A stretch of DNA of 64,000 nucleotides, taken from Ranitomeya imitator (Eukaryota). Where the stretch lies: NCBI RefSeq assembly GCF_032444005.1, contig NC_091284.1, positions 172,112,001-172,176,000 of the forward strand. The letters are read 5' to 3'. The stretch's first letter is position 1; the number at the start of each line of letters is the position of its first letter. Positions 1 through 64,000 of this stretch are shown here, piece by piece. The position numbers were made by a program, and so were the translations under genes. The notes beneath the pieces are model-generated. The model saw only the letters and a list, made by a program, of their open reading frames with translations. It ran no database searches and had not been told where the DNA came from.

Positions 1-2089
1 ACAAATTGTATGGTGCAATTTCTCCTGTTACCCTTATGAAAATGCTAAATTTTGTGCTAAAATAACATTTTTGTGGGGAAAATGTGATTTTATTATTTTC
101 ATGGCTCAACGTTATAAACTTCTGTGAAACATCGGGGGGATAAAGGTGCTCACTCCACATCTAAATACATTCCTTGAGGGGTCTAGTTTCCAAAATGGGG
201 TCACTTATGGGTTTTTTGTACTGTTTAGGTACATCAGGGGCTCTCCAAATGGGACATGACGTCCGCTAATGATTCCAGGAAATTTTACATTCAAAAAGTT
301 AAATGATGCTTCTTCTTTTCCGAGCCCTGCCATTCACCCAAACAGTAGTTTTCTCCCTCATATGATGTATCGGCATACTCAGAATAAAGTGCACTACAAA
401 TTGTTTGGTGTGATTTCTCCTGTTACCCTTATGAAAATGTTAAATTTTGGGCTAAAATAACATTTTTGTGGGGAAAATGTGATTTTATTATTTTCATGGC
501 TCAACGTTATAAACTTCTGTGAAGCACTAGGGGTTCGAGGTGCTCACCACACATCTAAATACATTCCTTAAGGAGCTTAGTTTCCAAAATGGGGTCACTT
601 GTTGGGGGTTTCCACTGTTTAGGCACATCAAGGGCTCTCTCAACGGGACATGGCGTTCCACTAATGATTCCAAGAAATTTTGCATTCAAGAAGTCAAATG
701 AGGCTCCTTCCCTTCTGAGCCCTGACGTGCACTTGAACAGTAGTTTTCTCCCTCGTATGGGATATCGGCGTAGGAGAAATTGCACAACAAATTGTATGGT
801 GCAATTTCTCCTGTTACCCTTATGGAAATGCAAAATTTGGTGCTAAAAACATATTTGTGGGGAAAAAGCGATTTTTTTTTTTGGGTTTTCACGGCTCAAT
901 GTTATAAACTTCTGTGAGGCACCTGAGAGTTTAATGTGCTCACCACATATCTAGATCAATTCCCTGAGGGGTCTAGTTTCCAAAATGGTGTCACTTGTGG
1001 GGGATTTTCACTATTTATCCACATCAGACATAACGCCCACCAATGTTCCATCAAAATTTTGCATTCAAAAAGTCAAATGGCGCTCCTTCCCTTCCGAGCT
1101 TTGCTGTGCGCCCAAACAGTGGTTTTCTCCCTCATATGGGGTATCTGCATACTAAGGAGAAATTACACAACAAAGTTTGTGGTCCGTTTTTTCCAGTTAC
1201 CCTTGTCAAAATAAAAAAATTTGGATCTGAATTAAATTTTTTGTGAAAAAAATTAAATGTTCAATTTTTTCCCACATTCCAAAAATACCTGTGAAGCACC
1301 TGAAGGGTTAATAAACTTCTTGAATGTGGTTTGGAGCACCTGAGAGTTGCAGATTTTAGAATTGTCATTTGCCCCAACAATTCTTTGGGAATTCTTCTGG
1401 AATTCTTTGCCCCAGCACGTCCGACTATCAACCACATTCGGATCCTTCAGACGGAACCTGAAAACCCACCTTTTCAGGAAAGCCTGCAGCTTGCACTGAC
1501 CCCACTGCCTCCTCACCACTACCGAAGCTACCGCCTCACCAACATCAGAGCTCCCTATGGGAGGTGGAGCCGCATATTCATCACTGTAATAGGCGGCACC
1601 ACGTGACCGCTCATACAGGAGAAGCTGCGGCGAGGACAGGAAGTAGCGCCAGCGAGGGAACCAGGTAAGTATTTTATTAACTGCGGGGGGGGGGGGGGGG
1701 GGGGGCTGGTCAACTTTTATCCCTTGTAACTTCCTAACAAAAAAAAAATTTGCTTCCAAAATTGTGCTGATGTAAAGTAGACATGTGGGAAATGTTACTT
1801 ATTATGTCACACAAAATACTTAGTAACATCTCTGTGATTTATGGGCATGAAAATTCAAAGTTGGAAAATTGCAAAGAATTTTACATTTTCACAAATTTGT
1901 TTTTCACAAATAAATGCAAGTCATACCAAAGAAATTTTACTGCTCTCATGAAGTACAATATGTCACGAAAAAAAACATTGTCAGAATCACCGAGATCCTT
2001 TTAAAGCTTTCCAGAATTATTACCTCATAAAAGGATTGTAAAAATTGGCCCAGTCATTAACGTGCAAGCCACCCTCAGGGGTAAAGGAG
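1..2089 (+). mobile_element. Right-hand part of a TTAA-type (piggyBac-like) non-autonomous DNA transposon containing ~395-bp tandem repeats
   Basis: The anchor TAGTTTCCAAAATGG recurs at ~184, 578 and 974. The element ends ...GGGGTAAAGGAG|TTAA (2090-2093). The same repeat unit fills 53455-56118, downstream of a TTAA|CCCCTT terminus at 51941. Confidence 0.65.
1409..1552 (+). mobile_element. LINE L2-like 3' fragment
   Basis: Translates as GSFRRNLKTHLFRKAC, resembling the C-terminal 'FKxxLKTHLF' motif of L2-clade ORF2. Embedded in the TTAA element. Confidence 0.5.
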
Positions 2090-2728
2090 TTAAATGTGGT
2101 TCTTAAATAATTCTTGCAGGAACGGAGAGGCTCCTCACACAGTCACACAGCAAAACTCACGCTTTGCAGAGTGATGTTTACGAACTCTAATCTCACCCTA
2201 GATTGCTTATAATGCAATCCCATTTCATCCTACACTGTATGTCTCCTGTAAATCTAGTCTGCGATCAGTGGAAGTAATGTAACGCAGTCACATATGAGCA
2301 ACGCAGGAGAACGCAATTGCTACACTGCTTTTTAGATCAACAAGGCAGCCGCTCAGAAAAATGGGCTCTGAGTACTTTGGGGGCACTCCCAGATATAATT
2401 GAAGCACTAACGAGATTGAGGTTAGATTTTGACTGTCAATTCGAATTTTGTTGCTAGGAAACAAGATGTTATGTCAGCTCTCAAAAGGAGCGGCCTCCTC
2501 TTGAAATAGTATTATAGGAGCCACAAATTATATCAGCTGCAACCCATTTGTGTAGAGAATGATGCTGCTCATGCAGCTGATAGATTGATTTGTATGGCAA
2601 GGTTTTGTCCTTTTCTGTTCGGCCTGAGCAGTGACCCATGTTTACATTTTTTTTTTCACATTAAATTTCCTGTAACACTTTACATGTGTCAATTTAGCCC
2701 TGAGATGGCAGCATGTTTAGCTTTTTTA

Positions 2729-3440
2729 GGCTGGTTTCACATTTGCGTTTTTTTTTTTGCGTTTTTGCGGTAAAAAACGCAAAAAAAAGCATGCGTTTTC
2801 CCCCCTATATTTAACATTAAAAACACATGCGTTTTTTTGCATGCGTTTGACGCGTTTTTGCAACGCATGCTTTTTTCTCTGCATGCGTTGTGTTGCAGAA
2901 ATGCAACATGTAGTAATTTTTGCGGTGTTTCTTTGCCGCAAAAAAACGCATGTGTTTTTTCACGGCGAAAAACCTATTGATTTCTATGTAAACGCATGCG
3001 TTTTTAAGCACATGCATTTGTTTGCGTTAAAAACGCATGCGTTTTTATTAAAAAAAAGCCAGAAAACACACTGATATGCCACCCCCCACCATAAAGGTGA
3101 TAAAGGGATCCTAACCCTAACCCTAAAGGGATCCTAACCCTATCCCTAACCCTACCCCTAACCCTAACCCTACCCCTAACCCTAACTATTTCTGTTTATA
3201 GTGGGTTTTTTACTTTATTTTGATAATTGTCAGCTGTCACACATTTCTCAGCATGCGTTTAAAAAATGCAAACGCATGAAAAAACGCATGTAAACGCATC
3301 AAAACGCCGCGTTTTTTTTCACCACATGCAAAAACGCATGCGTAAAAAAAACACAGCATTTGCATGCGTTTACATGCGTTTTTTCACCATGTGTTTTTTT
3401 TAAAACGCATGCGTTTTGAAACGCAAGTGTGAAACCAGCC
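2729..3440. mobile_element. PIF/Harbinger-type MITE
   Basis: TIRs GGCTGGTTTCACA(T/C)TTGCGTTT. TTA duplicated at 2726-2728 and 3441-3443. Internal AAAACGCATGCGTTTT palindromic repeats. Confidence 0.9.
3110..3185 (-). repeat. Degenerate (CCCTAA)n telomere-like tract inside the Harbinger MITE
   Basis: CTAACCCTAACCCTAA...CCCTAACCCTACCCCTAACCCTAAC. Confidence 0.8.
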
Positions 3441-3922
3441 TTACAGAACGATTGCCTACTGTCTGTCCTTTCTGTCAATTAGAAACAGTACAAACCCAGA
3501 AGTGACACTGTTACTATCTAGCATCATGTCCAGTAGGTAATGATCTCTATTAGAGTGCGATACAATGATAATGCAAACTATTGGAATTTTAGCATAGAAC
3601 TAGTTGAGTTTTTTTTCATAACATGTCTTTTTATTGTCCTTATGGTTCTGAATGACATAAAAAGACAATGTCAATTAGAGGTATGACTGAAAAAGCAGCC
3701 AGAAGATGACCTAGTGGGCTGCTTCTGTGCTTATCTTTCAGCTTCAATAATATAATGTATTCAGTTCTCCGTAACTTGGATCTTATCTGATATGGTCATC
3801 CACATGGATGCTCACATCAGAAATATATCCAGGAGATTGAACAACTGGGTAAGATTGTGGCAAAAAAAGTCTTAAGATGGATTTATTGTCAGACAAAAGA
3901 TATTTCATCTGACAACATTCTA

Positions 3923-4378
3923 GGCTGGAGTCACACTAGCGTATCACATCTAATGCAAGAGGATTGGATGCGATATGCTAATGACCCTCGGCTCCAGCTC
4001 TGCTCTGAGCGTGAGCCGAGTGTCTCTGTGCTCAGATGCTCTTGCATGAGAGGATTACAGCTAGGGAGGAGACGGAGAAATTAATCTTCTCATGAATCTC
4101 CATCTTCTCCATTGCCGGTCTCCACGAGAATCGCACTGCAATCGGGTGATATTCGAGTGCAGTGTGATGTTTCACACGCAACCATAGACTTATATGGGTG
4201 CATGCAATCTGATTCATAGGTGCAGTTGCACCTTGCTGCAATTGTCTTCTCATGCCGAATTGGCATGAGAAAATAATCGCAGATGTGAGCTGCCCCATAG
4301 GTTATCATTCGGCCAAGTGCAATCTGATTTTTTTATCGAATTGCACTAGTCCAATTACATCACAAGTGGGACTGAGCC
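3923..4378. mobile_element. Degenerate Harbinger-type MITE
   Basis: Starts GGCTGGAGTCACACT and ends AGTGGGACTGAGCC (imperfect TIR), followed by CTTA. Confidence 0.55.
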
Positions 4379-4680
4379 CTTAGGGTGGCTGTTTACCCCA
4401 ATATCATCTCTATAGAGTCACAAAACTCTGGTGCATCTGTAAGGAGATGGACCAGCTGCCGTGTTCCCCCTGAAGACATCAATGCTAGTGTGGTGTAGGC
4501 TGTGAATAATGTTTTGTACCTGATATGTTTCCTTGTTATAACAGTTGTAATTCCCCTGTGGGCTATAGTAATAACTAACAGTCACAAGATGTAGGTGAAG
4601 TCTGCCCAGTAACACAACAGGCATAGAATTAGTTGAAGATTAACAGCAAGCCCAGATTGGAGAGGAGGAACTGAGGGTTA

Positions 4681-5180
4681 GGCTGCTTTCACACATCAGA
4701 TTTTTTGTCTTCAAGCACAATTCGGCGAATTTTGAGAAAAACAGATCCTTTGGAAACTGTCAAGAACTGATGCGATGGATCTGTTTTTCCACCGGATCCG
4801 AGTTTGTGGATCTGCCGGCAATTTTGGATTCTGGGGAAGACAGAGAAAGAGAGACAGAGACTCCAGAATGGAAAATGCATGATTTGTATAAAAAAAACGG
4901 AATCCATCACCGGATTCCAGCATTTGACGTCACGTTTCACCCGTTTTTCGCTGGATCCGTCGCTGTCCGCTTTTTTGACAGACAGAAAAAACGTTCCTAT
5001 GTAAGTTTTCTCTGCCGCTGGAAAACGGATTTTCGATGGATCCGGCAAAAAACTGATGAAACATGAGGCCATCGGTCAGAATCCGGCTCTAATACAAGTC
5101 TATGATAAAAAAACGGTACCGGCGGCAACTTTTGCCGGATCCATTTTTTTTCAAAATTCGCCAGATTGTGCCTGAAGTAA
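4681..5180. mobile_element. Harbinger-type MITE fragment (left end)
   Basis: TTA|GGCTGCTTTCACACATC terminus and internal GGATCC/CCGGATCCG repeats. No matching right TIR found. Confidence 0.55.
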
Positions 5181-6979
5181 GTGTGATGCATCTCACACAC
5201 AGCAACACACCGGGACTGAGACACGAGATGTCTGTAGGATACCAAAGCAAGTGGGAGCAGAAGCTCGCCCACAACTACCTCGCGTTGGCCTCTTACATGA
5301 AGAAAGAGGGGAAGATATGGCTCATGGCACAGATGGAAGAGTGCTGGAATACATGTGGCCCAAGATGGCAGCCTGAAGCATGGATTCTAAGATGGCAATG
5401 GTGGCAGTGAAGAGAAGAAGAAACATCGCCTATCGTGGGTGTGGGCAGTGCCAGAGAGTACAAAAATGTATTCAGCCCCCATGAATTATGGCCTGAAGAA
5501 GCATGAGCCCAACAGCCAGAGTTCAGCCCAGAATATGAGGTACGCTCCGGAGAAGGGCGTGGCGCAGCATGATGCGTACCCATTGAGAGGATGGTTGTTA
5601 TGGAAGGGGGTATGGATGAAAGCGAAGCTGCCGAAAGTGAAGTGTGACACTGTGGTCATTTCAGAAGCTCGGCCTAGGAAGAGGCGAAGCCAGATGTGCA
5701 GGAAGTGTGTCACCAGGAAGCGACTGGCATCATTTTCTCCACAATACACAAGGAGTGAGAAGTGAAGCGGTGAGCCCCGAGTAACTATGGCGAAGAGCAG
5801 GCAGAACATTAGCGACTTTCCCGACTGCTCTACGGACATTAGCGAGAGAGAGCTGGAAGCGGAGCAAGAGATGCCCTCTGCTCAGGGAGAGAAAACACCC
5901 AGTGTCACGATAGCGACGAAGGCGCGAAAAGCAATGGAACGATGCCGCGTAGAGGCCACGCAGACGGTGGTCCGTGATTACCGCATCTACTGCTGGGGTG
6001 ATCAGAGTGTGCTGGTGGAGGCACGAGTGGCAATTGAGGCTGAAGAACTGAGCTGTGGTGAGTCAGGGTAGACTCCAGCCAGTGAAAAGCAGGGCCATGA
6101 TGGGCCTCGGGGGCCGAAAGAGATGACTCAATTTGAGAATTGTAAGCCACTGGGAGAACATCAGCATGAAGTAATGGTGGAATGGCAAGTTACGCTGGCC
6201 CATTGTGAGTTGGCCAAGGAGAAAGCCGACCAAGGACGAGTGTGCCAGCTGCTGCAGATACCAAACAAGAAGGTGAGACCAAGTGGTCTACTGGAAAGAG
6301 TCAAGGCCAAGAAGGAGCCATGGAGGCCGCTTGGTTTGCGGCCTGTGATAGGGCCAAGTGCATGGAAACACTGTAGTCCCAGATGCCGGAAGTAAACCCC
6401 AACCTGGGGTGGACACCCCTTGCCACACAAGTGAAGATTATTGCGGGGGTGGTCTGGGTCCAGCTGAACAGTTCCGATAGGCAAAGAAGCCGTGATTGAC
6501 TGTGGAAGTTGATAGGCCTTGTCCTTCAGATGGGGTCTGAAGGATGACTTCATGGAGGAAGTGATCACTTCCCTGTCCGGTGGGATCCTGGTGCCGAGTA
6601 AGGTACCAATTCCTGTAACAAGCCCTGCTGGTGTCAAGAGTTACAGACATGCGGCCTGATGCTAAAGTGCAGCCGTGTGATCTGGCGGTGAAGGTCATCG
6701 GGTCCCCTAGAGAAGAGCCAGAGGACTGGTGAGGAAAATAGTCTGATGTTGAAGTACACATTGTGCTTGTTGCATATTTTGCTGGAGCAGCTTGGAACGC
6801 CAGGAAGATGAATGCTTTAGCAGGTCTAGAACCCATCTGTCCAAGACTTCTTGTTGTTGGCCACGGATGGCCATAGGTTTAGTTTATCCCTTTATTATCC
6901 CCCCCTTGATTGAAGGACTTTGCAAGAGGATTTTACACCCTTTGCTGGGTACCTTGCTTTACCAGTTGGGGACTTTTTC
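5181..6979 (+). other. Unclassified GA-rich, degenerate retroelement-like region
   Basis: Purine-biased with a coding-like texture, but only short ORFs and no recognisable RT, protease or integrase motif. Confidence 0.25.
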
Positions 6980-7643
6980 CCTCATATGAACTCGAGCCTG
7001 GGAAAATATTCATAATAGTTCCCAGGCTCGAGTTCATATGAGGACATCCAGCAGAGGGCGCATCACCGCAACTCGAGGTAACTACAGGTCATTCACCTAC
7101 ATTCCATTCATTCGCTGGGTTTCTACAGGCAGGGGCGGCTGCATTAGTAGGCTTCTGCTTGTAAAATTAGTTAACCCTTTCAGATGGATTTACAGCGTGG
7201 GACGAGACTGATCGTCGGAAGGTATGGAATATTGTTGTTTGTTTTGTTTACATTTGTTACAGGTGACAAGGGTCTTCAGGTGGATTACCAGTATAATAAA
7301 ATATTACAACAACCTGTGTATTTATTTCATTAAAATACTTTGTAATAATGTGTGTGTGTGTTTTTTTAACCATTTGATACTATTGGATTAATAATGGAGA
7401 GGTGTCATAAATGACACCTCTCCATTATTAATCTGGCTTAATGTCACCTTACAATAGCAGGGTTACAATAGCAAGGTGACATTAACCCTTCATTACCCCA
7501 TATCCCACAGCTACACAGAAATGGGAAGAGTGTGGCCAAGTGCCAGAATAGGCGTATCTTCCAGATGTGCCCTTTCTGGGGTGGCTGGGGGCAGATGTTT
7601 TTAGCCAGGGGGGGCCAATAACCATGGACCCTCTCCAGGCTAT

Positions 7644-9262
7644 GAGGTGCGAAACCGGCTAAATAAGATTAAAATAGATAAATCTCCGGGTCCGGATGGC
7701 ATACACCCACGAGTACTAAGAGAACTAAGTAATGTAATAGATAAACCATTATTTCTTATTTTTAGTGACTCTATAGCGACAGGGTCTGTTCCGCAGGACT
7801 GGCGCATAGCAAATGTGGTGCCAATATTCAAAAAGGGCTCTAAAAGTGAACCTGGAAATTATAGGCCAGTAAGTCTAACCTCTGTTGTTGGTAAAATATT
7901 TGAAGGGTTTCTGAGGGATGTTATTCTGGATTATCTCAATGAGAATAACTGTTTAAGTCCATATCAGCATGGGTTTATGAGAAATCGCTCCTGTCAAACC
8001 AATCTAATCAGTTTTTATGAAGAGGTAAGCTATAGACTGGACCACGGTGAGTCATTGGACGTGGTATATCTCGATTTTTCCAAAGCGTTTGATACCGTGC
8101 CGCACAAGAGGTTGGTACACAAAATGAGAATGCTTGGTCTGGGGGAAAATGTGTGTAAATGGGTTAGTAACTGGCTTAGTGATAGAAAGCAGAGGGTGGT
8201 TATAAATGGTATAGTCTCTAACTGGGTCGCTGTGACCAGTGGGGTACCGCAGGGGTCAGTATTGGGACCTGTTCTCTTCAACATATTCATTAATGATCTG
8301 GTAGAAGGTTTACACAGTAAAATATCGATATTTGCAGATGATACAAAACTATGTAAAGCAGTTAATACAAGAGAAGATAGTATTCTGCTACAGATGGATC
8401 TGGATAAGTTGGAAACTTGGGCTGAAAGGTGGCAGATGAGGTTTAACAATGATAAATGTAAGGTTATACACATGGGAAGAGGGAATCAATATCACCATTA
8501 CACACTGAACGGGAAACCACTGGGTGAATCTGACAGGGAGAAGGACTTGGGGATCCTAGTTAATGATAAACTTACCTGGAGCAGCCAGTGCCAGGCAGCA
8601 GCTGCCAAGGCAAACAGGATCATGGGGTGCATTAAAAGAGGTCTGGATACACATGATGAGAGCATTATACTGCCTCTGTACAAATCCCTAGTTAGACCGC
8701 ACATGGAGTACTGTGTCCAGTTTTGGGCACCGGTGCTCAGGAAGGATATAATGGAACTAGAGAGAGTACAAAGGAGGGCAACAAAATTAATAAAGGGGAT
8801 GGGAGAACTACAATACCCAGATAGATTAGCGAAATTAGGATTATTTAGTCTAGAAAAAAGACGACTGAGGGGCGATCTAATAACCATGTATAAGTATATA
8901 AGGGGACAATATAAATATCTCGCTGAGGATCTGTTTATACCAAGGAAGGTGACGGGCACAAGGGGGCATTCTTTGCGTCTGGAGGAGAGAAGGTTTTTCC
9001 ACCAACATAGAAGAGGATTCTTTACTGTTAGGGCAGTGAGAATCTGGAATTGCTTGCCTGAGGAGGTGGTGATGGCGAACTCAGTCGAGGGGTTCAAGAG
9101 AGGCCTGGATGTCTTCCTGGAGCAGAACAGTGTTGTATCGTGCAATTATTGGGTTCTGTAGAAGGACGTAGATCTGGGTATTTATTATGATGGAATATAG
9201 GCTGAACTGGATGGACAAATGTCTTTTTTCGGCCTTACTAACTATGTTACTATGTTACTATG
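7644..9262 (+). mobile_element. 5'-truncated CR1 non-LTR retrotransposon
   Basis: Contains an RT ORF and a 3' UTR ending in (TTACTATG)n. Removing it restores CAGGCTAT|TAATATCTGCCC, as in the sister copy at ~12310. No TSD. Confidence 0.95.
7647..9161 (+). CDS. CR1 ORF2 reverse transcriptase domain (N-terminally truncated; no endonuclease)
   Basis: Uninterrupted 504-aa frame with KSPGPDGIHPRVL, NYRPVSLTS, QHGF, YLDFSKAFD, SGVPQGSVLGP and FADDTKL. Confidence 0.95.
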   Translation: MRNRLNKIKIDKSPGPDGIHPRVLRELSNVIDKPLFLIFSDSIATGSVPQDWRIANVVPIFKKGSKSEPGNYRPVSLTSVVGKIFEGFLRDVILDYLNENNCLSPYQHGFMRNRSCQTNLISFYEEVSYRLDHGESLDVVYLDFSKAFDTVPHKRLVHKMRMLGLGENVCKWVSNWLSDRKQRVVINGIVSNWVAVTSGVPQGSVLGPVLFNIFINDLVEGLHSKISIFADDTKLCKAVNTREDSILLQMDLDKLETWAERWQMRFNNDKCKVIHMGRGNQYHHYTLNGKPLGESDREKDLGILVNDKLTWSSQCQAAAAKANRIMGCIKRGLDTHDESIILPLYKSLVRPHMEYCVQFWAPVLRKDIMELERVQRRATKLIKGMGELQYPDRLAKLGLFSLEKRRLRGDLITMYKYIRGQYKYLAEDLFIPRKVTGTRGHSLRLEERRFFHQHRRGFFTVRAVRIWNCLPEEVVMANSVEGFKRGLDVFLEQNSVVSCNYWVL

Positions 9263-9541
9263 TAATATCTGCCCTCAGTCACTGGCTTTACCATTCTGGC
9301 GGAGAAAATTGCGCGGGAGCCCATGCCAATTTTTTCTGCGATTTAACCATTTAATTTAATAGCTAGAGCGCCCAAATTTTGCACATACACACTACTAACA
9401 TTAGTAGTGTGGAATATGCAAAAAAAGGGATATGAGATGGTTTACTGTATGTAAACCATGTCTCATATCATGTCGGGTTTGTGAAGGAGATAGCTTAAAA
9501 GCCGCTAATTCAATTCCCGGCTTTTCCTATCTAGCGCTGTA

Positions 9542-9542
<1 letters not shown>

Positions 9543-9602
<60 letters not shown>

Positions 9603-10445
9603 TCTCGGCAGCTGCCTGTCATGGCTGCCGCGAACAATCAGCAACGGCCACAGTCCGATTAGTCCCTCCCCTACTCCCCTGCACTCACTGCCCGGCGCCC
9701 ACTCCGTAATCCCCTCCACTCACCGCTCACACAGGGTTAATGGCAGCGGTAACGGCCCGAGGTGTAACGCACTCCGTTACCGCTGCTATTAACCCTGTGG
9801 GTCCCCAACTATTTACTACTGATGCTGCCTATGCAGCATCAATAGTAAAAATATGTCATGTTAAAAATAATAAAAAAAACCAAAAAACCTGCTGTACTCA
9901 CCCTCCGCCGCCTTTCTCGCTCCTCGCCACACTCCTGGGACCGCTCCATTGCAAGCGACAGCTTCCGGTCCCGTCCCAGGGCTGGTGTGCGACAAGGACT
10001 TGCCGTGACGTCACGGTCATGTGACCGCGACATCATCATAGGTCCTGCTCACACCAGCCCTGGAACCGCAAGCTGCCGCTTGCAATGGAGCGATCCCGGG
10101 GAAGAGTGGCGAGGAGCGAGAAAGGCAGCGGATGGTAAGTATAGCAGGACGTCAATGGGCTATAGGTGAGTATATGTTTATTTTTTTTTTAACTCTATAC
10201 TACGTGGCTCTGTGCTGGCCAATATACTACGTGGCTGGGCAATATACTACGTGGCTCTGCTATATACTATGTGGCTGGGCAATATACTACGTGGGCTGTG
10301 CTATATACTATGTGACTGGGCAGTATACTACGTGGCTGGACAATATACTACGTGGCTGGGCAATATACTACGTCGCTGGGCAATATACTACGTGGACATG
10401 CATATTCTAGAATACCCGATGCGTTAGAATCGGGCCACCATCTAG
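9543..10445 (+). mobile_element. Non-autonomous Helitron-like element inserted in a (TA)n tract
   Basis: 3' hairpin CCCGAT...ATCGGG (10415-10434) followed by CTAG|T (10442-10446). Internal TATACTACGTGGCTGGGCAA minisatellite (10190-10400). The 5' boundary in (TA)n is approximate. Confidence 0.7.
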
Positions 10446-10453
10446 TGTGTGTA

Positions 10454-10497
<44 letters not shown>

Positions 10498-10727
10498 CGA
10501 TTTGAGCCCATGGATCCATTGTATGTCCGTATTGCAAGCCTGCGAGAAAATCTCGCAGTACGGATGCCATACAGATTACATACGGAGGATAGGATGCCAT
10601 GCGCAAAATACGCTGACACACCCTGCCTACGGATGACATACAGATCACTATTTTGGGGACTTTTCTGCATATTACGGCCATAAATAACGGACCATATGTT
10701 CATACGCTGAGTGTGACACCGGCCTAA

Positions 10728-12767
10728 GGCTATGTTCCCACGATCAGGAGATAGCAGCATTTTGGATGTAGTGTATTTTTGCTGCATCCAAAACGCTGCG
10801 TTCTAATCACACAGGTAAATCCTCATGTGTTCATTGAATAGGCGGATTTTTCATATGTAATGAATGACTAAGGCCGCCGTCACACATGCGAGTTTTACGG
10901 ACGTAAGAGCGCAGAATCTACGTCCGTAAAACTCGCAAAACATACGGCACAATTATTCTCTATGCCCCTGCTCCTATTTGCCGTATTTTACTGATCAGTA
11001 TTATACGGCTTTCTACGGCCGTACAAAATCGCAGCATGCTGCGTTTGTCACCGTACTGCGCAAGAAATATGCCAATGAAAGTCTATGGAAGCGTGAAAAA
11101 TACGGATTACACACGGACAAGCAGTGTGACTTGCGAGAAATACGCAGCGCTGTTAGAGAGAAAAGCCGGTAATTCAGTGCGGTGTACAGTAAAATCACAC
11201 TGACAGCTTACAATAGAATAGGTAGAATAAATGTGTACACATAGAATAGGTATATATATATATGTCAGTGAGACACATATATGTATATATATTAATATTT
11301 ATTCCAGCGCTATACAGCTTGAAAGCCGGTAATTCAATTACCGGCTTTTTCTTTCTCCTTCCTAAAACCCGACATGATTTGAGACATGGTTTACATACAG
11401 TAAACCATGTCTTCTCTCCATTTTTTTTGCAGATTCCACACTACTAATGTCAGTAGTGTGTATCTGCAAAATTTGGCCGTTCTAGCTCTTAAGATAAAGG
11501 GTTAAATGGCGGAAAAAATTGGCGTGGGCTCCCGCGCAATTTTCTCCGCCAGAGTAGTAAAGCCAGTGACTGAGGGCAGATATTAATAGCCTGGAGAGGG
11601 TCCATGGTTATTGGCCCCCCCCTGGCTAAAAATATCTGCCCCCAGCCACCCCAGAAAAGGCACATCTGGAAGATGCGCCTATTCTGGCACTTGGCCACTC
11701 TCTTCCCATTCCCGTGTAGCGGTGGGATATGGGGTAATGAAGGGTTAATGCCACCTTGCTATTGTAAGGTGACATTAAGCCTAATTAATAATGGAGAGGC
11801 GTCAATTATGACACCTATCCATTATTAATCCAATTGTAGTGAAGGGTTAAATAAAACACAAACACATTATTTAAATTAATGTGGGAAATTACCTAGAAAG
11901 CTCCCAGGCTTTAAGTATATTGTTGGTTTATTATGTTTTTTTACTCACAGAACGAGGGTCTTCAGTGACTGGATTGGGCGTTGAATAAAATACTGCAACA
12001 ACCATTGTTTTTATTTCATTAAAATAATTTTAAATAATGTGTTTGTGTTTTATTTAACCCTTCACTACAATTGGATTAATAATGGATAGGTGTCATAATT
12101 GACGCCTCTCCATTATTAATTAGGCTTAATGTCACCTTACAATAGCAAGGTGGCATTAACCCTTCATTACCCCATATCCCACCGCTACACGGGAATGGGA
12201 AGAGAGTGGCCAAGTGCCAGAATAGGCGCATCTTCCAGATGTGCCTTTTCTGGGGTGGCTGGGGGCAGATATTTTTAGCCAGGGGGGGGCCAATAACCAT
12301 GGACCCTCTCCAGGCTATTAATATCTGCCCTCAGTCACTGGCTTTACTACTCTGGCGGAGAAAATTGCGCGGGAGCCCACGCCAATTTTTTCCGCCATTT
12401 AACCCTTTATTTTAAGAGCTAGAACGGCCAAATTTTGCAGATACACACTACTGACATTAGTAGTGTGGAATCTGCAAAAAAAATGGAGAGAAGACATGGT
12501 TTACTGCATGTAAACCATGTCTCAAATCATGTCGGGTTTTAGGAAGGAGAAAGAAAAAGCCGGTAATTGAATTACCGGCTTTCAAGCTGTATAGCGCTGG
12601 AATAAATATTAATATATATACATATATGTGTCTCACTGACATATATATATATATACCTATTCTATGTGTACACATTTATTCTACCTATTCTATTGTAAGC
12701 TGTCAGTGTGATTTTACTGTACACCGCACTGAATTACCGGCTTTTCTCTCTAATATATGTGTCTACT

Positions 12768-12813
<46 letters not shown>

Positions 12814-13611
12814 GTATATATATATATTTTCTTTTCTTTTTGGGACACATGGATCACTTCTATAGCGGTATGTTGGTTTTGCTAGCCTGCGAGAAAACCA
12901 CGCAGTACGGATGCCATACGGATTACATACGGAGGATGCCATGCGCAAAAAACGCTGACACACCCTGCCTACGGAGGAGCTACGGACCACTTTTTTCGGG
13001 ACTTTTCAGCGTATTACGGCCGTAATATACGGACCGTATTGTTTTACGCTGTGTGTGACGCCGGCCTAAGGGTGAGACTAAATAATTGACATGCTGCGGC
13101 TCATAAAACCACACAGCGGGTGAGTTTACGCAGCGGTAGATAGAAGCACAGTGGGCATGGGATTTCTCGAAATCCCATCCACTGTGTTTGTAACCTAGAA
13201 TGCAGCATTTTGGATGCAGCGCAGGGGAGCTGCGTGCTAAAGCTATGTGCCCACGTTGCACAAAAGAAGCAGATTTTTCTGCTTCAAATCCGCACTTCCT
13301 TGGCAAGGAAAACACTTGTGGCTTTTAATGCGTTTTTGTCTCGTTTTTGTCGCATTTTTGTTGCTTTTTTCTTGCATTTTTTCCAAGCCTTTTCCCACGC
13401 AACTCTATGGTGGCGGAATCACCACGATTCTGCAAAATTAATGAACATGCTACGTATTTTTCCGCGATGTGATTCCGCTGCAGAAAAATATGCAGCATGG
13501 GCACAGCAATTGCGGAATGCTATTAAAATTAATGGGGTGCGTTTTGTGAGCGTTTTTTAAGCATTTCCACAGCGGTAAAACGCTTTAAAAATGCAATGTG
13601 GGCACACAGCC
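10728..13611. mobile_element. Harbinger-type MITE (outer element, host of 10872-13066)
   Basis: TAA|GGCTATGTTCCCAC ... GTGGGCACACAGCC|TAA. Confidence 0.75.
10872..13066. mobile_element. Foldback Harbinger-type element (2.2 kb) with long internal inverted repeats
   Basis: TIRs GGCCG(C/G)CGTCACAC with TAA duplicated (10869-10871 and 13067-13069). Arms ~11152-11875 and ~12030-12752 are near-perfect reverse complements and give near-identical ORFs on opposite strands. Confidence 0.92.
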
Positions 13612-13774
13612 TAAATGCTGCTATTCCTGATCGTACACTAAAGAGGAGCAGGAACATCACTGGTATTCTGAAACACATAGAGAAGATTTTATTATCTACT
13701 CCTTTTATTTATTTCACCATTTTAATTGTAAAATGAAAGAAAAAGGAGATTGAGAGAGGAAGGATATGTTTTAA

Positions 13775-14530
13775 CCCCATAATGACCAGAGATATTTTTG
13801 CTTTTGCATTTTCATTTTTTCTCCCCTTCTTTCCAGAACCATAACTTTTTTATTTTTTGGTCAAAATGGCCATGTGAGGACTTATTTTTTGCAGGAAAAG
13901 TTGTACTTTTGAATAACCCTATTGATTTTACCATGATGTGAACTGGAAAACAGGAAAAAAAATTCCAAGTGCGGTGAGATTGAAAAAAGTGCAATTCCAC
14001 AATTGTTTTTTTTTTTTTTTGGTGCTTTTTTACTAGGTTCACTAAATGCTAAAACTGACCTGCTATTATAATTCTCCAGGTCATTTTGAGTTCATAGACA
14101 CCAAACATGTATAGGTTAACATTTAAAAAAATTTTTTTTTAAATTTGTTAAAAAAAATTAGTAATTTTCCCATACCCATAGCGCCGCCATTTTTTGTGAT
14201 CTCGGGTTGGGTGAGGGCTTAGTTTTTGTGTACTGAGCTGACGTTTTTAACGATAGCATTTTGGTGCAGATACAATGTTTTGATCGCCCGTTATTGCATT
14301 TTAATGCAATGTTGCGGTGACCAAAAAAACATAATTCTGGGCCAGGTTTTACTTTTTTCCTTGTTATGCCGTTTAGCGATGGGGTTAATTTTTTTTATAG
14401 TGATAGATCGGGTGATTCTGAAAGCAGTGATACCAAATATGTGTATGTTTGATTTTGTTTTTATTGTTTTACTTTGAATGGGGCAAAAGGGGTGTGATTT
14501 GAACTTTTATATGTTTTTATTAATTTTCAG
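13775..14530 (+). mobile_element. Left end of a TTAA-type (piggyBac-like) non-autonomous element
   Basis: TTAA|CCCCATAATGACC terminus, resembling TTAA|CCCCTTAACGACC at 51941. Right end not found. Confidence 0.55.
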
Positions 14531-16259
14531 TGTTTAGATTTTATTTCTAAAAATAAATATGAGTCGAAGCAGTATTCTGGAAGACTATTGATAGCAACTG
14601 GAGGATAAAAAAATGATAACCTAGGTGAAGAAAAAAACTCCTTCACAATAGTTGGCAAGATCAAAAACAACATTCTGGTGTATTTGTGACAATGTAAGCA
14701 GGTGTGGCAATGCAGTAACGCAGGGATTGCAGAACAAGGCTGTATAACAAAGTTGTTTAATTAGTTGTTAACAAAAAGGATGGAAATGGTCTCCTCGAAG
14801 GAAGCTAGTGACATTAAACTTTGAATAGTAACAAGGGCGGTAAACCAAGGGTTAATATGACAGTCTGATATGTAAATGGCAGTTATGGTGGTCTTCTCTG
14901 GTCCTCATCCGAATACAGTCTGATGGGGGTTGTAGTACTGGCATCAGCCGGTGTGGTGTCCTAAGATTAATTACAGCAACTCAAGGTCCAGCTTCTGGTG
15001 TCAATGGGAGGTCACCGGCTTTACCCGTTGAGCCCCTAGTCCATAAATCTGTGCAGCCAAAGTGGGGAGAGCTGCAGGAGTCTCTGTCCAACACGCTTGC
15101 TGGTGCTGCTGCTCGTCTTTCAGCAGAAGGGAACGCTTCTCGGGGTCTTGCGCTTGACACCCACTCCTTCGCACGAGCGGAACCCTCTGCCTAGCCGCAC
15201 TCATGGCACTCTGCATACTCACTGTCTGACTGGAGTGGTCACTTAACCTCTGCTGGGGCTCAACTCCGCTCTGCCTCTCGCGCTGCGAAGCGCATCGCAC
15301 ACTTGCCTCTGCGCTCACTGCCAGCGGGAAACTGAGAGCTCTTTCCCGCGCTTCCTGTTCACTGCCCGGCTTAGCCACGCCTCCTCTCCCTGGGTCATGG
15401 GACCTGTCTGGTCTCTCATTTGTTCCCCCGGCAACACTGGGCGCAGCCTCGGCAGTTCTGGACCTAGCACAATGCAGGCACCCACAGCCCGGTCTTTCTC
15501 CGTACACTAAGAGTCTGGCTGCAGCTTATCACTTGAGGTCGGCTGTCAGTCAGGGTCAGAGATACGGTTACAGAGGCTGCTCTGTATACTCAGAGCAATG
15601 ATTGAACTGACATCGCCCTGCCTCTATAACTGAGTACCAAATGCTGGCAATAAAGATCATTTTCTCTAGCAGCCTTCCACGACAGCCACAGGAGGTTGTC
15701 TCCATACCCTAATGGGGGACAGGAAGCACAAGAGGTTAAAAACCCCTCCCACCTCCCATTAACCAGTGTCTTTCCTGTTCCCCATGGGGCATGGAGAGGT
15801 TCTGGTGCGCTGCGCGGCCGGCTCTGCAGTGTACCTGTGTTTCTTATTTTCTGCCGGGCATTGGTGGTCGGGCCCCTGGGCTTCCTCCTCCGGTACTTGC
15901 TCCTGTCTCTTCGGATTCGGGACCGCGTTTCCCGGTCCTCCTGCGCTCCCCTTGGGGGTAAAGCGGACCGGTGAGCCCATCCCGGAGGCCTCCCTGAGCT
16001 CTCCGGCGTCTCCCCCTCCTGTGCGCGCTGTTCGGCGACCCGGAATTCACATGGTGTCTTCTACTTCCGGGTCGGCGCTCCTGCATAGGAGCGATACTGT
16101 CCAGCGAAATGGACTACTGAACGGCGTGTGAGGCACGCTGCACCCTCGCACGCCTGCCTAGGACCGCGGAGGGGGAGGGGCGGCTAATTGCCACGCACTG
16201 GTGCAGCCTTTATTTTCTATATAAGCTGCAAAGACGTCTCAGGTAAGCCTGCTATAAGC

Positions 16260-17631
16260 ATGGATTCATCTTGCCCTGCAGCTGCAGAGCCCAGCGCTCC
16301 TCAAGCCCCTGTAAGTGTGGCAGAGATGGGTCCCATTTAATGGTAGTTTTATGTATACCTTCTTACGCCGCTTCCTCTCTCATTGCAGGGAGTCAAGCCT
16401 GGCCCTAGAACAACTACTAAGCGCAAATGCGCTACCTGTAGTGTGAAAATGCCCTTAAATTGGGAGAAAAAGCTGTGCCAACCTTGTACGGATAAAATAG
16501 TCCGGGCGGAACACCCTTCATTAATTGAAGAAATTCGCTCCATGGTTAGACAAGAGGTTCAGACCTCTTTGGCCACGCTCGCCCCTCCTCCACCACCACC
16601 ACCATCCTCACCTGGTCCATCACTTCCCAAAAAGAGGAAAATCCAGGAATATTCCGGGTCAGAGTCTGAAGACTCTTCAGTCAAATGGGAAGATGTGTTA
16701 CCCCATAAATCTGCGGAAGTCAGGAAATATCTGTTTTCATCTGAATACATTGAGGAATTGGTGTCTGCAGTGAGAAATACTATGGGGCTAAAGGAGGAAC
16801 CAGTTCCTCAGTGTATACAAGACGAGTTATTCGGTATACATTCCGAAAAGCAACCAGGTTTCCCCGTACATAGAAGTATCATAGACATGATTAACAACGA
16901 GTGGGAACTACCTGAGAAACGGCTATCACCAATCGGACTTTAAAAAACGGTTTCCTCTAGATGAGGATTCAATCAAATGGAACATCCCCAAGATAGACGT
17001 TCAGGTGGCTAGAGTGGCTATGAAGACGGCACTGCCGTTAGAAGATTCTTCCCAATTAAAGGACCCTTTAGATAGGAAGATTGAGAGCCTTCTCAAAAAG
17101 TCCTGGGAAACGTCTACCTCGGCCCTCAGATTTAATATTGCATCCACCTGTGTGGCCCGCTCTCTCTTCTGCTGGATAGAAGAGCTAGAAAACCACATCT
17201 CTCAGGGTACCCCGCGAGAGGAAGTGTTGGATTCCTTGCCTATTTTACATAGAGCAACTGGATTCCTTGCGGACGCCTCACTTGAGTCTATCCGTGTGGC
17301 CGTCAGATTTCTAGTCCAAACGAATTCAGCCAGAAGGGCTCTCTGGTTAAAAATGTGGAGTGGAGATGTCACCTCAAAAATAAAGCTGTGTTCTATCCCC
17401 TTTAAGGGTGATTATGTGTTTGGGTCCTCACTGGATGACATCCTAGAGAAAGCCACGGACCGAAAGAAAACTCTTCCTGAACAAAGACCTCCCAGGAAGC
17501 GTTTTTTTCGACCCTCCCAGTCTCAGCCCTCCCAGGGTAAAGGGAAAGGAAAATCCGGGAGGTGGAGTTATGCTAAGGGGAAACCCAAGAATATCCTTAT
17601 TCCCCAACAAACTCAGCAAGAAAAACAATGA
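16260..17631 (+). pseudogene. gag: DIRS ORF1 (Gag-like; Cys motif plus LAP2alpha-like domain), with a predicted intron at 16311-16388 and a frameshift near 16935
   Basis: Motifs KRKCATC...KKLCQPC and VARVAMKTALPLEDSSQLKDPLDRKIESLLKKSW. The two ORF pieces (16383-16943 and 17005-17631) join after a 1-nt shift. Confidence 0.8.
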
Positions 17632-19519
17632 CTCCGATCCGGTGGGGGGGAGGCTTTCGAACTTTGTTCTCAGTTTGCAAAATATCTCCAACAGCCCTTG
17701 GGTAGTAAGTGTAATCCAGCAGGGTCTTCTCATAGAGTTCGATGCGCCTCCTCCCAGGATCTTAAGAGTCACCTCCCCGTCATCTCGGGAGACTCAAAAA
17801 CTGATGATGGCAGGAATACAGGACTTACTAGACTCGAGAGCTATTTCCGTGGTCCCGGTAAACGAGCGGGGAAAGGTCACTATTCCCGTATCTTCATGGT
17901 AAAAAAGCCTTCCGGGCAGGCTCGGATTATAATAAATCTAAAAGTTCTCAACAAATACATAACTTACCGCAAATTCAAAATGGAGTCAGTAAAAACAGCC
18001 ATTCCTCTGATAGCTCCTCATTCCTATATGGCGACAATAGATCTCAAAGATGCCTATTTCCATATTCCAATGCATCCTCGCCACAGGAAATACCTGAGAT
18101 TTGCGGTCCAGATCAATCAAAAGGTCCTACACTTCCAATACAATGTTCTTCCCTTCGGCATCTCCTCGACCCCAAGGGTTTTCTCCAGAGTCATGGCAGA
18201 AGCTGTAGATCACATCAGGAACCAAGACGTCGCTATAGTGCCATACTTGGACGACCTTCTAGTAATTGGTCCTTCACCCGAAATTCTCAATCAGAGGATT
18301 TCCAAAACTATGGATATCTTACAGCTTTTGGGTTGGATACCCAATCTAAGCAAGTCCCAACTATTACCATCAAAGGTGATAAAATTTCTCGGAGTCCTTT
18401 TGGACTCGGAAAATCAAAAATCTTTCCTTCCAGAGGAACACCAGAGGAACCTGATATCCAAGATCCTAGACTTCAAAAAACAACGGTCTCCGACTCTGCG
18501 GACTGCAATGTCTCTTCTGGGGTTGATGACGGCCTGTATACAATCAGTCCAGTGGGCTCAAAGCCACTCCAGAGTTCTGCAGACACACATTCTAGGAAAT
18601 TGGAACGGAAATCCAAATTCCTTGAACAGGAGAGTGTACACTCCAGGGAAGGTAAAGGCCTCGTTAACCTGGTGGGCGATCCAAAAAAACCTGCTAAGAG
18701 GAGTAGACTGGATACAAGATCCACTGGTGACAGTGACAACAGATGCCAGTCAAAGAGGTTGGGGAGCAGTTGTCTCGCAGATCCCGTTCCAGGGTCTCTG
18801 GAATCAGAAAGAAAGTTCCAGGTCCTCCAACTTCAGAGAATTGATGGCTGTGGAGAGGGCCCTTCTGGCCTCCAGCAGTCTTATTCTAGGTCAACATGTC
18901 AGAGTTTACAGACAATATCACGACTGTGGCACATCTAAAGCACCAGGGGAGCTCGAAGTTCAATCATTTGAAGACAATATCGAACAGAATTTTTTGCTGT
19001 GCAGAGAAACATCTCCTCTCTCTATCAGCAATACACCTCAAGGGATCCGTAAATACTCATGCAGATCTCCTGAGCCATCGCGACTTGCATCCAAGAGAAT
19101 GGAGCCTGAAGGCGGATGTTTTCAGAGTGTTGACGGACAGATGGGGACTTCCCGACATAGATCTTCTAGCATCAAGCCAGAATGCACAGGTCGAGAACTA
19201 CTTCTCTCTAGACCCCAGAGACAGGTCTCAAGGAGTAGACGCTTTTGCTCATTCTTGGAGATTCCGTCTAGCGTACGTGTTTCCTCCAATACCGTTGCTT
19301 GCAAAGACCCTCCGGAAGATCCGAGACGATCAAGTCCAGACTATTCTAGTAGCTCCGGCATGGCCAAAGAGAAGTTGGTATCACCTCATCAGAGAACTGA
19401 AGGTGGATGGTCCGGTCTTTCTCCAGACATCAGAAGATCTACTCTGCCAGGGCCCCTTTTATCATCCGGAACCGCAAAAGTTCAAGCTGGCAGCCTGGCT
19501 ATTGAAGCCCAGGTATTAA
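17627..19519 (+). pseudogene. pol: DIRS ORF2: RT, RNase H and methyltransferase-like domain, with frameshifts at ~17875 and ~18912
   Basis: IDLKDAYFH, LPFG, YLDDLLV, TTDASQRGWG, NFRELMAV, TDNITTVAHL, DIDLLAS...AYVFPP...LVAPAWPKRSWY. Confidence 0.9.
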
Positions 19520-20481
19520 GAGCTAAAGGTCTCTCGGAATCAGTAATTTCTACTTTACAAAAATCTAGAAAACCTGTCACCAATGCTATATATAGCAAAA
19601 TTTGGAAGAGATTCTCCTCGTGGTGTCATCCTCATAATCCTGACCCTTTCCATCCTAATCACTCTCAAATATTAGACTTTCTACAAAAAGGATTGGAGTT
19701 GGGGCTGAAGCCAAGTACCTTAAAGGTCCAAGTGTCAGCTTTGAGTTCTGTCTTCGACCAAGACCTGGCAGGACATCGTTGGATAAAAAGATTTATGGTT
19801 GCAGCATCAAGGCATTGTCCAAGAAAACAAATCTTTGTGCCATCATGGGACTTAAACATAGTTCTAAAGGGTCTTATGGCTCCTCCATTTGAGCCATTAT
19901 CATCTTGTTCCTCACAGCTTCTGTCCTGCAAGACTGCCTTCTTAGTTGCAATTTCTACTGCAAGAAGAGTGGGGGAAATACAAGCTCTCTCAATCAGAGA
20001 ACCTTATCTTACTATAAGAGACGATTCCATTGAGTTCCGACTAGATCCATGTTTCCTTCCGAAGGTAGTGTCAGAATTTCATCGATCACAGGATATAGTC
20101 CTTCCATCATTCTGTCACAATCCTTCAAACCCGGAACAAACCAAATCCTTCAGAATTGACAAAAATCTCTTCGTTCATCTATCTGGCCGAAACAAGGGCA
20201 AGAAGGTAGCGAAGAGTACCATTGCCAACTGGATAAAGAAGGCCATTACTGAAGCATACCTAGCTCAGAATATTGCAATTCCTGCGGGCCTAAAGGCTCA
20301 TTCCACCAGATCTACTTCCGTCTCTTGGGCTGAAAGGGCTGGCGCTTCAACAGAGCAGATTTGCAGAGCTGCAACATGGTCTTCTCTACACACATTTACT
20401 AAGCATTATAGATTGGACTTCTGGTCCAATCGGGATCTTCCCTTTGGCCGAAAGGTTCTTCAGGCTGTGGTCCCTCCCTAA
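19099..20481 (+). CDS. DIRS ORF3 tyrosine recombinase (overlaps ORF2; apparent internal deletion)
   Basis: Motifs STARRVGEIQAL, AHSTRS and TFTKHY. The HTLDVRR..YL segment present in the second DIRS copy is missing between NPSNPEQ and TKSFRID. Confidence 0.85.
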   Translation: MEPEGGCFQSVDGQMGTSRHRSSSIKPECTGRELLLSRPQRQVSRSRRFCSFLEIPSSVRVSSNTVACKDPPEDPRRSSPDYSSSSGMAKEKLVSPHQRTEGGWSGLSPDIRRSTLPGPLLSSGTAKVQAGSLAIEAQVLRAKGLSESVISTLQKSRKPVTNAIYSKIWKRFSSWCHPHNPDPFHPNHSQILDFLQKGLELGLKPSTLKVQVSALSSVFDQDLAGHRWIKRFMVAASRHCPRKQIFVPSWDLNIVLKGLMAPPFEPLSSCSSQLLSCKTAFLVAISTARRVGEIQALSIREPYLTIRDDSIEFRLDPCFLPKVVSEFHRSQDIVLPSFCHNPSNPEQTKSFRIDKNLFVHLSGRNKGKKVAKSTIANWIKKAITEAYLAQNIAIPAGLKAHSTRSTSVSWAERAGASTEQICRAATWSSLHTFTKHYRLDFWSNRDLPFGRKVLQAVVPP

Positions 20482-20804
20482 ATTCAGAATTGGTTGGCAT
20501 TCCTCCTGTGGCTGTCGTGGAAGGCTGCTAGAGAAAATAGAATTATTCTTACCATTAATTCGGTTTCTAGGAGCCTTCCACGACAGCATTAATTCCCTCC
20601 TGATGTTCTTGGATATTTAGTCTGAGAACCTAAAGGTAACCGGTGCTATGGGTTCAGTTGTAAGTCACTGGTTAATGGGAGGTGGGAGGGGTTTTTAACC
20701 TCTTGTGCTTCCTGTCCCCCATTAGGGTATGGAGACAACCTCCTGTGGCTGTCGTGGAAGGCTCCTAGAAACCGAATTAACGGTAAGAATAATTCTATTT
20801 TCTC

Positions 20805-20915
20805 CCCGCTGCATTCAGCTACATGCAGGCACGAGGCAGCATAATAACACTGTTAACCTGCAGATTAACCCCATAACTGCAGGTTAACAGCGTTATTTCT
20901 GGTGACAAGATCCCT
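20805..20915. mobile_element. Right end of a Kolobok/T2-type MITE that hosts the DIRS
   Basis: Ends TGACAAGATCCCT|TTAA. Internal hairpin AATAACACTGTTAACCTGCAG...CTGCAGGTTAACAGCGTTATT. Confidence 0.5.
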
Positions 20916-21585
20916 TTAACGTGTGCGCATACCCTTAGACTGCTTTCACATATTAAGCAGCCATATTTATCACACCAAGACAAAGCTAAATGTACTGCAG
21001 CAGGGGCGGACACAGACTGCAGAGGGCCCCTGTGCAAGAAATCTTCCCGGGCCCCCCCCCATAGCGCAACAAAGTTATGTAAACATATAGGCAGGGGTGA
21101 GATTCAAATTTTTAACAGGTTCTGTGTTTGTGTAGGAAAACCACACCCATTTTGTAAGCCACACCCATTTACACACACCTTTTCCTCAAACATGTACAAG
21201 TAGGGGCGAAGTTAAACCATACCTCCCAACTTTTGAAGAGGGGAAAGAGGGATAAAGTTTGCGGCGCGTGCAGCGGCAAATTTTAAGCCACGCCTCTGAC
21301 CACACCCATTTCACAACTAGTCATACCCATATCCACATCCGAACCACAGCCATTTAGCATTGCTGATCACACTGTTTCACAAACAGTAATTATAAACAAA
21401 AAAATATGGCCACACAGTGCTCCATATTGTATAATGGCCACACATGATGCTCCATAATGTATAATGGCCACACATGATGCTTCATACTGTATAACGGCCA
21501 TACAGTGCTCCATACTGTATAATGGCCACACATAATGCTCCATACTGTATAATGACCACATATGATGCTCCATTTATATATATAA

Positions 21586-22567
21586 CTAGATTGTGGCCCG
21601 ATTCTAACGCATCGGGTATTCTAGAATATGCATGGCCCCGTAGAATATGGACAATGATGAGTCCAGAATTCGCGGCAGACTGTGCCCGTCGCTGATTGGT
21701 CGAGGCAACCTTTATGACATCATCATCGCCATGCTGTGCCCATCTCTGATTGGTCGAGGCCTGGTGGCCTCGACCAATCAGAGACGCGGGATTTCCAGGA
21801 CAGACAGACAGACAGACAGACAGACTATCACTGAAATGCTATATGCAGGTCATTTTGGGGCAGGGTTGAAATTCAGTGGGGATAGGGTTTTTGTGATTAA
21901 GCTAATTCCCATGGCGAGGTATTCTTTTGCAATTCATCCGATCATTCATCATAACAATCTAGAGTTACTGAAAATTGCCACTATAACATGTGAACATGTG
22001 TTTATGTGCTGCATGTATACCAACTCGAACCAAGCTCAATTTTAGTGTTTTTTCTTTGCATTTTTGCATTCTGTGCAAGCCAGGATGTGGCCTCCCTCTT
22101 CTGAGCTGGAAATTACATTTAAAGGCTTCCCCAGACAGGTGTCCACAGGTTGCGACCCGATCCTTTTGTCTGCCCTTATTCACACACTGAGATCAACTCT
22201 GACACATGGTAAAGGTTTTTAATATTAAACAGTGTGGGACCGCCCTGATCAGAGTCACCTTGATGGTGGGATGGCTTTTATGCTATTTTATGCTATTTTT
22301 GATTGGTCGAGGCAACCTTTATGACATCATCGTCGCCATGGCAACCATTATGACATCATCGTCGTTGTGCCCGTTGCTGATTGGTCGAGGCCTGGCGGCC
22401 TCGACCAATCAGAGACGCGGGATTTCTACGTCGATGCTGTGCCGGTCTCTGATTGGTCGAGGCCTGGCGGCCTCGACCAATCAGAGAGCCGGGATTTCCA
22501 GGACACACAGACAGACAGAAAGACAGACAGACAGACGGAAAAACCCTTAGGCAATTATATATATAGA
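21586..22567 (-). mobile_element. Non-autonomous Helitron (composite) nested in the hAT element
   Basis: On the minus strand: A|TCTATATATATAATTG 5' end, and a 3' hairpin plus CTAG|T matching the 3' end at 10415-10446. Two Helitron segments flank ~470 bp of unrelated DNA. Confidence 0.75.
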
Positions 22568-22674
22568 TTGTCTAAGGGTTTTTCCGTCTGTCTGTCTGTC
22601 TGTCCTGGAAATCCCACGTCCCTGATTGGTCGATGCCGCCAATCAGCAACGGGCACAGCGACGATGATGTCTCT

Positions 22675-23262
22675 CTCTGTACACCTCATACACACACACG
22701 GCTCCGCTCCGTACACCTCATTCACACACGGTTCCGCTCCGAACACCTCAAACACACACGGCTCCACTCCGTACATCTCATATACACACATGGCTCCGCT
22801 CCGTACACCTCATACACACACGGCTCCGCTCCGTACACCTCATACACACACACGGCTTCCCTCCGTACACCTCATACACACACGGCTCTGCTCCGTACAC
22901 CTCATTCACACACACGGTTCCGCTCCGCACACCTCAAACACACACACGGCTCCGCTCCGTACACCTCATTCACACACACGGTTCCGCTCCGCACACCTCA
23001 AACACACACACGGCTCTGCTCCGTACACCTCATACACACACACGGCTCCGCTCCGTACACCTCATACACACACACGGCTTCCCTCCGTACACCTCATACA
23101 CACACGCGGCTTCCCTCCGTACACCTCATACACACACACGGCTCTGCTCCGTACACCTCATACACACACGGCTTTGCTCCGTACACCTCATACACACACA
23201 CACTGCTCCGCTCCGTACACCTCATACACACACGGCTCCGCTCCATACACCTCATACACACA
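22675..23262. repeat. Minisatellite, ~30-33 bp unit (CTCCGCTCCGTACACCTCATACACACACACGG-like)
   Basis: Tandem units with variable (CA)n; these generate the spurious His/Thr-rich ORFs. Confidence 0.9.
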
Positions 23263-23413
23263 CATGGGGGCCCCCTCCCACTCTGGGCCCCTGTGCGGTT
23301 GCACAGGTTGAACAGGCGGTATGTCCGCCCATGTACTGCAGGATGCAATTCTACATCTTTTTCATCTTTGTTGCACATTTTTTATCTTTTGCAGGATGCA
23401 GCCAGGCCATTTA

Positions 23414-23815
23414 GGGTATGTGCACACGTTGCGGATTCTCTGCGGATCCGCAGCGTTTTTTGAGGTGCAGAAACGCTGCAGATCCGCAATTGATTTACAG
23501 TACAATGTAAATCAATGAGAAAAAAAATGCTCTGCACACTTTGCGGAAAATCCGCTGCGGAAACGCTGCGGTTTAAAAGAAGTAGCATGTCACTTCTTTT
23601 TTGGGAATCTGCAGCGTTTTTGTACCCATTCCATTATAGAAAACCGCAGGGGTAAAAAACGCAGCAAATCCGCAAGAAAACCACAGCAAAAACGCACAAA
23701 AAACGCTGCGGAACCGCACAAAATAGCAACAAATCCGCAGGTGCGTTTTCTGCCAGGAGAGGCAGAATCCGCACCAGAAATTCCTAAGCCTAATCTGCAA
23801 CGTGTGCACATAGCC
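23414..23815. mobile_element. Harbinger-type MITE
   Basis: TIRs GG(G/C)TATGTGCACACGTTGC. TTA duplicated at 23411-23413 and 23816-23818. Confidence 0.92.
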
Positions 23816-24237
23816 TTATTGTTGGCTTTTTTATGAATAGGGGTGTCTGTCCCTGTATGGAGCACTTACATAGTGCTGGACAGCCCGCCTGATCTGATAG
23901 TATGGGTGTCACTAGTAGGCTGTAAGCCAGACACTGTGCACTGCACTTGTCTGTGTAGCATTTGTAATACCACTGGCTTCATGAAAGTTAGGGGTGTGAG
24001 TTGCTATTTCCTCAGTATTTTATGTCCTTTTCTGTGAGATGATTTTGTAGAATGGCACAGGGTGGTAGTCGGCGAGGAACTGATTCCCGTCACCCGGACA
24101 CACTACATGGAAGACACGGTCCTGGTTGGGTGTATGGACTTTGGTATTGCGGGCTGTGTGTTCATGCAAGTCATATGCTGCCACTGTTCTCGGCTAGCCA
24201 GGACTACACAAATCGAGAGATCAATAGTTCGTCTTAA

Positions 24238-24680
24238 AGTGAACCTGTCACCCCGTTTTTTGAGATTGAGATATAAATACTGTTAAATAGGGCCTGCGCT
24301 GTGTGTTACTATAGTGTATGTAGTGTACCCCGATTCCCCACCTATGCTGAGAAATAACTTACCAAAGTCGCCGTTTTCGCCTGTCAATCAGGCTGGTCAG
24401 GTCGGGAGGGCGTGTTCACAGCGCTGGTTCTTCCTCAGCTTTACGTTGGTGGCGTAGTGGTGTCCGCATGTTGAGGTGACTAATCCACTGTGGGCACGTG
24501 AACAAGCAGCGCGCGATCTCCGCTGTCATCCCTTTCGTTGGTGGGGGCGGCCATCTTCCTGGGGCCGCGCGTGCGCAGATCGAGTGCTCTGCTGCACGGG
24601 GCTTCAGGAAAATGGCCACGGGATGCTGCGCGTGCGCATTAGAGATCGCGGCGGCCATTTTCCCAAAGGCGAGTTTGCAT
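24238..24680. mobile_element. Kolobok/T2-type MITE, left fragment
   Basis: TTAA|AGTGAACCTGTCA terminus; truncated at the SINE. Confidence 0.6.
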
Positions 24681-24681
24681 C

Positions 24682-24894
24682 TTATTTTTATATAGCGCTA
24701 ACATATTACGCAGCGCTTTACAGTTTTGCACACATTATCATCGCTGTCCCCGATGGGGCTCACAATCTAAATTCCCTATCAGTATGTCTTTGGAATGTGG
24801 GAGGAAACCCACGCAAACACGGAGAGAACATACAAACTCTTTGCAGATGTTGTCCAAGGTGGGATTAGAACCCAGGACTCCAGCGCTGCAAGGC
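24682..24894 (-). mobile_element. V-SINE-like tRNA-derived SINE (5'-truncated)
   Basis: Minus strand shows a B-box-like GGGTTCTAATCCC, a V-domain-like GAGTTTGTATGTTCTCTCCGTGTTTGCGTGGGTTTCCTCCCAC, and a GCGCTATATAAAAATAA tail. Confidence 0.8.
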
Positions 24895-25307
24895 GCCCGC
24901 ACGTCAATAGTTAACAACAGCTGCCAGCCAATTGGAGGCTGGCAGCTGAAGTCGGCCAGGCGCAGCGCACACGTCGCCGGCGTCTGACGTCATGTCAGAT
25001 GCCTGCGAGTGCGCGCTGCTGTAGGGAGCTCGCCGCCTGGAGTGCTGCTCAGGTGAGAATTCGGTTTGTTTGTTTTTTTTTTTGTTAACCTAATGGTGGA
25101 GACACTGGGGGCAATGCTGGAGGACACACTTGGGCAGATGATTGCTGGACACACTGACTGGGGCAATGCTGGAGACACTGGGGCAATGCTGGAGACACTG
25201 GGGCTGATTGTTGGACACACTGGAGGCAATGCTGGAGGACACACTGGGGCAGATGATTGCTGGACACACTGGGGCAATGCTGGAGACACTGGGGCAATGC
25301 TGGAAAC

Positions 25308-26931
25308 CAGGGCCGCCATCAGGGCATGACATCATTGTCAGTCGCCGGCGAGTGCACGCTGCAGCTGCGTGGAGAACTTCGCCCGCCGCAGGAGCACGGC
25401 CAGGTAAGAAGAACTCCTTTTTTTTTTTTTCCTTGAGAGCGGCGATCCGGGGGGCCCAGGGAAGAACGCTGGACACAGGGGCAAAACGCTGGACACAGAT
25501 GGGGCAGAGTGCTGGACACAGATGGGGCAGGATTGGAAACAGATGGGGCAGAGTGCTGGACACAGATGGGGCAGGATTGGAAACAGATGGGGCAGAGTGC
25601 TGGACACAGATGGGGCAGAGTGCTGGACACAGATGGGGCAGAGTGCTGGACACAGATGGGGCAGAGTGCTGGACACAGATGGGGCAGAGTGCTGGACACA
25701 GATGAGGCAGGATTGGACACAGATGGGGCAGAGTGCTGGACACAGATGGGGCAGAGTGCTGGACACAGATGGGGCAGAATGGAGACAGATGGAGCAGGAT
25801 TGGAGACAGATGGGGCAGGATGGATACGATGGAGACAGATGGGGCAGGATGGGGAGATCATATGGGGCAGAATGGATACTCATGAGGGCAGGATGAGAGA
25901 ACAAATGGCTGATGCCAGGAATGAGACACACGGTGGCCAGGATGGCGAATATTACCATTGGGGCTAATTAAGGGATATTATTATTGCAGTGATGTATTTA
26001 TTTTATTTATTGAGTATACTGTTTTAAATGGGGGGCGGTCCTGTTACTGTGTAGAGTGATACTATGTCGCCTTCTTCATGTGGTGTAATGTAGAGGCTGG
26101 GAAAATTAAGTAATGTGTTCTGCAAGCGGAACTCGAGATAACTGTTATTTCCTGCAGAGACGAGTCCTGGCTGGATGAAGTGATGGCGGTCTGTGCTGGA
26201 TGAAAGATGAAGGACTTCACCTAGAGATGTCACTGGTGAGTCAGTGTTACCTATACACTGACACTATACACTGTATACTATATACAGAGGTCCTGTGTAC
26301 AATGTCACCGGTGATCACTGTATTACCTGTACACAGACACTGCTTACTAATTACAGATCTCCTGTGTATAATGGCACTGATGGTGATAGTATTGTGGGTT
26401 TTTTTTTTATTACTGATCAGTATTGTAGTATTCAGTCATTGGTGGTAATATGCGGTCTGGTCATGGTGTAGCGGTATTTGTTCCTTGTATTTGATATTAT
26501 TCTATCACTGTGGTGGTAATATGTCATCTAGTCATAGTGCTGTGGTATTTGTTCCTTGTATGTAGTATTATAGGTCATTTTAAAAATTGAAAAATAAAAG
26601 TATACCTAAATTGTATTGCATATTTTAACAAATATTTAATAGGTTACAGCAGAGTAGGGCCCGGCCAAAAGTGTCTACCGTGTTATGGTGGCGGCTTAAA
26701 AAATCTTTTGGCCAAAACAAAAGCTGCTGGCTGTATGTGTGATCTGGTGATGGGAACTGTCAATGTGTGATAGGTGAGAAGTGGAGATTTTCCAAGAGAG
26801 AGCGGTGGGACTGTGGACAGTTCGAGGAGTGGAGCCTGGAGGTGGGGCTGGGGTGGAGCCTGGGCGGAGTTTCAAGGGGGCCCCGAAAATTTTGCCAGTA
26901 TGGGGCCCCAAAATTTCTAGTGGCAGCCCTG
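25308..26931. mobile_element. Non-autonomous hAT-type element nested in the minisatellite
   Basis: TIRs CAGGGCCGCC / GGCAGCCCTG. 8-bp TSD CTGGAAAC (25300-25307 and 26932-26939). Confidence 0.9.
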
Positions 26932-28620
26932 CTGGAAACACTGGGGCAGATTGCTGGACACACTGGGGGCAATGCTGGAGGTCACACTGGGGCAGATGAT
27001 TGCTGGACACACTGAGTGCGGCAATGCTGGAGACACTGGGGCAATGCTGGAGACACTGGGGCAGATTGCTGGACACACTGGGGGCAATGCTGGAGGACAC
27101 ACTGGGGCAGATGATTGCTGGAGACACTGGGGCAATGCTGGAGACACTGGGGCAGATTGCTGGACACACTGGGGGCAATGCTGGAGGACACACTGGGGCA
27201 GATGATTGCTGGAGACACTTGGGCAATGCTGGAGACACAGGGGCAATGCTGGAGACACTGGGGCAGATTGCTGGACACACTGGGGGCAATGCTGGAGGAC
27301 ATACTGGGGCAGATGATTGCTGGATACACTGACTGGGGCAATGCTGGAGACACTGGGGCAGATTGCTGGACACACTGGGCAATGCTGGACCATTGGACAT
27401 ACTGGGGCATATTGCTGGACAGGAGACACTGGGGGCAATGCTGGACATATTGGGGCAGATTGCTGGACACACTGGGGGCAATGCTGGAGGACACACTAGG
27501 GCAGATGATTGCTGGAGACACTGGGGCAATGCTGGACACACTGGGGCAGATTGCTGGACACACTGGGGCAGATTGCTGGACACACTGGGGCAGATTGCTG
27601 GACACACTGGGGCAGATTGCTTGACACACTGGGGCAATGCTGGACATACTGGGGCAGACTGCTGGACACACTGGTGGTAATATGCTGAACACACTGGGGG
27701 CAATGCTGGACAATTGGACATACTGGGGCATATTGCTGGACAGGAGACACTGGGGGCAATGCTGGACATATTGGGGCAGATTGCTGGACACACTGGGGGC
27801 AATGCTGGAGGACACACTAGGGCAGATGATTGCTGGAGACACTGGGGCAATGCTGGACACACTGGGGCAATGCTGGACACACAGGGGCAGATTGCTGGAC
27901 ACACTGGGGCAGATTGCTGGACACACTGGGGCAGATTGCTGGACACACTGTGGGCAATGCTGGACAATTGGACATACTGGGGCAGACTGCTGGACACACT
28001 GGTGGTAATATGCTGAACACACTGGGGGCAATGCTGGACATACTGGGGCAGATTGCTGGACACACTGGTGGTAATATGCTGGACACACTTGGGCAGATTG
28101 CTGGACACACTGTCTGGGGGCAATGCTGGAGACACTGGGGCAATGCTAGAGACACTGGGGCAGATTGCTGGACACACTGGGCAATGCTGGACAATTGGAC
28201 ATACTGGGGCAGATTGTTGAACACACTATCTGGGGCAATGCTAGACACTGGGGAAGATTGCTGGACACACTGTGGGCAATGCTGGACAATTGGACATACT
28301 GGGGCAGATTGTTAAACACGCTGTCTAGGGGCAATGCTGGAGACACTGGTGCAATGCTAGAGACACTGGGGCAATGCTGGACACTGGGGTAGATTGCTGG
28401 ACACACTGGGCAATGCTGGACAATTGGACATACTGGGGCAGATTGCTGGACACACTGTCTGGGGGCAATGCTGGACACACTGGGGCAGATTGCTGGACAC
28501 TGGGGCAATAGGGTGGACATACTGGGGAAGATTGCTGGGCACACTGGGGGTAATATGTTGGACACACTGTGGCAGATTGCTGAACACACTGGGGGCAGGA
28601 CTGGAGGCTTGGGCAGAATG
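26932..28620. repeat. Compound minisatellite of ~19-22 bp units (CTGGACACACTGGGGCAGATTG / CTGGAGACACTGGGGCAATG)
   Basis: Continues the array at 25095-25307. Source of the Cys/Pro/Gln-rich and Gly/Leu/Asp-rich pseudo-ORFs. Confidence 0.92.
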
Positions 28621-31600
28621 TGTTATGACCTGGTGGTTAGGAGCACCCGGAATCACCTGATAGTTAAACCTCATACAGGATGAGCTCTGGGATGTGGGAG
28701 CTCTGCTGACCGCAAGCCCTAATCCTATCACACACACTAAAAATAGCCGTGGAGCGCTCCTGACCAGACCTAGGCGCCTCGTCACAGCCTAAGAACTATC
28801 TAGAGATAGAAAATAAAGCCTACCTTGCCTCAGAGAAACTCCCCAAAGGTAAAGGAAGCCCCCCACATATATTGACTGTGAGTAAAGATGAAAGTCACAA
28901 ACGCAGAGATGAAACAGGTTTCAGCAAAGGGAGGCCAGACTTACTAAATAGACAGAGGATAGGAAAGGTAACTTTGCGATCAGCACAAAAACCTACAAAA
29001 GACCACGCAGAGTGTGCAAAAAAGACCTCCGCACCGACTCACAGTGCGGAGGGACCACTCTGCATCCCAGAGCTTCCAGCTAGCAAGACAAAATCATGAA
29101 AACCAGCTGGACAAGAAAACAGTGAACAAATAATGACTATCAGGAACTTAGCTTCTGCAGGAGAAGGCAGGTCACCAGAGAGATCCAGGAGCGAACTGAA
29201 CAAATGCAAAAACATTGACAGCTGGCATGGAGTAATGATCTGAGAGGAGTTAAATAGAGCAGCCAACCAAAGGACAACCCACGTCACCTGTGTAAGGAAC
29301 CTCAGAAGCAGCAGCTTCACTCATAGCCACCAGAGGGAGCCCATAGACAGAACTCGCCGAAGTACCACTCACGACCACAGGAGGGAGTTCGACAACAGAA
29401 TTCACAACAGTACCCCCCCCTTGAGGAGGGGTCACCGAACCCTCAGCAGAGCCCCCAGGCCGATCAGGATGAGCCAAATGAAAGGCATGAACAAGATCGG
29501 CAGCATGAACATCAGAGGCAAAAACCCATGAATTATCTTCCTGACCATAACCCTTCCACTTGACCAGGTACTGGAGTTTCCGTCTCGAAACACGAGAATC
29601 CAAAATCTTCTCCACCACATACTCCAACTCCCCCTCGACCAACACCGGGGCAGGAGGATCAACGGAGGGAACCATAGGTGCCACGTATCTCCGCAACAAC
29701 GACCTATGGAACACATTATGGATGGCAAAAGAAGCTGGAAGATCCAAACGAAATGACACAGGATTAAGAACTTCAGAAATCTTATATGGTCCAATGAAAC
29801 GAGGCTTAAACTTAGGAGAGGAAACATTCATAGGAACGTGACGAGATGACAACCAAACCAAATCCCCAACACGAAGTCGGGGACCAACACTACGCCGGCG
29901 GTTAGCGAAACGTTGAGCCTTCTCCTGGGACAATGTCAAATTGTCCACCACATGAGTCCAAATCTGCTGCAACCTGTCCACCACCGCATCCACACCAGGA
30001 CAGTCCGAAGACTCAACCTGCCCTGAAGAGAAACGAGGATGGAAACCAGAATTCAGAAAAACGGAGAAACTAATGTAGCCGAGCTGGCCCGATTATTAAG
30101 GGCGAACTCAGCCAAAGGCAAGAAAGACACCCAATCATCCTGATCAGCAGAAACAAAGCATCTCAGATATGTCTCCAAAGTCTGATTAGTTCGTTCGGTT
30201 TGGCCATTAGTCTGAGGATGGAAAGCCAAAGAAAAAGACAAATCAATGCCCATCTTAGCGCAAAAGGACCGCCAAAACCTCGAAACAAACTGGGAACCTC
30301 TGTCCGAGACGATGTTCTCTGGAATGCCATGCAAACGAACCACATGCTGGAAAAACAATGGCACCAAATCAGAGGAGGAAGGCAGTTTAGATAAGGGTAC
30401 CAAATGGACCATCTTAGAGAAGTGATCACAAACCCCCCAAATGACCGACATCTTTTGAGAAACAGGGAGATCAGAATTAAAATCCATGGAAATATGCGTC
30501 CAGGGCCTCTTCGGAATCGGCAAGGGCAAAAGCAACCCACTGGCACGAGAACAGCAGGGCTTAGCCCGTGCACAAATCCCACAGGACTGCACAAAAGAAC
30601 GCACATCCCGTGACAAAGAAGGCCACCAAAAGGATCTAGCCACCAAATCTCTGGTACCAAAGATTCCAGGATGACCAGCCAATACTGAACAATGAATCTC
30701 CGAGATAACTCTAATAGTCCATCTATCAGGGACAAACAGTTTCTCCGTAGGACAACGGTCAGGTCTATCAGCCTGAAACTTTTGCAGCACACGCCGCAAA
30801 TCAGGGGAAATGGCAGACAAAATTACCCCTTCTTTAAGAATACCCGCCGGCTCCGGAACACCCGGAGAGTCAGGCACAAAACTCCTTGACAGGGCGTCAG
30901 CCTTCACATTCTTAGATCCCGGAAGGTATGAAACCACAAAATCAAAACGGGAGAAAAAGAGCGACCATCGAGCCTGTCTAGAATTCAACCGTTTTTGGCA
31001 GACTCGAGATAAGTTAAATTCTTGTGGTCCGTCAAGACCACCACGCGATGTTTAGCTCCTTCAAGCCAATGTCGCCACTCCTCGAGTGCCCACTTCATGG
31101 CCAACAACTCCCGATTGCCCACATCATAATTGCGCTCAGCAGGCGAGAATTTTCTAGAAAAGAAGGCACAGGGTTTCATCACCGAGCCATGAGAACTTCT
31201 TTGCGACAAAACAGCCCCTGCTCCAATTTCAGAAGCATCAACCTCCACCTGAAAAGGAAGCGAAACATCTGGCTGGCACAACACAGGGGCAGAAGCAAAA
31301 CGACGCTTCAACTCCTGAAAAGCCTCTACAGCCGCAGAGGACCAATTGACCACATCAGCACCTTTTTTGGTCAAATCAGTCAACGGCTTAGCAACACTGG
31401 AAAAGTTAGTGATGAAGCGACGATAAAAATTAGCAAAGCCCAGGAACTTCTGCAAGCTCTTCACAGATGTCGGCTGAGTCCAATCGTAAATGGCCTGAAC
31501 TTTAACAGGGTCCATCTCGATAGTAGAAGGGGAAAAAATGAAACCCAAAAATGAAACCTTCTGAACACCAAAGAGACACTTTGACCCCTTCACAAACAAG

Positions 31601-34395
31601 GAATTCGCACGAAGGACCTGGAACACCATTCTGACCTGCTTCACATGAGATTCCCAATCATCCGAAAAGACCAAAATGTCATCCAAATATACAATCATGA
31701 ATCTATCCAGGTACACTCGGAAGATGTCATGCATAAAGGACTGAAACACAGATGGAGCATTAGAAAGCCCAAATGGCATAACCAGGTACTCAAAATGACC
31801 CTCGGGCGTATTAAATGCTGTTTTCCATTCATCACCCTGTTTAATTCGCACAAGATTATACGCACCACGAAGATCTATCTTGGTGAACCAACTAGCCCCC
31901 TTAATCCGAGCAAATAAATCAGACAGCAGCGGCAAAGGATACTGAAATTTGACTGTGATCTTATTAAGAAGGCGGTAATCAATACAAGGTCTCAAAGAAC
32001 CATCCTTCTTGGCCACAAAAAAGAACCCTGCTCCCAATGGTGACGACGACGGGCGAATATGACCCTTCTCTAAGGATTCCTTTACATAACTCCGCATAGC
32101 AGCGTGCTCTGGCACAGATAAATTAAACAGACGGCCCTTAGGAAACTTACTACCAGGAATCAAATCAATAGCACAGTCGCAATCCCTATGAGGAGGTAGG
32201 GCACCAGATTTGGGCTCTTCAAATACATCCCGGTAATCTGATAAAAACTCAGGGACTTCAGAAGGAGTGGAAGGTGAAATTGAGAGCAATGGAACATCAC
32301 CATGTACCCCCTGACAACCCCAACTGGACACAGACATAGATTTCCAATCCAACACTGGATTATGGACCTGTAGCCATGGCAACCCCAAAACGACCACATC
32401 ATGCAGATTATGCAACACCAAAAAGCGAATATCCTCCTGATGTGCAGGAGCCATGCACATGGTCAATTGAGTCCAGTACTGAGGCTTATTCTTGGCCAAA
32501 GGCGTAGCATCAATTCCTCTCAATGGAATAGGATACTGCAAGGGCTCCAAGAAAAAACCACAGCGCCTGGCAAACTCCAAGTCCATCAAATTCAGGGCAG
32601 CGCCTGAATCCACAAATGCCATTACAGAATAGGACGACAGAGAGCAAATCAGAGTAACGGACAAAAGAAATTTAGACTGTACCATACCAATGGTGGCAGA
32701 CCTAGCGAACCGCTTAGTGCGCTTAGGACAATCGGAGATAGCATGAGTGGATTCACCACAGTAAAAACACAGCCCATTCCGACGTCTGTGTTCTTGCCGT
32801 TCAGCTCTGGTCAAAGTCCTATCACACTGCATAGGCTCAGGCCTATGCTCAGAGAATACCGCCAGATGGTGAACAGCTTTGCGCTCACGCATGCGCCGAT
32901 CGATCTGAATGGCCAAAGACATAGACTCATTCAGACCAGCAGGCGTGGGAAATCCCATCATGACATCCTTAAGGGCTTCAGAAAGACCCTTTCTGAAAAT
33001 TGCCGCCAGGGCACATTCATTCCACTGAGTAAGCACAGACCACTTTCTAAACTTTTGACAGTACACCTCCATTTCATCCTGACCCTGACACAAAGCCAGC
33101 AAGATTTTCTATGCCTGATCCACTGAATTAGGTTCATCATTAAGCAATCCAAGTGCCAGAAAAAATGCATCAACATCACGCAATGCAGGATCTCCTGGCG
33201 CAAGGGAAAATGCCCAGTCTTGAGGGTCACCACGCAACAAAGAAATAATGATTTTTACCTGTTGAACAGGGTCACCAGAGGAGCGGGGTTTCAAAGCTAG
33301 AAACAGTTTACAATTATTTTTGAAATTCAAGAACCTAGATCTATCCCCAGAAAATAAGTCAGGAATAGGAATTCTAGGCTCTAACATAGGATTCTGAACC
33401 ACAAAATCTTGAGTGTTTTGTACCCTTTCAGTGAGATGATCCACACAAGAGGACAGACCTTGAATGTCCATGTCTACACCTGTGTCCTGAACCACCCAAA
33501 GGTCTAGGGGAAAAGAAAGACAAAACACAGTGCAAAGAAAAAAAATGGTCTCAGAAGTTCTCTTATCCCTCTATTGAGATGCATTAATACTTTGGGCCAG
33601 CTGTACTGTTATGACCTGGTGGTTAGGAGCACCCGGAATGACCTGATAGTTAAACCTCATACAGGACGAGCTCTGGGATGTGGGAGCTCTGCTGACCGCA
33701 AGCCCTAATCCTATCACACACACTAAAAATAGCCGTGGAGTGCTCCTGACCAGACCTAGGCGCCTCGTCACAGCCTAAGAACTATCTAGAGATAGAAAAT
33801 AAAGCCTACCTTGCCTCAGAGAAACTCCCCAAAGGTAAAGGAAGCCCCCCACATATATTGACTGTGAGTAAAGATGAAGGTCACAAACGCAGAGATGAAA
33901 CAGGTTTCAGCAAAGGGAGGCCAGACTTACTAAATAGACAGAGGATAGGAAAGGTAACTTTGCGATCAGCACAAAAACCTACAAAAGACCACGCAGAGTG
34001 TGCAAAAAAGACCTCCGCACCGACTCACGGTGCGGAGGGACCACTCTGCATCCCAGAGCTTCCAGCTAGCAAGACAAAATCATGAAAACCAGCTGGACAA
34101 GAAAACAGTGAACAAATAATGACTATCAGGAACTTAGCTTCTGCAGGAGAATGCAGGTCACCAGAGAGATCCAGGAGCGAACTGAACAAATGCAAAGACA
34201 TTGACAGCTGGCATGGAGTAACGATCTGAGAGGAGTTAAATAGAGCAGCCAACCAAAGGACAACCCACGTCACCTGTGTAAGGAACCTCAGAAGCAGCAG
34301 CTTCACGCATAGCCACCAGAGGGAGCCCATAGACAGAACTCGCCGAAGTACCACTCACGACCACAGGAGGGAGTTCGACAACAGAATTCACAACA
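28621..34395 (-). mobile_element. Full-length Ty3/Gypsy chromovirus (Tf1/sushi-like)
   Basis: ~789-bp LTRs at 28621-29409 and 33607-34395, with TG...CA ends and ~9 mismatches by eye. G-run PPT at ~29413-29420. AGAATG duplicated at both flanks. Confidence 0.96.
29250..33528 (-). pseudogene. pol: Gypsy gag-pol: Gag, CCHC, protease, RT, RNase H, integrase and chromodomain; one in-frame stop (~33110) and two frameshifts (~30988, ~30050)
   Basis: CFYCGESTHAISDC, FVDSGA, YLDDILV, VDASEIGAGAVL, HCSVLAGHPG..CGIC, SDRGSQF, YVVEKILDSR..YLVKWKGY. Confidence 0.93.
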
Positions 34396-37300
34396 AGAAT
34401 GTAGATATGGGGCATGATTAGAGACACGGAGCAGAATGAAAGACATGGGGCAGGATTGGATCATGGGGCAGGATGGATACGATGGAGACAGATGGGGCAG
34501 GATAGGGAGATCATATGGGGTAGAATGGATACTCATGAGTGCAGGATGCAAGAACATATGGCTGGAGCCAGGAATGAGATAAACGGGGCCAGGGTTGGGA
34601 ATATTATTACCATAGGGCCTAATTAAGGGATATTACTACTGCAGTGATATATTTATTTTATTTTTTGAGTATACTGCTTTAAATACGGGGGGGGGGGGGG
34701 GGCGGTCCTGTTACTGTGTAGAGTGACACTATATCACCTTTTTTTCTTCATGTGGTGTAATGTAGCAGTTGTGAAAAATTAAGTAATGTGTTCTGCAAGC
34801 GGAGCTCGAGATAACTGTGTTATTTCCTGCAGAAACGAGTCCTGGCTGGAAGAAATGATGGCTGTCTGTGCTAGATGAAAGATGAAGGACTTCACCTAGA
34901 GACGTCACTGGTGAGTCAGTGTTACCTATACACTGACACTATACACTGTATACTATACACAGAGCTCCTGGGTATAATGTCACCCGTGATCTCTGTATTA
35001 CCTCTACACAGTCACTGCATACTAAGTACAGATCTCCTGTGAATACTGGCACTTATGGTGATAGTATTGTGTTTTTTTTTTTTATTACTGATCAGTATTG
35101 TAGTATTCAGTCACAATGTGGTGGTAATATGTGGTCTGGAAATGGTGTTGTGGTATTTGTCCCTTGTATGTGCTATTTGGTCACCAAGAAGTGGTAATAT
35201 GTGGTCTTGACATGGTGCGGTGGTATTTGTTCCTTGTATGTGATATTATTTGATCACTGTGGTTTTAATTTGTGGTCTGGTCATGGTTCGGTGGTATTTG
35301 TTCCTTGTATGTGATATTATTCGATCACTGTGGTTGTAATTTGTGGTCTGGTCATGGTTCGGTGGTATTTGTTCCTTGTATGTAATATTGGTCAAAATAT
35401 ACCTAAATTGTATTGCATATTTTAACAAATATTTCATAGGTTACAGTAGAGTAGGGCCCGGCCATTTTTCTGGAATAATCTGGTTCAGGTATCACATGGC
35501 CCCCGTCACATGACCCCCGTCACATGACCCCCGTCACATGACCCCGTCACATGATCGGGGGGGCCCACAGTGTCTGAACAGCGGGGGCCCTGGCTATCCT
35601 TAATCCACCCCTGAGTGGAGATATCCCAGTTACTTGATGGATAAGGGGCCTGGCCATTAGTCTGTACTCTGGCTCCTTTGGTCTAGGGCCGCTTATTAGA
35701 GGGTCGGTCTCAAGCCTTCTCATTGTTGTCATCCATTACTTAAACCCCAGCTTGAGGATCATGCTATCTTCAGTCCCGTCTCCTCCTTCTCAGACCACAA
35801 GTCACCCAATGCATATGGCCTTGTCAGCCTACGGATTAAATGTACAGACCTGTCCTAATCACACACTAGGTCTACTATTGCTTCATTCCCAACTTCAACT
35901 ACCCTGAGGAACCGTTTCTGTACCTATGTATACTAACCCTATTGCGGGCTAATCCCAACAGTTAACTATCTCAGTCCCTGCAGTTTTTTGCTGGGCAGAA
36001 CTTCCTTCTAAAAATTAAACGTTTCTACAGTCAAACTACACATATCAAAAGCATTACATTATTGTTACGGCTGCGTCCGCAGATGCGGCCGAGCTGACGT
36101 CTCCACGTCGCCTGACCATGACGACGTGGGCGAGCATCCCAAAAAGGAATGCAATGTGGACCCACTGGACCACATAGAGTAACCTGAACCTACCCAGACT
36201 AGGGAAGGGCAGCAAGCAGGGTCTGTGGCAGCTGAGCATGTGAACAAGATGTCGATATGCAGAACTAGACTACACTGCACAACTTCAGGTATGAAGAAAC
36301 AAAGTTTACTTAAATGAAAGCACAGTACACAGCATATCATAATGATGTCAGAATCCCGATTCCACACGTCTAGGAAGGCTACACGTCTCAGATGTCAGAC
36401 GATGGCAGGAGTCATCATGGGTTGATGCAGTCCAGGATCATCTGGCACGGTCTTACTAGAACAGCCTCTCTCTCAGGCTTCAGGCGTAGCACAGGCTCAG
36501 CAGGAGAACATCAGACACCAATCCCAGAAGGACGTCATCACAGGGTGGACCTCAGGCCACCAGGACACAGGCAGGACACCAGGACATCGAACACTGGATA
36601 GACATCTGGGACACTGGCGTGGCAACCCAGGGCATCAGGACATCGGACACAGGAAGGACATCAGGACAAAAGCAGGACATCAGGTCATAGGCAGGACATC
36701 ACAACACAGGCAGGACATCGGACACTGGAAAGATATCTGGGACACTGGCGTGGCAGCCCAGGTCATGGGCTGGGACACTGGAATGGCAGCCCAGAGCATC
36801 AGAAACACAACACAAAGGACAAAGTTCAGACAGGATTAGGTACTGGATATGCAGCCTCCAGGACAGGCGGATCTGGGTACTCTGCCCCCAGAACAGGCGG
36901 AAAAAACAAGATACAAATGGATCTGGGTATTCTGCCCCCAGAGTAGGCGGGATCTGGGTACTCTGCTCCCAGAACAGGGGGAAAAAACAAGATACAAATG
37001 GATCTGGGTATTCTGCCCCCAGAGTAGGCGGGATCTGGGTACTCTGCCCCCAGAATAAGCGGTAGACAGGTATCAGCTCTGCCAGAACAGACTGCAGATA
37101 GAACGGCAGCTGCATACCTAACTCACTAGGCAAAACACAGAAACACAATGCAATGCTCTGGCCACGCCCAACAGGAAACATCGGATTACTTACCGGTAAT
37201 ACTCTTTTATAGAGCCACGACAGCACCCACTTGAGAGAGGGGATCCGCCCCTAAGAACAGGAAACCGTATGGAGAGAATAAAAGGGGCGGTCCCCCTCGC

Positions 37301-37754
37301 TCCCACAGTTGGGTTACAGAGAATGAAAGGAACCGCCCACCAGCATTAGAAGGCAATCCAATATCATTATTTATCTTTAGTTAACTTAAGTTTAGCTAAC
37401 TACAAGAACCATTCACCCTTATCAGTGCTCTTATGAAAGAATAATTATTAGGGAGGGAAGTGAAGGGGTGGTGTCGTGGCTCTATGAAAGAGTATTACCG
37501 GTAAGTAATCCGGTGTTTTCTCTTCGCCACGACAGCACCCACTTGAGAGACTTACAGAGATAGTCATTTGGGAGGGATCACCGTGTTAAGAACTGATCTA
37601 CCAAAAGATAAGTCAGATGAGGAAGACAAGTCCAATCTATAGTGAGTATAGAAGGTAGTAGGAGAAGACCAAGTTGCGGCCTTACATATCAGTTCTATTG
37701 GAACCTCCGCTCTCTCAGCCGATGATAAAGTCATCGCCCGAGTAGAGTGTGCCT

Positions 37755-38549
37755 TTACAGTCTCAGGTGGGTTCTCTCCTTTTGATGAATAGGCCAGACA
37801 AATTGCATCCTGAATCCACCGGGATAACGTATTCTTCGTGCACTAGAACCTTTCTTATGGCCCTGGAAGGAAATAAAGAGAGACCTGCTCTTCCTCCAGG
37901 GGCTAGTTCTGCCTAGGTAAGCTACTATAACCCTTCTTACATCTAGTGTATGGTATCTTTTCTCTTCCTGATTTGTGGGGTTACTATAGAAGGAAGAAAG
38001 GAAGATTTCCTGGGATCTGTGGAATTTGGTCCCTACTTTAGGTAAGTAAGAAGGGTCTGTTTTTAAGACAATTCTATCCTGGAATATTGACAGAAAGGGA
38101 GAATCTATTAATAATGCCTGAATGTCACCTACTCTTCTGGCTGACACTAAAGCAACAAGAAGAGCTGTCTTAAGAGAGACATATTTTATGTGGGCCGAGT
38201 GTAGTTGCTCGAATGGCTCCCCTGTTAGGACCTCTAGAACTAGATTAAGATCCCACGGTGGTATATGGGGGATCTGGATTGGTTCTGCCCTTTGGCATGC
38301 TGAAATAAATTGTGCTACCCATCTGTCTCCGGCAATATTGTGACCATATAGGGCTCCTAGAGCAGAAACCTGTACCTTCAGTGTACTGACTGATAAGCCT
38401 AAGTCACGCCCTCTCTGAAGAAATTCTAAAATAGCAGAAATGGGAATTTCTTTTGACATATCTGCTGAGTAGAAGGTAAGTCTTTTTTCCATACTCCTAC
38501 ATATATAGTTGTTGTAGATCTTTCTACTTAGTAGAATGGTATCAATCAA
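37755..38549 (-). pseudogene. DIRS tyrosine recombinase fragment
   Basis: LSVSTLKVQVSAL, PPWDLNLVL, VSARRVGDIQAL, YHTLDVRR; frameshifted before the C-terminal motifs. Confidence 0.85.
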
Positions 38550-38909
38550 CTTTTCTGAAAAGCCCCTTAGTTTTAATAGCTGCCTCTCAAATTCCAGGCT
38601 GTCAACCGTAGGCCCTTCACCTGAGGGTGGTTGAAGGGTCCCTAGGAGAGAAGGTCCTCAGCCTCTGGAAGGATCCATGGATCCAAGATCGACATGGCTC
38701 TGAGCCAGGAAAACCATGGTCGCTTGGGCCAAAAAGATGCTACTTAAATTATGTTCGCTTTGTCCTCCCTTATCTTCCTGATTACAGTCAGAAGGAGTAT
38801 TAATGGAGGAAATGCATATGCTTGCCGGAATGTCCACGGAACCTGGAGAGCATCGAGGATATTGGGGTTGTCGGACAGGAATAATGAAGCAAACTTTTTG
38901 ACTTGTCTG

Positions 38910-39553
38910 TAGTGTTGAGCATTCCGATACCGCAAGTATCGGGTATCGGCCGATATTTGCGGTATCGGAATTCCGATACCGAGTTCCGATATTTTTGTGA
39001 TATCGGGAATCGGTATCGGGATTTAGATTAATGTGTAAAATAAAGCATAAAAATAAAAAATATTGATATACTTACCCTCGGACGGGCCCTGGTTGTCACC
39101 GCTGCAATCGCCATGTTTTCCTTCCTATGAATGAGCTTGTTAAGTACCTTCGATGACGTCGCGGCTTGTGATTGGTCGCGTGAGCGGTCACATGACCGCT
39201 CAGCGACCAATCACAAGCCGCGACGTCATCGAAGGTCATTAAAGCGCTCATTCTTAGGAAGAAAAGCATGGCGATTGCAGCGGTGACAACCAGGGCCCGT
39301 CCGAGGGTAAGTATATCAATATTTTTTATTTTTATTCTTTATTTTACACATTAATATGGATCCCAGGGCCTGAAGGAGAGTTTCCTCTCCTTCAGACCCT
39401 GGGAACCATTATGGATACCTTCCGATATTTGTGTCCCATTGACTTGTATTGGTATCGGATATCGGTATCGGCGATATCCGATATTTTTCTGATATCGGCC
39501 GATACCATCCGATACCGATACTTTCAAATATCGGACGGTATCGCTCAACACTA
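38910..39553. mobile_element. Palindromic hAT-type MITE inserted in DIRS ORF2
   Basis: TIRs TAGTGTTGAGC / GCTCAACACTA. 8-bp TSD CTTGTCTG (38902-38909 and 39554-39561). The interior is largely an inverted repeat. Confidence 0.93.
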
Positions 39554-40734
39554 CTTGTCTGTTTCTTGTTGCAAAAAGGTCTATCTCGGGAGTACCCCAT
39601 TTCTTGGTTATCATTGTGAAGATACGACGAATGAGTACCCACTCTCCTTGATGGAGAGTGTGACGGCTGAGGAAATCTGCCTTTGAATTGTTCACTCCTC
39701 TGATATGCAGTGCTGACAAAGATAGAAGATGCATCTCGGCCATAGATAGGATGTCGTCTGTTATAGATATTAGAGCTCCTGATCTTGTTCCTCCTTGATG
39801 GTTTATGTATGCAACAGATGTCATGTTGTCTGATAGTATTCTTGTGCGAGTTCCGTGTAACTGCGGAAGGAATTTACATATGGCATGATAGACAGCTTTT
39901 TGTTCCCTTTCATTAGATGAATCGTTTGACTCAATATTATAGACCATTGCCCTTAAACTATCTGGTCTTCTAGATGTGCCCTCCAACCCATAGGACTGGC
40001 GTCAGTAAAAATTGTTTTTGAAGGTTTAATTACCCAAGGGACCCCACTGACAAGGTGATTCGGTTCTAACCACCAGGAGAGGGACTCAATTACTTTTAAT
40101 GGAAGGTATAGACGGCTACCTAAATGGCCTGGTAATTTCCCTTCTTCCTGTAATATTGTATACTGCAACCGTCTAGTGTGGAATTGAGCCCATGGAACCG
40201 CTGGAATGCATGATGTAAAGGAACCTAGAAGGGACATACCTTCTCTGAGGGAGATTACAGGGTTATTAATTACTGATTGTACTTTATTTTTTATTGTTAA
40301 CTGTTTGGATTCTGGAAGGAAACACCTCTGCCATTCAGAGTCTAAGATAAGACCCAAGAATGTTTGATGGGTTGTTGGAGACAATCTGGATTTTTCCCAG
40401 TTAATCAACCATCCCATTTCCTGTAGGGATAAGATCGTATTAGATAGGGGCTGTTCACATTGTGAAGGGGAGTTTCCCACCACCAGAAGGTCATCTAAGT
40501 ATGGAACTATGAGGGTATCTTTTAATCTTAAGAATGACATCACTTCTGACATTAATTAAGTAAAGACTCTGGGAGCTATCGACAGTCCGAAGGGCATTGC
40601 TGTATATTGAAAATGACGTATTCGCCCCTTCATCATGATTGCCACACGCAGATACTGCTGATGTTCTATATAAATTGGTAGATGGTAATACGCATCTTTT
40701 AGGTCGAGGACTGTCATAAAGCACCCAGGGAACA

Positions 40735-41210
40735 AATCACTGCACACGTCAGGGAAAGTCAATTTTGCTGAAGTGAAAGTTTTTATTCAAGGTGCAAAAG
40801 TTGAAGACGTAACAAGGCAACAATTCTAATTCTAACGTTTCGGCCACACAGTGGCCTTGATCACAGAGTGGTGCCTTAGTAGTAGTCCGTATCGTATGTG
40901 TGGCCGAAACGTTAGAATTAGAATTGTTGCCAACGTTTCGGCCACACAGTGGCCTTGATCACAGAGTGGTGCCTTAGTAGTAGTCCAAATCGTATCGTAT
41001 GTGTGGCCGAAACGTTAGAATTAGAATTGTTGCCTTGTTACGTCTTCAACTTTTGCACCTTGAATAAAAACTTTCACTTCAGCAAAATTGACTTTCCCTG
41101 ACGTGTGCAGTGTTTTGTTTTCTTCAAGTATTGGGGGTCATCTGACTCCGTTCACTTGCACCGCCTACATCCCATCTACAGTCGAGTGCTAGCTCTTTGT
41201 TTACTCTACT
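40735..41210 (+). mobile_element. Short Penelope-type pLTR foldback insertion in the DIRS RT
   Basis: 19-bp TSD ATAAAGCACCCAGGGAACA (40716-40734 and 41211-41229). Perfect 113-bp inverted repeat (40738-40850 / 41000-41112). Hammerhead-like GGCC..GGCCGAAACG units and an AATAAA. Confidence 0.7.
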
Positions 41211-44200
41211 ATAAAGCACCCAGGGAACAGAAGTTTTACAGTAGATCTGATCAACTCCATCTTGAAGGTTTGGTTCTCTAAAAAGATATTCAATTTTTTT
41301 TAAGATTTACTATAGTTCTATATGATCCGTCAGGTTTTGGAATAAAAAATAAAGGGGAGTAAAAACCTTTTCCCCTCTGATGAACCGGGACTTCCACTAA
41401 TACATTTTTGGATAGGAGATTTATTATTTCCTACTCCAAAAAAAGTTGTTGAAATTGAGACTTTAAAGAATTCAACAGGAATGAGTCCGGAGGGACGCGG
41501 GCAAAACTTAATTTTAGGACTGAAATTATGAGGCTAGTTGCTGAAGAGTTGGAGGTTACCACACGCCATTGTGTGGAGAAAAAAGACAATCTACCACCTC
41601 ACTGGTAGATCAGTCCTAACGTTGTTTGTCTTCAATTTTAAATGGGTGTTTTCTGAAAAAAAGAACCTTTCTGTATGGTAACCTTATTGGCCCAGTGGTC
41701 TTGGTTTCTAAAATCCCTTCTCTTATTAAAAACGGGCTTCCAGAATGCTCCCTATAAGATGGAAAAAAGTTATTAGGGAACCCCTTTTTCCTTTCACCCG
41801 CTTTGGTTAGGATTTCATCTAGTTTTGTACCAAACAGGTACTCACCCTGGCATGGAAGGCCACATAATTTTGATTTTGTTTGGGCGTCTCCCTTCCAACC
41901 CTTTAGCCAAAGGGCCCGACGAGCCGTATTGGTTAGGCCTGCTGATTTGGCTGCTAACCGGATAGTCAGCAGATGAGTCCGCCAAAAACGCCGTAGCGTC
42001 TCTGATTAGGGGTAAAGAAGAGATCAGCTTATCTCTGGAGAGGCCACCTTTTAGACCTTCTACTAGGTCATTAAGCCAGACTAACATGGACCTTGCCGTA
42101 CATGTAGCTGATATAGCTGGTTTGAATGCCCCTGTACATGATTCCCATGCCCGATTTAACAGAGAGTCGGCTTTGCGATCCAGTGGGTCTTGTAAGGAAC
42201 CAGAATCGTCTACTGAAAGTAAGAATTTCTTGGACGTGGATGCAACCGCCGTGTCTACCATCGGGGCTTTGGCCCAGGTAGATATGTCCTTGTCCTTAAA
42301 GGGATAATATCTGTTTGATGAAGGCAGCCCTCTTTGCCCCTGGCTCTCCCATTCTTTTTTAACTAAATTTTTGATTGCTGTTATTACGGATAAGGTCTTT
42401 TCCTTTCTGACAATCCTGCGAAAATTATATCCTGTGGTGTTTTGGGGTCTTTAGTGTCCTTAATAACCATGGTGTCACATACAGATTTAACAAGATTATC
42501 AATGCTCTCTGTTGGAAAGCTTGTATCTTGTTCACCTTCCGAGGAAATATATTCCTGGGAAACATCCGTATCTTCATTATCAGTAGAATAGTCTGGTTTT
42601 GGTGAATTATACTTCCTGCTTTTACTTTCAGGAATACTTTCTGAACTACGTAAGGCCCGTAATTCGTCCCTGATCATCTGTCTGATGTCATCTGGTCTTA
42701 CTGAGGATTCCTCACGTAAGGTGTTTTCAATACAAATATAACACATTCTTTTTGTATGATTATCCGGGAGGGGCTGGGTACATAAGGCACACTGTTTCTT
42801 TGATTTTTCGGATCTTTTTGCCTAGGGTGCATAGAGAAAAGAGGGGGCAACAATCAGCTTAATAGGGTGGGATACACACTCACCCCAGTGAAGCAGTCGA
42901 ACAAGGTACTGGCTGGAGAGGAGGAGATGAAGGCACAGGCTGAGAGGAGGATCGGTTGGATCTTTTCTTTTTAGTGCTTTTTGTGGAGGATCTGCTCTGC
43001 TTGGATCGTCCACGGCTTGTGCTGCTGCGAGGTACATTAGCTTTGTCTTCTAACGAAGGCACCGCTGAGTCCTGAGGTGAAGCCATGCTTGGACGCCGGG
43101 AGATCTGCGCTGGCGTCCTTTACCCTGGAGGCCGCCATCTTCTTCCTGTTGTACCTGGAAGTCTTCATCACTTCCGGGTAGCGGCCATCTTGCGTGTGTC
43201 TGCGCACTGCCTGGCATCATCTCTCCCCTCCACTCACCCCTGAAGCTTTTGCTTTACTTCTGGGGGAGCAAATACCAGGCTCCACACTCGCACGTACCGC
43301 CGAGCGTGGTGTCGTGCTTACCCAGGTGCTTTTCTGCCCGCCGCAGGCCCGCCGAAGAGTCTCCTTCCTCCGTGAGCCAGGCGACTCCCCGATCCTGGCC
43401 TCACTGTGCCTGTCAGCAGAGGGGGGAAGCTGACATCAGGACCCCTGACGCTGCTTCCAGCACTGGAGCCCCTGCCGTCCTCTAAGGTAAACCGCGCAGG
43501 CGGCGTCCAGGCCAGGTATCCTCTTCTCCACGGGTTCCCTTAGGAACAGGAAACCAACTGTGGGAGCGAGGGGGACTGCCCCTTTTATTCTCTCCATAGG
43601 GTTTCCTGTTCCTAGGGGCGGATCCCCTCTCTCAAGTGGGTGCTGTCATGGCAAAGAGAAAAGAGGGAGTTGATATAGGAGCTGCCCCTCAGCAATAGGA
43701 AGCAACACTGGTGCACACTCAAACCCTAATAAAAGCAGGGTAGGTGTGACCGCGCGTACCCGAAGCACAAACAGAAACTGTGGCTTAGGGCACCTGGCAG
43801 TGACTGCTAGCCTGGACACACGTGGAAAGTCATGCACCAGCTGCACGGGACCTCGCAAGCCGTGGCTACCTTCCACAGCGGCAGCCAGGGACCGCACATG
43901 CGAGTGGCTATGCAGCAGAGCAAAAACATCACAGGACATGTACAGCTACGCAGCGGTGGCAGGGAACTGAGCAGCGTCTATACAGGTAACAGACAACAGT
44001 ATCCCTGCACATTAGGGGGAGAGGAGCAAGGGTTAAAGCAGAGACATGCAGAGTAATGCCGAAGAAACAAGGTATAAACCCCACGGCGTTAGTTATCCCC
44101 TCCTCATGCCCCCTCTGCTGAAGACCCAAAAACAGTTTCAGAGAAAATTCTTTTAGGTTAGGCAGTAAGGCCCACAGTTCACAATATGGCAGCAGAGTTC

Positions 44201-45540
44201 ATAGCTCAAACAATCCAGACCGCTGACCAAGCGCTGGATTGAGCAATATAGTCCACTATCTGGTGGGATCCGAGCAGTCTAATCCACTGACGAAATGGGG
44301 CTCGGGAAAGTTCTGCAGTCCACACATGCTCAGCGGAGTCCATGGCCAGAGCATTCTGTTACAGCAGCGACCGCAGACGTGGCTGAGCTGACGCCTCCAC
44401 GTCGCCTGACCATGACTACGTGGGCGAGCGTCCCAAGAAGGAATGCAATGTGGACCCACTGGACCACATAGAGTATGTGTATGAAAGCACAGTACATAAC
44501 ATAATGATGTCAGGATCCCGATTCCACATGTCTAGGAAGAGTACACGTCTCAGACGTCAGACGATGGCAGGAGTCATCACGGGTTGATGCAGTCCAGTCA
44601 TCTGGCACGGGCTTACTAGGACAGCCTCTCTCTCAGGCGTAGCACAGGCTCAGTAGGAGAACATCAGACACTGATCCCGGAAGGACGTCGTCATAGGGTG
44701 AACCTCAGGACATCAGGACACAGACAGGACATCAGGACACAGGCAGGACATCAGGACACAGGCAGGACACCTTGGACAGACGTCAGACGATGGCAGCAGT
44801 CATCATGGGTTGATGCAGTCCAGGGTCATCTGGCACAGGCTTACTAGAACGGCCTCTCTTTCAGGCCTCAGGCATAGCACAGGCTCAGCAGGAGAATATC
44901 AGACACCTATCCCAGAAGGATGTCATCACATGGTGGACCTCAGGCCATCAGGACACAGGCAGGACATCAGGACACAGGCAGAACATCGAACACTGGATAG
45001 ACATCTGGGATGCTGGCGTGGCAGCCCAGGTCATCAGCTGGGACACTGGCGTGACAACCCAGGACATCAGGACATCGGACACAGGAAGGACATCAGGACA
45101 AAAGCAGGACATCAGGTCATAGGCAGGACATCAGGACACAAGCAGGACATCAGGACACAGGCAGGACATCGGACACTGGAAAGATATCTGGGACACTGGC
45201 GTGGCAGCCCAGGTCATGGGCTGGGACACTGGCGTGGCAGCCCAGAGCATCAGGAGCATAACACAAAGGACACAGTTCAGACAGATTTTTTGGCCGTGCA
45301 TAAAGAGCAAAAAGCAGAAATTAAATTTTATATTTATTAAGATTATGCTTATGTGTTCTTAAGTGAAAATGTTGCATTTAATATAAACATAGCCAAGGTC
45401 AGGCCGGGGTACCATAAGGCCACCCTATGGCATGGCTTGCGGTGCAACAGTCAGAGGAAATAACCAAATATTTACAAACTTTTCAGTATTATTTTGAAAC
45501 GGCTACATAAAATGTTGTTTTTTAAATTTACATCCATATA

Positions 45541-47946
45541 CAGTGGGTACAGAAAGTATTCATACCCCTTTACATTTTTCACACTTTGTTTCATTGCTGT
45601 CAATTGGTAAATTTTAAAAAGTTCATTTTTTTCCCATTAATGTACACTCCGCACCCCATTTTGATTGAAAAAACCCATAAATGTAGAAAAGTTTGCAAAT
45701 GTATTAAAAAAGAAAAACTGAAATATCACATGGTGATAAGTATTCAGACCCTTTGCTCAGTGTTGAGCAGAAGCACCCTTTTGAGCTAGTACAGCCATGA
45801 ATCTTCTTGGGAATGACTCAACAAGTTTTTCACACCTGGATTTGGGGATCTTCTGCCATTCTTCCTTACAGATCCTTAGTGGAGCACACTTGGACTGGGT
45901 CGCGGTTAGTAGTGGGGTACCACAGGGGTCCGTATTGGGCCCTCTTCTTTTCAACACATTTATTAATGACCTTGTAGGGGGTATACAGAGCAGAATTTCA
46001 ATATTTGCAGATGACACTAAACTCTGCAGGGTAATCAATACAGAGGAGGACAACTTTATATTACAGGATGATTTATGTAAACTAGAAGCTGGGGCTGATA
46101 AATGGCAAATGAGCTTTAATGGGGATAAATGTAAGGTCATGCACTTGGGTAGAAGTAATAAGATGTATAACTATGTGCTTAATTGTAAAACACTGGGCAA
46201 AACCGTCAATGAAAAAGACCTGGGAGTATGGGTGGATGACAAACTCACATTTAGTGGCCAGTGTCAGGCAGCTGCTAAAAAGGCAAATAAAATAATGGGA
46301 TGCATTAAAAGAGGCATAGATACTCATGAGGAGATCATAATTTTACCTCTATACAAGTCACTAGTTCGACCACACTTAAAATACTGTGTACAGTTCTGGT
46401 CTCCGGTGTATAAGAAAGACATAGCTGAACTAGAACGGGTGCAGAGAAGAGCGACCAAGGTTATTAGAGGACTGGGGGGTCTGCAATACCAAGATTGATT
46501 ATTACACTTGGGGCTTTTTAGTTTGGAAAAACGAAGGCTAAGGGGTGATCTTATTTTAATGTATAAATATATGAGGGGACAGTACAAAGACCTTTCCGAT
46601 GATCTTTTTAATCATAGACCTTAGACAGTGACAAGGGGGCATCCTCTACGTCTGGAGGAAAGAAGGTTTAAGCATAATAACAGACGCGGATTCTTTACTG
46701 TAAGAGCAGTGAGACTATGGAACTCTCTGCCATATGATGTTGTAATGAGTGATTCATTACTAAAATTTAAGAGGGGACTGGATGCCTTTCTTGAAAAGTA
46801 TTATGTTACAGGCTATATATGTTAGATTCCTTGATAGTGCGTTGATCCAGGGAACTAGTCTGATTGCCGTATGTGGAGTTGGGAAGAAATTTTTTTTCCC
46901 CAATGTGGAGCTTACTCTTTGCCACATGGTTTTTTTTGCCTTCCTCTGGATCAACATATTAGGGCATGTTAGGTTAGGCTATGGGTTGAACTAGATGGAC
47001 TAAAAGTCTTCCTTAAACCTTTATAACTATGTTACTATGTTTTCTCCACACATACCCCTTAGAGTTATTACCAAAAATGTCTATCTTCATCTCAACAGAT
47101 CAGATAATCTTATTTCTCAGTCTGGGAGTCCTTCATGTGTTTTTTTTTTAGCAAACTCTATGTGGGCTTTCATATGTCTTTCACTGAAGAGAGGCTTCTG
47201 TCGGGCCACTTTGCCATAAAGGCCCGACTGGTGGAGGGATGCAGTGATAGTTGACTTTGTGGAACTTTCTCCCTTCTCCCTATTGCATCTCTGGAGATCA
47301 GCCACAGTGATCTTGGGGTTCTTCTTTACGTCTCTCACCAAGGCTCTTCTCCCACGATTGCTCAGTTTGGCTGGATGGCGAGGTGTAGGAAGACTTCTGG
47401 TGGTCCCAAACTTCTTCCATGTAAGGATTATGGGGGCCAATGTGCTCTTAGGAACCTTGAGTACTGCAGAAATTCTGTTGTATCCATGGCCAGATCTGTG
47501 CTTTGCCACAATTCTGTCACTGGGCTCCTTGGCCAGTTCCTTTGACCCCATGATTCTCATTTGGTCTGACATGCACAGTGAGGTGTGAGGTCTTATATAG
47601 ACAGGTGTGTGCCTTTCCAAGTCAATTCCTATCAGTTTAATTAAACACAGCTGGACTCCAATGATGGAGTATAACCATCTCAAGGAGGATCACGAGGAAA
47701 TGGACAGCATGAGACTTAAATTTGAGTGTCTGAGCAAAGAGTCTGAATACTTATGACCATATGATATTTCAGTTTTCTTTTTTAATAAATATGCAAAAAT
47801 GTCTACGTTTCTGTTTATTTTCAGTCAAGATGGGGTGCAGAGTGTACATTAATGAGAAAAAAATGAACTTTTTTGAATTTACCAAATTGCTGCAATGAAA
47901 CAGAGTGAAAAATTTATAGGGGTCTGAATACTTTCCATACCCACTG
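45541..47946 (-). mobile_element. Tc1/mariner element with long TIRs; transposase defective
   Basis: TA|CAGTGGGTA...TACCCACTG|TA. The minus-strand N-terminus reads MGSKEL..RIVAKHRSG..KVPKST..KFGTTRSL; the C-terminus reads ICKEEWQKIPKSRCEKLVES. Confidence 0.93.
45878..47040 (+). mobile_element. 5'-truncated, degraded CR1 (different subfamily) inside the Tc1
   Basis: SGVPQGSVLGP, FADDTKL, LVRPHLKYCVQFW; (TTACTATG)-type tail ending at ~47040. Confidence 0.92.
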
Positions 47947-47959
47947 TATATATACATGT

Positions 47960-48610
47960 AAAAAGTAATTCTGGTGTTTTGACTTTTTTTTATCACTACG
48001 CCGTTTAGTGATCAGGTTAATCCTTTTTTTATTGATAGATTGGTTAATTCTGAACACGGCCATACCAAATATGTGTGGGCTTGATTCTTTTTTATCGTTT
48101 TAGTTTGAATGGGGCAAAAGGGGGGTGATTTAAACTTTTATTTTTTTTAAAACATTTTTTTTACTTTTGCCATGCTTCAATAGTCTCCATAGGAGACTAG
48201 AAGCTGGCATAACTTGATCGGCTCAGCTACATAGAGGCGATGTTCAGATCGTCTCTATGTAGCTGAATTACTGAGCTGCTATCAGCGCAGACCACTGGGT
48301 GGTGCTCATAGCAATCCCACACTGACAGCCATAGAGGTCTCAAAGAGACCTCTGGTTGTCATACTGATGCACCGATGTCACCCGATCATGTGACTGGGGT
48401 CACGGATGTGCATATTTCTGGCCCGATGGCCGTAAGCATGATTTAAATGCCGCTTTCAGAGTTTGACATCAACATTTAGCTAGTTAATAGGCGCAGGTGG
48501 ATCAAAACAGCTGACATGTCCCGGCTTAGATGTAGGCTCACCACCGGAGCCCACATCAAAGCGGGGAATACTGGCAGCGGCATATTAGTACGTCTGATGT
48601 CAGTAAGGGG
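47960..48610 (+). mobile_element. Right end of a TTAA-type (piggyBac-like) non-autonomous element
   Basis: Ends GTCAGTAAGGGG|TTAA. 47975-48150 resembles 14350-14520. Confidence 0.6.
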
Positions 48611-48659
48611 TTAAATAAATGGTCTTTACAGACAGTCTGGATTCAGCAAGATTGGAGAG

Positions 48660-51213
48660 AGGAGTCGGCTCAAGTGGCTTTGTGTCTGCATCGTCCGGAT
48701 CTGAATAAACAGTTCTTGCTTGAGGTGGACGCATCCTCATTAGGGGCTGGAGCTGTGCTTATGCAGAAGTCCTCCTTGGGTCTCTGCGTGTCCTGCGGCT
48801 TCTTATCCAAGGCCTTCTCCACTTCTGAACGGAAATATTACATTGGGGACTGGGAATTGCTCGCCGTTAAGATGGCTCTGGGGAAGTGGCATTACCTGCT
48901 GGGCGCAGATATTATCCAGTAGTGATCTACACGGACAATAAGAATCTGGCATATCTCCAGTCCGCTCAGAGACTAAATCCTCGCCAAGCCAGGAGGTCTT
49001 TGTTTTTTGTCTGCTTTAACTTTCTTTTGCATTTTAGATCCGGTGACAAGAATATCAGAGCTGATGCCCTTTCTCTCTCATTTCTGTCTGGGGACCAAGA
49101 GGAGGATCCTCAATTTATCACTGAACCCTCTAAGATGGTTACGGTCACCCCTATCTGCCTGTCGCAAGTTCCTCCACCATTGTGGGTGAATCTGAGAAGG
49201 AGCGAGTTTTGTCTTGGGGTCACTCCTCCAAGGTGGCTGGTCACGCGGGACAAAGGAGGACATTACAATTGATCTCTTGTCATTACTGGTGGCCATCCAT
49301 TAGGAAGGAGATCTATGTCTATGTGGATGCCTGTCCGACGTGTGCCCGCAATAAAATTCCTAGACAATTTTCTACCGGTCCTCTCCTGCCACTGCCTGTA
49401 TCATCCGTTCCTTGGCAGCACATTATGGATTTGCCAGTTTCTGAGGGTTGCACCGTGATCTGGGAGGTCATGGATCGCTTCTCTAAAATGACGCATTTTA
49501 CCCCATTGTCTGCTCTTCCGTCCTTTCCTGAATTGGCCGTCAGCTTCATTAAGCATATTTTCTGCCTGCCTGGATTTCCTCGCCCAATCGAGTTTACTTC
49601 CAGATTCTGGCGAGCACTCTATAAACATTTGGATTTTGTCTTGGACTTCTCCTCGGCTTATCACCCTCAGTCCAATGGACAAGTGAAGTGTGTCAACCAG
49701 GTCCTGGGCAACTACCTGCGACACTTCATCAATGCCCACCATAATGATTGGGTGAAATTACTTCCCTGGGCTGAGTTCTTGTATAACAATCTATGGCAAG
49801 TTGTCATTCTGCATTGTGTTCGGTCGGCAACCCAAGATTCCTCTTCCAGTGATGGTTCCTTCTGATGTTCCTGTAGCAGATGTCCTTTCCAAGGATTTTG
49901 TGAAGATGTGGGAGGACACCAGAGTCACGTTAGAAGTGTCCTCGGTTCTATGAAGAGACATGAAGACAAGAGGTGTCTGGACCTTCTGTGCTTCCATTGT
50001 GGAGACAAGGTATTGCTTTCATCCAGGTACGTCTGGCTGAAGATCCCTTCTTACAAGTTGGGTCCTCATTTTATCGGGCCTTTCGAGGTGTTGAAGCGGA
50101 TTAATGAGGTCTCCTATAACTTGAAGCTGCCTCCTTCTCTGCGGATTCCAAATTCCTTTCATGTATCCCTACTGAAGCCAGTCATCCTAAGTCCCTTCTT
50201 CAAGGATCCCAGTACCACACCCATGCCAACAGCCTCGGATGATGTTTTTGAAGTGGAGAACATCTTGGCCATGAAGAAGGTGAGAGGCAAGACCTTCTTC
50301 CTTGTTGACTGGAAGGGATTTGGTCCTGGAGAGATGTCCTGGCAGCCCAAGAAGAATATCCACGCTCCGATTCTTCTCCGGAACTTCATCGATGGCCTGA
50401 AGAGGAGGGGGCGTAAAGGGTGGGTATTGTTAGCATCACGCTGGCTTCCTGGCATGTCAGTTCATTCACCTGTGCTGCAGTTGGTCCCCCTCCCTCTCAT
50501 GCTTCGCATGCTCCCAGCAGCATTTCCAGCCGGGCCTCTGGACATGTTCTAAGGGTGCACAAGTGCACGCTCTCACCCTCTTAAAGGTCCAGCGCATGCA
50601 CTTGCTATTTCCTCCCCAGCCAATGGTTTTGAGGCATTATCAATATATTGCTTCCTCTCCACTGAGGAGGTGCCTGAGCAACCTTCCTGTTACAGTCTGT
50701 TGTGTAAAATTGCATACCAGTGCAAATCCTGCTTACTGTACTCTTAACTACAAATCCTGCCTGCAGTACTCTAAGTACCAATCCTGCCTGCTGTACTCCA
50801 AGAGCAAATCCTGCTTGCTGCACTCCATAGCAAATCCTGCTTGCTGCACTCAGAAGTCAATCCTGCATTCTGCACTAAGAAGCAAATCTTGCTTGTTGCA
50901 CTCAGAAGCCAATCCTGCATGCTGCACTCAGAAGCAAATCCTCCTTGCTGCACTCAGTAGCAAATGCTAGCTGCATTCAGACGCAAACTCTGTCTCTGAT
51001 ACAAGCTCTGCCTGCTGCTCCACCCAGTCTGTCTTTCGGGTCCAGCTGCTGCGCAACCGTTGGTCTGCCCTTGAGTGGTACCTGGCATTCATCGGGAGCC
51101 AAGACTAACCTCACCATCAGAGGCTCTAGTGAATAGTCAGGTGATCGCTTAGTCGCCCCTCCAGGCTCTCCACGGTCCGTGGTACAGTGGTTCCACAAAC
51201 CTCATTCGTGACA
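48660..51213 (+). mobile_element. Degenerate, 5'-truncated Gypsy chromovirus (RNase H, integrase, chromodomain) with its 3' LTR at ~50428-51213
   Basis: [61 protein letters not shown] purine tract precedes TGTTAG, and the LTR ends GTGACA. Confidence 0.88.
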
Positions 51214-51217
51214 GTCA

Positions 51218-51730
51218 TCGACTGTTGTCATCAGATGAGTCCTTGTTGGTGGTGGTGGTGGTCTTTGCTAATTGAATAACATCATTAATTCAGTCATTGG
51301 GACTCTGCATGAACAACACATGCCTAATTTCATCTTCATAGATGACAATGCTCCAGCTCATCAAGGTCATATCATTAGGGCATGTCTGCTGGGGTACCTC
51401 AAATGGATTGGCCTGCACTTTCTCCAGACCTGAATCCTGTAGAAAACCCATGGGATCAGCTGAGCCACCGTTTAGAGGCTTATAACTCTGTACTCCAGAA
51501 TCTCATTGACTATAACTCGGCGTGTGAACATCATGAGACATCATTGTCAAGCTGTAATTGGTGCTGAAGGCACCAATGTATTGAAACATTGACATTTTTT
51601 GTTGGCCTATACCCACCACTGTTGTTGGCTTTTGTCTCAACAAGTTATTTGAGATGAGGAAATCACCATTGCATGCTTCTACTTAAGTGCCCTACTTTCA
51701 TGATAAAAGATCACTGTAGTGTGAACTGTA
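51218..51730 (+). mobile_element. Tc1-like transposase 3' fragment
   Basis: FIFIDDNAPAH and MDWPALSPDLNPVENPWDQL (DD34E-type motifs). Confidence 0.75.
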
Positions 51731-51734
51731 GTGT

Positions 51735-51748
51735 TATATTTATATGTA

Positions 51749-51810
<62 letters not shown>
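51735..51810. repeat. (TA)n microsatellite
   Basis: Direct inspection. Other (TA)n tracts lie at 9543-9599, 10462-10493 and 12770-12820. Confidence 0.95.
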
Positions 51811-51811
<1 letters not shown>

Positions 51812-52794
51812 CGTCGACATGTCAGCCACGGGTAAAATAAGCAAGCGGCCATGCTACCTCCTTAGACAAAAATGAAACTGACAACATTTCATGTATAGGC
51901 AAATTGCTAAAAAGGCCGATGTATTTTAAGACGGATTTAACCCCTTAACGACCGCCGGTACGCCTTTTAACGGCGGAAGTTAAGGGATTTTCTCTGGGGT
52001 CTCGGTTGCCAGGGGTAACCGAGACCCCAGAGAACATGATTTGGGTCGGTTTTTACTGACCCCCGGGGTTGCGATCGCCGGTTAATAACCGTTTACCGGC
52101 AGCCACAAAAAAAACCCAAAACTCGATTTCCCATTTAATTTCTCTGTCCTCCAATGTGATCGCACATCAGAGGACAGAGAATTGGTGTCCCCCATAGCTC
52201 CCCGATACTCACCCGTCTCGCCCGATGCTCCTCATGGCTCCCGATGTGCGCCGCCATCTTTTTTCGGGAAAAAAATGGTGGGCACATGCGCAGTGCGCCC
52301 GCTGGCGGCACCCGGCAGATCTTTGGGGTCTCGGCTGCCGGGGGTAGCTGAGACCCCAAAGAACATAATCGGGGTTGGTTTTTATCGAACCCTCTTTTGC
52401 GATCGCCGGTAAATAACCGCTTACCGGCGATCGCTAAAAGAAAAAAAAAGTGGCGTGTCATTCTCTGTCCTCTGATGTGATCGCACATCAGAGGACAGAG
52501 AAATAAGGGGATCAGGGACCCTGTTACACTTACCGGTGTCCCTTGGTCCTCCTGTGTCCCCTCCTGGCCGCCGGCTTCTTCCTCCGGGAAGAAAATGGCG
52601 GATTCATGCGCAGTGTGCCCGCTGTGATCTGACGGCCGGCAGAAGAAGATTCTTTCTCTTGTTTTATTTTGGTCACTGTGAGATCCTATCACAGTAATCA
52701 AAATAAAAAAATAGTAAATAACCCCCCTTTATCACTCCTTTAGTAAGGAAAAAATAATAAAATAAAAAAGGTATGTATTTCTATTTGGAAATTG

Positions 52795-53400
52795 GGGTCA
52801 GGGCTAGGGTTAGGGCTAGGGTTAGGGTTGGTGCTAAAGTTAGGGTTAGGGTTGGGGCTAAAGTTAGGGTTAGGGTTGGGGCTAAAGTTAGGGTTAAGGT
52901 TGGAGCTAAAGTTAGGGTTAAGGCTAGGTCTAGGGTTGGTGCTAGAGTAAGGGTTAGGATTGGGACTAAAGTTAGGGCTAGGATTAGGGTTGGTGCTAAT
53001 GTTAGGGTTAGGGTTGGGGCTAAAGTTAGGGTTAGGGTTGGTGCTAGGGTTAGGGTTAGGTTTTGGGCTAAAGTTAGGGATCGGGTTGGGGCTAGGGTTA
53101 GGGTTGGGGCTGAAGTTAGGGTTATGGTTGGGGCTAAAGTTAGGGTTAGAGTTGGGATTAGGGTTAGAGTTGGGATTAGGGTTTGGATTAGGGTTAGGGT
53201 TGGCATTAGGGTTAGGGTTGGCATTAGGGTTACATTTGGGATTAGGGTTAGGTTTGGGATTAGGGTTAAGGTAAGGGTTGAGATTAGGGTTAGGTTTGAG
53301 GTGAGGGTTGAGATTATGATTAGGGGTGTGTTGTGTTTAGGGTAGGGTTGGGATTAGGGTTAGGGGTGTTTTGGGGTTAGGGTTTTGATTAGGGTTATGG
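52795..53400 (+). repeat. Telomere-like array: variant (TTAGGG)n with a ~24-bp higher-order unit GGGGCTAAAGTTAGGGTTAGGGTT
   Basis: Direct inspection; degenerates towards the 3' end. Confidence 0.9.
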
Positions 53401-53454
53401 ATTGGGTTGAGATTATCGTTAGGGGTGTTGGTGGTGGGGTTACGGTTGGAGTTA

Positions 53455-56118
53455 TAATTGGGGGGTTTCCACTTTATGTACATCAGGGGGTCTGCAAACG
53501 CGACAGCCAATTTTGCGCTGAAAAAGTCAAATGGTGCTCCCTCCCTTCTGAGGTTTGCCGTGCGCCTAAACAGTGGTTTACCCCCACATATGGGGTATCG
53601 ACGTACTCAGGACCAATTGGACATCAACTTTTGTGGTCCAGTTTCTCCTGTTACCCTTGCAAAAATAAAAAAATTGGAGGCTAAAAAAATCATTTTTGTG
53701 GGAAAAAAATGATTTTTTATTTTCATGGCTCTGCGTCAAACCTCTGTGAAGCACTTGGGCGTTCAAAATGATCACCACATATCTAGATAAGTTCCTTGGG
53801 GGTCTAGTTTCCAAAACAGGGTCACTTGTGGGGGGTTTCTACGGTTTAGGTACATCAGGGGCTCTGAAAATGCAACATGACACCCGCAGACCATTCCATC
53901 AAAGTCTGCTTTTTTTGAACCGTCACTACTTCCCTTCCGAGCCCTGATGTGTGCCCAAACAGTGGTCACTCCCACATATGGGGTATCAGCGTACTCGGAA
54001 CAAATTGGACAACAAATTTTGGGGTCCAATTTGTCCTGTTACCCTTGGGAAAATAAAAAATTGGGGGCTAAAAAAATCATTTTTGTGGAAAAAAAATATT
54101 TTCACGACTCTGCATTATAAACTTCTGTGAAGCACTTTAGCTTTGAAAGTGCTCAACACACATCTAGATAAGTTCCTTGGGGGGTCTAGTTTCCAAAATG
54201 GGGTCACTTGTGTTTTTTTTTACTGTTTAGGTACATCAGAGGCTCTGCAAAGGCAACATAACGCCCGCAGACCATTCTATCAAAGTCTGCATTCCAAAAC
54301 GGTGCTCCTTCCCTTCCGAGCTCTGCCATGCGCCCAAACAGTGGTCCCCCCCATATATGGGATATCAGCGTACTAAGCATAAATTGCACAATACATTTTG
54401 GGGTCCAATTTCTCCTGTTACCCTTGTAAAAGTAAAAATCTGGGGGTGAAAAGATCATTTTTGTGGAAAAATTATGATTTTTTATTTTCATAGCTCTACA
54501 TTATAAACTTCTGTGAAGCACCACACATCTAGATAGGCTCTTGGGGGGGAAGTCTAGTTTCCAAAATGGGGTCACTTGTGGGGGTTTCTACTGTTTAGGC
54601 ACATCAGTAGCTCTGCAAATGCAACATGACGCCCGCAGACCATTCCATCAAAGTCTGCAGTTTAAAACGTCACTACTTCCCTACCGAGCACCGATGTGTG
54701 CCCAAACATTGGTCCCCCCCCCCACATATGGAGTATCAGCGTACTCAGGACAAACTAGAAAACAAATTTTGGGGTCCAATTTCTCCTGTTACCCTTGAGA
54801 AAATAACAAATTGCGAGCTAAAAAATTATTTTTGAGGAAAAAAAGGATTTTTTATTTTCAAGGCTCTGCATTATAAAGTTCTGTGTAGCATTTGGGAGTT
54901 CAAAGTGCTTACCACACATCTAGATAAGTTCCTTGGGGGGTCTAGGTTCCAAAATGGCATCACTTGTGGGGGGTTTCTACTGTTTAGGTACATGAAGAGC
55001 TCTGCAAATGCAACATGACGCCCGCAGACCATTCCATCAAAGTCTGCATTTTAAAACGTCACTACTTCCATTCCGAGCCCCGATGTGTGTGCAAACAGTG
55101 GTCCCCCCCACATATGGGATATCAGCGTACTCAGGACAAACCGGACAACAAATTTTGTGGTCCAATTTCTCCTGTTACCCTTGAAAAAAGAAACAATTGT
55201 GAGCTAAAAAATCATTTTTGAGGGAAAAAAAAGGATTTTTTTTTCACGGCTCTGTTATAAATTTCTGTGAAGTACGTGGGGGTTCAAAGTGCTCACCACA
55301 CATTTAGGTAAGTTCCTTAATGGGTCTAGTTTCCAAAATGGGGTCACTTGTGGGGAGTTTCCACTGGTTAGCCACATGAGGGGCTCTCCAAACGCGACAT
55401 GGCGTCCGATCTCAATTCCAGCCAATTCTGCATTGAAAAAGTCAAACAGAACTCCTTCTCTTTCCAAGCTCTTCCGTGCGCCCAAACTGTAGTTTACCCC
55501 CACATATGGGGTATCGGCGTACTCAGGACAAATTGCACAACAACTTTTCAGGTCCAATTTCTCCTGTTACCCTTGTGAAAATTAAAATTTTGGGGCAAAA
55601 AGATCATTTTTGTAGAAAAAATGCGATTTTTTTTATTTTCTCGCCTCTATGTTATAAACTTCTGTGAAGCACCTGGGGCTTTAAAGTGCTCACCACACAC
55701 CTAGACAAGTTCCCTAAAGGGTCTAGTTTCCAAAATGGTGTCATTTGTGGGGGTTTCCACTATTTAGGCACATCAGGGGCTCTCCAAACGCGACATGGCG
55801 TCCTATCTCAATTTCAGCCAATGCTGCATTGAAAAAGTCAAACGGTGCTCCTTCTCTTCCCAGCTCTGCCATGCGCCCAAACTGTGGTTTTCCCCCACAT
55901 ATGGGGTATCGGCATACTCAGGACAAATTGCTTAACAAATTTTGTGGTTCATTTTCTCTTTCTACACTTGTGAAAATAAAAAAAATTGGTTCTGAAGTAA
56001 AATGTTTGCACAAAAAAGTTAAATATTCATTTTTTCCTTCTACATTGTTTCAGTTGCTGTGAAGCACACCAAGGGTTAATAAACTTCTTGAATGTGGTTT
56101 TGAGCACCTTGATGGGTG
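53455..56118 (+). repeat. Tandem array of about seven ~370-400 bp units
   Basis: The TAGTTTCCAAAA-like anchor occurs at ~53805, 54187, 54555, 54943, 55327 and 55724. Confidence 0.9.
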
Positions 56119-59100
56119 AGGTTTTATATAAAAAACACACTGGCGCTAAACCCTCTGAAATAAAAGGTAGAAAAAGAGAGCTGCTGGAATTTAGACAGAG
56201 GCTGTGCGTACCTCTGTCAGTTATATGAAATTAAATAATAAATCGAAAATACCGTGCTGCAAAAGATGATAAATTGAATGACCCAAGGTACACACAGAGT
56301 CACCAATTGTACTGTAAACTGTTTCTAGAGAAATCAGTCCGTCTGATAGCTAATCCAGGTACCTATTACACATAAAAATGTGAGTCCGCTTTTAAGGAAC
56401 TGTACTAATTATATGTTCGTTCCGTTGCTACTTGTATATTTTTAGGTAATCCACGTACCTTCTAGATGTCTGGCAGATGAGGGGTTACCCAACATAGGTG
56501 CACACCGTCATCCCGGGTGACTGAAGGTGTTGCTGCAAAGTATGTTGCTGGGCGAGGGAACACTGCGCGTGTATCACCCAGGGGTTATGTGATAGGTGGA
56601 GAGAACTGCCGCTACGTGCAGAGCCAGAGACGTCCCGGACGGTGGCATCCCTGGTTACATGACAAGGAAAAAAATGGCCGACGCTTCTCGGCCGCTCGAT
56701 CGCTTGTGACGTCACCGGTCTACGGAGCCTGATTAGGACCAAAAAACCAACGCATTTCTAAGTGAGTCGCACTTCTTCGTCGTGGTTACGGCTCCCTATC
56801 GGTCACTTCATTTATATAGTATAACCGGCAAGTCACCTGCCTACCACAATTAACCCTGTGTATAACCAAACTATATTTTCACCTACTAGGGGAGTAGCTT
56901 AGTGCGTTCCCTAATTATATTGGATACTTAGTTAACAAATTAAAATATAACTTTATTATACTACAAATGTAAATCATTAAAAACTGAAATTGATTCTAAA
57001 ATATAAATATTCTTAAAAATGCCTGTTAATTTAGATTTCTCTGGATGTGGCCCTTTGTATTAATACATATCAGGCTAATTATGCCTGTAATTTATTTGCA
57101 ATTTGTTACACTTCTAAAATGGTCATTATAATAATGATGATAATTGTACTACCACCAGCATCTTTTTATTAATTTATATTGCCAATTATACTGGTGGTAT
57201 GAAAAATGATCATAATAATAATAATGTTAGTTCCACCTTACAGAGATGTCAGTCATCTATAACAGAGTACATCCTGGTATATTTCATTCTACAGTAGTTC
57301 ACTTTACTACAGGTAGTCCTTAGAAAGCATACAGCTCCAGTTCAGAATTGAGACCTTTAGGAACTAGACTATCTAAGATAAAAATCCATTCGGATTCCCT
57401 TCTGGACATTTGTTTAATAAAATCCCCCCTCTCCAAGTTTGGTGTACCACTTGAATTCCACAGAATTGGACACCTTTAAATGATTGTTGATGTTTTTCTT
57501 TAAAATGGCGGGAGAGGGGGTGTCCCATAAAAGCTTTTAAAATATTCTTACAGTGTTCTTTCATACGTTCACTGAGCTTTCGTTTCGTGTGGCCCACATA
57601 AAGCTTTTTGCATGGACATTGGATTATATAGATGACTCCCTTGGAGTTTCAGGATATATGGTCTTTAATAATAAATTCATTAGTCCCGTTCATATCTGAA
57701 AATTTTGATTGCCTTGTTTTCTTAAAAGTGGTATGTGTGCATGCAAAGCAAGCCCCACAGGGTAAAAATCCAGTTCTCGCTTTATCCTTCGTCACTGGGT
57801 TATTGTCTGTTCTCGTGTGGGTCATTCTCATTGTGGGGGCTATAAGATGGCCCAGCGATTGAGTTTTTCTATATACAAATCTGGGGTTATTGGGGAAAAA
57901 TTCCCCTACTACCTTATCCTTTTTTTAAATTGGCCAATGTCTCTGTATGATGTTGACAAATTTTTTGTATCCTGCATGGAACTGTGTAATGAATGGTAGT
58001 GTTAAAATTTGTTCCTGCAGGTTCACATTTTCAACACCATGCGTCCTATCATTGCGGTTATCATTCCTATTATTACTACTGTTTTTCATCACCAGGGACT
58101 CTCTTGATATAAGGGCTACATCCTTTTGTGCTTTTTCCAACAATGGTCTCGGGTATCCTTTATCAATAAACTGTTGTGATAGATGGTTGGCTTCCCTATT
58201 GTAATCTACCATGTTGGAACAATTATGTCTTATCCTGGTGAATTGACTTTTGGGTATGTTGGTTAGCCATATCGGGAGGTGGCAGCTGGTGATGTGAATG
58301 AAACTGTTAGAATCCACCTCCATTCGATGGCACTTGGTGCATAACTGATTGTGTTCAACATAGATATTTAAGTCCAGAAAATTAACGTTAGTCGTACTAA
58401 TATTGGGTGTAAATTCTAGACCATATTGATTGTTATTAAGGCTTGAAATAAAAATGTTTAAATCAATTTGGGAGCCTTCCCATATAAATAAAATGTCGTC
58501 TATTAACTGACGCCACATGACTAGGCCTGGGTGTAATTGTCCTGCAGATTGGATGTGGGACTCCTCTCATTTGGCAACATATAGATTTGCATAACTTGGT
58601 GCGAACCGCATCCCCATTGTGGTTCCCCACGTCTGTAGGTAGTGTTGGCCTTCATATAGAAAGTAATTATGCTATAATATAAATTTGATGCAATCTAGAA
58701 TATATTGGATTTGTATTGGGGTATATGTGCCAAGGGTGCTAAGAAAATAACCTGCTGCTTGGCAGCCTTTTCCATGAATAATGACTGTATATAATGATTT
58801 AATATCTAGAGTACCTAGTATATATCCATCATTCCATTTTATTCCCTCTACAATTTCCAGCGTGTGGCCTGTGTCTTTTAGGTATCCTGGAATTAATTTC
58901 ATGCATTTCTGCAAGTGTACATCCACATATCGGGATAAAGGGATAAATTGGCTGTTAAGTTATTGATCCCAGATATGATAGGCCTGCCGGAAGGACATGT
59001 CTTATTTTTATGTAACTTGGGGATGTGATAGAAAATCACTTAACTAGGATTTTTATTCAAGATATAATGGAACTCCTTCTTGTTCAAAATCCCTAAGGAT

Positions 59101-60079
59101 TTACCTTTTTGAGCTAGAATATTTAATTTGCTGATATACTGAATAGTGGGATCGTGATTTAATTTTTTATACGTGATCTGATCATCTAAAAGTCTAATGG
59201 ATTCCTGATGGTACATGGATTGATCAAGGATCACAATACCCCCACCTTTATCTGCCGGTCTAACGACTAGATCATGATTGGTTTGTAGATCTTTAATTGC
59301 CTTTCTTTCCTGGGGATTCAAATTATGCGGTGCGTATTTTAGGTTCTTCATGTGACGGGGTGTACGGCAGAGCAAGAAGGGACAACAGGCCGAGGGATGA
59401 TTCAACAGATTTATTATCAAGAACGCTGGAACAACACATGCAGGTAGATCTACAGAGTCCACAATTAGTCCAACAGAACAGGTTCGGGGGCATCTCCAGA
59501 TAATCCTTGTGCCAGCTAACAAAGCAATAGTCCACACGAGTCCAAGGGATCCCAAAACAATCCCACGAGCGACGAGATATGTCCTCAGCTCAAGTCTCGC
59601 CCCATTCGCTTCCGCAGTCACAGATGGACATGGGGTCTTGCCTCAGCTAAGAATCCCCACTCCTTCTCCTACAAGGATCAACTCACATCTGATCTCAAAA
59701 TAAGAATGGATTGTCTGAGCTCCTGGGATCCGCCCATGAAGGGGGGTAGGGGTCACACCTTCTATTCAATGGTTGGGTCCACCAGAAGATTCTAGACTGG
59801 TGGGCTCCACATAGTCTATGTAGTATGTACATTTGACTAGCCAGTGGCCACCTGCTGTGAGGAAGAATTGCTATTCCTCCACTAGTGATGTTGACAAAGC
59901 TTAATTACATTAGAGCTGAGGGCTGCAAGTATTGGGGGAAGGAGACATATTGTTACAGGTGAACTCCCAGCACAATTAAATACATAAATTACAGCTAATA
60001 GAAACCAGAGAACAGTTACATACATCAAATGGCATATTATTCAAATACAGGACAGGGCAAAAGTACATATCATGACAAT

Positions 60080-60092
60080 CCCTTCCCCTCCC
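60080..60092 (-). promoter_or_regulatory. Polypurine tract
   Basis: GGGAGGGGAAGGG, 2 nt upstream of the 3' LTR on the minus strand. Confidence 0.85.
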
Positions 60093-60168
60093 AATTTGTG
60101 TACGTACCAGGGACCTCTACAGGTTGCTGGTTAAGTACACACAGGCAGAGCGTAACTTACATGTGGCT

Positions 60169-62103
60169 TCATGCAGCCACAAATTGGCATCGTAGCTCTC
60201 CCACATCATTGCCCAGGAGAACATCTGCAGGCAGACCACCCATCACCCCAACCACACATCGCCTGACCCCAAAACCAAAGTTCAGATCCACAGTGGCTGT
60301 GGGAATAGTCCTCCATTGTCCACCAGCCAGTTCAATGACAATCCCAGGTCCTCGATGGATTGCCTCAGGCCGAACCACTCGGGGATCAGCCAGTGTGAGG
60401 AAAGCCCCTGAGTCACAAAATCCAATAAGTCTCTGTCCATCCAGCATGACCTCCTGCAAGTGCTTACCTCGATGTGCAGAAGTCATCATAGCTGCATGTC
60501 GCACACCATAAACTCCTAGTGGTGCAACATGGGTGGGTGAGGCACAAGGCCAGTCCTCCCGTAGTGGTGACACGTCGTCCTCCTTGGCACTTGGCTGTAC
60601 ATAATTAATAATACGACTGGGTACAGGATCAATCCTCATTTGAACAGCTGGGCAGGAGGCTTGCAGATGCCCCGGCTGTCCACATCGATAGCATCTGTGC
60701 TGGGTCTCACTCCATCCAAGGCGTCCTCTTGGGCGAGGGGTAAGGGAACCTGGAGGCCGGCCCCCACCTGAAGGTGCTATAGGGTTTTGAGGACGACTCC
60801 TCCATGGGCTGGCTGGGCATGAGGCCTGCAGATGCCCCAGATGCCCACAACCATAACACCTGCGCTCTGCTACTTCCTCTCCTCGTCGTATTCCAGAAAA
60901 CGCAGTAGAAGCAACTGGAGGCACATTTACACGGGTATCAGCATGAGGTGGTGGCTTAGAGGAACGGGGAACAATGGGGACAGAAGAACAGGGGGCCACC
61001 GGTGTTGTGGAGCTGGTAGGCCTCTCTCCATCCTCCAACAGAATCCTCCACTGAGGCTTGATGGTGAGAGCCTCATCAGCTAGAGCTGCAGCTTCCTCCA
61101 CAGTGGCTGGTCTCCTTTCATGCACCCATTCCCGGATCTCAGCAGGGCACTTGAAGTAAAACTGCTCTTTTAGGATAACCTGGAGGAAGGTCTCCCAGGT
61201 TAAGGCCCCCTCTGCCTCCAGCCAGTGGCGACATATCTGTTTGAGTCTGTGGGCATACATCTTGAAAGACACTTCCTCATCACAGGCTAAAGTACGGAAC
61301 TGAGTCTTGTAAGTGTCTGGGGTAACAGCATAATGTTCTAGAATAGTCCGTTTAATCTCCGCATACTCACAGTTCCCCTGAGGGTCCATAGCTCTATAGG
61401 CTGCGGCAGCTCCACCCTCTAAGAGCCCCACCAGATGTCGGACTCGGTCCCTTTCTGGGACTTCCATTAATCGACACTGAAGCTCAAAGTCCTGGAAGAA
61501 GCCCTCAATGTCGCCTACAGCCTCATTAAAGGGCTTGAAGTCTTTGCGGGACACTCTGGGGAGTTCCCTCATGGTGGGTGCTGGGGTTAGAGTCTGTCTG
61601 GAGCTTCTAGCTGCTTCCAAAGCGATCTGCCTCTCCAGCAATGCCATCTCCTGAGCTCTGTCCTCGGCTCTGTGAATGGCCTCCCTCTCCTCGGCTCTGT
61701 GAATGGCCTCCCTCTCCTCGGCTCTGTGAATGGCCTCCCTCTCCCTCTCCTCGGCTCTGTGAATGGCCTCCCTCTCCCTCTCTTGAGCTCGGTGAATGGC
61801 CTCTTTCTTATAGTCTATGGTGGCCTCTTCGTCCAGCAATGCCAACTCCTCCTCGTACCACATAACCCACTGACTTTTTTGGGTATTTACCTCCGGCTGC
61901 AGTCTTTCCTCCATTTGCTGTGAGGATCCTTCCTCAGCGTCATCTTGCAGGCGAACTCCTTCCAAAGCCTCAATAAGCTGCTCCTCGGAGAGTCCCTTAA
62001 AGCGGACTCCTACTTCACGGGCCTTTGATTGTAGGCTCCCCAAAGTCCAGTTCTTGTACTCTGCGGTGTTGGTTCCCGATGTTGATGGGCCTTTGTCCTC
62101 CAT
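60169..62103 (-). CDS. gag: Gag-protease polyprotein (644 aa from the first internal ATG): N-terminal helical motif, coiled-coil repeats, capsid with SCAN-like region, two CCHC knuckles, aspartic protease
   Basis: Uninterrupted frame with (REAIHRAEE)n, FFQDFELQC, ILKEQF..IREWVHERRPATVEEAAALAD, CYGCGHLGHLQASC, CYRCGQPGHLQASC, FCDSGA and LLGNDV. Confidence 0.9.
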   Translation of the reverse strand: MEDKGPSTSGTNTAEYKNWTLGSLQSKAREVGVRFKGLSEEQLIEALEGVRLQDDAEEGSSQQMEERLQPEVNTQKSQWVMWYEEELALLDEEATIDYKKEAIHRAQEREREAIHRAEEREREAIHRAEEREAIHRAEEREAIHRAEDRAQEMALLERQIALEAARSSRQTLTPAPTMRELPRVSRKDFKPFNEAVGDIEGFFQDFELQCRLMEVPERDRVRHLVGLLEGGAAAAYRAMDPQGNCEYAEIKRTILEHYAVTPDTYKTQFRTLACDEEVSFKMYAHRLKQICRHWLEAEGALTWETFLQVILKEQFYFKCPAEIREWVHERRPATVEEAAALADEALTIKPQWRILLEDGERPTSSTTPVAPCSSVPIVPRSSKPPPHADTRVNVPPVASTAFSGIRRGEEVAERRCYGCGHLGHLQASCPASPWRSRPQNPIAPSGGGRPPGSLTPRPRGRLGWSETQHRCYRCGQPGHLQASCPAVQMRIDPVPSRIINYVQPSAKEDDVSPLREDWPCASPTHVAPLGVYGVRHAAMMTSAHRGKHLQEVMLDGQRLIGFCDSGAFLTLADPRVVRPEAIHRGPGIVIELAGGQWRTIPTATVDLNFGFGVRRCVVGVMGGLPADVLLGNDVGELRCQFVAA

Positions 62104-62117
62104 TCCTTCTGCTCTGG

Positions 62118-62134
62118 TCCCACTGCTGCCACCA
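62118..62134 (-). promoter_or_regulatory. Primer-binding site complementary to the tRNA-Leu 3' end
   Basis: TGGTGGCAGCAGTGGGA, 3 nt after the 5' LTR. It matches the complement of vertebrate tRNA-Leu ...UCCCACCGCUGCCACCA with one mismatch (recalled sequence, not searched). Confidence 0.8.
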
Positions 62135-62731
62135 GTTTGTGACGGGGTGTACGGCAGAGCAAGAAGGGACAACAGGCCGAGGGATGATTCAACAGATTTA
62201 TTATCAAGAACGCTGGAACTACACATGCAGGTAGATCTAGAGAGTCCACAATTATTCCAACAGAACAGGTTCGGGGGCACCTCCAGATAATCCTTGTGCC
62301 AGCTAACAAAGCAATAGTCCACACGAGTCCAAGGGATCCCAAAACAATCCCACGAGCGACGAGATATGTCCTCAGCTCAAGTCTCGCCCCATTCGCTTCC
62401 GCAGTCACAGATGGACATGGGGTCTTGCCTCAGCTAAGAATCCCCACTCCTTCTCCTTCAAGGATCAACTTACATCTGATCTCAAAATAAGAATGGATTG
62501 TCTGAGCTCCTGGGATCCGCCCATGAAGGGGGGTAGGGGTCACACCTTCTATTCAATGGTTGGGTCCACCAGAAGATTCTAGACTGGTGGGCTCTGCTTA
62601 ATCTATGTAGTATGTACATTTGACTAGCCACCTGCTGTGAGGAAGAATGGCTATTCCTCCACTAGTGATGTTGACAAAGCTTAATTACATTAGAGCTGAG
62701 GGCTGCAAGTATTGGGGGAAGGAGACATATT

Positions 62732-62909
62732 AACATAGTAACATAGTAACATAGTTAGTAAGGCCGAAAAAAGACATTTGTCCATCCAGTTCAGCCTATA
62801 TTCCATCATAATAAATCCCCAGATCTACGTCCTTCTACAGAACCTAATAATTGTATGATACAATATTGTTCTGCTCCAGGAAGACATCCAGGCCTCTCTT
62901 GAACCCCTC
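62732..62909 (-). mobile_element. Very short (~180 bp) CR1 3' stub inserted in one LTR
   Basis: Near-identical to 9085-9262. Flanked by duplicated ATATT (62727-62731 and 62917-62921). Absent from the other LTR (empty site at 59946-59955). Confidence 0.93.
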
Positions 62910-64000
62910 TCTTGAAATATTGTTACAGGTGAACTCCCAGCACAAGAAAATACATAAATTACAGCTAATAGAAACCAGAGAACAGTTACATACATCAAAT
63001 GGCATATTATTCAAATACAGGACAGGGCAAAAGTACATATCATGACACTTCATATTGTATTTCCTGACATCTCTGGATACAAACATGTCAAAAGAATGAA
63101 AGGCACTTGAGTATTCATGAATTGGATTAAATGTTGATGGATTGGCCAGAGAAGTGTGTACAAATTCTGATGTATTGTACTGCCTATGGTTAGTTGGTAC
63201 TCGCTCCTTTTTTATAAAGTATTTTTTGAGTGATAGATTACGTAGATACTTTTTCATACTAATATATAAATTAAATGGTTTTGCTTCTCTGGTTGGGGCG
63301 AACATCAATCCTTTTTGTAGGAGGGAAATTTCATTATCTGTTAATTGGTGAGAGCTCAGGTTATACATTTGTTGAGAATAATTCATTATTCTGTTTGCTT
63401 TCTTTTTGGAGAATTTCCCCCCTCTTTTCCCTCTTTTAGTTTTTGTTTTGAGGGTACGACCCGAAAAAAATCCCGATTGATTTGTTGTTGGGTTAATGCT
63501 CCCCTATTGTTTTTGTATGTTGAGATGGTTCTGTTAGTGTTCCTGTTTGTCGAATTTTGGATATTTCTACCCACATCCCCATTCATTTGTGGGTTTTGAA
63601 CAATGAGGGGTCTATTCGCCACCCCTTAATTTGTCATGGAGGTGTCCTTTCTATTGGTTTTATGTTTACTGGTTGGTGCTGCATTTTTATTCAGTTCGCT
63701 AACTGATTCAGTGTCCTCCACCTGAAATGTTCAAGGCAGATACCTGTTAGTTGACCAAATAGAAGTGTTCACATATTCATTGTATTGTAATGAAGTATTG
63801 GGGGGTCCATCGTTTGGGGTATATGGATACACTGGGGACTTGAGCGCGGCATATAATGCTGGGTTTGAGGAACTTTCCTTGGTTCGACTTGTTTTTTTTC
63901 CTCCTCATGTAACCAGGGATGCCACCGGCTGGGACGTCTCTGGCTCTGCACGTAGCAGCAGTTCTCTCTGCCTATCGCACAACCCCTGGGTGATACACGC

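What the first reader, a model, noticed from the sequence alone, without database searches (positions are those of the whole stretch)
36063..45290. Non-coding twin-LTR element with a self-priming PBS; a DIRS landed between its TATA box and predicted start site
Seen: two diverged ~1.4-kb LTR-like copies flank only ~360 bp of non-coding DNA. On the minus strand the 5' LTR ends at 44357 and is followed, after 1 nt, by AATGCTCTGGCC (44355-44344). This is not a TGG-starting tRNA PBS. It is the exact 12-nt complement of GGCCAGAGCATT inside the LTR (37163-37152). With the DIRS removed, that 12-mer starts 30 nt after the first T of a TATA-like TATATCA (43677). Established: S. pombe Tf1 primes reverse transcription by folding its first ~11 nt onto the PBS, and the same has been proposed for vertebrate Tf1/sushi-group elements. 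Inference: this is a TRIM/LARD-like parasite that keeps the self-priming circuit but no ORFs and borrows chromovirus machinery. The DIRS insertion separates TATA from TSS in this LTR copy.
Basis: partly seen in the sequence, partly recalled or inferred. Interest (0 to 1): 0.75.

Follow-up and report, generated by a model that had tools for sequence, protein, structure and literature searches.

The report
Gene-less self-priming frog LTR retrotransposon
This is an old, damaged copy of a very abundant frog jumping-gene family that has no genes of its own and seems to start its copying with its own RNA end rather than a tRNA, a known trick of Tf1/sushi-type elements, so it is a tidy but fairly ordinary find.

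Summary
The core observation holds. On the minus strand an LTR ends (…GTAACA) at 44357. One nucleotide later a 13-mer (44355-44343) is the exact complement of a 13-mer inside the other LTR copy (37164-37152). That site lies 27-31 nt after the only TATA-like motif in the LTR once a 6.5-kb DIRS-like insertion (37170-43652) is set aside.

A complement this long appeared in 4 of 5000 shuffles. The neighbouring autonomous chromovirus (28621-34395) shows the same geometry with a different sequence. Other notes of this scan report self-priming Gypsy elements elsewhere in this poison-frog genome.

Corrections:
- The 5' LTR is truncated to 928 bp and lacks the TATA and start site.
- The two copies share only about 0.8-0.9 kb.
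- The 1.45-kb LTR and 358-bp interior rest on one inferred boundary.

The interior has no coding signal. Contigs of four coded organisms show a high-copy family and tile the interior.

Verdict: a degraded member of a non-autonomous LTR family with Tf1/sushi-type self-priming signals. It is a new member of known kinds and of moderate-to-low interest.

The parts
44357..45284 (-). 5' LTR, truncated. Only the R/U5-side 928 bp remain; U3, the TATA and the predicted start are missing.
   Evidence: It aligns to 36063-36833. In another run, contigs continue past 45284 with the sequence that follows 36833 in copy A (loose end at 45284). A contig identical over 45226-45496 confirms the truncation junction (record 8).
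44343..44355 (-). PBS-like 13-mer AATGCTCTGGCCA, 1 nt after the LTR end
   Evidence: It is not a TGG-first tRNA-type site. Position 44353 varies (A>T on the + strand) among family copies in other organisms.
43999..44356 (-). Interior, 358 nt, with no detectable coding capacity. It holds a 45-aa ORF at 44343-44206 and a purine-rich tract at 44109-44084.
   Evidence: Contigs of four organisms tile it (table 8).
43653..43998 (-). 3' LTR, U3 part, starting TGTTGTC after GCAGGGATAC
   Evidence: The junction resembles the chromovirus junction GGGGGGGTAC|TGTTGTG. The boundary is uncertain: the depth step lies near 44110.
43671..43677 (-). TATA-like TATATCA, the only such motif in the LTR
   Evidence: Its flank AACTCC(C)TC is shared with the chromovirus TATTTAACTCCTCTC.
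37170..43652 (-). DIRS-like retroelement inserted into the 3' LTR (ends uncertain by about 10 nt). It is degraded and itself carries a foldback insertion at about 40731-41119.
   Evidence: Inverted terminal repeats and internal complementary region. RT hit. tblastn homology to the DIRS-like ORFs at 17005-20481.
37152..37164 (-). 13-mer TGGCCAGAGCATT, the predicted 5' end of the transcript (start of R)
   Evidence: Exact complement of 44343-44355. It pairs with the PBS in the minimum-free-energy fold of both model leaders.
36063..37169 (-). 3' LTR, R-U5 part (1.1 kb), with 19-, 33- and 81-nt tandem repeats, ending GTAACA at 36063
28621..34395 (-). Comparator, not part of the element: a young autonomous chromovirus with the same self-priming layout
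   Evidence: LTRs of 789 bp, 98.9% identical. PR-RT-RH-IN-SH3_Tf2-1-Chromo domains. PBS and complement read.

Best explanation
The region is one old, broken copy of a high-copy frog LTR retrotransposon family that carries no genes. Read on the minus strand, it consists of:
- a 5' LTR that has lost its U3 side;
- a primer-binding site;
- a roughly 358-nt non-coding interior;
- a 1.45-kb 3' LTR, later split by a DIRS-like insertion.

Its cis-signals are those of Tf1/sushi-type chromoviruses. Transcription would start about 30 nt after the LTR's only TATA-like motif. The first 12-13 nt of the RNA would fold back over about 1.1 kb of R-U5 onto the complementary site just after the LTR. After cleavage by the partner's RNase H, that stretch would prime minus-strand DNA synthesis. 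Gag, protease, RT/RNase H and integrase would come in trans from an autonomous chromovirus that recognises similar LTR ends.

Shown: the anatomy, the complementarity and its improbability, the parallel in the neighbouring chromovirus, the lack of coding signal, and the multi-copy and multi-species status.

Inferred: the transcription start, the priming itself, trans-mobilisation, and that the short interior is the form that spread.
For: - A 13-nt exact complement lies 1 nt after the LTR end. A match this long appeared in 4 of 5000 shuffles.
- The complement sits 27-31 nt after the only TATA-like motif in 1453 nt.
- The neighbouring autonomous chromovirus has a 9-nt PBS 2 nt after its LTR. That PBS is complementary to a site 30 nt after TATTTAA. 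R-U5 makes up 77% of its LTR, against 76% here.
- Three motifs are shared with that chromovirus: GGGATAC|TGTTGT at the PPT/LTR start, TAACA at the LTR end, and AACTCC after the TATA.
- The minimum-free-energy fold pairs the 5' 13-mer with the PBS, with pair probability 0.38 and about 1.0 in the two model leaders.
- No Pfam, tblastn or credible phmmer relatives were found for the interior ORFs.
- Thousands of contigs from four organisms lie on the LTR and tile the interior. Some bridge LTR end, PBS and interior: records 6, 16, 21, 29 and 32.
- Self-priming is established for Tf1 and has been implicated from fungi to vertebrates (PMC4600332, PMC6317226).
Against: - There are no transcription-start data, and no RNA run holds the stretch.
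- The 5' LTR lacks the start region, so the complement is seen between two different LTR copies.
- The target-site duplication cannot be checked.
- The two LTR copies differ by about 4-8% in clean blocks and by large indels.
- LTR depth is 10-90 times that of 44110-44322. The step lies near 44110, not at 43998. One 1113-nt contig diverges after 44063. The family is therefore heterogeneous, and the LTR boundary or the standard interior may differ from this copy.
- The PPT next to the LTR is weak.
- The interior has no similarity to the neighbouring chromovirus leader, so no partner is identified.
- The PBS variant at 44353 could not be paired with its LTR partner at 37154.
Confidence: 0.6

Rival explanations
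1. This copy, or a small subfamily, is an internal-deletion derivative of an autonomous self-priming chromovirus that owns these LTRs. It is not a distinct gene-less family that spread in this form.
For: The LTR and the last ~110 nt before it are 10-90 times deeper than 44110-44322. A 1113-nt contig (record 25) and a 566-nt contig (record 21) leave the window's sequence inside or beside the interior.
Against: The low-depth part of the interior is itself multi-copy in four organisms; for example, 15 distinct contigs cover 44170 in X1. No gag or pol remnant is present at all. No autonomous element with these LTRs is in the window.
Confidence: 0.2
2. The two repeats are not the LTRs of one insertion. 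They could be separate insertions, a recombinant or a local duplication, and the PBS complement would be incidental.
For: The copies differ by about 4-8% plus a 132-bp and a 235-bp indel. The 5' end and the target-site duplication are missing. Another 12-nt complement in the leader proved to be no better than a same-strand control.
Against: An anchored complement this long appeared in 4 of 5000 shuffles, and it lies beside the only TATA-like motif. Contigs from other organisms carry the same LTR-end/PBS/interior junction and the same interior/LTR-start junction. The junction motifs match the chromovirus layout.
Confidence: 0.07
3. This is an LTR element primed by a host RNA (a tRNA, a tRNA half or another RNA) rather than by its own 5' end. 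The LTR-internal complement would then have another role or none.
For: The transcription start is not mapped. The TATA-like motif is non-canonical. The frog tRNA set could not be consulted, and there are no tRNA genes in the window.
Against: There is no TGG at the usual 0-5 nt after the LTR. The TGG-first reading 10 nt in leaves too few bases for a tRNA acceptor/T-arm pattern (my reading). The same layout recurs in the neighbouring chromovirus with a different sequence.
Confidence: 0.1

Closest known systems
Tf1 (S. pombe), Tj1 and vertebrate Tf1/sushi-group chromoviruses (self-priming LTR retrotransposons)
   Same: The PBS directly after the 5' LTR is complementary to the predicted first nucleotides of the element's own transcript, and there is no tRNA-type PBS. 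The LTR ends and PPT junction are like those of a Tf2-1/chromodomain element 2 kb away (PMC4600332, PMC6317226).
   Different: There is no gag or pol at all, so membership by protein phylogeny cannot be claimed. R-U5 is 1.1 kb, so the fold-back spans far more RNA than in Tf1. Priming and cleavage have not been tested.
TRIM (terminal-repeat retrotransposons in miniature)
   Same: It is a non-autonomous LTR element with a short non-coding interior bounded by a PBS and a PPT-like end.
   Different: As defined in PMC6934838, TRIMs are under 1 kb, have 100-250-bp repeats and carry a tRNA-complementary PBS. This element is about 3.3 kb when intact, has 1.45-kb LTRs and has a self-complementary PBS.
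LARD (large retrotransposon derivatives)
   Same: Long LTRs and no coding capacity, with presumed trans-mobilisation by a Gypsy partner (from my own knowledge of the class).
   Different: LARDs have a long (kb-scale) conserved non-coding interior and a tRNA-type PBS. Here the interior is about 0.36 kb.
DIRS1-like retroelements (for the inserted element only)
   Same: Inverted terminal repeats, an internal complementary region that matches the joined ends, an RT and a gag-like ORF, and no obvious target-site duplication.
   Different: No tyrosine recombinase domain was detected by Pfam. The copy is degraded and carries a foldback insertion.

Membership tests
LTR retrotransposon (structural definition) | Two direct long terminal repeats with TG...CA ends | tested here: met
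   The repeats are 36063-36833 and 44357-45284. Both end GTAACA on the minus strand, and the 3' LTR starts TGTTGT at 43998. The 5' LTR is truncated.
LTR retrotransposon (structural definition) | Target-site duplication flanking the element | tested here: inconclusive
   The 5' end of the element is missing beyond 45284. Only the 3' flank can be read.
LTR retrotransposon (structural definition) | PBS after the 5' LTR and a polypurine tract before the 3' LTR | tested here: inconclusive
   A PBS-like site is present. The tract next to 43998 is only GCAGGGA. A better purine run lies 85-110 nt upstream, at 44109-44084.
Tf1/sushi-type self-priming elements | PBS complementary to the 5' end of the element's own mRNA | tested here: inconclusive
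   A 13-nt exact complement sits at the position predicted from the TATA spacing. The true 5' end is unmapped, and no RNA run holds the stretch.
Tf1/sushi-type self-priming elements | RNase H cleavage of the folded 5' end to release the primer | not testable with these tools
   This needs biochemistry or cDNA-intermediate mapping.
Tf1/sushi-type self-priming elements | Pol with a chromodomain integrase that groups with Tf1/sushi | tested here: not met
   The element has no coding sequence. Only the neighbouring element has these domains.
TRIM | Total length under 1 kb with 100-250-bp terminal repeats and a tRNA-complementary PBS (PMC6934838) | tested here: not met
   The LTR is about 1.45 kb and the PBS is not of the tRNA type.
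LARD | Large non-coding interior of several kb between long LTRs | tested here: not met
   The interior is about 358 nt.
Non-autonomous LTR retrotransposon family (general) | Many copies with the same gene-less interior between LTRs | tested here: inconclusive
   The interior is multi-copy and is tiled by contigs in four organisms. No single contig spans LTR-interior-LTR, and depth is uneven.
DIRS (the insertion) | Inverted terminal repeats plus an internal complementary region and an RT | tested here: met
DIRS (the insertion) | Tyrosine recombinase instead of a DDE integrase | tested here: inconclusive
   Pfam gave no hit on the C-terminal ORFs. They are homologous only to the C-terminal part of the other DIRS-like ORF.

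The most novel reading that the evidence does not exclude
This is a gene-less LTR family that spread to very high copy number in several dendrobatid frogs while keeping only the cis-parts of the self-priming circuit: promoter, the 13-nt start, the PBS, and LTR ends like those of local chromoviruses. That would make it a natural minimal substrate for self-primed reverse transcription in a vertebrate. The A>T PBS variant that dominates in two other organisms offers a ready-made covariation test.
Probability: 0.45. Interest if true: 0.45.

Novelty: new member of a known kind. Interest (0 to 1): 0.33.

Why it matters
Self-priming is proven only in fission-yeast elements and is inferred elsewhere from sequence. 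An abundant gene-less family that keeps just the self-priming signals would show which cis-elements suffice for trans-mobilisation by chromoviruses in a vertebrate. Its thousands of copies would also give a large natural data set for testing PBS/start covariation. For this locus alone the value is modest. It is a dead, nested copy in a transposon pile-up (foldback inside DIRS inside LTR element), and the scan has already noted self-priming Gypsy elements many times in this genome.

Tried and rejected
- **Shorter LTR in plus orientation.** I considered an LTR ending at 36833/45284, with an imperfect ATTAT/ATTTT duplication. I rejected it because contigs from another run continue past 45284 exactly as copy A does after 36833.
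- **Second 12-nt complement.** The leader segment 44334-44323 pairs with 36231-36242. It is no better than a same-strand control, so I dropped it.
- **Other copies through spurious ORFs.** The search for homologous proteins on the R-U5 ORF found nothing.
- **Metagenome pattern scans.** Two scans found nothing.
- **Earlier findings searched by sequence.** Blank.
- **The 45-aa ORF after the PBS.** A phmmer search gave six hits. All are unrelated repeat proteins scored by summed weak repeats, and none is a Gag relative.
- **Interior against the neighbouring chromovirus.** Its leader and 3' UTR show no similarity above shuffles.
- **tRNA genes in the window.** None found.
- **Poly(A) signals.** There is no canonical signal in either LTR.
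- **In-silico joins.** I excised the DIRS and joined LTR pieces only inside scripts, to measure spacing and to fold.
Full report
**Layout (plus-strand coordinates)**

- Copy A runs 36063-37169 and resumes at 43653, after a 6.5-kb insertion at 37170-43652.
- Unique DNA then runs to 44356.
- Copy B runs 44357-45284.

A and B align only over 36063-36833 against 44357-45284. The first 119 nt are 92% identical, and the later blocks are 92-96% identical. A has 132 extra bp (36182-36313). B has a 235-bp internal duplication. Both carry 19- and 33-nt tandem repeats, and A alone carries the 81-nt repeat (36865-37062), which lies beyond B's truncation point. No other copy lies in the window.

Copy B is truncated. 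In run X1, contigs continue past 45284 with the sequence that follows 36833 in copy A. A 271-nt contig identical to 45226-45496 confirms the truncation junction.

**The complement**

On the minus strand the LTR ends GTAACA at 44357. One G follows, and then AATGCTCTGGCCA at 44355-44343.

In 5000 dinucleotide-preserving shuffles of the LTR, a complement anchored within 6 nt of the LTR end reached 13 nt or more 4 times, and 12 nt or more 8 times. TATATCA at 43677-43671 is the only TATA-like motif in the 1453-nt LTR. It lies 27-31 nt before the 12-mer, depending on how the DIRS ends are drawn. Position and spacing together make chance unlikely.

If the RNA starts at the 13-mer, ViennaRNA pairs it with the PBS in the minimum-free-energy structure of both model leaders. 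The pair probabilities are 0.38 and about 1.0. This partly follows from the complementarity itself.

**The insertion**

- The element at 37170-43652 has 102-nt inverted terminal repeats (95% complementary).
- It has an internal region (37466-37545) that is the complement of its joined right and left ends.
- It has an RT fragment.
- It shows protein-level homology across the gag-like, RT and C-terminal parts to the other DIRS-like element at 17005-20481.
- No tyrosine recombinase domain was detected.

Both ends carry a related ~10-nt motif: AACAGGAAAC on the left and AAAGAGAAAAG on the right. The exact breakpoints are therefore uncertain by about 10 nt.

**Comparison with the neighbouring chromovirus**

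The element at 28621-34395 (minus strand) has these features:
- 789-bp LTRs that are 98.9% identical;
- an ATTCT duplication;
- a G8 polypurine tract;
- PR, RT, RNase H, integrase, SH3_Tf2-1 and chromodomain.

Two nucleotides after its LTR lies ACAGCTGGC. This is the complement of GCCAGCTGT in the LTR, 30 nt after TATTTAA. R-U5 is 606 of 789 nt (77%), against 1101 of 1453 nt (76%) in the target.

The two elements share three motifs:
- GGG(A/G)TAC|TGTTGT at the PPT/LTR start;
- TAACA at the LTR end;
- AACTCC after the TATA.

The start motifs both begin GCCAG and then differ, and the PBS differs in step. It places the target's cis-signals in the Tf1/sushi-type lineage, where self-priming is demonstrated for Tf1 and implicated up to vertebrates (PMC4600332, PMC6317226). 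Other notes of this scan report the same signature in several Gypsy families of this genome, which they call a poison frog. The chromovirus Pol is 90-98% identical to Ranitomeya imitator proteins.

**Coding capacity**

The 358-nt interior (44356-43999) has stops in all frames. Pfam at E up to 10 found nothing. tblastn against the other retroelements in the window found nothing.

A 45-aa ORF starts at a good Kozak ATG that overlaps the end of the PBS. A phmmer search of 1.8 billion representatives gave six hits. All are unrelated repeat proteins scored through summed weak repeats. I take the interior as non-coding.

**Family evidence**

No run holds half of the stretch, and none is on record as RNA. 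Logan contigs of four coded organisms, laid at 80% likeness or more, place 2353-3839 contigs per run on 43400-45500.

- Records 6, 16, 21, 29 and 32 bridge the LTR end, the PBS and the interior.
- Records 15, 18 and 25 bridge the LTR start and the interior's 3' end.
- Records 4, 5, 19, 20, 22 and 23 tile the rest.
- At 44170, between 6 and 15 distinct contigs per run carry T where this copy has G, so the interior is multi-copy.

Depth is uneven. The stretches 43684-44109 and 44394-45316 are 10-90 times deeper than 44110-44322 in three of the runs. The step lies near 44110, not at 43998. There are three possible reasons:
- the last ~110 nt before the LTR is shared with more abundant relatives;
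- the LTR starts further up, after the purine run at 44109-44084;
- low-complexity matches inflate that bin.

I could not decide among these. A 1113-nt contig (record 25) leaves the window's sequence after 44063.

The PBS position 44353 is A>T in most contigs of X8 and X13 and in a minority of contigs of X1 and X3. Its pairing partner is 37154, which was outside the single read-laying run allowed. Covariation therefore remains untested.

**What could not be done**

No further copies could be fetched:
- the spurious-ORF search found nothing;
- two metagenome scans found nothing;

As a result, target-site duplications, the standard interior length, covariation, the transcription start and the autonomous partner remain open. 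The interior has no similarity to the neighbouring chromovirus leader.

**Verdict**

The sequence observation is real and non-random. The self-priming reading is the best explanation and fits the local chromovirus biology. The 'gene-less parasite' reading is plausible and has multi-species support, but it is not proven as the family's standard form.

Self-priming in vertebrate Tf1/sushi elements is known, and so are non-autonomous LTR elements. I found no paper in the held library that describes the combination, but it is an expected one. I rate it a new member of known kinds, with moderate-to-low interest.

Noticed in passing
window 37170-37180, 43648-43663 and 37466-37545: Both ends of the DIRS-like insertion carry a related ~10-nt motif (AACAGGAAAC and AAAGAGAAAAG). 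This motif also forms the junction inside its internal complementary region. That would fit recombination between a circle junction and a look-alike target core.
   Followed up: partly
window 45285-50552: Right of the truncated LTR lie two plus-strand fragments. One is a 5'-truncated RT element at 45872-46813, 69% identical in protein to the RT ORF at 7647-9161. The other is a 5'-truncated second chromovirus: RNase H at 48563-48969, integrase at 49182-49865, and SH3_Tf2-1 plus chromodomain at 49908-50552. The missing U3 of copy B is not found anywhere up to 64000.
   Followed up: partly
window 26143-26438 and 34818-35113: A 296-nt direct repeat (93% identical) brackets the young chromovirus. 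This suggests that the chromovirus sits inside an older repeat-bounded element that includes the 493-aa ORF at 26696-28177, which has no Pfam hit.
   Followed up: no
window 60169-62322 (minus): A 717-aa ORF with a SCAN domain and a CCHC zinc knuckle lies between 99%-identical repeats at 59351 and 62138.
   Followed up: no
window 44206-44343 (minus): A 45-aa ORF starts at GCCATGG, overlapping the 3' end of the PBS. It has no credible relatives. Whether it is kept open in other copies is unknown.
   Followed up: partly
window 40731-41119: A 120-nt inverted repeat (99% complementary) with duplicated 64- and 44-nt units lies inside the DIRS RT region. This is the foldback noted earlier as Penelope-type with hammerhead-like units (s1-288230). 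I did not test it here.
   Followed up: no
window 35117-35389 and 35492-35554: A 71-nt tandem repeat (3.9 copies) and a 14-nt repeat lie just outside the element's 3' end.
   Followed up: no

Follow-up and report, generated by a model that had tools for sequence, protein, structure and literature searches.

LTR retroelements that keep Gag while lacking reverse transcriptase (RT), RNase H (RH) and integrase (IN) are already known as a general design in plants (PMC4350172, PMC3129301, PMC11302176, PMC8704663). TR-GAG elements, as characterised in two of these sources, are smaller than 4 kb, carry LTRs, a primer-binding site (PBS), a polypurine tract (PPT) and one gag ORF, and are mobilised in trans (PMC4350172, PMC8704663). 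Wheat Fatima (TREP3198) is described as a multi-copy Gypsy-type family with gag and an aspartic protease (PR) and without RT, RH or INT, accompanied by a second ORF and an autonomous partner with 91% identical LTRs (PMC3129301). RLG_Quinta, also from a plant, encodes GAG and an unknown domain, and has been put forward as the Gag supplier of Cereba, its single-ORF partner (PMC11302176). Among frogs, Xenopus 1A11 and Xretpos are likewise multi-copy LTR elements, 1A11 encoding a Gag-like protein; their description reports no pol homology of any kind, protease included, and makes no Gmr1 or SCAN link (PMC4585706). Gag plus protease is also the product of a spliced isoform of Drosophila copia, an autonomous Ty1/copia element with a single ORF in the order PR-IN-RT-RH (PMC11835246, PMC5580714). 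The host genes PEG10 and RTL3, by the account in PMC10516033, combine a metaviral capsid and a protease lying past a frameshift with no intact pol. In Gmr1 Ty3/Gypsy elements, the capsid's C-terminal domain is described as SCAN (bioRxiv 10.1101/2025.03.03.638093), and X. tropicalis is reported to hold about 200 Gmr1 copies, over half of them with SCAN (PMC4131045).

The 3.7-kb element at 59351-63047 (minus strand) of the window, the whole 64-kb stretch analysed here, holds a single 644-aa ORF between two TG..CA LTRs. It is probably one ageing copy of a multi-copy Gmr1 Gag-protease family that likely borrows pol from full-length relatives. Being smaller than 4 kb, equipped with cis signals and a single gag ORF, devoid of RT, RH and IN and represented by several copies of the same structure, it belongs with the gag-keeping non-autonomous LTR elements; its complete protease places it outside TR-GAG in the strict sense, whose members, as described, were chosen for absent protease similarity. 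It differs from Fatima as a vertebrate Gmr1 element with one ORF, from Quinta in pairing Gag with protease, from the copia isoform, which is an RNA, in being a separate family fixed in DNA, and from PEG10 and RTL3 in having the protease in frame within a young multi-copy repeat with intact LTRs. From 1A11 and Xretpos it is set apart by their description only. A search of openly accessible literature found no paper on pol-less Gag-PR Gmr1 families, which may already exist as consensus entries in Repbase or Dfam, and relative to the plant systems as described the vertebrate Gmr1 variant is new. The element shows that pol can be shed, with capsid and complete protease kept, in vertebrate Gmr1 elements, from which the SCAN domain is proposed to derive. 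Annotation based on RT overlooks such families in large frog genomes.

Anatomy of the element

The sequence-only reading had described LTRs, a 5-bp target-site duplication (TSD), a PBS, a PPT and a single 644-aa ORF, and boundary, LTR and ORF analysis confirms this arrangement:

59346-59350, unstranded: TSD, left copy CTTCA, 5 bp
59351-60077, minus: 3' LTR, TG..CA, 727 bp, with AATAAA at 59415-59410
60079-60092, minus: PPT, 14 nt, 1 nt from the 3' LTR
60093-60168, minus: stop-to-PPT spacer, 76 bp, without pol similarity, covered by contigs of runs X1, X9 and X17
60169-62103, minus: Gag-protease ORF (P0001), Gmr1 clade, 644 aa, ending in CQFVAA and the stop
60172-60468, minus: aspartic protease, aa 546-644, DSG at 564-566, running up to the stop codon
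60652-60693, minus: CCHC zinc knuckle 2, aa 471-484
60817-60858, minus: CCHC zinc knuckle 1, aa 416-429
61051-61323, minus: second capsid lobe, SCAN-like, aa 261-351, with Pfam SCAN and PDB SCAN domain matches
61324-61569, minus: first capsid lobe, aa 179-260, model pLDDT >90, Pfam Ty3_capsid E 0.007
61600-61818, minus: predicted long helix or coiled coil, aa 96-168, containing an expanded tandem repeat
61933-62073, minus: N-terminal helix-extension-helix, weakly Rho_N-like, aa 11-57 (VIA Z 6.7, rmsd 2.4, 47 aligned)
62119-62134, minus: PBS-like run, TGG at its start, 3 nt from the 5' LTR
62138-63047, minus: 5' LTR, 910 bp including a LINE fragment
62732-62916, minus: truncated LINE 3' end within the 5' LTR, 185 bp, with its own 5-bp duplication
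63048-63052, unstranded: TSD, right copy CTTCA, 5 bp

The stop codon lies 91 bp from the LTR, and the stop-to-PPT gap earlier put at about 75 bp measures 76 bp. The LTR pair differs by 13 substitutions over 719 aligned sites (K2P 0.018) and one 7-bp indel, matching the dozen or so substitutions and the 7-bp indel of the earlier reading. That reading overlooked the 185-bp LINE insertion in the 5' LTR. The LINE fragment, 96.6% identical to positions 9087-9263 of the window, lies close to this LTR's 5' end, in the putative U3, and arrived after the LTR element's own insertion. Excision in silico of the element and one TSD copy brings the interrupted host frame back into register (645 nt, no internal stops). 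The PBS-like run is presumably of the tRNA-Leu type; the 64-kb window holds no tRNA genes. The reported absence of RT, RNase H and integrase stands, as tblastn with eight integrase- or pol-bearing Gmr1 proteins returned no match to IN, RT or RH inside the element below E 0.2. The element thus lacks the enzymes of its own that an autonomous Gmr1 element carries.

The SCAN, CCHC and protease profiles to which the earlier reading had pointed are all present (SCAN E 2.4e-14, two CCHC knuckles, Pfam gag-asp_proteas E 0.009). Structural comparison by VIA of capsid residues 182-349 gives Z scores of 9.0 with PEG10 CA, 8.8 with RSV CA and 8.7 with dArc1, while the second lobe matches PEG3 SCAN at Z 9.6 (rmsd 3.4, 92 aligned); a poor single-sequence capsid model (pLDDT 55) was excluded from the fold search. 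At the N-terminus, a weak Rho_N Pfam match (E 0.008) is seen on the relative P0003. The pair of knuckles arose by internal duplication (55 bp, 82% identical), which P0003, P0018, P0019 and P0020 lack, and this duplication, the expanded coiled-coil repeat and the missing IN, RT and RH distinguish the element from full-length Gmr1. The protease was overlooked by a Pfam scan of the full-length ORF and detected from the isolated domain and by fold, with retropepsin matches by Foldseek and VIA (Z up to 10.9); all Foldseek matches listed are proteases. It shares 65 of 99 residues with Rhinoderma P0018 and is complete, with a predicted retropepsin fold. The element's Gag may assemble into capsids, and structural studies could draw on it as a native capsid of the two-lobed SCAN type.

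Copies of the element and relatives in frogs

The TSD had been taken to show that the element integrated as a unit. This argument fails, because a deletion after insertion would leave the TSD unchanged, and the TSD alone is therefore uninformative on integration in trimmed form. The claim of a family transposing in that form is instead upheld by other copies, which have the same stop-to-PPT junction in contigs of three of four public runs and other LTR flanks in two. Contigs from at least three runs (X1, X9 and X17) carry the stop codon, spacer and PPT unbroken. Those listed as spanning the junction cover 60048-60761 (X1), 60049-60594 (X17) and 59919-60495 (X9), the X1 and X17 contigs extending just 30 and 29 letters into the LTR. 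The listed contig of X3 begins at 60182, so that the stop codon lies outside it. In X1 and X3, the LTR end continues into 255 or more letters of different DNA; these observations draw on 24 listed loose ends of 101 and 32 listed contig pieces of 1294. The 13 listed internal contigs differ from the present copy at 106 of 6892 sites, a divergence of about 1.5%.

At least half of the sampled words from the element occur in 18 of 24 listed runs, including contig sets of only 4-6 Mb, and their holders number 20, from 10 studies. No RNA run is among the listed holders of these words; X17 is guessed to be RNA. The window flanks, nearly uncovered in the four runs, were left out of the evidence, and LTR-to-interior depth ratios were not taken as copy numbers. 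Ranitomeya imitator gene models on four separate contigs contain pieces 82-94% identical to the element. A metagenome protein scan gave 598 pattern matches with none confirmed, a metagenome scan with the junction motif gave none, and the right flank has no ESM Atlas match.

The closest full-length relatives are single-ORF Gmr1 elements in the order PR-IN-RT-RH: P0018 (Rhinoderma darwinii XP_075697048.1, 48% identical over aa 180-644, in a nine-member cluster) and the Xenopus full-length elements P0019 and P0020. The element groups with P0018 in a tree of capsid and protease (CA+PR) with support of 100/97. In the annotations of Dendrobates, Xenopus, Pseudophryne and Bufo, Gag-PR proteins that stop just past the protease occur in multiple copies. 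Of 15 members listed for a sister Gag-PR family, 14 stop at the same residue, 54 aa past PR. Short forms require four changes on the 26-row CA+PR tree, and their union in a single clade is rejected (p-AU 1e-49). Judged from these sequences, pol appears to have been lost at least three independent times in frogs, with capsid and complete protease retained. Identity to P0003 is 90% in the capsid against 27-32% in the linkers; this capsid conservation may date from autonomous ancestors.

Origin and persistence of the short form

The sequence-only reading had also suggested taking the unbroken ORF as a sign of selection or domestication, which the numbers do not bear out. An ORF evolving neutrally to the present LTR divergence would survive with a probability of 0.45-0.50 under substitutions alone and of 0.08-0.20 at LTR-like indel rates, and the 7 synonymous and 13 non-synonymous differences from other copies (20 listed ORF rows; 24-29% synonymous expected, P=0.25) fit drift, so that the intact ORF is uninformative on selection. 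These figures are also consistent with a family that spreads in trans by its cis signals alone, in the manner of TRIM or LARD elements, its Gag-PR ORF still open through youth. Some differences of the present copy fall at capsid sites common to P0003 and P0018, and P0002 has a frameshifted gag. Such a passenger state is nonetheless quite improbable, since at least three apparently independent losses each retained a whole protease with D(S/T)G and discarded everything downstream, differences among six Dendrobates copies of 606 aa amount to only 1-3 residues, and frame-breaking indels are absent from the ORF in the listed contigs, the gaps among 12 of 13 rows being 3 or 6 bases long. Less probable still is that the frog keeps the element for its own use, as a domesticated host gene or as a factor restricting the parent, comparable to PEG10, Arc or Drt2. 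It would account for the PEG10-like Gag-PR content, the capsid-lobe fold matches to PEG10, Arc and Drt2 and the unbroken ORF, but in place of a single fixed locus with decayed cis signals there are many copies, an intact PBS, PPT and TSD, LTRs only 1.8% diverged, a position within another transposon and differences that fit drift; nothing in evidence points to a host function. Least credible is a one-off deletion of pol at this locus after insertion, or an assembly artefact: the TSD is compatible with it and no parent has been seen, yet contigs of three runs, which come from three studies and carry two organism codes, have the same junction with letters differing from those of the present copy. 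The shared-junction contigs already largely refute it.

Another account concerns origin only and is compatible with a mobile family. It holds that the short form is a reverse-transcribed and integrated spliced Gag-PR RNA of a single-ORF Gmr1 element and not the outcome of a deletion in DNA or by template switching. The stop codon coincides exactly with the PR boundary, at which the full-length relatives read on with VTR, and in X. tropicalis P0191 and five of six members from P. corroboree, PR continues in frame into the final 13-15 RNase H residues. Gmr1 shares with copia the single ORF and the order PR-IN-RT-RH, and the spliced copia isoform is described as self-processing and capsid-forming (PMC11835246). 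Splicing is nevertheless doubtful, because one conserved splice site predicts more uniform joints than are seen: these lie 0, about 7 or about 25 residues past PR, and the RNase H tail is found in two families and absent here. An apparent common splice point some 18 residues past VTR was considered and dropped, as Leptobrachium P0039 proved to be a truncated model of an integrase-bearing element.

For the family favoured here, a mobile one supplied with pol in trans, the parent would have lost the segment that begins where PR ends and reaches close to the PPT. A shortened transcript from the 5' LTR would be translated into a Gag-PR protein that cuts itself, co-assembles with a partner Gag-Pol polyprotein and packages its own RNA. 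Gag and PR may be retained because a single-ORF parent yields Gag and Pol 1:1, making surplus self-maturing Gag useful, and because Gag favours packaging the RNA that encodes it. The present copy entered a Penelope-like element; a rate of 2.5e-9 per site per year dates this to about 3.7 My ago, and a LINE later struck its 5' LTR. More speculatively, and with little confidence on our part, frog Gmr1 elements may repeatedly spawn a Gag-protease "second genome segment", possibly an integrated copia-like spliced RNA, that gives the surplus self-maturing capsid beyond the parent's own capacity; parent and segment would together make up a retroelement in two parts, and a living intermediate on the way from Gypsy gag to domesticated genes of the SCAN or PEG10 type. 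Frog Gag-PR families form a natural test of how single-ORF elements gain excess Gag and of the first step to gag domestication.

No partner that carries pol and shares the LTR ends or PBS has come to light. In a protein search, the three matches from 8000 scored candidates include no dendrobatid protein of 1128 aa or more, which is weak evidence on such a partner, and pol-bearing copies may exist because contigs drop rare variants. The chromodomain Gypsy at 28621 in the same window is ruled out as pol donor by its RT-RH-IN order and different LTR end. As noted earlier for that neighbour, its LTRs are closer to each other than those of the element (98.9% identical, 9 of 789 sites differing) and its coding region is nevertheless broken into four pieces, as one stop and two changes of frame would produce.

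Element anatomy and insertion site

The Gag-protease (PR) retroelement carries complete cis signals and a Gag-PR frame with no pol, and its stop-to-PPT junction is common to other copies. The element lies among the following features.

Features of the window
59351-63047, minus strand: Gag-PR LTR element, with the 5-bp duplication CTTCA at each side
57373-59345 and 63053-63503, minus strand: apparent decayed Penelope-like element, the insertion host; presumed RT-like and GIY-YIG-like motifs, no Pfam match
62732-62916, inside the 5' LTR: truncated LINE 3' end, 185 bp, with its own 5-bp duplication; 96.6% identity to 9087-9263
28621-34395, minus strand: chromodomain Gypsy (PR-RT-RH-IN-SH3-chromo), unrelated to the Gmr1 element; four coding pieces, LTR identity 98.9%
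48536-50552, plus strand: decayed pol of another chromodomain Gypsy (RH, IN, SH3, chromo)
16347-20481, plus strand: DIRS-like element with a 949-aa open frame; LAP2alpha-like ORF, RT, RNase H, weak tyrosine recombinase match; inverted repeats at 15665-15772 and 20662-20769
11251-12653: two 630-nt arms in inverted orientation, 99% complementary and separated by 143 nt, forming a young foldback or MITE-like element
52749-53351: degenerate TTAGGG-like array, flanked by ~390-bp satellite units present also at 1-1300

Excision of the element with one CTTCA restores 645 nt of in-register host frame free of internal stops. The host DNA at 57373-59350 carries what we take to be RT-like and GIY-YIG-like motifs, with no Pfam match, and reads as a decayed Penelope-like element. 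The 644-aa ORF ends 76 bp ahead of the PPT, and no pol remnant was found in the element with eight integrase- or pol-bearing Gmr1 proteins as queries. The sequence-only reading had described this anatomy correctly, apart from missing the LINE fragment in the 5' LTR. The end of an RT-bearing LINE at 7605-9263 is the match to this fragment, over which depth is very high in all four runs compared. The LTRs (727 and 910 bp) differ at 13 of 719 sites plus one 7-bp indel, and the K2P distance of 0.018 gives an insertion age of ~3.7 My at the substitution rate quoted from bioRxiv 10.1101/2023.11.06.565769, which may be an overestimate because 6 of the 13 substitutions are clustered.

Pfam searches match the ORF to SCAN (E 2.4e-14) and zf-CCHC, with weak matches to Ty3_capsid and gag-asp_proteas on single domains, in agreement with the SCAN-like capsid and protease of the sequence-only reading. 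The catalytic motif DSG is present. Domains are confident in an AlphaFold model (90-row alignment). By VIA, residues 541-644 match retropepsins (Z 10.9, rmsd 4.2, 98 aligned), 258-351 the PEG3 SCAN (Z 9.6), 179-260 the capsid lobes of PEG10 (Z 9.0) and RSV (Z 8.8), and 182-349 dArc1 (Z 8.7, rmsd 9.0).

Copies of the element and possible constraint on its ORF

The element interior is present in 20 of 24 listed sequencing runs, from 10 studies and some contig sets of just 4-6 Mb, with at least half of its words in 18. Contigs of four of these runs (X1, X3, X9, X17) were compared with the window. Stop, spacer and PPT are crossed unbroken by listed contigs of X1 (60048-60761), X17 (60049-60594) and X9 (59919-60495), that of X9 alone extending more than 31 letters into the LTR; the listed X3 contig begins at 60182. 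No loose end falls between 60078 and 60254 among the 24 rows listed of 101. Together with the shared junction, this makes a one-off pol deletion at the window locus very unlikely, and the pol-less family proposed earlier is upheld. The element reads as a mobile family, not a domesticated gene. Across thirteen listed interior contigs, 106 of 6892 sites do not match the window, and the LTR end runs on in X1 and X3 into other DNA, which may represent other insertions or solo LTRs.

At the 5' end of gag (61966-62121), two contig variants occur in each of X1, X9 and X17, which suggests at least two subfamilies. A loose end in X9 at 61407 resembles a diverged sister gag. At 61327, in the capsid region, X1 and X9 have the same foreign AT-rich loose end under two organism codes; both may hold a single copy that received an insertion long ago.

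The open ORF might suggest selection, which the numbers do not bear out. At half the LTR divergence ~17.5 ORF substitutions are expected, and the chance of a stop-free ORF is 0.45-0.50 with substitutions only, or 0.08-0.20 once one or two indel events, scaled from the LTRs, are allowed for. Differences from other copies (20 ORF rows within the 40 listed of 134) comprise 7 synonymous and 13 non-synonymous changes (expected synonymous 24-29%; P=0.25), some at capsid positions where the Dendrobates Gag-PR protein P0003 and the full-length Rhinoderma protein P0018 agree. Given these odds and counts, the window copy looks like an ordinary ageing insertion, in a sample that leaves room for moderate constraint. 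Between the element family and P0003, the capsid lobes are identical at 74/82 and 83/91 positions, PR at 69/99 and the linkers at 19/60 and 16/59. Purifying selection shows in the lineage, though it may predate pol loss.

Full-length relatives and pol-less precedents

The nearest full-length relatives are P0018 (1481 aa, 9-member cluster) and Xenopus P0019 and P0020, each one ORF with Gag, PR, IN and RT, plus RNase H in P0018, in the Gmr1 order as outlined in bioRxiv 10.1101/2025.03.03.638093. The element's stop codon lies where all three run on with VTR into the integrase linker. The closest pieces to its ORF, at 82-94% identity, come from Ranitomeya imitator gene models spread over four contigs, which points to a dendrobatid as the likely frog host. 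A protein search, weak for this purpose, found no close protein of at least 1128 aa as autonomous partner.

Element RNA would be transcribed from the LTR and translated into Gag-PR, which would cleave itself and co-assemble with a partner's Gag-Pol, whose enzymes would perform tRNA-primed reverse transcription and integration. A single-ORF parent would need extra Gag. Copia obtains it by splicing, through a Gag-PR RNA that encodes a self-processing, capsid-forming product (PMC11835246, PMC5580714), and wheat Quinta is the proposed Gag supplier to single-ORF Cereba (PMC11302176). Gag without pol is common to the element and TR-GAG (PMC4350172), whose transposition is demonstrated (PMC8704663), Fatima (PMC3129301), Quinta, and Xenopus 1A11 and Xretpos (PMC4585706); Fatima likewise keeps protease. 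The gag-keeping, pol-less design is already known, and among vertebrate Gmr1 elements this is a variant for which searches of the open-access literature listed no description.

Parallel short forms in frogs

The P0003 cluster has 16 members, and 14 of 15 listed, one from Ranitomeya variabilis, share an end residue 54 aa past PR; six 606-aa copies are 1-3 residues apart. PR is fused in frame to an RNase H C-terminal motif in X. tropicalis P0191 (3 members) and in 5 of 6 Pseudophryne corroboree members, and in three Bufo gargarizans proteins the sequence stops 39 aa past PR. A CA+PR tree of 26 rows requires four changes for the five short forms, at least three forced by strong branches. One clade of all five is rejected (p-AU 1e-49), as is a group of window, P0003 and P0191 (p-AU 0.019), both clades having been named before the tree was seen and two unlabelled gene models left uncounted. 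The four parallel cases are protein annotations and may be spliced models, and a frameshifted pol may lie downstream of P0003.

Derivation of the short forms from a spliced Gag-PR RNA, by analogy with copia, is possible; however, the PR joints differ between families, which fits independent deletions with PR kept by selection. What most merits further work is that short forms across frogs have repeatedly kept the protease whole. The hits P0052, P0079, P0083, P0092, P0099, P0101, P0104 and P0154 contain at least two capsid/SCAN-like units per protein, either gene-model fusions or tandem capsids.
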